64,000 bases of DNA from Spironucleus salmonicida (lineage: Eukaryota). The DNA is taken from positions 1-64,000 of the forward strand of contig NC_090603.1 of NCBI RefSeq assembly GCF_000497125.1, written 5' to 3'. The position numbers were made by a program, and so were the translations under genes. The notes under the pieces were generated by a model. It was given only the letters and a program-made list of their open reading frames with translations, did no database searches and was not told where the DNA came from. This document shows positions 1-64,000 of the stretch, one piece after another. How positions within the stretch are numbered: position 1 is the first letter of the stretch; every line of letters begins with the position of its first letter.

Positions 1-14194: not shown

Positions 14195-15264
14195 ATGGAG
14201 TACAATATACAATCAGACGAAATTCAATTTTTGATATAAAAAACAAAAAAATACTCGGATGCAACCGTCCGGACCCCAGGAGGTCTAAATTAAAATAATG
14301 GTTATGGTTATTTTGGACTTATGGGTTCAGCAGGAACAGTCAAAACGTATTCAATGAATAAAATAAATTAAGCATATTAGATTAAAGTAAACTATCAAAG
14401 TATAATTTAGATGACCCTTATTTAAACAATTGAGCTATAACTCATACATTCTTCTTAAGTCCAACTATCGATTGTGATTAAACTTATTAAATATCAAAAA
14501 CCAAAGATAATAGAATTAATATACCCTTTGTTGATTCGAATGGAAGGACATCAAAATAAAAGTTATTAATGTTATGCCAAGAATTATAGAAAATGAAAAC
14601 CATTATAAATCTATCATTGATAACATAAGATTAGATACGAACTACTTTAAAAGATAAAGAAATTAAAAAATGGAGATCAAAAACTATTCTTTCAAGTTTT
14701 TAAAAATATACTTTCACAATTCGAATGGGTAAAGCAATATTATTAAGAATGTTTAGTTTTATAGAAAGATTGCTTAGGTGATGATGTTGATTAGTATACG
14801 TAGTTGCTGTATGAATAAATTGGATTGCGTTATAATAAATATTAGATACGAATATAAAAATAGTTTTATTATTAGATGACATGAGTGGAAGTTCAGTATT
14901 TCAAACTACAACTGAATCTGATTTCTATAAACTAATTATTTAAAGAATATATCTTGGAATTTGGGGGACCATTTCATGTTTGCATTCTATTAAGAAATTG
15001 TATGGACCTTTTAGATAGTTGTTTACAACTTTCTTGTTAATGAACGGTCTCAAGGAAGAACATATAAAAGATATCTTTAAGGATATTGGAAGGATAACAA
15101 GTTAAGAATTCGAATCAAAATAGTTTATTGAATTGTATGATAGATCCATTGATTATTTTGGAAACGACTATTCGAAGAGAGGCTAATTCAAATATAGTTT
15201 TTTATATATAATTATTTAACCAGACCCAATGATCTTTATAAACTTTGATAAGCAAGTTAAGTGA
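14195..15264 (+). pseudogene. A32-like (FtsK-HerA) viral DNA packaging ATPase, frameshifted
   Basis: Ordered motifs: YFGLMGSAGTVKT (decayed Walker A, ~14324-14347), THTFFLSPTIDCDQTY (~14445-14490), IVLLLDDMSG (Walker B, ~14860-14890), QRIYLGIWGTISCLHS (decayed RH motif), FRQLFTTFLL, and C-terminal YSFLYI...FINFDKQVK-TGA; the motifs fall in different frames. Confidence 0.72.
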
Positions 15265-16274
15265 ATATCTGTTAATTTTTATCTATATTTAAAAGATAGT
15301 ACCTTCATTTTTTAACCAAAGAAATGGTGAAGTTCATAAACGCAAAACTGCTGATTGAAGAAAAAGAGATGACCTAGCTTTCATCGAATTAGTAATAAAT
15401 AATGAACTCATAAAGATAAATAAGAAAGCTAGTACTAAATAGAAATTTGAAAGTAATAACGTATGTAGCAAAGTTGAATAAATAAGATTGCTTAATAAAG
15501 ATAGAGAAGTAATAGTTGTACTACCTTAAGAACTTGCACAATAGAACTATTATCATACTCCTGATGTACTTAGCACTATGCAAGAGTATAGTAAGTTTAT
15601 AATAATTAATAAGATTGAAACATATCAATTTGGCTCATACTATAAACAAATCTAATATTTATTAACTAAAGATGAAGTGAAAACTATTTAAAATATTTAA
15701 CCAGCTTCAAGACAACTATATTTCTGATTCAAAAGGATCCAAACAAAAAAAACAAAAGATCAAGTTCAGGAAAAGTACGAGTAGCCAGGGTTTAGAAAAT
15801 CATTCTGACGAAATTTTCTGTTACTTAAAATTGAGTTCGTCACCTCGGAATCTATTAAGTTAAACAATAAATCAAAGAAAAGAATTCTAATGACATTAGA
15901 AGACAGCGAATGAATCATCACTTTACTAAACTGACTGCATACTAAACTAATTCATCGCATGATATTTTCCCATAAAGCTCACTGCACTCAACACCTCCAA
16001 TTTTTTTTTGAGAATTATTCCTCCAATAACAGTTATACACTGGGACTTGCCAGCTAAACTGCATACAAGGCTCCACAGACATGTGACGGTGCATTCCCAC
16101 CGCCCGCATATTTTACGATATTCGTTAATGAAGGATTTACCTTTTCCGAGACTTTCTGAGCACAGTTCATTTTTCAAGATATATACAAAATATAGCAAAA
16201 CACATTTTCCGAGTAAACATTTACACAATATTATACATTAATTCTTATATATTATCCCCTGCCACATTTGAAAA

Positions 16275-16600
16275 ATGCTTTCCCTGTCATACGAGATCTC
16301 GGAATCCAGTACTACGATTTTCGTAGCATTCGCGCTGCCCCCACAGTTGTTGCCAACAGATATTGAGATCACGCTCACAGACTCCTAACTTCGCTGATCG
16401 CGCCCTCGCACCAGCTCGTGCTGGACTTCGCGCACCGCGTTTCGCCCAAAAACTCGGTATGCAGGGTCAAGAAGCAACAGCTGATGCTCGAGATCCAGAA
16501 GGAGGTGGACGGGAGCTGGGGCGAAATCGTCCGGTACCTCGCGCAGAGCTAGCAGCTCGCGGTCAGGAACGCCGCGTTCCGGCATCTGCACAGATGACGT
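16275..16600 (+). pseudogene. CS (p23-like) domain gene fragment, DNAAF4/DYX1C1-like N terminus
   Basis: MLSLSYEISESSTTIFVAFALP...DIEITLTDSQLR / frameshift / LIAPSHQLVLDFAHRVSPKNSVCRVKKQQLMLEIQKEVDGSWGEI; the 'D...S......L.L.K....W..I' pattern is typical of CS domains. Confidence 0.55.
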
Positions 16601-16699
16601 GCCACTCGATGAAAGCAAGGAGACGCAAGATACCAATTGGAAGCTGATGTTCACCTGGGCCTTCCGCGCTCTGGAGCGAACGGTGCTGAAATATCTCGA

Positions 16700-18232
16700 C
16701 TGGTGCTACTGCAGCATACGACCACGATACTCGGAAAAGCGGATCTGGTGCTAGAAAATAGCACACGTTGGTAGTGAATTCTGGCGCAGTGCATTCACGG
16801 CGGCTTCGGGCTCTGCAAGTGCAAGCAGGAGCTCACGGGCCAGAGTATGCGGAGCTGCTCGAGGCGGACTGCCTTCAGTCGAATTCGAGCATTCTTATGC
16901 ACTCGTTCGTGTTTCAGTGCACAGAAACTGGCAGCGGGTACACAATTTCGACCGTCACGAGGGGCCTCTGTGTGCGGCACTTCTCGGCAAAGGTGTTGAT
17001 TTCGGGAGCGGCTGCCGTGAGGGGGAGCGAGCATTCAGGTACTCGGCGCAGCAAATGATCAACATGGACGGGTAGCCGCCTGGGAAGAACGTGGAATCCT
17101 GGGTTCTGGCGCTATCGGTCTGACTATGGCCCACAAGTGCACTTTGGAGGGCGCGCGCTTTGGGCGTCTACGGGCTCTTACCGCGCTGCTCTGGCCTTTA
17201 GCGAAATGTCGAATAGTGCTTAACCGATTTCGGAATTCCGCTCCATCTGTCTACCACGGTTGTAAATCTAGTTGGGGAAACTCGGGTTACCGCGGTGGAC
17301 CTTGCTCCGGTGGATCCTGTAACTTTGCAGCCAGATCTCACGAAAACTACAAGGCTCGAATGCGACTGTTTGTTACTCTCGGTTGGCCTTATTCCGCAGG
17401 CTAAAGTTGCCGTTACTTTGGGTGGAAACGTGAATCCAAAAACCAGGCTTATAGAGGTTGATTCGTTCAAACGTGTTAGTGGGCGCTTCTTTACAGCCGG
17501 AAATTGCCTTTAGGTTCATGATTTGGCGGATGATGCCGCCGAAGAGGGCATGATGCTGGAAGAGCTGCCGCTCTTCTTTTGGAGACATCTGTAGCCCCTG
17601 GTACGCTGGTTGTACAAACTGATGAAAACGTATTGTTCTCTGTGCCGCAATTCCTTATCAAAGAGCTCGATTCATAGTCAATAAGCATCCGTGTCAATAA
17701 GATTCTTGGGAGATGCAAAGTTGTGGCGAGATGCGGATAACAATTGTGGGGGAGACTGAGGTTGCTCACGCCGTTCCAGCGGAGATGGTTCACGTTCGTA
17801 TAAAGAAAGTTGACAGTAATGTATCTATCGCAATTGAAAAGTTAGAAGAAGTGGAGGTTGATAAATCTCAAAGATAGATCACGTGTATTGTATGTCCTAA
17901 TGGGTGCAATATGCTTGTAAAAATCGGGAATACCAATGATATCGAAGAGATCACAGGCAATTAATGCAAATCCGGCATTAGCTACGCTAGATAAGAAATT
18001 GTTGAGCCGTTTAGAACATTTTCTACATCTATTGCAATAGAGAATGGCGAGACGACTAGACTTCCTGTAAAGCTTTCCAAGCCTATCCCTAGAAATAAAC
18101 TTATAGAGGCAGCTAAGAAAATAAGGCAATGCGTTGTAAAGGCCCCCATTATGATGGGCGATGTCGTACTTAAGGGAATTTTCGGCTCAAAGGTTGTAGC
18201 CTGCGCAGTGTCTTAGAAAAATGACATAGTGA
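16700..18232 (+). pseudogene. Bacterial-type NAD(P)/FAD-dependent oxidoreductase fused to DUF1667 (C-terminal part of a diplomonad-type fused glycerol-3-phosphate dehydrogenase); 5'-truncated, several frameshifts
   Basis: ILAQCIHGGFGL..KQELTG/PEYA, INMDGQPPGKNV/ILGSGAIGLTMAHKCTLEGA, SGLQRNVEQCLTDFGIPLHLS, ECDCLLLSVGLIP, FTAGNCLQVHDLADDAAEEG, then ITCIVCPNGC...ITGNQCKSG..YARQEIVEPFRTFSTS...LPVKLSKPIP...APIMMGDVV (DUF1667). Confidence 0.88.
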
Positions 18233-19869
18233 TAAGTTTTTATTTCTCGCTTAAATATTCAATCCGTTTACAGTAATGTGATGTAGACCAGCAGAAAATT
18301 GGTTAATATTAAATTTAGCATAATTTCAGTCTATTCTAATTACACTTAATTAAATTTCATTATAAATAATGTATGACTCCTCATGTTGCACCATATACTG
18401 TGCTTAGTCTGCAATCTTGTCAAAACTCATCTTATCAATAACTATTATAAATACATTAGTAGTCGTCACCAATATGCATCTGTACTAATTACATTAGTAT
18501 TTACATTCTAATAAGCCTTAACATTCTTGAAAAGGAATTCTTACTGTTTCTAGCCTAGTGCTCTTTTGTTATATAAATATGTTACTATGCTCGAACATTC
18601 TCACACCATACAAATTGTTAGTAATGTTCATATATAGCAAAATCAATTAATTTATCCTAACATAAATTTCATATTAGAAGAAACCCAATCCAGTTGCGTT
18701 AAATACAGTATTATACGATAAAGCCTATGAAATGATATGCAAATAATACCACTCTATATATCTCTCTACACATATTTAAATGGTATATACTCAAAATCGT
18801 GATATTATTAAGTACGAAACTGTCCAAAAATACATCACTGCTATGTATTACAAGTTTTTGATCCATTATAGTTTGTATCTAGAACTCAAACTGTTTCAAG
18901 AATATTGCTTGGAAAATGAAATTGTGCTCAATATTTTTGAAAGCAGCAATGGTTATTATTTTACATTATTAAACGCACAAAGGGGTGCATAAATAGTTGG
19001 GCAGTTATTGATAAGCTTTTGAAAAATTTAGGTTAAATTATTGATATATAGCGTTTCAGATAACGTATTTCGTGGATATAACTATTATGAGTAGTCGAAA
19101 TCGTTGTTGCGTCAGTAATAATCTACCGGTAGGTTAAATAAGCAATAAGTTTTATAGTTTGCATAGTTTATTACCTCATGTATGCGATGACTTTATAGGC
19201 TAAAAAAGACTAGTGACGATGTTTCGGTATAATCTTTTTAAATATTTCTATCAATAACTATTATATAGCAAATAAGTATGTTCCTTCAATAGCAATCTCT
19301 CCAAGTATAGCTATTTCATGTAATAGGATGCTATATATTTATCTGAATATAATTATATTAGAGTACCTAAATTTAATTATAAAAATTTCAAAACCTGCAT
19401 ACTATTATCGAGATAATATGACATATGTAAGTATTATTCTTGTTATTCGCGATTTGAATTTGAATTTCGCAATTATCGTAAGACTATGAAAAACGCAAAC
19501 CTGGTTCTAAGTGCACTGATAGCCTTGCCAAGCCTGATCAATACACCTCTAACTACAAAACTGATCCAAATGTGAGATTATATATTTTTCTTCCTTCGCT
19601 ACTGCTGACAGTTCTATCTGTCCAGCCTACTTACTGGTACTTGTATACAAAGATAAACTGCGTGTTGCTTGGTATTCTAGGTGATTGTACTTGTATAGTT
19701 GATATGATTTCTTATTATTCACCCAATTCGTTTTGGACTCGACAATGTATTATCAGTCAGTTCCGCTCTAACCAACTTTATTGGCATGGCCCTTGGAGTC
19801 CATACTTCCAGCTGCTCCTTGCATGACAAAATTTTATTTATTTCCTCTTTCGTAGTAGCTAATATTCAT

Positions 19870-21500
19870 AGATATTTATGATCAATATGTTTCTTTATAG
19901 ATCTAGTATTTCTTGCCACAGAAACTTGTAACGCTAGATACTGCTCGAGGAAAGCTGACAACCAATAGACACGCACTACCACCATACGACAGCGAAATAT
20001 TATATTTCCTCGCTTTGAGATGTCAGTCGAGAGTCTGTATATGCGCCTCTTCAGACAATCCTCTATCCTGATAATTTGCATGCTTGCAGGCTGGGTATTC
20101 GCAACACTGAAGATCTAGATCTTATTCTACACTAACATACAATATAAATGGGTATAGTAAGCAAGCTACAACTCCTATGTGGCGATTTGTTTTCAAAAAC
20201 TTGAAAAGTATATGAATGCAAGTCGTTTAAAAGTTTTAAATAACATATAAATCCTCAGAAGTACTACAATATACACTACCTGCTGCCTATCTACATTTGC
20301 CATGTGTATCTTGACCTACTGCACTACTACATTATCTGCGTTGGTATTCAGCATTCCTAACCACTGTCAGCGGATGTTGTCTGTAATTTTATTAAAAGTC
20401 CACGTGTATCTTCGGAGGAAGAAAGGCCATCTCACAACAGTCATCAGCTACCTGCTGCTCAACCCATAAGTTGTGTACTATGCATGGTATGCTGGAATTC
20501 GTTTCTACAATAATTATGGATTTCGCGCTGTCCAGTTTATTGCTGTAATATGCTTCTGCGTCACGGGGCCTCCTAACCAGATTCTCTTCCCCTATTATGG
20601 TAATTTGACTTACCTGAGTATCATCATAGTATGCCTGTAGCATTATTTCCTACTTAAGTTGTAAGTAACATAACTGCAATTAGGCTGCGTGAAACTTCCT
20701 GCATCCTTTGATAACATTATTACTGGTCGACCGATCGCCAAATAATAGTTTCAGATGCACTAAGTATGAATATGGTCAGGAACGTCACATGGTGCGTCTT
20801 GTATATCGGTTTTACCTCCAGAATCGAGGTACATTCCAGGAGGCGAGAATTATAGGAATTCTAATCTTCTAATAATGCGTAGCATGCTTAGTCATTATAT
20901 TAACTCCTTACGGTATCACAATACTAGCATACGGAAACAAGTTACTGTTGCTAGAAATAATTTGTCTGCTCTATTAACCTACAGCTACCTACTGGCAAAT
21001 AGTTTACATGACTGTGTTTTAAGTATTACGAAGGATATCCAGCTATTTTGATCTGTCAAAGTCATGTTACCTAATCACAGCACTGACGGTTAACTCAAAC
21101 CTAGAAGTTATGGCCAGCCTTAACCAAGAAATATAAAGGGACTCGATGCCTTAGTTGTGCCGGGAACGAAGATTACTGGTAATGGCAAAAACTGCAGATA
21201 GAATGTTTCATCATTAATGTATCGTAAATCAGCTCTATGCCAGTATGGTGCATTTGCAACCACTTTAATCAGCAAAATACACTATCGTGTTAAATCACTA
21301 CTCCTTCTAATTGAAATTGCAGGCACCAATATATGTTAAGCTTAAATTCAGCACCACTATCCTAAATTTTTTAAATTTGCAGATGCGCTACTGGTCCAGC
21401 ACAAAATTGCCATACCGCTCTGTTAATACTCCCGGAGTAGTACATGAAGCTAGACTTTCAGCACAGAAATTCAATTTTTCAAAATAACATGAGCCGCACA
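19870..21500 (-). pseudogene. Possible decayed hypothetical gene
   Basis: Coding-like composition and partial open stretches (e.g. 20392-20643) interrupted by TGA stops or frame changes; no family recognised, limits approximate. Confidence 0.25.
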
Positions 21501-22035
21501 TTTACATATTTTGGGTATCTACATTGTACTTCAGATCGGTTTGCCGTACCAGGCTGTCTTTTATCACTTGATCAGCAATTTGAGTTAAGATGGTAAATGT
21601 GCTTGAAACGGAAACGAGCAAACTTTCTCGACGGTTATAATGTAAATATGTGTCATCTTAGGCAGCAAAAAGGCCAGTGCAGAAGAATGTTTAGCACACT
21701 CGACCAAGCATATTCATCATTATAAACAATGATCACAATTGACCTCAAATGCAGCATCCAATATTTAGCAATTGAAGCGCTGAAGCAAAGTAGTTCTTGT
21801 AAAATATCATGTAGCCAGAATGCTTAAAAATTATCTGAACACTGAGATGTTTTACAGAGTTTTGATCTATTCTTAAAACCTTACTCATTTGGAATAGCTA
21901 ATTTCAAGTTTAGGAAACTGTTCAAAATTCTAGAATATGATATATATGAAACGGTTAATATAAATAAGCAGTTATTTAGCCCACCAGTTTCCCCATGCAG
22001 CGACCTCAAGCAGTAGAACCAATGAACCCTCACTT

Positions 22036-25000
22036 TCACTCAAGAATTATCACGTGGACGACGCCTTCCTTGATGGCCACTATAACAGCTTTGAGTCGTA
22101 TGAACGTTTCCAGTAAGTTCTCTTTGGATTCGTAAATAGTCTCGAAACAATCCTCCTTAAAAGATGTTCTCTACCTTCTCGTAATAGACATTTAGTATTA
22201 ATATTTTACTTTAAATGTAAAAGCTCCATCATCAAATTATAGTAACGCGTATGCTGCATCAAAAACTTCGTCTTCCTTCTTTTGCAGGAATTCGATTTCG
22301 CGCTCGGAGAGCTCGCTTATATACTTGTCCTTTGCAGCTTGGCATAACGTATGGTATTGCGATATGGAGGCATCCTCAACAGTCTACTCTTCAGACTTGG
22401 ATGGCTCTGGAACAACGAACTCCGAGTGGTCAGGTGCAAGCTAATTTACCACTAGAATTTGGCCTTCGACTGCGATAGGGAAAAGTGTTATATTAAGCAA
22501 GTACGACATTACAGTGCTTGTACCAAGGTCAAATTTTGCTAACATAGGATTGCTTAAAAATCTATACTAAATACTATTTTCAACACGGCAGCTTTCTACC
22601 GTTAATATTAAAGAGTTAATTTGTTCAATGGTAATTTGTATGGGGTTTTCAGTGCACGTATTAAATTTGTTCGGGATCCAGGCAACATTGGTTTACAGTC
22701 TGATTGCTGGCGATGCGACTTCTAAAGTTTCGTATAAGTTTCCTAGCTTCTAGAAAAGGTGCTAATGTTAGTTTACGATGATGTGCATAGACACCGAAGA
22801 CTCCTTATTATTTGCATCACTTTTGTTAATTTTGACAGCTTCGAAGAGAAATAGCTTTGGATTTGCAGTCCTCAGCACACTTCGTATATTTTACTATCTT
22901 GGAATTAGGAAGTAGTTCTAACCCCAAAAGCAGTCCACATGAATTTCATATTCAGGGGAAAAACCCTACTTCTATATTGAAGATTAGATACCATACTAGA
23001 AATAACATTTATAATACCATATTTTTTAAAATTCGTCAAACACGTTTATCTACTGCAAATAGCTACCTATGGAGTAATCTTAATTGCTAAATTATGTGAA
23101 TGATAGATGTGCACATTGTTAGACTCCACTTAACCTTTCTTAGTCGTATTCGATATCTTATTCATCATTGTGCAGTGCATGCCCATTTTTATGGAATAGA
23201 ACTATTTATGTAACCGTAGTTTTTTATTTGCTAGAAATTTAGAAGCACAAAGCAACTTCTATATCCTTTTATTTGGTAGAAACTTCTTCAGGGATGTGAT
23301 TTCCAGATTCAATCAAGAAGTTGAGGCTAGAAAATTGATAACCGTTGTTACTGTGAGCGTTAATGGACAGAAGTCTTTAATCACTGAAGTCTATGACTTA
23401 TTAGTCTCTGACCCCAAAAAGTGAAATCAAATAGTCTGGCATTGGAGGCAGTGGCTTAAAAAACACATTTGAAATGTGATTCTTATCAACAATTGTTATA
23501 ATAGCGAGTTTTTAACCTGCTTTAATCTAGCCTATTGATAGCAATTTTGCATAACATATTCCCGCATTATCAATAGCATGTTAAAAGAATTCCTACAGCG
23601 TGGGAGATTTTGCATTGAAAAATTTATCAAATGACTGTTGCAGGAACATGAAACATGCTTCTTTGAATAGAGATTTAAGCTATTTATATAATGTGTCTAA
23701 CTTGATTTCTGTAACAGCAGTATATTTGTAATAGGGATTTTCGTATATCTCCAAAAATTAGGAATCTTTACTGATTTAATTCATCAGAAGCTTCATACCT
23801 GTCTCATAATCAGAATTTTAGCATAATGAAACAATAAGAAGTAGCGCCGCTGATATTTCAGATACTTGTTGTTAGTTAAGTTAGCATAATATCTGTTAGG
23901 CACCACACGACTGTTATACAAGATCTTCATCTGTTAATGTAGTTAGTATAGCTAAATCTTCAAGAAATTTTTAACTCATGGTGAAACTAAGAATAAACAC
24001 TACTTCTCTATTTAGGGAGGACGATGAAGTCAGACGCAAGTTATTATTAAAATCTTAAATGGATTATGATTTTAAAATTTTATTCAGTGCCAATCTGTTA
24101 CTACCTAACGAGGTTGCACCAACTTACTTATCTTCTCTTTCTATAAATAATGAATTTAAAATCTATCTATGAGATGATAAAATATTTAGGTCAATAATTT
24201 TTTCACCAATGTTATACTAATACTATCGTGTAGAGTTAAATAAATATTTAGATGTTGAATTTTTGATTATTATTTAAGGGCAAATAAGTGGGCATAAGAA
24301 TTAAAGCTCTGCAGCTAGTTCCGGTACCATCGTGAGGTAGAAGTCCTTGATGTTCATATTTTTTACCTTATCGTTTACTTATTGTCTCATAGAATCGTCA
24401 GTCTAGGTTGTAATTCGCATATCTTTGTAGTAGCTTTAGGTCAGACAAGAAGGGTGCATCTAGGAGGTGCCAAGGATATTTGACTGTGTATACGGAGTTT
24501 TACCTCTACTATTTTCGGAAGTATAAAGAAACTAATTTTATCTGAGGAAGTTTATAAGGGCTAGATCAGTTCCTGCAGCCAGGAGGTGAGTTACTTTTAC
24601 TGAGATAAAGGGTATTTCTGCATATATTTTACAATCTGGAAATATTATCTTAACTCCAAATTCACCAATAAAAAAGTCAATAAGCTTCTATTCATCTTAT
24701 AAGTTTCTACCTATGTAATCATTTAGTTTATCTTTAACCTCGATTGACTTATGAAATGAACTAATGGTATCAGCTCCTTAATTCATAACAGAAGAAACGT
24801 TTCGCCAGAATATAGTCTCGATCCCACGCGGGTTGTACAGCATAAGAAGGAACTAGTAGAGTTTCTCTCTAAATACTTCCAACGTAGTATATTTTGTAAT
24901 ATCTGACATCATTTCCTAGAATGACTCTTTTACTGTTTATGACTCTCTAAGGTTGATAAAATTTGGTGACGAAATGCCCATTAGATCAATAATTTTATAG

Positions 25001-27087
25001 GCTTTGCAGTTTTTGAATAGCTCAGATGATATTAGCGTCAGGAAGTATCGTTACACCTCTGTAGGGTCACTAATGATTTGTGTTATTTTTTGATCTGCTT
25101 CTTTCAAGTATAAAGACTTGTTATTATAATCAACTGGATCTGCTTTCGAATTATGTTCACGCATCTCTAACCAGTTTAATAATTATTCTACTTATTCAGA
25201 CGATTACAATTTGACTTTCTTAACAACTTCTTCAATGCTCGATTTTGCATTTTCCATAAATTTGTCAACGAATTAGTAGGTTATTCTGACTAGTGCGCTG
25301 GTGCACAATGCATATTTGCCCTTTTGTTAGGTCATACACTCATCGACTAAGAGCATGACTTCCTTATTGGAGTTATACGATTCAACATTATCGGACTAAA
25401 TCGAAGTTTTTTATGTTGCATAATAGTCTGTACGCTACTACAATATCCCAATTTATTACTCTATAGCTCTAATACTGTCTTCATATTTTTTAATCTCTTT
25501 CTATTTTTTACTCTTATCTTCTTAATTTAGTGTATCTATTATTTTTTTAGCGAAGTCTCTTTCATGTATAAACTTCTAAATTTCATCATTTAAAGCTTGT
25601 GTAGTTGATTATAATACTTGTTTAGTTTATTCTAATTGCTCGCTCGGATCAAATTTAAAAAAATCAAGCAGGCCGGTCACAGAAAATTCACAAAATACTG
25701 ACGTACCCTACAAATACAACTCAAACGCACCCTCAAGTTATTATTAGGCAGTATGCATATCATATGTTTTGATTAGGTTGAAACACTCTGTTTTAACATA
25801 AGCCATCGTTTTAGAATATTCAACTCCATCTTTCAAATTACTACTAATAACATCTCCAAGGTCAGTTTGACTTTGATAAGCGGAAAATAAAGTTTTTAGT
25901 TTTTAATCCATCTCGATAGAACCTCTATTATATAAAGGCTGCGTTTTCAGATCATGTGAATCTTTTGTGAATCCAGTGTTGATCAATATGGGAATTTTCA
26001 GCCCCGAGAACAGGTTGAAGTAGAAGATGGTGTGCAGGGTGACGGTTTTCCCGCTCCTCGAGCTCTGGCTCATAACAGCATTTTCGAGGGGGAAGAATGC
26101 TGAGAACACCGCAAAGTACTGCGCCTTGAACAGGTAGGACACGTCGCACATTTGCTGGAAGATGAACTTGTTGGTACCATCAAATTTAAATAAATCTATT
26201 AAATGTATTGGGAGCTCAAAGATATTCTTGAAGACTTAAGTGATACTATCGAATGTAAAATTCTTGATCTTCTTATTTCCATTATTGCCTAAAATAGTAG
26301 CCTTATATTAAATCTCAGATGGAACGGTTGCAGTAGTATACACTTCTTATGCATGATGAATATAAACCTGAGGGAAATTTGGATCAAGAATTTCTTTATC
26401 AATATCCTTATTTTTAATATAAACAGTATCTTTAACAATACTTTCCATATCCTATTTTTAATATTAAATAATTTAATTGTAAATAATGTAGGCGCTATAG
26501 CCTAGTATCATTGGCAGGAGATGCGCATATTGCTATTATTTATGGGCAGCCAAGCCAATTCGCTCCAAAATAACCAATTTCATGGAATAGGACATTTTAT
26601 CATCAAACTGGAAGTTGCTCAATCCCTCCATGGTGTCTAGCTACTGAGAGTCGATTCTGGGGAAGTCTGATACTATAATCATCTAATGGGTTGACTTCTA
26701 TAACAAAATATCATTATATTCATTAAATGACATAGTGGAAAACCCCATTTGAAGGGACAACGAAGCCAAGTTACGCCAGTATTCAGATACTGATATACTA
26801 TGTTCCTTCAGTTCGTCTTGTACCACGATCAGTTGGATGTTACTTCTGAGTAGCAGGCCTTGTCTATGCTGCCACATGAAGAGGTGCAGTAGGCTGAGGG
26901 TTTCAACAGTATCAATGGCTACTTTTAGGTAACATACGGCATCGCCAACTTCGCTTATCTTAAATTAAATTCCGATAAATGAAAACACCACATCCTATTG
27001 AAGCTCCAGCAGATCTTTGTCTAGAGAGGAAAAAGTGAGCTAGGTAGGTTTAGCTTCGGACTTGGTATTCTAGTCTTGATCGGTCAT
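22036..27087 (-). CDS. Giant P-loop NTPase, AAA-ATPase-like family, paralogue 2 (~1683 aa, table 6)
   Basis: Translated in one frame from MTDQDQNTKS... to ...VAIKEGVVHVIILE-TGA (GAGTGA). FELPIHL...FQQMCDVSYLFK, Walker A-like NAVMSQSSRSGKT, Walker B VMLLVDEC, DLMGISSP, LYNPRGIETIFW, GTDLALIN, LQFLCPLICP, all shared with paralogues 1 and 3. Confidence 0.87.
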
Positions 27088-28073
27088 TTAAGGAGTGATA
27101 ATAAAATTTATATCTAAATATTATTAATTAAGTATAATATAATATATTGTATAGAATAATATTATGCTTATTCTGGTAGTGAATATGAAAAATACCATTC
27201 ACAAATAATTCAATCAAATTATGTCATAAATAATAGACATGTATCATGTATAGTGTAAGAAAACATAGATAATATCTTCTTTCATCAAGTATCAGATAAA
27301 CTTTTAGTTTTCATTTTATATGCTATGTCTGTGTTCATAACGTATTGTAATATGCTACAGTAACTAAACTGATTGATAACATTGTAACTGAAATATTGTT
27401 TACCAAATCATTTAGTCTAATATCACTATTATGAAATATTCTCAAATATTAAATTGAAAATGAATTACGCCAGATAAGAAGCACTATAAAATATTTTCAA
27501 CACAATAATTATATTGCTTACGCAATAGTAAATTATAGAATATTATGATTATGTAAAACAAGAGCAGAATAACTAATGTTTAGTTATGGCATCGACCAAA
27601 CATAAGGTAAAATAATTTTTCACTACTCTTAAAATTTCTCCGTATGTTTCAACATTTATATATATTCTGATTTACAGGATAAAAAGTATTTCCTGCTCTC
27701 AAATAGTATTATTATTTAGATTATTCTAAAGTTTTTTGAGTAAATTTCGCTCTAACACCCTGAGATAAATTTAAGCATATTATTAAAGCAATATTAGAGT
27801 GAAATAACTTCATAAATATTATTAAAATGATTATTTTTATTATATTAGATTTGTTTAGATTCAAATAGACTATAATTAGAAATATATTATGATAAGTATG
27901 TGCAATATTATTTCTTATCTCATACTAACTTTGTTACTTATATAAAATATTATATTCAATATAGATTATATTAATATAAACATCATAACTTGTGTTTCTG
28001 GTGAATTTCTCGTTACTTTTCATTATAATGTGATCCGATATTCAGCGAACATTTCCCAGTTATGATAATAAGC

Positions 28074-28146
28074 TAATTATTAATTAATTAATTAATTAAT
28101 TAATTAATTAATTAATTAATTAATTAATTAATTAATTAATTAATTA
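28074..28146. repeat. (TTAA)n self-complementary microsatellite, ~17 units
   Basis: Direct read: ...TAATTAATTAATTAATTAA... Confidence 0.95.
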
Positions 28147-30267
28147 ACAATATTCACTGTAATATCTACCTTCTACTATTTCTAGACGGTTTATGCATGT
28201 TATTGGCCAGTTTTCATCCTGGAAGAATCAATAAGGACTATCGTAGGGTATCATTTTTCTCATCTTGTATGACTTTATTTTTTATAGTTACTGGGAATAT
28301 ATAGACCATAGAAGTCTCCTTTAGATCAATTTTTTCAGAATAATGTATGAAAATTATTATCCACCACTGCTTATTTTCCCCTTAGAAAAAAGCATAATGC
28401 ATTATGAAAGTATCTTTAAATTAAACAGATGTATCAATATATTATGAATCGATAAGAGCTATCTGGTTATTGTATGCCTTGATTATTAAAGAATTAGATA
28501 TTTTTAAATAATTTAAATATATTACTATTTAATTTTAATAATATATCTACGTTTCGTTTTCATTAATTTTGAATTATATTTATTTAAATATAATATATAT
28601 TCAATAATAATATTTAAAAATAATAATTAAGTATAACTCAAAACAATATTTAATTAACTTCAATGATAAAATAACCTAAATTTAATAAAGATTAAAACCA
28701 CATTAATTTAGCATAACAATTTAAATTAAAGTTCTTGTTATATATTAGCAATAACCATATTTTCAAGATGTTAATTTATAAAAGCCTAATTGAAAAAATT
28801 ATAATTTATATTGTTGTTTATGGGTCTCAAACTGTGATAATAATTGATACTTAGTATTTGTAATATTTATATTTTATCAATATATTTTACTATTATCAAT
28901 TATAATGTTTACTAATAATATTTCAATATTTTCAATTACTAATTAACATTTGATTCGTTTACAACTACATTATAATCAAGAAAAGAATCTTTAACTCTAT
29001 ATTCTGCTATCTATATTCCCTGCTTAAATATATATTAAAAAACTAGGAATTCTTATTACAATCACTCAAAAAAGATTAGCATCATATTTGATTTTTAAAT
29101 CAATCATAGTAAACAATAACATTTAATATTAAATATAAATATTATTTTTTTTAACATTTTAAAACTCATTGTTTATTTACTTGTTTAAAATATAAAATTT
29201 ACTATTCATATACATGTTTATACATAAAATAAGTAATACTTTAACTATCTTAATACATACGATCTTAGTATAATTAGTACTGTTATTCATCTTATTTAGC
29301 TAATTTTTCATTTTCCAAAATTATAATCATTTATTCACTCATTCTTATATATTTTATTACATATAATTACTAAATATAAACACTTATACCAGTCATGTAA
29401 ATTCAATAAATGTAAACTGAGTTGTTTTTCTATTCTGTATTGCTCTAAAAATCTTGTGTTAATTGAAATAATTAGCCTCATCACTATGGATATTATGTAT
29501 ATATATGTAAATATCCAATACTTTGTCTAAATTATATATGTTAACAACTTTGTCATATCGAAAAACTAACCATTCCATGAACTGTCACCACAGAGTTGAT
29601 CTGTAAAGTGATATTATCTCTGGGACTACTGATAATGTAGATATATTTGGATATAATGGATTGTGATGGAACGTTTTCAAACATAATTGATGTGGATATA
29701 GTAGCTCTGATTAGTGTAATATCCAAAATTGTTATCATAAGAAGAGTAGCCATATCTTTTGGTTTGGGTCATATAATAAATTATTAGAATTAAATGATAT
29801 ATGTACTTAATGACATTATACCTGTACCAAATTGAATTTCTAATTTCCGTCCGTTTTAAGATGAATTGGATCTATATTAGAAGTAAAAATGTTTTGCTTC
29901 TTTTCCAAAAAAATGTAGTAGTATGTATTTAGTACGTATTACATACTACTAATATATTTATAATACTAATAAAGTTATTCTTTTTATTTGTTCAAGAAAA
30001 AATAATATTACTTATACAACATCATACGGCTTATAAATGTGGTTGTCTTGCTTGAGATAACAATCATAATGTATGTTATGATATAGACTTATATTTTAAA
30101 TTAAAATATTCAATCATTAGTTAGCAAAACGCATCTGATTATTCAAAAATAATGTGAATATTATTTTCATTGACATTTTATTCAGAGACCCTAGTTGATA
30201 CTGAAAAAACTTGAGTATAAAAATTTGTTGAGATAGATGCTGCTTATTAGTATTAATAGAATGTTGA

Positions 30268-33204
30268 TACGTCACATATCGTGAGATTCTTAATTTTCAT
30301 AATACTTATGGTAAAATATAATATATCTTACGCATCGAACTAGAAAAATAGAGATACTGCCTAGATTGCACTCAAGGAAACTGCTTTTTGACTGAGAATG
30401 GACCACTGTGCACGAAGTATGCCCTGGGCCTTATTGGTATATAGTGCGACTCATGCGCTGAAGGTTTCGTGCGAGACTAGGCTAAATACTGGCCAAAGGT
30501 GGGGCAAAACGATTGTTATCTAGATGAACTGTAAGCGCTAATCTGCGTTGGCTGTGCGGCAGACTACCTGCTCATCGGCAGTTCGTGCCTCGAAAAGTGC
30601 ACGCTGCCAGAGTGCACCGGGCGCTGCTACATGCTACCAAACGACTACAAGTGCCTCGACTGCTTTCCAAATTTTGTGCTTTACGAAGAAAAGTGCTACA
30701 AGCAGGACTCGAACCCCCACGGGGTGTGTTTTACGACAGAAACCGAAAAAATCTGCTCCTGCTACGAAGGCTACAAAGGACCAACTTGCGGCGAGTGCAC
30801 CAGGCTGTAGCTACGAGATTCGTGCTATATTGATGCAAATATTCCCACTGGAGACTGCTTTCAGAATGCCGCAGACCCCTCCGATCTGTTCTGCAGCGTT
30901 TGTGCTGCGAACTTCGCCCTACCGCTCTGCGACAAGTGTGCGGAGGGCTACGAGACTGATTTTTCAGGAGTCTGTTAAGGCTGCTCGTCTGGGTATTTCA
31001 GCTCAAACTTGCTCCCAGACGACCAAAAACTCTAAATTGGAGAGGAACTCTGCCTCATGGCATGCTAAAGCTGCAGCTACGGCGTCTGCTTCTACTCTGG
31101 AAGTAGGATAGTTTGCGCGAGCTGCCAGATCGGCTATAATCTACAGGATTCGTGTTAAACGTGCGATACCGGCTTTCTGAGTTTCGGAGTATCTTGCATT
31201 TAGCAAGTTAACGACTCCTGCGGGTCAGATTGGGATGGAAATATTTACTGCTTCGAGTGTGGTAATTTGCAGCAGTCTTTTAACTGCTAACAGTGCTCAG
31301 TTCAGTTCAATTTCCAGGGTGTTTGCAAACAGCACACGAGCAATTTCGCCGATTCATGCGCGCTTGAGGGTTCCAATATAGTATGCGCAGACGGAAATTG
31401 CAGGAAGTTTGACAAGCTAAAAAATATGTGCGTGGAGTGCGATAGCACGTTGGTGAACATTAAGGGAAATTGTGGTGTTCTGACGGTTCCATAGAATGGG
31501 CAGCTGCGGGGCCGGTGCATTGCGTCAGTATAGCGTTTCTGGTGCGATTAGTGCGATGAAGGATGGAGTGGAAATGTGTGCTGTGAGTGCGCGAAAGGCT
31601 ACATGCCGTGCAAATGCACGAGTGGGCTATTTGCGCTCTGCTGCTGCAAAGTCGGGCTAGGACTGAACGGAGTGTGCTATAGCAATGAGGCTGGCTGTGC
31701 AATTTGCGTTTCTTGCAGCTCTAGGCACCAACTTAGTAATTAAGAATGCGTTAAAATTGGTCTGACCAAGCAGTAGGTGCTTAGTTTTATTGTTCCTGCT
31801 TCACTAGTATTACTAGTTTTACTTGCTTTAATGTTAATTGTATTTTTAATTGGGAAGGAAAAGCGAAAATGTTTATAGATTTTTGTAAAAAAGCTGGTTA
31901 AGCGCCTCGGAATTCACCTTATATTCGTCATACTATCATAAATTTTAGCTGTCATAGTAGCTATATAGGATGTCTATATAGATGATTTTTTCATGCAAAC
32001 AGCGGTTAGCATATTCTCGATGCTGCCATTTGCCTTGCTATTCGTGTTTTTAGCACCTCCAGTATACAAGAGGTACTTTTTTAACATGGTGTCTCATTTT
32101 TATTTGTTTATTCTGGCAGCCGCTATCTAGGTTTCGTTTAATGCTGTTTAGTACCTAGCTGTAACAGATATTGTCTAAGACTTTGGAGAACAGATCTATA
32201 AACTAGCAGGTCCCCAAATAACGCTATTATTGTGCATATTTCTCGCAAGATTCAGATTCAAACCCCAACAGAAGCTAGCCCTGTTCATAGGCTTAGGGCT
32301 TCCGCTAGCAACATAAATATATTATGCGATCTAGGATTCTATGGCAGCTGGGTACTTTACTGGATCATCGGCAGGAAATGCTATCATAGGCCAAGCTATG
32401 GTTCTTCTAGCTATAATATTAAGCGGTACGTAATTTTATGTATTTGATTTGATTCTCGGACGATATGGCGAGGTGGGCGCTATTTACAGAATTTCGCTTT
32501 CGTCTTTCTGCATTAATGCAGTCGTTGGATTGTTATACCCTGGTGAAATATTAACTGCGATTCTTTAGTATGACATATTTTTCTCCAGCTTGCTCACCTA
32601 AATGTTATTTAACGTGGTCAATATTATAGTAATGATGCGAATATCGGCAGTTGAGTTTTCGATAAACCTAATCTCATCAGCAATTTGGGCACAGTTTATA
32701 GCAGCAGTAGGGGATTATTATTATTCATAAAATAATAACTACCTCAGTACGCCCATTCATGTTATTTTCCAAACTTTTGCTTTAGTTATTGTTTTTGTTA
32801 GTTTAACCTACTTTAATATCAGAAGCTCTTACTGGTATCATAGAAAGAATGTGAGGTAGGCAAAAGAGCTAGAAACTGAAGTCAGTGGAGTTATGCCCTT
32901 CATTAAAACCGCAATACTGAAGAAAAAGGATCGATCATAGACGGAATCTGACTAATTTAATGATAACGTGGAAAGCTCCACATCCTAGATGAGACGAAAC
33001 ATAATGAATCTCGATGGAAATTTGCCAAGAAAAGGTACAGGGAAACCATTTCTTATCAGCAAAAACAACGTATTAGATAGCAATGAACTTTTTGGAACAA
33101 AATAATATAAATCTCAACAAAATTCACAGAAATTGTTTACTGGTATAGATTCCAAGCTTTAGCTGGCTTCCTTTGAGATACGCTAGCCAAATCCTGTGGA
33201 GTGA
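30268..33204 (+). CDS. Cysteine-rich (CXXC/EGF-laminin-like) ectodomain + TM helix + multi-pass DMT/SLC35-like transporter domain; start codon uncertain
   Basis: Open stop to stop in table 6 (~978 codons): CXXC/CXC-rich to ~31750, TM VLSFIVPASLVLLVLLALMLIVFLI, then about 9-10 hydrophobic segments (FNAVQYLAV..EQIYKLAGPQITLLLCIFL..RF; GQAMVLLAIILSGTQFYVFDLIL; RISAVEFSI), a polar tail and a GAGTGA stop. First in-frame ATG is at 30631, so the 5' end may be eroded. Confidence 0.78.
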
Positions 33205-33889
33205 CAAATTCGTATCGTAAATCTCTTCTCCACATAAATGCATTTTCAATATAAAGTGTATATTATATAATGATAGTATTAATTTAATTGAATAATATAT
33301 TAATGATATTAGATTCATTCTGTTATTTTCCTTCTTACTTGTAGTTATGATTTATGATATTAAATAATTAGTTTTATATAATATTATACTTTATTTGTTA
33401 TTTATCGTATAAATTATTTAATAGAGTTGAATTCATATCTTCTAACTTATAATTATGACATCATTATTTTATTACAAATAGAAGTTATTAATTTTTGCTG
33501 TGAACAATCTTTGATATTGTATGAAGAGGGTTAAGAAAATATTAATATATATAATATGTTAATATATTTTTTACATAATTTTAAATAAAATTGCCTACTA
33601 TTATAACTATTTGCAGATAACTGAAATCTTTAAATTACTGAGTACCTTTCAAAAGATTTTCTATTTTTTACATTAAGCTATCTTTATATGTGATATTAAA
33701 GTAATTAATTATTGTCTTATGCATTACATTTTATAGTTAGAGGTATTTATTATTATAATAATTAAATGACTAGTTTTTAGTTTTTGGGCCAATTTTAATA
33801 TGTAAGTTATAGTTTTAGTTATAATATTTAAAAACAGCGAAATAATGTTTTGCTGATTAACTAATATAATATTTATCATAATCTTCAAA

Positions 33890-34516
33890 ATGGCTGAGCA
33901 TAATAGCAATAAGCAAGTAAATAACGCAGATACCAAGTGTATTAGACATACCGACTGTTCTAGTTAAAAGAAAGGATATTGTGATGGAAATACCCTAACG
34001 TGCAAACTATGCTAGAAGAATTGTTTTGTCTGTTAATCCACAGCTTCGTGCAATTCCTGTGATTCTGCTACCTACGTAACAACAATAACAGGTGAATGCA
34101 CCCCAATTTGTCCTGGTCTCCAATATAATTAATTTTGTGAGAATGGAAAACCTAAAGCTTGCACAGAAGGAGTCACCTCGCCTTGCAAATGTGGAGTAAG
34201 TAGTAACTGTGGGACCTGCACAGATGGTGTTATGCCAACATGTGCTACTTGTCTAATAGGCATGCAGATGGACGATGCTGGCCGCTGTATGGATTGTGCT
34301 GAAGGATATAAAAAATTTGTCGGAAGGTGCTGGCCTAATTAACCAGAGGATCCAAATATCCCAGCTCCACCGGTTGCTCCGGTGGACCCCGAGGCCCCGG
34401 CCAGCAACAAGCTAGGTGGTGGGGCAGTGACCGGAATTGTCATCGGTGTGATTCTTGTCGTTGGCGCCGTTGCTGGCGGTCTTGCTTATTATTTTATCAA
34501 GAGGGGTAAGAAGTGA
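33890..34516 (+). CDS. Cysteine-rich membrane protein 1 (CRMP1, VSP-like), copy A, 208 aa
   Basis: [10 protein letters not shown]... CXXC-rich, Pro-rich stalk, [31 protein letters not shown], tail KRGKK, stop in AAGTGA. Confidence 0.93.
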
Positions 34517-34766
34517 TATATATTATATATTAATGCATAATAATTTTTGAATTTGAGATGACAGAATTCAATTTGAATAATAATATAAAATACTATTTAA
34601 CGTATATAATAATAGATCTAAGTAAAACCTACAAAAATAAAAATAAAATTACCTAATTATAACGCAAAATGAACAAAAGCTTCTATTTCGATAATTTTAT
34701 TCAGTTGCTACACATTGACTGTTCTTCGACACAATATCACTCACACCAAAACTATTCCAATGTAAT

Positions 34767-36806
34767 TCAGTAATTATGCTCACTTTAATCTCTCATTTAC
34801 GGACTACTTGCCCTTATTTTAAGTGCCTACCCCTACGTTACCTCACCTGAAACCAATCCCTCGATATTTTTCTTATTCTTTTTAACCTTTTTTACAACAA
34901 AAATTCCAACTCCAATGCTCAGCATGATAATAACCAAAACAGCCACTACGATCCCCACTGTTTTTCCAACACTTTTGTTGCTACACCCAGAAAGCTCCTA
35001 ATTCTCGCTACAGACCTTGCAGACCCCATTAACCGCCATCGCTCCGTTAACGCAAACACTGCACTAATTCGAGTCATACTCCTTGCAGTTATCTACTATC
35101 TTCCCTTAAAAAGCACACGCCTCTCCAAGTTTTAACTTTGAGCAGCTGATGCATTTCCCGTCCTGTAAAAACATTCCATCGGCGCACATCTAGCAGGCAT
35201 CACCTACGCATTTTATGCAATTTTTGATAGTTTTGGACCCGCACTAGCAGGATACATCCATTGGCTGACCAGTTTTGCAGGTTTCACATTTAGTTTAGAA
35301 CAAAAACTTGCCCGACTCGCACGCTGTGCAAGCTTTAGCATCTGAGCGGCATGTAGAGCAGGTTTTATCACATTTTCTACAAAACCTAGTAGCATCAGGA
35401 TCCGATGTCGGACAAAACTCGTTAGGCTTGCACTCTGCATCATCACGGCAGGGGTCTTTCTTACAGTCTCCATTAATTGACGAGTAACCCTTTATGCAGG
35501 TCCTGCATGTGTTATTGTCGCACTGCGCACAGTTGGTTTTTTTCGTGTTGCCGCACTGGCAACTTGAGCCAATTGGCATTGATTTGGAGCAGTATTGGCA
35601 GGTATTTTATGCTGTAATAAAATATGAATTTTCGCACACCAAACACGAGCCCCTCATGTTGGCCTAAAGACAGTTTTGAGACAACTGTGAACAATTGTTT
35701 TGAGCATTGATGTAAAAACCAGAAGCGCACTTTAAGCATCTACCTGTAGGATGGGCCAAAAGACAGTTTTCAGATAATTTTGCGCAACCATGTTTTTCCG
35801 TTAAATAGTTCCCTGAAAAGCACTTAGTGCATTTGTTCGATTATTCGGTACACGTTTCACATGATTTATCACATTTGGTACACTAATTAAAAATGTTAGT
35901 ATGGGACTGACAGTATTCCCCACTGATGCATTAAGTATCTATCGTACACTCGTTGTAAAGACATTATCCTTTGACTGTGGCTTAATCGTGGATGCAGCGA
36001 AAACAGCCAGTTGTAGAACATCTGCTACAATTAGCAATTAATTTGCCTGCACAATGGCATTCGCTACGGCTTGGCATATCATTATTGCAAGGCTTACATG
36101 TACCGTCCTCTGCAGTATAATAACCTTCGTTACAGAGAGAACAATAGTCAGCACGGATACATTTCTGACAATTATCCATGCATCCGTAACATTATCCCGA
36201 TCTATATTTATTATCATCACAATATTAACCCTCTAAACAATCGTTCTACTTGGTGCAAGTAGGTTTACATGCCTAATTCACTAGAATGTAATTTTTAGCA
36301 CAGGTCTAACAATCATTATTATAACACTATGCGCACCCTTCTTGCATTGTATAACGACATACACATCGGGAACCTCTTGGCATATCCTTCGAGCAGCTGA
36401 GGCATTTATTGTCAGCTGATAAATAGTAATCAGAAGGGCACTAAATACATTCTGTAGCAGAAATGCAACTCTCGCATGGCGAAATGCATTTTTTACAAGA
36501 GCCATTCTCAAGGTAATATCCCCCATCACACAAAGTACATTCAGTGGATGAATCACAGTAGTAACAATTGTCGCTACACTTTTCACATTTATCACCATTA
36601 ATATAATAGTTTTATATGCAATCTTCACACTTATCCCCGTTACATTCCTTGCAGGAAGGTTGAAGAGTGTTATTGCATTTACACTTTGCATTACTAGGCA
36701 TATCGAACCTGCATTCCAAACAGTATTAGGAAAAGTATCCCACATTCGGTGGACAGTAATACCCATTGGAGCAGTCATTCTTGCCGGACCAGCATGTACC
36801 GCTCAT
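34767..36806 (-). CDS. Cysteine-rich membrane protein (CRMP2-like), copy A, ~679 aa
   Basis: MSGTCWSGKNDCSNGYYCPP... repeated CXC/CXXC modules; supplied fragments 35982-36179 and 35295-35579 are in frame; TM TVGIVVAVLVIIMLSIGVGIFVV followed by KKVKKNKK and a short tail. Confidence 0.9.
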
Positions 36807-39462
36807 TTTGTGATAGGTAAAATTAGATTTAATTGAAAGTTATAGGATAATATGAATGTTAGAAAATTTTAATTATATTAATATCGGATGAAATCCTGTA
36901 TTAAATATGATTAAAAACTGAGTACATCGCCTCAGAATGCTAGTTTTTTAATAGTTTTTTAATAATGAAGTGTGTAGATGCAATAGAATAATAATTATAT
37001 TGGTTATTTATGTTTGGCTGATTAATAATCTTATTAAATGACAGTTAAGTAGTTATTTATTATAGTGTATTAATTCGTATATAGAAACTGATCCTCTCTA
37101 AAATTCATAATAATAAATATAAATGAATAGTAAAAACTAAATTAGTTATATACAATGATTAGTCTTAGCTAAATATAATATATTAAAAAAAATTAATATA
37201 CCTATATGTTATAAGCTCTTAATATATGAGTTATTTATAATTCTATTTATAGCAGCACATATTAAAACTTTATATTTGGTTATTAAATACATCCATATAA
37301 ATCTATTTTAATATTACTAATAATATCCTATTTGTAACTTATTATTTGATTTAATTTTATACCCATTTTATAACTATTAACAACTAATCCATTCAAATAA
37401 TATTATAATAATAAATATGATAAATAAATCTGAATCTGCTAACTTTTATAATTCATACTATGTTTTCTTGTATTAATAGCAGTTTGCTAATATTAATTGT
37501 GAATAAATTAATATAGATGATTTTAATAATACATTACAATAATGTTATCAACGAAAATAATGTAGTGTGACTTACTAAATAATAACCAATATCTAGAGAA
37601 TATTAAAGATGATTATAATTTTATATATTAATTATTATATAATAAATATAATCTAATTTAAATAGTAACGAGATTACTAAATTAAAAAATATTAATATGA
37701 ATCTATTAACACATTGCATCTGACTAACTATTAATTAAACATAATAAAAATATCATGAACTAGTTTATTTTTTTGGCATTAATAATTTCTTTATTATGTA
37801 TATCACCCTTTTATTAAATATATTGAACCTTGCTACCTCTTAGTGACGTTAATATGCATTATGCACGTTTATAATAATCATTTTTTATAATAATAAAATA
37901 CTCATATTTAGTGAAATTTATCTCTTAATAATTATATGGCTACAGCTTATTTCGCATGGAAATAGAAAAAGAGACAATATCATCAGACTTTAATTATCCA
38001 AACACTTATATTTTCTGTTAATATTCTCGAAAAATATTCCTTCTAGAATCCCTTGTTGCAATTGATTGAAAGTGCAATATTAAACTAACAATTACCAAAT
38101 ATCTGATATGCTACTGATAAATTACTCTATATAGTACTTAAGCTACCATAGTTGTAGATAATAAACTTCCATAAATCTATAACCATTGTATCGTGATTCT
38201 ATTAAAGCTTTCAGTATTATGATGCTCGCATAGTATTTATAATAAATATGAAAAAATAATATGCATCGTATTTAAACAATGTAAGATATCTTCAAATCTA
38301 GTCATCCTCTTGATTATGATATATTAGTACAAACTTTTGCAGTATTCACGGTAAGTATCTAGTTTAGTAAACTAGTGTCGTATTTATTTAAGTATATAAA
38401 TAGGGACAGAAATGAGTTCCATCCCAAGATATCAATATACCGATACCAAATTATATTCATGCAGATTGTATTAGGTTACCAAATTCTACGCTCACGTTTA
38501 TTTTCAAACTTTCAGACAAATTTTGCATTTACTCTATTTTTATACATACATATTTTACTTTATTAAAACTAATATTTTTCTCTTTCATTTTAAAATTAAT
38601 TATTAATATTATATATTTACCATAAATTTCACAAAAATATGAAATCTGACCTTCGCGAAATGAGGTCCGACCCAACTCTACAAAACTAAACAAACTACAA
38701 CTTTAAGTTATTCGATATCCATAATAACTATCACTATCACCCCTCACATCCATGATTCATCAAATCTTCCTTACCAAACTTTGTCCCAAGAATCCAAAAT
38801 GCAATTCCTGTAATAATTACCAGATGTATATCTCGTTTTGTATCATAAATTATTAGATTCATGTTGTACAAATATGATCTGCTTACTGATAGATCGTATA
38901 ATAAGGCATATAAGTCGTACTGAAAACCGCCAATTTCAGAGTCATGATAATTAAGGGCTGGAATTGGTAGATCTTTTGTTTTGGTAACAATTGCTTATTA
39001 ATAAATCAGGATTTGTAGTCAATTGAATTTTTATATATGGTACATCTTATTTTCATAAATTTACGTTATTATTGTCTAATTTATATAGAGTATAGGTTTT
39101 GGCATATTATTGACAACTAAAATAAGTTTACTTAATTCATCTCGAATATAATAGTATCCTGTATAGTCTAGCAAATCATACTGAAAATATTTATTTGCTT
39201 AATAGTAAATATACATTTAAAATATGACTTGTAAGAATACTAAAATGTATATAAGTGTTAAGTTCCTAGTAATTGGCTTGTTAACCTAGCTGCTAACATT
39301 TAAATGCCATATATGTGTTCATAATAATTTTTATAATTATTATATTTCTTACTGAACCTTATTTCTGTGCTATTTCATTATTATAAATAATAAGATACTA
39401 ATTCTAAAAATAACTTACGCATTTCTGTTGTTAATATAATACCTATTTTTCCATTTCAGTAT

Positions 39463-40433
39463 ATGACAGGAACCTGCTCTGCTTCAGCTAATAACTGTGC
39501 TAATTCAAATTATTGTCCTCTGCAACCCCAAACCGATACCCCATGTATCTCTTGCTCGGATAACTAGCATTTTGAGACATCATGTAAATGCACCATGAGT
39601 AAAAATCAAATACTCAATTGTGCATCTTGCGATGGTGAAAAATGTGCATCATGTATTAATTCTTTTTCTTAAGCGGCGAGTCATGTAAGTTCTGCAAGGA
39701 AACTTGTTTAAAATGTATTAGCAAGGACATATGTCAAAGATGCGTGTCTGGTATGTATGATGCATTAATAATGTGTACAACATGTAATAAAAATATTCCA
39801 ATCGATAGCAAATGTCAGTGCGGAACTAACTTAATTGCGAATTGTGCTTAATGCGACTTTGATGATTGTATAAAATGCAGTAATAACTACAAATTGGTAA
39901 ATGGTGTTTGTTTGCCAGATCAATGTTAAACTGACTCATAGTGCTCCAATTTATAATTTTGTGACATTAGTACTACATAAATCAACGTTTGCAAATAATG
40001 CTCCAAAATCTGTAAAACATGTTCAAATATTGAAACATCATGTACATCTTGCAATATTGACTAATTTTTATATAATAATGCATGCAGTCCTTGTAATACA
40101 GCTGCGATTGTTGGTTTCCAATGCTATTGTTAAAATATGGTGATTGAAAACTGTTCTAAATGCGGAGCAGTAGGTTGGTAGTCTTGCTTAATGCCTCGTA
40201 GATTAATAGATGGAGAGTGTATCAACGGTTTAATATCACCAGAAGACTGCTAAATAGTTGTATCTACTAATATTATTATATATATCGTAGTAGGAGTAAT
40301 ATCAGCATCAATTTTGGTTATTGGAATAGTAATTATAACCTTAGTTATGAAAAGACGTAAATTAAGGTCACTTTTGGAAATGAACATTGATGCATTAGGA
40401 AAGAAAAATAATTCAAGTACATTGTTGTTTTGA
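39463..40433 (+). pseudogene. Cysteine-rich membrane protein with a single -1 frameshift, copy A
   Basis: MTGTCSASANNCANSNYCP...CASCINSF then a frame change in the T-run at ~39663-39670 to LSGESCKFCKETCLKC...; TM IIIYIVVGVISASILVIGIVIITLVM-KRRK; span 971 nt = 3n+2. Confidence 0.82.
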
Positions 40434-42135
40434 ACATTAAGCTATGTGCGCATAATTGATTTAATAAAACTAAAGAGAAATAAATATGAAATGTGAATAT
40501 AAGGTTTTGGATAAAAATGATTTAAGTATAATCAAACAGGCCAAGGTAATAACTTAAATATTTATAATTACGTTATTTTGTAATAATACTTAGATAATAA
40601 TAGTTATTAGTTTATGCAAAATCTAAGTCTTCTTATTTTATAGCTAATAACAGTTACTAAGAAAGTGAAATATTTTTTATTATATAACTTAAGTTACAAA
40701 TAAATGATTAAACATCAATAAATAAGATTAGCTTCCTAAGGCAAGCACTCTACAGAATTAAATATATTTAATTATTATTTACTAAATCGTGGAAATTAGA
40801 TTTAGTATATATTTTTATTCTTATGTAAAACTATTATCATGGCTAACTAATAATTTCTAAATATATTATTCAAATCTAACTTAGTGAAATAATTATTGTA
40901 TCATAATCAATTTACCAGCATGAATCTTATTAACCGTAAATTTTACATAGCAGAATCTGCAATTGATGTATTTTATTAGCAGGAATGTGATAATATTTTA
41001 TTATCATTATTACTAACTATAAGATATCTCTTTCTTAAATTTAATATTTTTAATCGATTAAACAGTGAAGTAAAATGACAATAGTTTTATAATTCTGACG
41101 CTAGTAGTGTACATTTAAGAATTATGGAAATTATACAATTTATATATTATATCCGACTATATTATATTTTCTATATAAATTGTGATTATATTTATTACTA
41201 AAATTATATCTTAATAGTTATATAAAAGATAAAACAATATGTTGAATTTACTCCGGATTTTAACAAATTATGATTAAATTATATGTAAACCTATAAATAT
41301 ATAAAATGATATAAATTTATTATTTTAAACTTTAGTTTAATAAATATATTCCAAGAATAACATATATAAAATAAAAACACTACTGATTAACAATATCAGA
41401 ACATAATTTAAAAATAAGATGATATGACGAGTATGGATCATTGGTGATACTACAAAAATGATTTTAAACGCAAAGTTTAATAAAGATGTAACTAGTAATA
41501 TAATTCTATTAATTACATTCGAGTAATGCGGTATAACAGTATCGTTAGCTTTATGTTAAAGGTTAAAACTGTAAAAATATTTCTCAAAAAAACTAAATAA
41601 TTTATCCACACTTTTACTATAGATTATCCAGATACTGTACCTAGCATTAAATTTAAGTAAAAATATGATACTCTACTAATAATTAACATGATACCATTGA
41701 AAAAAAATAACAAATTTAGTAGTAATTCACCATTACACATCTCATAAACAATCCATTATTAGTTTCGGCAAGATATCATAATAGTATCATTAGCATTCGC
41801 GAACAATAAAATCATGGCACATTGTCAAAGCTCAAATTGGCTGTTCTACACCCTATTTAATTATAATTTACTGCTCCATCTTTGTTTCGCACCTATTTTA
41901 ACGCTATATCCCTATATTACTATTTTAATGTATTCTCAAAAACAGATTTTTTTACTAATCATCAGTTTTCCAATACCATTTAATCAATTTACCCATCATC
42001 TCAAAATTAATTTCAGCATTTCAGTCTAAACCATCTATCTAGTATTGGCGCATATCTGTGCTATTTCACTCCCAACATACTACACGCATTATTCATCTTT
42101 CCTGATAACCCTTATTTCCACTATTATTTCTCGCT

Positions 42136-42164
42136 CCCTCCCTACCTACCTCCCTACCTCCCTC
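42136..42164. repeat. Short degenerate interstitial telomere-like tract
   Basis: CCCTC CCTA CCTA CCTC CCTA CCTC CCTC, same orientation as the terminal array. Confidence 0.55.
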
Positions 42165-44379
42165 ATTACCGCACAATCTGCCCCTTCACGCATCCCTTAC
42201 AATTTTTGACGCCAATATTAATTACGACATATTTGCAACCTATACTATAATCCAATCCTCCAAATACCATTTTCCTTCCATTTCCTTCCATTTCCACGCG
42301 AAAATACCGCAAATTTGAAACTTGAAATTTACCAAAACGCCCGAAAACGCAAATCAAGCCACCCACACTCCTCTAATTCCGCCCAAATCACACCCTGCCC
42401 CGAATTGCACTTTCGTCGAAATGCTCATTCCTCGCCCTCTAGCACTCCAAACTTTCGCTATCCATCCGAATTGTCGCGCGCAGTCGGCAAAATTCCGCAT
42501 TTATATTTGTGGTTCATGGGAATATTTCCACTCCGCAAAACTCGATTTTCGCCACTTTGATTTTTTGGTTTTGGTAGAATTAAATAGAGGCTCCCAGCGA
42601 GGTACTCAACGCGCAAATTGCAGTCCGCTATGGCACTTTTTCGTAGCGATATGGGAAGTTAGAATTTCGTAGTTGATGTTTCGGGCGCAATGCGTGGGGT
42701 AGAGTGAAAGATTTAGGAGGTGATATAATAGGTAGTGATGGGACGTTATATTGCGTTTTTGGGTGTTGGGGGTAAACCTGTATATTTGGGGTGTTACGGA
42801 TTCTCAGGGTAGGTAAAGGTATTTGGGAGTGTATTGTGGTATTTTACTAATGTGAGTATGAGATATAAGGGTAGATAAAGTATTAAGAGGAAAGCTGTTG
42901 AATGATTTTCTGGGTTAGTCTGGTCTGGGAATGGTGATGTAAGCCTTTCTAGCTGATCTGATATAATGATCTGCTTAAGTTGTAATAGATGCAATTAAAC
43001 CGTTGAGAGTGCTATTTTGGTGATATAAATATCATGCGAATATTGAATTTGTTGTACAGTATATATAAACTTGCAAATTCTAAAATTGGAGTTTGTAGAA
43101 GTTATGAATGTTTGGTAGCTAGACTAGTAACTGATATTGGCATTGGCTAGAATTGAGGAGACTGTTGTATTTTTATTATTGGTGTAATTATTTGTATTCT
43201 GAATGAAATAATATACTTTAGGTCCTATAAATACCTTAAACTAAGAGATAAGAAATTAGCTTTTATGAGGTTAGGTGTTGTATGCTGAGGTGCTGGGGTT
43301 TCTACTTTATACATAGTATATTTGATAAATATTTGATTGTACATCAAATAAAATAGTTATATCGCATACTATTTATTATTATCTATTTACTATATAATTA
43401 TTTTACATTTAACTTTATGATTTTGTGTTTCATTATCAGTATTTCATTAGAATATGCATTTTTTAGATATAACATCATTATCATAATATTATCATGATAA
43501 AATTAACTAGCATATTAACAAATAGTGAAACTAACACCATAAAATAGCTAATACCTAGTAATAAATTTTCTTGCATAGATAAATTATAGATTGGATATTT
43601 TGTTCAGTGGTTTATTAAAGATAACGATACTGTACTGATAACTGAACAGGTATAAACTTATTATCCGCATTGAAGGCTAGCATTTATCATAGAATAATAA
43701 TATTCGTATAAAGTTTACTTCTGAGTCTACTTTTTGATAAAATAGTAACTTGAATATCATAACATGCAAAAGTAAGATGAGTAATTCCTATAGCAAGATG
43801 CGATAAAAAATACACAAAGAAAGTCATTATATAAAATGCATTTTATTAAAATTTGAGTATATAATAAGTCTTTATTGGTGATGTTTAGTTACAATTAATT
43901 ATTACTATTATTTTCTAATAGTCATTGATAGAACCTGAATTATCACTATTTTAAGTTTAATAAGTTTATTGTAATAATATTATACTGTAGTTGATAAGTT
44001 AATGGCCTAAAGTTACGTATTCTGTTTCAATAGAAACTAAGTATGTACTTTATGCATAATTATAATAGTCTGATACTATTTATTTTGCATTATTATGATT
44101 ATTTTGAGAGTTAAATTTGTAAGTTATATCAAAAATACAGTTTACAAGTAATTATTATCATATCCTTCTTGTACTACATTACTTATATCTATTTTATCGA
44201 CGGTGCGTTGTAACGTCTTTAGCTTTCATAATTTTTTAATATAAATATAATTGTGTACTAATAATCATTCGCTATTATTCATATAAACTTATTATTCGTT
44301 AACAAATATAAATATATAATAAGTCAATTTTCTTAACCTTTTGCAGACAATATTATACCTGTTTAGGAACTGTTACCCT

Positions 44380-45570
44380 GTTTTTATCTTAAAATAATAT
44401 TTTTTGATCTATAGCTAGTATATTAGCCTTTATTTTTATATTCCGATCTCTTTTTATTTTTCCAACTCAATTTCGGATATTTTCAGCTGCTTTTATATTC
44501 GTTTCTATATATCTTCTGTATAATCCTACCCAAACATATCCTTCATATAATCTCCTAATTTAAGAATAATAAGATCCCCTACGGCTTCTCAATTTTCAAT
44601 CATTGAATTATTAACCCAATCAAGTCTTTTATCGGTGATTAACTATGAAGAATCACCTAGCTCTTTAAACTAATTTAAAGGTAGATATTATCTTCACTAG
44701 TTAAGAACTCATATATTAGCTTACTAAACAATTGCATTATCGATAGGTTCTGATAAATGACTTAAGTAAAGAGAAATATTTGTGAATAAAAGGCATCTAG
44801 GGCAGTTTTTAAAAATTTGTATTTTTATCAAATCCGGCAAATACAGGATCTATTGCATCTAGAAGTTTATATTTAACCCGTGGAGAAATTAAATTAGTGA
44901 ATATAGAAATTAGCAGTTTTTAAATTCCATTAGCTTAGATAATTTATAATTCAAATTAATCCCTCTATACTAGAGGAAATAATATTTCAACATAATAAAA
45001 GCAGAATTGCCAATAATTTGCATACTATATGAATGAATCATCAAATCTATTATCTGAGGAATCCACAAAATAATGTATATTTTTACTAATAAATGATGCA
45101 ATGTCTAATGAAGTATATTGAATATACATCACCGTTATAGCTTTCGGAAAACATATCCAGCAGATAACTGAATCACGATATTTGACCGAATGATTCTCAG
45201 TTCCAAATTTCCGAATCACCCCATTCCAACTATTCCTAACATATGTTTTCTATAGCGATATAAAATATGCACTTTCCACATTTCTGTTGATTTTGTAATT
45301 TCCCCTAAATCATTCCATTTATAAAGATTCGCTACCGTTTTTCCGAATGCGTATAAGCACCTTTGTTGTACTAGCATTTGGTGAAGTGTAAAAATGCATT
45401 TAGTCTTCAAGTTTACGTGAGCGTAGGAAGCGCTGTTTGCTCTGAAATGTTAGAGCTGCAAAACTATCAAAAGTATATTTTTCCTCGTTTTAAGTAAGTT
45501 ATTTTATATACGTTGAGTCTAATAAACGCACGGAAGCGGAATGCTAGACCAAATAGAAGGCTCCATCTAT
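44380..45570 (-). pseudogene. Possible decayed hypothetical gene
   Basis: Long coding-like stretches (e.g. 45025-45219 and a charged helical end ...EDIQKRIQKQLKISEIELEKIKRDR) broken by TGA or frameshifts; no family recognised. Confidence 0.3.
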
Positions 45571-45898
45571 GTGTTTGAAGCAGGATTTCGAAATTGCTTC
45601 TATGGACTCAACAAAACTTAAAATTTGCCGGGCTAGTAGTCTAGTGATATTTCGTATTCGTAAGTCACTTATATTACATTACATATGTAAATAACTAGTT
45701 ATTACATATTTTCACTTTCTTTGGACGTACCAATCCGTAGTTTGTATTTTAGAGTACAAAAAATCGTGATATTTTGCTAATACAGTGGAAATACATAAAC
45801 ATTCCCTTCCGATTTTTGAAAGAATGAACAATTCATATGTTTGCAAAATATGACATGTACGACCTCTGCGACATAAAAAATTACAAAATAATGGTGGA

Positions 45899-47237
45899 TC
45901 ACTCAATTGCTATCAATTGCAGTATATCTTGATTTTCTTCATGTCTGATGCCTGTCGCCACAACTTTTATATCACTAAACAGGTTTGATAGATAGCAATA
46001 GCGACCTTATCCTCTTATCACAAGCTAATTGTTTCCAATATAGGTTCTCTACTCGTCAGTGTACAATTATCCGTATACCTCCACCTAGCATTAATATAAT
46101 TTATCTGGTCTATCATTTATCTATTTAAACAATTTCTCAATAGTATCAAACTGCTCCTTAAACGACTAACCAAACAAGAATTCGTTATCTAGATTAACTT
46201 TTTAGCTCTAAATAAAATTTATTACTAGATATGCATACTCTCTTTCATAGCTACTCATTTATGTTAATATTTACTTATTTGCATCAACAATGTATCCAAT
46301 GTACTAGTTCTTATTCGCCAAATGAATAACGCCATTCTCAATTTTGTAGATAACACTTTAATAGTTTTAAATTTCTGAAAGTAACTTTCTGTAACTAGTT
46401 ATAATTGATATTTCCTAATTAATATATAGCACACTAAGGGTGTGCTTATAATAATCCTGCTCAATTTATGGATATATCTTATCATCTACAAACTCAGCTT
46501 AATACTCGACGTCGATCTCCAGCAGTCTCATGTTTATTTAATTGGACGCGTATAGCGTTTTTATGGTAGTACTTAAATATGTTTTATCTTCACTAAGTGT
46601 TATTATGCTCATTGAATCTGTGTTTTGCCTCTACTGGACAATAACAGTTAAAGCAGAATCATAACTTTACGTATACACCGATACTAACTCCAGTTCCAGA
46701 AATTCAAGCAAATGTAACAACTTTATTCTCTTAGCGTATATAATTAGAATCTTCGTATTCTTCTGTTTTATAAATTTAACCATCTGCGACATTTCGTGCA
46801 GCTGGGAATTAACCTTAGAGAGGTTATGAACAAGCGCAAGGTCCAGGATTACTTTGCTCAGTTATTCAATTTAATAGTAACATTCAAAATTCAATCTAAC
46901 TTTGCAGCTGGGTGAATTACATAGTTTCACAAAGTCGTGCAGTGGGACTTCGTCAGGCATCAGCATCATCCTAATGTTTCGTAAAGCCGCTATTACTGTG
47001 TCTTTATCATTTTCTTTTGTTATCCTCAAGATATAGTGCTAACGGCCATGCCTTATGATTTTGAATAATCTGAGGTCTCTATGCAATTTTTTTAAAATTT
47101 TGATTAAACTTGTAACATAAATACTATATTTAATAAATATATGATCATATCTAATTATCGCTAATACTTTTTTGCTCTGTCATGTAAGTGTTCCTCTCCT
47201 CCGTCTGCTGCTGCGTAACAAACTCATCCGCTAGTTT
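45899..47237 (-). pseudogene. Disabled C-terminal third of giant-NTPase paralogue 3
   Basis: After the in-frame TGA, homology to paralogue 1 continues (LDLALVHNL vs LDLSRVENI; TIKTLYASNQ vs RTKTLYDYNQ) but with a frameshift at ~47150 and at least one more; ends ...LQLIAIE-TGA. Confidence 0.75.
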
Positions 47238-50200
47238 TCACATCCTAACCAGTGTAATTGCTTCGTGCTGATCCTGACCTATCTGGACGACATTCCTGAG
47301 TCCAAACGGTGCTGCCCTCTTCTCAAGCACTTCCTAGTTGTGGTAGCCGCACTGTACCGGCAGAGCCTGGCAGCCGTGCAGCCGCTCCAGTCCGAGGTCC
47401 CCGTACCCGTGGAAGGTGAGCACGAAATTGAATGGCATTTCGACTGCTTCTAATATCAGTGGTAGGTCCACACTCTTACTGAAGCAGATAGCGACGATCA
47501 ATCTGTCATCTATCATTTTCTACTCCCTCAGGATATCAAAAGCTTCTGCAGCTGATCCAATCGAGTCTTCAAGCACCTAGTTCCAGACAGAATACTGGCT
47601 TAACCTGTGCACCCCGTTGTTGAAATTGTGGAGAGCAAAGTCAAAGGTGGGCATCAGGGCCATCATCTCGTGCTTTCCTGGTATTCTACTTATTAACATC
47701 ATCAATTCCTCAGCATTCCTAGTAGCAATACTACCTTAGCGTAGATACTAGCAACCGATATCCCTGCTCTCCCCCTGCTGGATAATCAGTTGGATATTCT
47801 GGATAGCAGTCTCCGGTTGCTGTGTCACAATCATCATGAACAAGATGGCGTTCAGGTAGTTTATCAGTACGCTCCGCTTGAATAGCATGGACATGCTGCT
47901 GAACTCGCGCTAGGCCTCCATCGATGTAAGCTGGACCTTGGAGTACGTTTCTATGAACTAGCACATCAGACTATAGCTCAGAACCACGACCACCTCTTTG
48001 TTAAGGGTGGCTGAAGCAGTATACCTCAAATTGTAACTGCCGTCACTTGCGTGTAGATCAACATCTTATCTATGTATGTTAATTTTAAATTCATTCCATC
48101 TATTTTTATTACAACGTGTGCTAATGTCAATGTAATCTACTATTTAGGTAAGACTGCTGAACTAGTAAACTATACTCTTATTGCCGTTCACCTAAATAGC
48201 ATGCTTCTCAACTGCATTAAAATTACAAGCTTGCAATTGGTACTATGTAGTCACATACCATATATAAGGGCAGATATAAGGGCATATTAGCTGCATCCCG
48301 GCAGACTTCTCACCCATCATAGAATTTAGCAGTTCTACTAGAATAGAATTCTTGTCTAAATATGTTTTTAAGGTTTTTGGGATACCATCCAGTATTGCAC
48401 CCATATCATCACGGTTAGCCAACATGCTGCGCTTGTCGTACTGGGCACTATGCACCAGCGACGGGTGTGGTTGGACGTAACCAAGAATGCTGGCGGCACA
48501 ATTGTAGATAAAGTATTGTCCAGAACCTTAACAACTGAACTTATCTAGTGAAGACTCATTTATTAAGTTTATATCTGTCCCAACTATTATAACTTAAAAT
48601 GTAGCGGCACGACGAGTCTAAAACAGTTTTGCATGAGTGATGTTTAATCGATTTTCTAACATTTTATTGTTAGTAGTTAGTAATCGCATTTAATCCACAT
48701 ACTGCATGGGGAGAGCTGCTTAGCCTAAATAGCAAATTATTTATTCATTTATAGAATATTACCAAAATCTTGTAGCAACTTCACACTCACCTCTATAATT
48801 ATTGCCATAATTCTTATCTTTATATATACATATATCACTTAAACCAATAAACTAAAATGTCTTCCAGAACAGCGTCTCCACCGCCCTCGGGTCGAACAAA
48901 GAAAGTATGAACCTGAAAAAGTACACGTCGAACTCTTCGTGATAATTTTTCTAGTCTAAGTAATTTTTCGGTAGTCCTAAGTAAAATTTGTTTTTAAACT
49001 TTTCCCTGTTTTTTACATTCAGAATTTGCGGTGAGTAGACTATAAGCTCATCAAGGATGTCGTATTCCTCAATCTGAAGCTGCAGGTACTCTGTCGCTAT
49101 AAAAACGTACTCCACATCGGTCAGTATTGCTTCGAGCAGGCTGAAGTATATTGTAAGAAAGCGCTGGTTCGCATATATCTGCTTGTATATTTCTGTTTAT
49201 TTATCGTATTTCTGTTTTCTTAACGTTCGTATATTTTTTATAATATTCTACAATTCCTGGTAGCAATCTAGGGTCAAACTCCTATGCTCTTCTGATGCAC
49301 TGATTTCGTCGAGTTCTGTTTTAATTGCTGAAAGCAAGTCCGTATGCAGAAGCTGCTAAAGCACTCGACAAGCGAAAGTATGTTTTGTATACTTTTTAGC
49401 TTTATACTCATCGGAATACTATTCAAATTGGTCATTTTGTAGAATATTTACTATAGCACAATACTGTTGTCTTCCAATGTTAACCAGCCTCTGTCGGTAA
49501 TCGCTGAAGATCATCTAGCACAGCACTGTGCATTTTACATAATTTTACTTCTGCGATTCTAGACACTCGTCAACTAGCATCAACGGGCGTTTCTTACCCT
49601 AGTGTTTATAATTATATTCCAGCACTTAAGCATCCGTTATGCCGCTGGTATCAACATCACCCTCGTAGATAAAAAATGAGTATTGTTTTAACAAGTCGAA
49701 CTGTTGCTTTATCGAGCTATTAAATTTCAAATGCTTAATAACCCTGATCCCAGATACCCCATTAATTCTGCTTTAGTCTTTATACATATTTTTGATAAAA
49801 ATATTCATCTTCCTGTAAAGGTACTATAAATGGTCCAAACTATCCAGCTGAAAGGTACGGAAGTCGCATATATCATTTAGTATCGTTTCTTTGAAATTAT
49901 TCAAATCCTGCAGCTCGAAAGTATTTTGGTATAATGTCTCCAGTTACGAGTGGAATGACCCAGTTTTGTAGTAATATAGCGGCTGGTCCTCAGAGCCTTC
50001 TTTGTTAACCAACATTGGAGAATTTCCCATCAGGAGGTGGAAAAAATACTGCGTGTACAAGGCTACACTTTTCCCAGACTTGGAACTCTGGTTTATGACA
50101 GCGTTCGTAAGATTCTTATTTATTTCATTTTTAACCAACGAGAATAATGCAAAATATTCTGCCTTGAAGAGGTAGGACACGTGGCAGAGCTGCTGGAACA

Positions 50201-51014
50201 TGAACAGGCAAATACCTGTACCAAGAAAATGTGTGGGGAGCTGGAACAGGTTGATAAGGTCAAACTTATCCAGCTATGGTTTTTCTTATTCTGTGAATGA
50301 CTCTCCATTGTAAATCTTATTCGATACCTCAAATATCTTTCTAAGCAAAACCAATTTATAGCTATACACATTTGTTGCGCTTTTATTCTTCTTTAATTCT
50401 GTAAACTAAGTATCATACAACCTGAATGCCGACTAGCCAAAAATCAATGGTAGAATTAGAGGATACTTACCTTCTGATTGGTATTTAATAGCTGCTAGCT
50501 ATAATAATACCTGATTTTCATGAAAATTTAAATCATCTATAAATTCAGGTTAGAGAAGCTATTCCGTGTCAAAACTACTGTAAAAAGAAAAGTACTGCAA
50601 ATGGTAGTCTTTAATGCTATTTGCAAATTTATCAAAATCAGGGTTTCGTGTGGAGTTTGTCGAAAGCACTCTAAGCCCCATCTGTGCTGCAACAAGACCA
50701 ATATTGTCCCAAAATTATGGATCTTGCGATTTAATAACTGCTTCAACCTGTGATATCTAAAACAGCACATTCTGAGCAATTTTCCCCAGCTTCTTGTAGA
50801 GCAGGACGACCTAGACCGCGCACAGCTGCTCCTTGGTAGTAATAGTTGATCGGAGTATGTACCTGCAACTCATGTCCAACTGCCTGGACTATCTGATCTC
50901 GCTGCCTTCTATGGTAAAGGTGAGCAGCTCCTAGGTATTTCTTTCGACTTTGACTTTTCCATCACGAATCGCGTATTGGTGCACTGCGAAGTCTACTGAT
51001 AGTGGATTTGTCAT
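47238..51014 (-). CDS. Giant P-loop NTPase, AAA-ATPase-like family, paralogue 3 (~1258 aa, truncated by a premature TGA)
   Basis: MTNPLSVDFAVHQY...; supplied fragments 49944-50201, 48243-48455 and 47334-47516 share this frame; NAVINQSSKSGKS, PLMLVDEC, LFDPRAVETLFW, ILGYVQPH, MQLICPYICP; TGA at 47238-47240 where paralogue 1 has Lys. Confidence 0.8.
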
Positions 51015-51251
51015 TTAGAGTGAAACCTGTGTAATTAAATATGTTAGGTAGTAAGTAATTGTAATTTCAGCTATATATCATATGAAGTGTAGTATTGTAT
51101 ATAATAGTTAATATAGTATTAAATAATAATTACAGACAAAGTCACTATTTGTGTGGTTTCTGTGAGCGAGATGGGCATGCTAAGTATCATCCAGTTAAAA
51201 CTAAAATATATTATGTTTACTAATTCGGTATATCCTTCATGATGTACTTAT

Positions 51252-52250
51252 ATGTCTCTCCTGCAACTAAATGCACAGGTTATCTATCCTGTTCTCTTGC
51301 ACTCAGAAATATTTCGCTCTTCCAACTACGCCAGTAACACCAAATTCACCATTTTCGGTCACTACTATTACGAGCGTAACATAATTTTCCTATTAACCCT
51401 CTATATTACAAACCTGTACTCCAGCTTTCAGGCCTCAACCCAGTGCATGAAAACCTGCATATTGCACGAAACTGGATATCCTAGCATGAATATGTGATAT
51501 TGCCCTCCCAGTATGATGACTTTCTATTTTTAATAAAGTATTAACAATTGTACCAATATCCAACCAGAACATAATATCACTTACCCCTAGTTCTGCTGTG
51601 ATGCCTTTATAATGTCAAGATTAGTTTTACCTCCATTTTCCCTACATCCATACTTATGGAACACCTTCAATACTTCGTCCCACGTACCAACACTATATAA
51701 AACCATGTCCCAGCCCGCTGGTATGCTTTACAGTATAATAATATTTAGTAAATGGTAATAATGGTAAGTCCATTAAACACAGATTTATGGTATCAGAAAT
51801 ACTCATCACTCCTTTACCTTCATATTTTAGCAACTACAAAGACTTTCTGTAGTGCTAACCTGGCATACTTAATACTGCATTTGCACTGTGATTACTTAAT
51901 TGGTGATAAGTATTCCGATAATAGCAAAGTATCAACACGGTGCAATGATAATTAATATCTGAGTACTAGTACAAGAAGTTAAGAATTCAATTTATCGAGC
52001 AACTGAATACCTACTAGTTATCAGGTATTATATATATAATTTATGGGACCTCCTACTCATGGATAGATTATTTGTATTCTAGCGGCATCGCCATGATTGT
52101 TCAATGCCTAATGATCAAATTATTCTAACATGCACTCATGGAATAGAATCGCAAGAAGCACGTATATGTGTCCAGTGGTTACCATGTTGTTTGATCCATG
52201 CAAAAATAACCATTCCAGTCCTTCAAATTGTTATATGTAAATAATATTAG
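51252..52250 (+). pseudogene. Decayed hypothetical gene (weak glycosyltransferase-61-like pattern near the 3' end)
   Basis: 81-aa ORF from ATG 51252 continues in broken frames; FIEQLNTYQLSGIIYIIYGTSYSWIDYL loosely resembles the GT61 'EQ...A..I...HG' segment. Weak. Confidence 0.2.
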
Positions 52251-53238
52251 TTAAACCAGCTTATAAATTTTTGGTCAAGAGGTTGACACAGTATATTCAT
52301 GTTTATCTTTAAAATGTTGTATTTCATTATATAATATATTATACCGCAAATATAATCAAAGCTAAGATCGTAACGCTTTTGCAGGCTCTTAGCTTATCAC
52401 CAGGGTCTTTTGCTAATTCATGACTTAGCGTATTTAGTATAAAATTGTGATATAGCACTACTAGCTACTCAGTCACTGAGGTAGCTCAACTTCTAATATT
52501 TTTATTTTAGGAATATCTTGAGGCGCCTCCAAATATTTTGACTTGCTCAAAGTAGACAGTCGCCAAGATGCAGCACTAAAATCTATGCTGATAAATTCTT
52601 CAGGCGTTCGCTAGAACAGCTTACGAGGAAAACCGAAATATTTTAACTCTTCCTAGAGTTTAATATATCACTGCAGATTTAGTACTTACATGATATACCT
52701 ATGTACTTATCTACATATGTAAATTTCTTAAACCAGGCAACTACCAGTAAATCCTTACTCTAAATCGTTCCTACCTCAGCTCTACGCCGCAATTACCTTT
52801 TATTGTCAAATGCTAAAATTACCACAAGGCCCACAAACCTCCCAAAGATAACCAGCACCGAAGCCGCAATGCCAGAAACACGACCCACACCAAGCTAATT
52901 ACATCCACCTTAATAAACCCGTATAACCTTACTATAGCCCTCCTAGCGCAACCTGCACCTCCCATTCGCATCCCTCCCCACATACGGCAAACACGATCCG
53001 AAACTTCAGCAGACCCTCCTGCAGGCCTTAGTGGAAAGCGCGGTTTTCTATATTGAACATGGAGCATAAATTTCACCTCGAACTGCGATTTTCGCTGCAT
53101 TCGCAAAGCCCTATGGCAGTTCCAGCAGGCCGCTGTTCAAAAATGCGTCAAAACGGAAATCGTGAAATCGATTTTAGCTATCGCGCTATTCTGCTAGAAG
53201 GGCCTAGCTTTGCAGTGAAATGTGCGGTATGGGTAGGC

Positions 53239-55362
53239 ACGGCTTCTGCTTCTACGCTGGAAAGAACGTGGTTTGCGCGAACTTCTGGCGTTGCGATAAG
53301 CTGCAGCATTAGTGTAGAAATAGCAAAGGCAGTTTTCTGAGTTTCGGTGTATCATGTATTTAGCAAGTTAACGACTCCTGCGGGTCAGATTGGGATGGAA
53401 ATATTTACTGCTTCGAGTGTGGTAATTTGCAGCAGTCGTTTAAGTGCTAGCAGGGCTCAGTTCAGTTCAAGTTTGGGGGTGCTTGCAAGCAGCACGCGAG
53501 CAATTTCGCCGATTCATGCGCGCTTGAGGGTGTGAATAAAGTATGCGCAGACGGAAATTGCAGGAAGTTTGACAAGCTAAAAAATATGTGCGTGGAGTGC
53601 GATAGCACGTTGGTGAACATTAAGGGAAATTGTGGTGTTCTGACGGTTCCATAGAATGGGCAGCCGCGGGCCGGTGCATTGCGTCAGTATAGCGTTTCTG
53701 GTGCGATTAGTGCGATGAAGGATGGAGTGGAAATGTGTGCGATTAGTGCGCGAAAGGCTACATGCCGTGCAAATGCACGAGTGGGCTATTTGCGCTCTGC
53801 TGCTGCAAAGTCGGGCTAGGGCTGAACGGCGTGTGCTATAGCAATGAGGCTGGCTGTGCAATTTGCGTTTCTTGCAGCTCTAGGCACCAACTTAGTAATT
53901 AAGAATGCGTTAAAATTGGTCTGACCAAGCAGTAGGTACTTAGTTTTTTTGTTCCTGCTTCACTAGTATTACTAGTTTTACTTGCTTTAATGTTAATTGT
54001 ATTTTTAATTGGGAAGGAAAAGCGAAAATGTTTATAGATTTTTGTAAAAAAGCTGGTTAAGCGCCTCGGAATTCACCTTATATTCGTCATACTATCATAA
54101 ATTTTAGCTGTCATAGTAGCTATATAGGATGTCTACATAGATGATTTTTCATGCAAACAGCGGTTAGCATATTCTCGATGCTGCCATTTGCCTTGCTATT
54201 CTTGTTTTTAGCGCCTCCAGTATACAAGAGGTACTTTTTTAACATGGTGTCTCATTTTTATTTGTTTATTCTGGCAGCCGCTATCTAGGTATTGTTTAAT
54301 GCTGTTTAGTACCTAGCTGTAACAGATATTGTCTAAGACTTTGGAGAACAGATCTATAAACTAGCAGGTCCCCAAATAACGCTATTATTGTGCATATTTC
54401 TCGCAAGATTCAGATTCAAACCCCAACAGAAGCTAGCCCTGTTCATAGGCTTAGGGCTTCCGCTAGCAACATAAATATATTATACGATCTAGGATTCTAT
54501 GGCAGCTGGGTACTTTACTGGATCCTCGGCAGGAAATGCTATCATAGGCCAAGCTATGGTTCTTCTAGCTATAATATTAAGCGGTACGTAATTTTATGTA
54601 TTTGATTTGATTCTCGGACGATATGGCGAGGTGGGCGCTATTTACAGAATTTCGCTTTCGTCTTTCTGCATTAATCCAGTCGTTGGATTGTTATACCCTG
54701 GTGAAATATTAAATGCGATTCTTTAGTATGACATATTTTTCTCCAGCTTGCTCACCTAAATGTTATTTAACGTGGTCAATATTATAGTAATGATGCGAAT
54801 ATCGGCAGTTGAGTTTTCGATAAACCTAATCTCATCAGCAATTTGGGCACAGTTTATAGCAGCGGTAGGGGATTATTATTATTCGTAAAATAATAACTAC
54901 CTCAGTACACCCATTCATGTTATTCTCCAAACTTTTGCTTTAGTTATTGTTTTTGTTAGTTTAACCTACTTTAATATCAGAAGCTCTTACTGGTATCATA
55001 GAAAGAATGTGAGGTAAGCAAAAGAGCTAGAAACTGAGGTCAGTGGAGTTATGCCCTTCATTAAAACCGCAATACTGAAGAAAAAGGATCGATCATAGAC
55101 GGAATCTGACTAATTTAATGATAACGTGGAAAGCTCCACATCCTAGATGAGACGAAACATAATGAATCTCGATGGAAATTTGCCAAGAAAAGGTACAGGG
55201 AAACCATTTCTTATCAGCAAAAACAACGTATTAGATAGCAATGAACTTTTTGGAACAAAATAATATAAATCTCAACAAAATTCACAGAAATTGTTTACTG
55301 GTATAGATTCCAAGCTTTAGCTGGCTTCCTTTGAGATACGATCGCCAAATCCTGTGGAGTGA
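53239..55362 (+). pseudogene. 5'-truncated, frameshifted copy of the Cys-rich/DMT-like fusion gene
   Basis: Matches 31079-33204 but lacks the first ~800 bp and has indels (extra A at ~53580, missing T at ~54148). Confidence 0.85.
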
Positions 55363-56051
55363 CAAATTCGTATCGTAAATCTCTTATCCACATAAATGCA
55401 TTTTTAATATAAAGTGTATATTATATAATGTTAGTATTAATTTAATTGAATAATATATTAATGATATTAAATTCATTTTGTTAATTTCCCTTCTTACTTG
55501 TAGTTATGATTTATGATATTAAATAATTAGTTTTATATAATATTATACTTTATTTGCTATTCATCGTATAAATTATTTAATAGAGTTGAATTCATATCTT
55601 CTAACTTATAATTATGACATCATTATTTTATTACAAATAGAAGTTATTAATTTTTGCTGTGAACAATCTTTGATATTGTATGAAAAGTGTTAAGAAAATA
55701 TTAAAAAATATATAATATGTTAATATATTTTTTACATAATTTTAAATAAAATTGCCTACTATTATAACTATTTGCAGATAACTGAAATCTTTAAATTACT
55801 GAGTACCTTTCAAAAGATTTTCTATTTTTTACATTAAGTTATCTTTATATGTGATATTGTTGTAATTAATTATTGTCTTATACATTACATTTTATAATTA
55901 AATGTATTTATTAATATAATAATTAAGTGACTAGTTTTTAGTTTTTGGACCAATTTTAATATTTAAGTTAAACATACTTTATAAAATTAAGAAAAACAGC
56001 GAAATAATGTTTTGCTGATTAACTAATATAATATTTATCATAATCTTTAAA

Positions 56052-56678
56052 ATGGCCGAACATAATAATAACAATAAGCAAGTTAACAATGCAGAAACCA
56101 AGTGTACAAGACATACCGACTGCTCACACGCAAATAAAGGTTATTGCGATAAAAATAGCAAAACGTGTAAACCATGCTAAGCAAACTGCATTGCATGCTA
56201 ATCCGCAGATTTGTGCAATTCCTGTGAGCCTACTACTCACGTAACCACAATAGCAGGCGAATGCACTCCAAAATGTGTGTCTCTCAAAAATAACGAATTT
56301 TGCGACAATGGAACCGCTAAATCATGTACAAAAGATGCTACTTCACCTTGCCACTGTACGGATAATCTAAACTGTGGTACTTGTGAGGACAGCATTATGC
56401 CAAAATGCGCTACATGTTTAACAGGAATGAAATTGGATGAGAACTCGCGTTGTGCGGATTGTATGGACGGGTATATAAAAATTACAGCAAGATGCTGGCT
56501 AGTTGGAACAGACCCAAATATCCCAGTTAATCCCATGGATCCAGTGGACCCCGAAGTCCCTACTAGCAACAAGCTAGGTGGTGGGGCAATTACCGGGATT
56601 GTGGTCGGGGCGGTTGTCGTCGTGGGCGCCGTTGCTGGCGGTCTTGCTTATTATTTTATCAAGAGGGGTAAAAAGTGA
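56052..56678 (+). CDS. Cysteine-rich membrane protein 1 (CRMP1), copy B, 208 aa
   Basis: MAEHNNNNKQVNNAETKCTRHTDC... in frame with supplied ORF 56211-56678; TM plus KRGKK; AAGTGA stop. Confidence 0.93.
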
Positions 56679-56928
56679 TATATATTATATATGAATTTAT
56701 AATATTTTTTGAATTTCCAATGTAAGAATTCAATTTGAATAATAATATAAAATACTATTTAACGTATATAATAATAGATCTAAGTAAAACCTACAAAAAT
56801 AAAAATAAAATTACCTAATTATAACGCAAAATGAATAAAAGCTTCAATTTCGATAATTTTATTCAGTTGCTACACATTGACTGTTCTTCGCCACAATATC
56901 ACTCACACCAAAACTATTCCAATGTAAT

Positions 56929-58968
56929 TCAGTAATTATGCTCACTTTAATCTCTCATTTACGGACTACTTGCCCTTATTTTAAGTGCCTACCCCTACGT
57001 TACCTCACCTGAAACCAATCCCTCGATATTTTTCTTATTCTTTTTAACCTTTTTTACAACAAAAATTCCAACTCCAATGCTCAGCATGATAATAACCAAA
57101 ACAGCCACTACAATCCCCACTGTTTTTCCAACACTTTTGTTGCTACACCCAGAAAGCTCCTAATTCTCGCTACAGACCTTGCAGACCCCATTAACCGCCA
57201 TCGCTCCGTTAACGCAAACACTGCACTAATTCGAGTCATACTCCTTGCAGTTATCTACCATCTTCCCTTAAAAAGCACACGCCTCTCCAAGTTTTAACTT
57301 TGAGCAGCTGATGCATTTCCCGTCCTGTAAAAACATTCCATCGGCGCACATCTAGCAGGCATCACCTACGCATTTTATGCAATTTTTGATAGTTTTGGAC
57401 CCGCACTAGCAGGATACATCCATTGGCTGACCAGTTTTGCAGGTTTCACATTTAGTTTAGAACAAAAACTTGCCCGACTCGCACGCTGTGCAAGCTTTAG
57501 CATCTGAGCGGCATGTAGAGCAGGTTTTATCACATTTTCTACAAAACCTAGTAGCATCAGGATCCGATGTCGGACAAAACTCGTTAGGCTTGCACTCTGC
57601 ATCATCACGGCAGGGGTCTTTCTTACAGTCTCCATTAATTGACGAGTAACCCTTTATGCAGGTCCTGCATGTGTTATTGTCGCACTGCGCACAGTTGGTT
57701 TTTTTCGTGTTGCCGCACTGGCAACTTGAGCCAATTGGCATTGATTTGGAGCAGTATTGGCAGGTATTTTATGCTGTAATAAAATATGAATTTTCGCACA
57801 CCAAACACGAGCCCCTCATGTTGGCCTAAAGACAGTTTTGAGACAACTGTGAACAATTGTTTTGAGCATTGATGTAAAAACCAGAAGCGCACTTTAAGCA
57901 TCTACCTGTAGGATGGGCCAAAAGACAGTTTTCAGATAATTTTGCGCAACCATGTTTTTCCGTTAAATAGTTCCCTGAAAAGCACTTAGTGCATTTGTTC
58001 GATTATTCGGTACACGTTTCACATGATTTATCACATTTGGTACACTAATTAAAAATGTTAGTATGGGACTGACAGTATTCCCCACTGATGCATTAAGTAT
58101 CTATCGTACACTCGTTGTAAAGACATTATCCTTTGACTGTGGCTTAATCGTGGATGCAGCGAAAACAGCCAGTTGTAGAACATCTGCTACAATTAGCAAT
58201 TAATTTGCCTGCACAATGGCATTCGCTACGGCTTGGCATATCATTATTGCAAGGCTTACATGTACCGTCCTCTGCAGTATAATAACCTTCGTTACAGAGA
58301 GAACAATAGTCAGCACGGATACATTTCTGACAATTATCCATGCATCCGTAACATTATCCCGATCTATATTTATTATCATCACAATATTAACCCTCTAAAC
58401 AATCGTTCTACTTGGTGCAAGTAGGTTTACATGCCTAATTCACTAGAATGTAATTTTTAGCACAGGTCTAACAATCATTATTATAACACTATGCGCACCC
58501 TTCTTGCATTGTATAACGACATACACATCGGGAACCTCTTGGCATATCCTTCGAGCAGCTGAGGCATTTATTGTCAGCTGATAAATAGTAACCAGAAGGG
58601 CACTAAACACATTCTGTAGCAGAAATGCAACTCTCGCATGGCGAAATGCATTTTTTACAAGAGCCATTTTCAAGGTAATATCCTCCATCACACAAAGTAC
58701 ATTCAGTGGGTGAATCACAGTAGTAACAATTGTCGCTACACTTTTCACATTTATCACCATTAATATAATAGTTTTATATGCAATCTTCACACTTATCCCC
58801 GTTACATTCCTTGCAGGAAGGTTGAAGAGTGTTATTGCATTTACACTTTGCATTACTAGGCATAGAGAAGTTGCATTCCAAACAGTCTTAGTATCTCCAT
58901 CCAACATCTACTGGACAGTAATATCCATTGGAGCACTCATTCTTGCCGGACCAGCATGTACCGCTCAT
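56929..58968 (-). CDS. Cysteine-rich membrane protein (CRMP2-like), copy B, ~679 aa
   Basis: Same length and near-identical to 34767-36806 except for an N-terminal patch. Confidence 0.9.
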
Positions 58969-61625
58969 TTTGTGATAGGTAAAATTAGATTTAATTGAAA
59001 GTTATAGGATAATATGAATGTTAGAAAATTTTAATTATATTAATATCGGATGAAATCCTGTATTAAATATGATTAAAAACTGAGTACATCGCCTCAGAAT
59101 GCTAGTTTTTTAATAGTTTTTTAATAATGAAGTGTGTAGATGCAATAGAATAATAATTATATTGGTTATTTATGTTTGGCTGATTAATAATCTTATTAAA
59201 TGACAGTTAAGTAGTTATTTATTATAGTGTATTAATTCGTATATAGAAACTGATCCTCTCTAAAATTCATAATAATAAATATAAATGAATAGTAAAAACT
59301 AAATTAGTTATATACAATGATTAGTCTTAGCTAAATATAATATATTAAAAAAAATTAATATACCTATATGTTATAAGCTCTTAATATATGAGTTATTTAT
59401 AATTCTATTTATAGCAGCACATATTAAAACTTTATATTTGGTTATTAAATACATCCATATAAATCTATTTTAATATTACTAATAATATCCTATTTGTAAC
59501 TTATTATTTGATTTAATTTTATACCCATTTTATAACTATTAACAACTAATCCATTCAAATAATATTATAATAATAAATATGATAAATAAATCTGAATCTG
59601 CTAACTTTTATAATTCATACTATGTTTTCTTGTATTAATAGCAGTTTGCTAATATTAATTGTGAATAAATTAATATAGATGATTTTAATAATACATTACA
59701 ATAATGTTATCAACGAAAATAATGTAGTGTGACTTACTAAATAATAACCAATATCTAGAGAATATTAAAGATGATTATAATTTTATATATTAATTATTAT
59801 ATAATAAATATAATCTAATTTAAATAGTAACGAGATTACTAAATTAAAAAATATTAATATGAATCTATTAACACATTGCATCTGACTAACTATTAATTAA
59901 ACATAATAAAAATATCATGAACTAGTTTATTTTTTTGGCATTAATAATTTCTTTATTATGTATATCACCCTTTTATTAAATATATTGAACCTTGCTACCT
60001 CTTAGTGACGTTAATATGCATTATGCACGTTTATAATAATCATTTTTTATAATAATAAAATACTCATATTTATTGAAATTTATCTCTTAATAATTATATG
60101 GCTACAGCTTATTTCGCATGGAAATAGAAAAAGAGACAATATCATCAGACTTTAATTATCCAAACACTTATATTTTCTGTTAATATTCTCGAAAAATATT
60201 CCATATAGAATCCCTTGTTGCAATTGATTGAAAGTACAATATTAAACTAACAATTACCAAATATCTGATATGCTACGGATAAATTACTCTATATAGTACT
60301 TAAGCTACCATAGTTGTAGATAATAAACTTCCATAAATCTATAACCATTGTATCGTGATTCTATTAAAGCTTTCAGTATTATAATGCTCGCATAGTATTT
60401 ATAATAAATATGAAAAAATAATATGCATCGTATTTAAACAATGTAAGATATCTTCAAATCTAGTCATCCTCTTGATTATGATATATTAGTACAAACTTTT
60501 GCAGTATTCACGGTAAGTATCTAGTTTAGTAAACTAGTGTCGTATTTATTTAAGTATATAAATAGGGACAGAAATGAGTTCCATCCCAAGATATCAATAT
60601 ACCGATACCAAATTATATTCATGCAGATTGTATTAGGTTACCAAATTCTACGCTCACGTTTATTTTCAAACTTTCAGACAAATTTTGCATTTACTCTATT
60701 TTTATACATACATATTTTACTTTATTAAAACTAATATTTTTCTCTTTCATTTTAAAATTAATTATTAATATTATATATTTAACCATAAATTTCACAAAAA
60801 TATGAAATCTGACCTTCGCGAAATGAGGTCCGACCCAACTCTACAAAACTAAACAAACTACAACTTTAAGTTATTCGATATCCATAATAACTATCACTAT
60901 CACCCCTCACATCCATGATTCATCAAATCTTCCTTACCAAACTTTGTCCCAAGAATCCAAAATACAATTCATGGGATAATTACCAGATGTATATCACATT
61001 TTGTATCATAAATTATTAGATTCATGTTGTACAAATATGATCTGCTTACTGATAGATCGTATAATAAGGCATATAAGTCGTACTGAAAACCGCCAGTTTC
61101 AGAGTCATGATAATTAAGGGCTGGAATTGGTAGATCTTTTGTTTTGGTAACAATTGCTTATTAATAAATCAGGATTTGTAGTCAATTGAATTTTTATATA
61201 TGGTACATCTTATTTTCATAAATTTACGTTATTATTGTCTAATTTATATAGAGTAGAGGTTTTGGCATATTATTGACAACTAAAATAAGTTTACTTAATT
61301 CACCTCGAAGATAATAGTATCCTGTATAGTCTAGCAAATCATACTGAAAATATTTGTTTGCTTAATAGTAAATATACATTTAAAATATGACTTGTAAGAA
61401 TACTAAAATGTATATAAATGTTAAGTTCCTAGTAATTGGCTTGTTAACCTAGCTGCTAACATTTAAATGCCATATATGTGTTCATAATAATTTTTATAAT
61501 TATTATATTTCTTACTGAACCTTATTTCTGTGCTATTTCATTATTATAAATAATAAGATACTAATTCTAAAAATAACTTACGCATTTCTGTTGTTAATAT
61601 AATACCTATTTTTCCATTTCAGTAT

Positions 61626-62596
61626 ATGACAGGAACCTGCTCTGCTTCAGCTAATAACTGTGCTAATTCAAATTATTGTCCTCTGCAGCCCCAAACCGAT
61701 ACCCCATGTATCCCGTGCTCCGAAAACTAGCCTTTTGAAACATCATGTAAATGCTCCATGAGTAAAAATCCAATACTCAATTATGCATCTTGCGATGGTG
61801 AAAATTGTGCATCATGTATTAATTCTTTTTCCTAAGCGGCGAGTCATGTAAGTTCTGCAAGGAAAATTGTTTAAAATGTATTAGCAAGGACATATGTCAA
61901 AGATGCGTGTCTGGTATGTATGATGCATTAACAATGTGTACAACGTGTAATAAAAATATTCCAATCAATAGCAAATGTCAGTGCGGAACTAAATTAATTG
62001 CGAATTGTGCTTAATGCGACTTTGAGGATTGTATAGAATGTCGTAATAACTACAAATTGGTAAATGGTGTTTGTTTGCCAGATCAATGTTAAACTGACTC
62101 ATAGTGCTCCAATTTATAATTTTGTGACATTAGTACTACATAAATCAATGTTTGCAAATAGTGCTCCAAAATCTGTAAAACATGTTCAAATATTGAAACA
62201 TCATGTACATCTTGCAATATTGACTAATTTTTATATAATAATGCATGCAGTCCTTGTAATACAGCTGCGATTGTTGGTTTCCAATGCTATTGTTAAAATA
62301 TGGTGATTGAAAACTGTTCTAAATGCGGAGCAGTAGGTTGGTAGTCTTGCTTAATGCCTCGTAGATTAATAGATGGAGAGTGTATCAACGGTTTAATATC
62401 ACCAGAAGACTGCTAAATAGTTGTATCTACTAATATTATTATATATATCGTCGTAGGAGTAATATCAGCATTAATTTTGGTTATTGGAATAGTACTTATA
62501 ACCTTAGTTATGAAAAGACGTAAATTAAGGTCACTTTTGGAAATGAACATTGATGCATTAGGAAAGAAAAATAATTCAAGTACATTGTTGTTTTGA
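61626..62596 (+). pseudogene. Cysteine-rich membrane protein with a -1 frameshift, copy B
   Basis: Duplicate of 39463-40433; same 971-nt span and the same frame break at ~61826-61833. Confidence 0.82.
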
Positions 62597-64000
62597 ACAT
62601 TAAGCTATGTGCGCATAATTGATTTAATAAAACTAAAGAGAAATAAATATGAAATGTGAATATAAGGTTTTGGATAAAAATGATTTAAGTATAATCAAAC
62701 AGGCCAAGGTAATAACTTAAATATTTATAATTACGTTATTTTGTAATAATACTTAGATAATAATAGTTATTAGTTTATGCAAAATCTAAGTCTTCTTATT
62801 TTATAGCTAATAACAGTTACTAAGAAAGTGAAATATTTTTTATTATATAACTTAAGTTACAAATAAATGATTAAACATCAATAAATAAGATTAGCTTCCT
62901 AAGGCAAGCACTCTACAGAATTAAATATATTTAATTATTATTTACTAAATCGTGGAAATTAGATTTAGTATATATTTTTATTCTTATGTAAAACTATTAT
63001 CATGGCTAACTAATAATTTCTAAATATATTATTCAAATCTAACTTAGTGAAATAATTATTGTATCATAATCAATTTACCAGCATGAATCTTATTAACCGT
63101 AAATTTTACATAGCAGAATCTGCAATTGATGTATTTTATTAGCAGGAATGTGATAATATTTTATTATCATTATTACTAACTATAAGATATCTCTTTCTTA
63201 AATTTAATATTTTTAATCGATTAAACAGTGAAGTAAAATGACAATAGTTTTATAATTCTGACGCTAGTAGTGTACATTTAAGAATTATGGAAATTATACA
63301 ATTTATATATTGTGTCCGAGTATATTATATTTTCTATATAAATTGTGATTATATTTATTACTAAAATTATATCTTAATAGTTATATAAAAGATAAAACAA
63401 TATGTTGAATTTACTCCGGATTTTAACAAATTATGATTAAATTATATGTAAACCTATAAATATATAAAATGATATAAATTTATTATTTTAAACTTTAGTT
63501 TAATAAATATATTCCAAGAATAACATATATAAAATAAAAACACTACTGATTAACAATATCAGAACATAATTTAAAAATAAGATGATATGACGAGTATGGA
63601 TCATTGGTGATACTACAAAAATGATTTTAAACGCAAAGTTTAATAAAGATGTAACTAGTAATATAATTCTATTAATTACATTCGAGTAATGCGGTATAAC
63701 AGTATCGTTAGCTTTATGTTAAAGGTTAAAACTGTAAAAATATTTCTCAAAAAAACTAAATAATTTATCCACACTTTTACTATAGATTATCCAGATACTG
63801 TACCTAGCATTAAATTTAAGTAAAAATATGATACTCTACTAATAATTAACATGATACCATTGAAAAAAAATAACAAATTTAGTAGTAATTCACCATTACA
63901 CATCTCATAAACAATCCATTATTAGTTTCGGCAAGATATCATAATAGTATCATTAGCATTCGCGAACAATAAAATCATGGCACATTGTCAAAGCTCAAAT

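What the first reader, a model, noticed from the sequence alone, without database searches (positions are those of the whole stretch)
55850..56720. CRMP1 cassette swapped inside an otherwise near-identical duplication
Seen: the kilobases flanking both CRMP1 loci, including AT-rich non-coding DNA, are almost identical, yet the two 208-aa proteins differ throughout the ectodomain ([26 protein letters not shown] vs CSHANKGYCDKNSKTCKPCQANCIAC) while keeping the Cys spacing and the [16 protein letters not shown] end. Divergence starts ~190 bp upstream of the ATG and ends just after the stop. Inference: gene conversion from another family member into a fixed locus, a recombinational route to antigenic variation unlike the epigenetic/RNAi VSP switching described in Giardia.
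Basis: partly seen in the sequence, partly recalled or inferred. Interest (0 to 1): 0.78.

Follow-up and report, generated by a model that had tools for sequence, protein, structure and literature searches.

The report
Swapped surface-protein gene in duplicated block
Two almost identical copies of a chromosome-end segment in the salmon parasite Spironucleus salmonicida carry very different versions of one small cysteine-rich surface-protein gene, most likely because recombination with other family members overwrote it; this is a known way of diversifying such families, seen here unusually cleanly.

Summary
Under genetic code 6, two 208-aa CRMP1 genes (A 33890-34516, B 56052-56678) lie in a duplication of at least 10.8 kb (31079-41837 vs 53239-64000), 31-56 kb from a (TAGG)n telomere. 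The flanks differ by 0.5-1.6%. An 885-bp tract (A 33678-34562 / B 55839-56724) differs by 21.7% and holds 200 of the 367 differing columns (P=5e-115). Synonymous divergence is near saturation (dS 0.81, dN/dS 0.28), so selection on a young duplicate is excluded.

A third syntenic copy, C, lies on another chromosome (KAH0575822-824). It makes the trees incongruent: flanks group (A,B),C, while the cassette groups (B,C),A. A's nearest relatives (P0003, P0011; 82% and 76%) sit in other genomic contexts. The best reading is ectopic gene conversion among CRMP1 paralogs. Copy A, not the flagged copy B, is probably the one that was overwritten.

No near-identical donor was found among annotated proteins, so flank homogenisation around an old divergent island remains a serious rival. 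Independent 2014 short-read contigs hold both cassettes. RNA-like contigs hold B, C and A-like sequence together. Nothing supports programmed switching, and antigenic variation is unproven in this species. This is a clean example of a known kind of repertoire evolution.

The parts
3..2542 (.). Telomeric array (CCTA)n = (TAGG)n, 633.5 copies. It places the whole region at a chromosome end.
   Evidence: the repeat unit matches the published S. salmonicida telomere (PMC9509377, passage)
31079..41837 (+). Duplicated block, copy A (proximal to the telomere)
53239..64000 (+). Duplicated block, copy B. It runs off the window end, so its true length is unknown.
33678..34562 (+). Divergent tract in copy A (alpha-type cassette). 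Probably the replaced copy.
   Evidence: polarity
55839..56724 (+). Divergent tract in copy B (beta-type cassette). This is the flagged locus.
33890..34516 (+). CRMP1-A, 208 aa, with 5 in-frame TAA/TAG=Q codons
56052..56678 (+). CRMP1-B, 208 aa, with 2 in-frame TAA/TAG=Q codons. Contigs exactly matching it occur in DNA runs and in RNA-like runs.
55992..56047 (+). 56-bp island of perfect A/B identity just upstream of the ATG (A 33830-33885). Candidate conserved promoter/5' element or homology anchor.
   Evidence: P=0.00015; core found only at these 2 places in the window
56625..56671 (+). 47-bp island of perfect identity encoding the end of the TM segment and the KRGKK tail (A 34463-34509). Candidate 3' homology anchor.
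   Evidence: 0 of 20,000 permutations; C-terminal dS 0.35 vs 1.05 in the ectodomain
55733..55758 (+). Upstream copy of a 26-nt imperfect direct repeat that brackets the cassette (A 33572-33597)
56792..56817 (+). Downstream copy of the 26-nt direct repeat (A 34630-34655), 21/26 identical to the upstream copy
56929..58968 (-). Flanking 679-aa CRMP1 (A copy 34767-36806). A third copy, KAH0575823.1, lies on another chromosome next to the beta-like small CRMP1.
58865..58936 (-). Second micro-patch of divergence (A 36703-36774), 18 differences in 72 bp, in the N-terminus of the 679-aa gene. B equals copy C here and A is the odd one out.
61814..62596 (+). Flanking CRMP2, 260 aa (A copy 39642-40433, 263 aa). 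A third copy, KAH0575824.1, shows that block C is syntenic over three genes.
53220..55362 (+). Copy B remnant of the upstream Cys-rich/multi-TM gene. It is 5'-truncated at the duplication edge and split over three frames. Copy A has an intact 857-aa ORF at 30631-33204.

Best explanation
The locus is one copy of a subtelomeric block of cysteine-rich membrane protein genes in Spironucleus salmonicida. The block occurs twice on this chromosome (A and B) and once on another chromosome (C). Within the block, a unit of about 885 bp belongs to two old sub-lineages of the family: alpha in A, and beta in B and C. This unit is the 208-aa CRMP1 gene plus about 210 bp upstream and about 45 bp downstream. 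Everything around it is about 99% identical between A and B. The most likely mechanism is ectopic (interlocus) gene conversion or an equivalent double recombination. A diverged CRMP1 paralog overwrote the resident gene, with the exchange resolved in sequences the family shares: the upstream region on one side and the conserved TM/KRGKK-tail end on the other. Polarity from copy C indicates that A was overwritten by an alpha-type sequence and that the flagged copy B kept the block's original beta type. Smaller patches in the neighbouring Cys-rich genes look like further short conversion tracts. The outcome is diversification of the CRMP1 repertoire on an evolutionary time scale, not a demonstrated switching device. 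Shown: the duplication, the tract, the synonymous saturation, the third syntenic copy, the tree incongruence, both cassettes in independent read data, and B-identical contigs in RNA-like runs. Inferred: conversion as the mechanism, its direction, and the homology anchors.
For: (1) The tract is sharply bounded: 21.7% divergence against 0.47-1.58% in the flanks, P=4.8e-115. (2) dS=0.81 (pS 0.50) and dN/dS=0.28, with the non-coding 5' part also diverged, so the two genes are old paralogs in young or homogenised surroundings. (3) Each cassette has a closer relative elsewhere than its block partner: A-P0003 82% and A-P0011 76%; B-C (P0010) 82%; A-B 61%. At DNA level, a C-like contig differs from B at 43 of 363 positions, where A differs from B at 114 of 366 columns. 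(4) Block C is syntenic. KAH0575822, 575823 and 575824 are the small CRMP1, the 679-aa CRMP1 and the 263-aa CRMP2. (5) The trees are incongruent. Flanking proteins give A=B at 19+25 variable sites. B=C occurs at 11+6 sites that fall in tight patches. A=C occurs at 2+6 sites. The cassette groups B with C. (6) Alpha-type relatives lie outside the block context: the best non-block homolog of the 679-aa flank is only 28% identical (5 hits among 396 candidates). (7) Other family loci share an alignable upstream region: a paralog contig aligns at 55760-55918 with 24 differences. Perfectly identical islands of 56 and 47 bp lie within the tract near its two ends. Both give plausible anchors for homologous exchange. 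(8) The 2014 short-read contigs, independent of the long-read assembly, contain the B cassette exactly (439 nt, 0 differences), a 213-nt exact contig crossing the 5' tract edge, and A-type continuations. (9) The genome paper reports that 19.2% of the genome lies in duplicates of at least 95% identity and itself suggests gene conversion around CRMPs (PMC9509377, passages).
Against: No near-identical donor was found. The closest annotated protein to A is 82% identical. The closest to B in the current assembly is 82%; a 96% relative exists only in the 2014 assembly and looks like a B/C chimera. If the conversion post-dated a duplication only 1% old, a donor of at least 98% identity would be expected unless it is lost, a pseudogene, unannotated, or in an assembly gap. 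The B and C cassettes are also much more divergent (about 12% nt) than the B and C flanks, so one event cannot explain everything. The clustering of A-like sites in mosaic copy C is only marginal (runs test P=0.062). The whole genome was not available, so no nucleotide-level donor search could be made. The short contigs do not link cassette-specific sequence to copy-specific flank SNPs.
Confidence: 0.6

Rival explanations
1. Old divergent island, homogenised flanks. The block copies and their alpha and beta cassettes are old. The flanks are kept about 99% alike by repeated homogenising conversion between block copies (concerted evolution). That conversion cannot cross the 22%-divergent cassette because of heteroduplex rejection, or diversity there is kept by selection. 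On this reading the flanks were converted, not the cassette.
For: No near-identical donor exists for either cassette among annotated proteins. The cassette is also the most divergent part in the B-C comparison: 82% aa and about 88% nt, against 19 C-private differences in 679 aa of the flanking gene. Flank divergence is uneven (0.47% to 1.58%), with several patches. Duplicated regions are abundant and GC-enriched in this genome (PMC9509377, passage), which would fit frequent conversion.
Against: It needs at least two independent homogenising tracts that stop at both edges of one 885-bp unit. An alpha-type gene still has to have entered a block whose other two copies carry beta type, because alpha relatives lie in other contexts. 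So an ectopic exchange is still required at some earlier time. The left edge of the duplication is abrupt and truncates a gene, as expected of a discrete duplication event.
Confidence: 0.25
2. Assembly or haplotype artefact. The two cassettes are alleles, or belong to other loci, and were stitched into collapsed near-identical flanks by the long-read assembler.
For: The flanks are repeats that short reads cannot bridge. The 2014 proteins EST48478 and EST48479 look like B/C chimeras (clustering P=0.0004), which shows that this region has misled an assembler before. At 55148 and 55311, every laid contig shows a letter different from the window.
Against: Both cassette sequences occur in independent 2014 short-read contigs. 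Cassette-specific contigs have k-mer depth 9-14, against 25-32 for shared flank contigs. This fits single-copy cassettes in multi-copy flanks, but is only a hint. Adjacency of a beta-type small CRMP1 to the 679-aa gene is seen three times independently: B, C, and the 2014 assembly. A and B lie 22 kb apart in one contig with unrelated spacer DNA. The published assembly was checked against optical maps (PMC9509377, passages).
Confidence: 0.05
3. In-situ rapid divergence. After a recent duplication one copy diverged through diversifying selection or targeted hypermutation of the gene.
For: The differences spare all 22 cysteines and the TM/tail, as expected for a selected surface protein.
Against: Synonymous sites are near saturation (dS 0.81; 1.05 in the ectodomain) and dN/dS is 0.28. 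Non-coding upstream DNA has diverged too. Ts:Tv is 97:94, with no mutational signature. A is much closer to P0003 on another chromosome than to B.
Confidence: 0.03

Closest known systems
Recombination / segmental gene conversion among Giardia vsp genes (Adam et al. 2010, PMC2996952, passages read; G. muris genome, PMC7641422, passages read)
   Same: Both are diplomonad families of Cys-rich (CXXC) type-I membrane proteins with a conserved TM and short basic tail. Both show evidence that segments move between paralogs. In both, the conserved 3' end contrasts with a variable ectodomain, and the genes lie in arrays or duplicated pairs.
   Different: The Giardia evidence is statistical (GENECONV/DualBrothers on clades). 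Here a whole-gene tract is delimited to the base inside a 99%-identical duplication, with a third syntenic copy giving polarity. CRMP1 is not a Pfam VSP member (below the cut-off). It has a KRGKK tail rather than CRGKA. The organism lacks RNAi components (PMC3916229, passage).
Generic suggestion of gene conversion around S. salmonicida CRMP genes (Xu et al. 2022, PMC9509377, passages read)
   Same: Same organism, same gene family, and the same class of duplicated, GC-richer regions with more sequence variation.
   Different: The paper offers one sentence of suggestion based on SNP and GC patterns. In the passages read, no tract, donor lineage, polarity or syntenic third copy is described. Supplementary files and figures were not seen.
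Duplicative cassette replacement in programmed antigenic variation (trypanosome VSG mosaic formation, Pneumocystis MSG; PMC13233330 seen as a search listing only; otherwise from general knowledge)
   Same: Subtelomeric location, replacement of a surface-protein gene within constant flanks, mosaic family members, and short repeats bracketing the unit.
   Different: There is no expression site, no silent archive and no somatic variants. Several family members appear together in RNA-like contigs. The divergence pattern indicates rare evolutionary events.

Membership tests
CRMP-1 (S. salmonicida cysteine-rich membrane protein 1, as defined in PMC3916229) | Three or more CXXC/CXC motifs | tested here: met
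   6 CXXC + 1 CXC and 22 Cys in A and B, and in the 4 relatives counted (C, P0003, P0011, P0004)
CRMP-1 (S. salmonicida cysteine-rich membrane protein 1, as defined in PMC3916229) | C-terminal transmembrane domain | tested here: met
   Kyte-Doolittle 19-residue maximum of 2.48 (A) and 2.36 (B) at aa 180-198. This is a hydropathy calculation only; no dedicated TM predictor was run.
CRMP-1 (S. salmonicida cysteine-rich membrane protein 1, as defined in PMC3916229) | C-terminal [KR][KR]X[KR][KR] motif | tested here: met
   Both end in KRGKK. Database sources name the relatives 'Cysteine-rich membrane protein 1'.
Giardia VSP (Pfam PF03302) | Score at or above Pfam's gathering cut-off (31.4 bits) | tested here: not met
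   23.0 bits (B) and 17.2 bits (A). For B only the TM/tail (aa 175-207) matched.
Giardia VSP (Pfam PF03302) | CRGKA cytoplasmic tail | tested here: not met
   The tail is KRGKK. The CRGKA signature is as stated in PMC3916229 (passage).
Ectopic (interlocus) gene conversion tract | Discrete tract of high divergence inside otherwise near-identical duplicates, with synonymous divergence far above flank divergence | tested here: met
   21.7% against 0.47-1.58%; dS 0.81
Ectopic (interlocus) gene conversion tract | Phylogenetic incongruence between tract and flanks | tested here: met
   Flanks group (A,B),C at 44 sites. The cassette groups (B,C),A: 82% against 61% and 67%. This is protein-level only for C.
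Ectopic (interlocus) gene conversion tract | An identifiable donor nearly identical to the tract | tested here: inconclusive
   The best relatives are 82% identical. Only annotated proteins of 114-364 aa were searched, and the whole genome was not available.
Programmed antigenic-variation cassette system (VSG/MSG-like) | Mutually exclusive expression from a dedicated expression site | tested here: inconclusive
   RNA-like contigs of bulk cultures hold exact B, C-like, A-like and P0004-like sequences together. Bulk data cannot show per-cell exclusivity, and the runs are only guessed to be RNA.
Programmed antigenic-variation cassette system (VSG/MSG-like) | Somatic variants (alternative cassettes at one locus within a population) | not testable with these tools
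   Only Logan contigs were available.
Programmed antigenic-variation cassette system (VSG/MSG-like) | Conserved recombination repeats at cassette boundaries, shared by donor loci | tested here: inconclusive
   A 26-nt direct repeat brackets the cassette. Its 15-nt core occurs 4 times in the window against 0.20 expected, but these are only 2 independent sites. In the one paralog contig seen, the stretch that holds the upstream repeat is replaced by unlike sequence.

The most novel reading that the evidence does not exclude
The small-CRMP1 position in this block is a dedicated, repeat-bracketed recombination slot. The conserved 56-bp 5' island, the conserved 3' TM/tail island and the flanking 26-nt direct repeats would act as landing pads. 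Through them, different family members would be copied into a transcribed subtelomeric site at an appreciable somatic rate. This would give S. salmonicida, which lacks RNAi, a VSG/MSG-like duplicative route to surface variation.
Probability: 0.06. Interest if true: 0.85.

Novelty: new member of a known kind. Interest (0 to 1): 0.4.

Why it matters
How S. salmonicida regulates and diversifies its roughly 400 cysteine-rich membrane proteins is unknown, and the species lacks the RNAi machinery implicated in Giardia (PMC3916229, passage). This locus gives a base-resolved, polarisable example of whole-gene exchange between CRMP1 sub-lineages. The exchange sits inside a block present in three syntenic copies, with additional micro-patches in neighbouring Cys-rich genes. 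That turns the published general suggestion of gene conversion into a concrete test case for three things. First, tract lengths and boundaries. Second, whether exchange runs between chromosomes. Third, with long reads from clones, whether any of it happens on a somatic time scale. It does not by itself show antigenic variation.

Tried and rejected
The homologous-protein searches covered proteins of 114-364 aa (small CRMP1) and 373-1189 aa (flank) only.

(2) tblastn of both proteins against the window found no other family member here.

(3) Exact look-up failed for 6 of 8 candidate flanking ORFs, including all five ORFs tried for the upstream multi-TM gene. This is probably because the annotated starts differ or the genes are annotated as pseudogenes. 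So the upstream extent of block C is not established from proteins. A 95.6%-alike contig over 55000-55386 (17 differences in 387) may be it.

(4) Earlier scan notes: none exist for this genome.

(5) RNA: no listed holder is on record as RNA. X5 and X6 are guessed RNA. Parts of the stretch without RNA-like cover (55548-55958, 56781-56917) are noted but not used as evidence. Contig depths were not used to rank genes.

(6) The short-read contigs do not bridge from copy-specific flank SNPs into the cassette. The shared 131-bp identical stretch breaks them. So they cannot by themselves exclude a chimera.

(7) The mosaic test on copy C was only marginal (P=0.062).

(8) Ts:Tv did not discriminate tract (97:94) from flanks (53:40).

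(9) Inverted-repeat and other direct-repeat hits around the cassette are AT-rich, low-identity matches and were disregarded.

(10) Selection-only and hypermutation readings were rejected on dS.

(11) One paper reading failed on a malformed term and was repeated correctly.

(12) Supplementary tables of the genome and expression papers (CRMP lists, per-gene expression) were not consulted. They may already list these genes or their expression.
Full report
**What the window is.** The window begins with 633.5 copies of CCTA at 3-2542. This is the complement of the (TAGG)n telomere published for Spironucleus salmonicida (PMC9509377, passages read). Database sources name the encoded proteins as S. 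salmonicida 'Cysteine-rich membrane protein 1'. The ORFs are open only under code 6 (TAA/TAG=Q). Under the standard code the flagged gene is cut to 93 aa. The region is therefore subtelomeric, with the two CRMP1 genes about 34 and 56 kb from the chromosome end.

BLASTN of the window against itself gives one long alignment, 31079-41837 vs 53239-64000, at 96.7% over 10,779 columns. Copy B runs off the window end. A global alignment has 10,768 columns, 352 mismatches and 15 gap columns. Divergence by region:

| Region (A coordinates) | Divergence |
|---|---|
| Left edge 31079-31400 | 15.5% |
| Upstream flank 31401-33677 | 1.58% |
| Tract 33678-34562 (B 55839-56724) | 21.7% |
| Next 2.1 kb, 34563-36670 | 0.47% |
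| Patch 36671-36770 | 17% |
| Remaining 5 kb, 36771-41837 | 0.95% |

- The tract holds 200 of the 367 differing columns in 8.3% of the alignment (P=4.8e-115).
- It starts 213 bp upstream of the ATG (dense from 193 bp upstream) and ends 46 bp after the stop.
- Within the tract, two islands are perfectly identical. One is 56 bp immediately upstream of the ATG. The other is 47 bp encoding the end of the TM segment and the KRGKK tail.
- Both islands are longer than expected by permutation (P=0.00015, and 0 of 20,000).

**Selection on a young duplicate is excluded.** The proteins are 136/209 identical.
- Nei-Gojobori counts under code 6 give pS 0.50, dS 0.81, dN 0.23 and dN/dS 0.28.
- In the ectodomain dS is 1.05. 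In the TM/tail part it is 0.35.
- The non-coding 5' part of the tract has also diverged.
- Ts:Tv is 97:94 in the tract and 53:40 in the flanks.
- These are old paralogs sitting in young, or homogenised, surroundings.

**Relatives elsewhere.** No whole genome was available, so I used the protein collection. B returned 6 hits at E<=1e-5 among 465 candidates, and A returned 6 among 139.

| Protein | Accession | Length | Location | Type |
|---|---|---|---|---|
| P0003 | KAH0575791 | 219 aa | 1.88-Mb contig | alpha-like |
| P0011 | KAH0575802 | 219 aa | 1.88-Mb contig | alpha-like |
| P0010 | KAH0575822 | 207 aa | 1.88-Mb contig | beta-like |
| P0004 | two accessions, one sequence | 225 aa | 1.73-Mb contig | ~60% identical to both A and B |
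| P0001 | EST48478 | 208 aa | 2014 assembly only | 96% identical to B |

(Accessions and locations.)

Pairwise identities, with gaps counted as mismatches:

| Pair | Identity |
|---|---|
| A-P0003 | 82% |
| A-P0011 | 76% |
| B-P0010 | 82% |
| A-B | 61% |
| A-P0010 | 67% |

- So there are two sub-lineages: alpha (A, P0003, P0011) and beta (B, P0010, P0001).
- All 22 cysteines are invariant.
- No annotated protein is nearly identical to either cassette.

**A third syntenic block gives polarity.**
- The 679-aa CRMP1 that converges on the cassette (B 56929-58968, minus strand) belongs to a 90% cluster of four sequences: A, B, the 2014 protein EST48479, and KAH0575823.1 on the 1.88-Mb contig. The last is accession-adjacent to the beta-like P0010.
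- The next best homolog of this flank is only 28% identical. So the alpha-type genes P0003 and P0011 do not have this neighbour.
- The next gene downstream, a 263-aa CRMP2, also has a third copy, KAH0575824.1.
- Block C is therefore syntenic over three consecutive genes.

| Flanking protein | A=B sites | B=C sites | A=C sites |
|---|---|---|---|
| 679-aa CRMP1 | 19 | 11 (aa 11-35, 121, 126, 570) | 2 |
| 263-aa CRMP2 | 25 | 6 (aa 43-80) | 6 (3 of them the start-codon offset) |

- The flanks say (A,B),C. The sites where A is the odd one out come mostly in tight patches.
- The cassette is the largest such patch. Parsimony therefore makes the block's original cassette beta-like and makes A, not the flagged B, the overwritten copy.
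- The alternative is that an outside sequence entered C and was then copied from C into B. That needs two events per patch.

**Read-level evidence.** Four runs of this organism were laid as Logan contigs on 55000-59100 at 80% likeness or better. Two are DNA runs from 2014 (X1, X3) and two are RNA-like runs from 2019 (X5, X6).
- DNA contigs reproduce the B cassette exactly: 439 nt at 56216-56654 with 0 differences in both DNA runs. A differs from B at 124 of 442 columns in that interval.
- One exact 213-nt contig crosses the 5' edge of the tract (55809-56021).
- Loose ends carry A-type sequence.
- A 380-nt contig differs from B at 43 of 363 positions over 56164-56526. It then continues into an A-like proline-stalk sequence, exactly the mosaic seen in protein P0010. 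I read it as the cassette of copy C.
- Cassette-specific contigs have k-mer depth 9-14, against 25-32 for shared flank contigs. This fits single-copy cassettes in multi-copy flanks. The tool warns that depth is not copy number, so this is only a hint.
- A paralog contig is collinear with the upstream non-coding DNA. It aligns at 55399-55569, 55760-55918 and 56137-56242, with replaced segments between. So family members share homologous 5' regions.
- The RNA-like runs hold a contig identical to B, the C-like contig, and loose ends matching A and P0004-like sequences. Several members are present together in bulk cultures.
- The contigs cannot link cassette sequence to copy-specific flank SNPs, so they do not by themselves exclude a chimera.
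- Against the window: at 55148 and 55311, where A and B agree, every laid contig shows another letter. I could not explain this.

**Mechanism.**
- The best-supported reading (0.6) is ectopic gene conversion, or an equivalent double recombination, among CRMP1 paralogs. The exchange would be resolved in sequences the family shares: the upstream region on one side and the conserved 3' end on the other.
- Further short tracts in the neighbouring Cys-rich genes would be the same process on a smaller scale.
- The main rival (0.25) keeps conversion but reverses what was converted. In it, the cassettes are an old island, and the flanks are kept alike by homogenising exchange that cannot cross 22% divergence.
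- Two facts favour the rival. No near-identical donor was found. The B and C cassettes also differ far more than their flanks.
- Against the rival, it needs separate tracts that stop at both edges of one unit. It also still needs an earlier ectopic event to put an alpha gene into a beta-type block.
- An assembly artefact (0.05) and in-situ divergence (0.03) are unlikely for the reasons given above.

**A possible boundary signal.** A 26-nt imperfect direct repeat (21/26 identical) brackets the cassette. It lies 81 bp upstream and 68 bp downstream of the tract, in both copies. Its 15-nt core occurs 4 times in the window against 0.20 expected, and 0 of 100 shuffles reach 4. Because A and B are duplicates, these are only two independent sites. 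In the one paralog contig seen, the stretch that holds the upstream repeat is replaced by unlike sequence. I treat the repeat as unexplained.

**Comparison with what is known.**
- The proteins meet all three defining features of CRMP-1 as given in PMC3916229 (passages): 6 CXXC + 1 CXC motifs, a C-terminal hydrophobic segment, and a KRGKK tail.
- They fail Pfam's cut-off for Giardia VSP: 23.0 and 17.2 bits against 31.4.
- Recombination among Giardia vsp genes has been shown statistically (PMC2996952, passages). It is described as 'recombination or segmental gene conversion' in G. muris (PMC7641422, passages).
- My search for S. salmonicida, cysteine-rich membrane protein and gene conversion listed 10 papers with at least 2 of the 3 terms. 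Only that paper combined all three.
- I found no description of this locus in the passages read. Figures and supplements were not seen.
- Antigenic variation is not demonstrated in this species. Many Cys-rich genes are co-expressed and respond to oxygen (PMC3916229 and PMC6397501, passages).

**Verdict.**
- The feature is real and sharply defined.
- Interpretation: the recombination origin is supported. The direction is probably the reverse of what the flagged coordinates imply. The timing is open, and the link to antigenic variation is unsupported.
- Novelty: a new, unusually clean member of a known kind.
- Interest: 0.4.

Noticed in passing
window 53220-55362 (vs 30631-33204): Copy B of the upstream Cys-rich/multi-TM gene is a remnant. 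It is cut at the duplication edge (53239), split over three reading frames by two 1-bp indels, and carries Cys-to-Gly changes. Copy A has an intact 857-aa ORF. Neither gave a Pfam hit.
   Followed up: partly
window 58865-58936 / 36703-36774: There is a second micro-patch in the N-terminus of the 679-aa CRMP1: 18 differences in 72 bp and 8 amino-acid changes within aa 11-35. B and the third copy C agree here and A is unique. This looks like an independent short conversion tract into A.
   Followed up: yes
window 39768-39881 (CRMP2 aa 43-80) and protein P0022: In the 263-aa CRMP2, six clustered sites have B=C with A different. The C-terminal half of copy C differs from A and B at about 22 of 118 residues. 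Patchy divergence seems general for the Cys-rich genes of this block.
   Followed up: partly
window 55733-55758 and 56792-56817 (A: 33572-33597 and 34630-34655): A 26-nt imperfect direct repeat brackets the cassette about 70-80 bp outside both tract edges. Its core AAATAAAATTRCCTA is found nowhere else in the window. Its function is unknown (boundary signal, regulatory motif or chance).
   Followed up: partly
proteins P0001 / P0012 (2014 assembly, EST48478 / EST48479): The older assembly's versions of the small CRMP1 and its 679-aa neighbour are block-wise mixtures of copy B and copy C (36 informative sites in 6 runs, P=0.0004). They are either a collapsed-repeat consensus or a real fourth recombinant copy missing from the new assembly.
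   Followed up: partly
window 55135, 55148, 55214, 55311: At these positions copies A and B agree, yet short-read and RNA-like contigs show other letters. At 55148 and 55311 no laid contig supports the window's letter. Possible causes are a close paralog dominating the contigs, a filter hole, or residual assembly error.
   Followed up: no
protein P0004 (KAH0573108.1 and KAH0573110.1, 1.73-Mb contig): Another small CRMP1 of this subfamily exists as two identical proteins two accession numbers apart. So not every duplicated copy of this gene type has diverged, which is a useful contrast to the A/B pair.
   Followed up: no
window 8941-11968: This is an internally repetitive region, with multiple overlapping self-matches of 350-1020 bp at 88-93% identity, lying 9-12 kb from the telomere.
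   Followed up: no
window 2726-3016 / 45769-46061 and 7566-8409 / 50005-50848: There are older (82%) similarities between the long minus-strand ORFs 3320-8626 (1768 aa) and 47238-51014 (1258 aa). These may reflect an earlier, larger duplication of the chromosome end.
   Followed up: no
window 31079-31400 / 53239-53560: The left edge of the duplication is abrupt, with no homology further left even at word size 7. Yet its first 322 bp are 15.5% divergent, within a Cys-rich coding region. This may be another patch of exchange or decay in the B pseudogene.
   Followed up: partly
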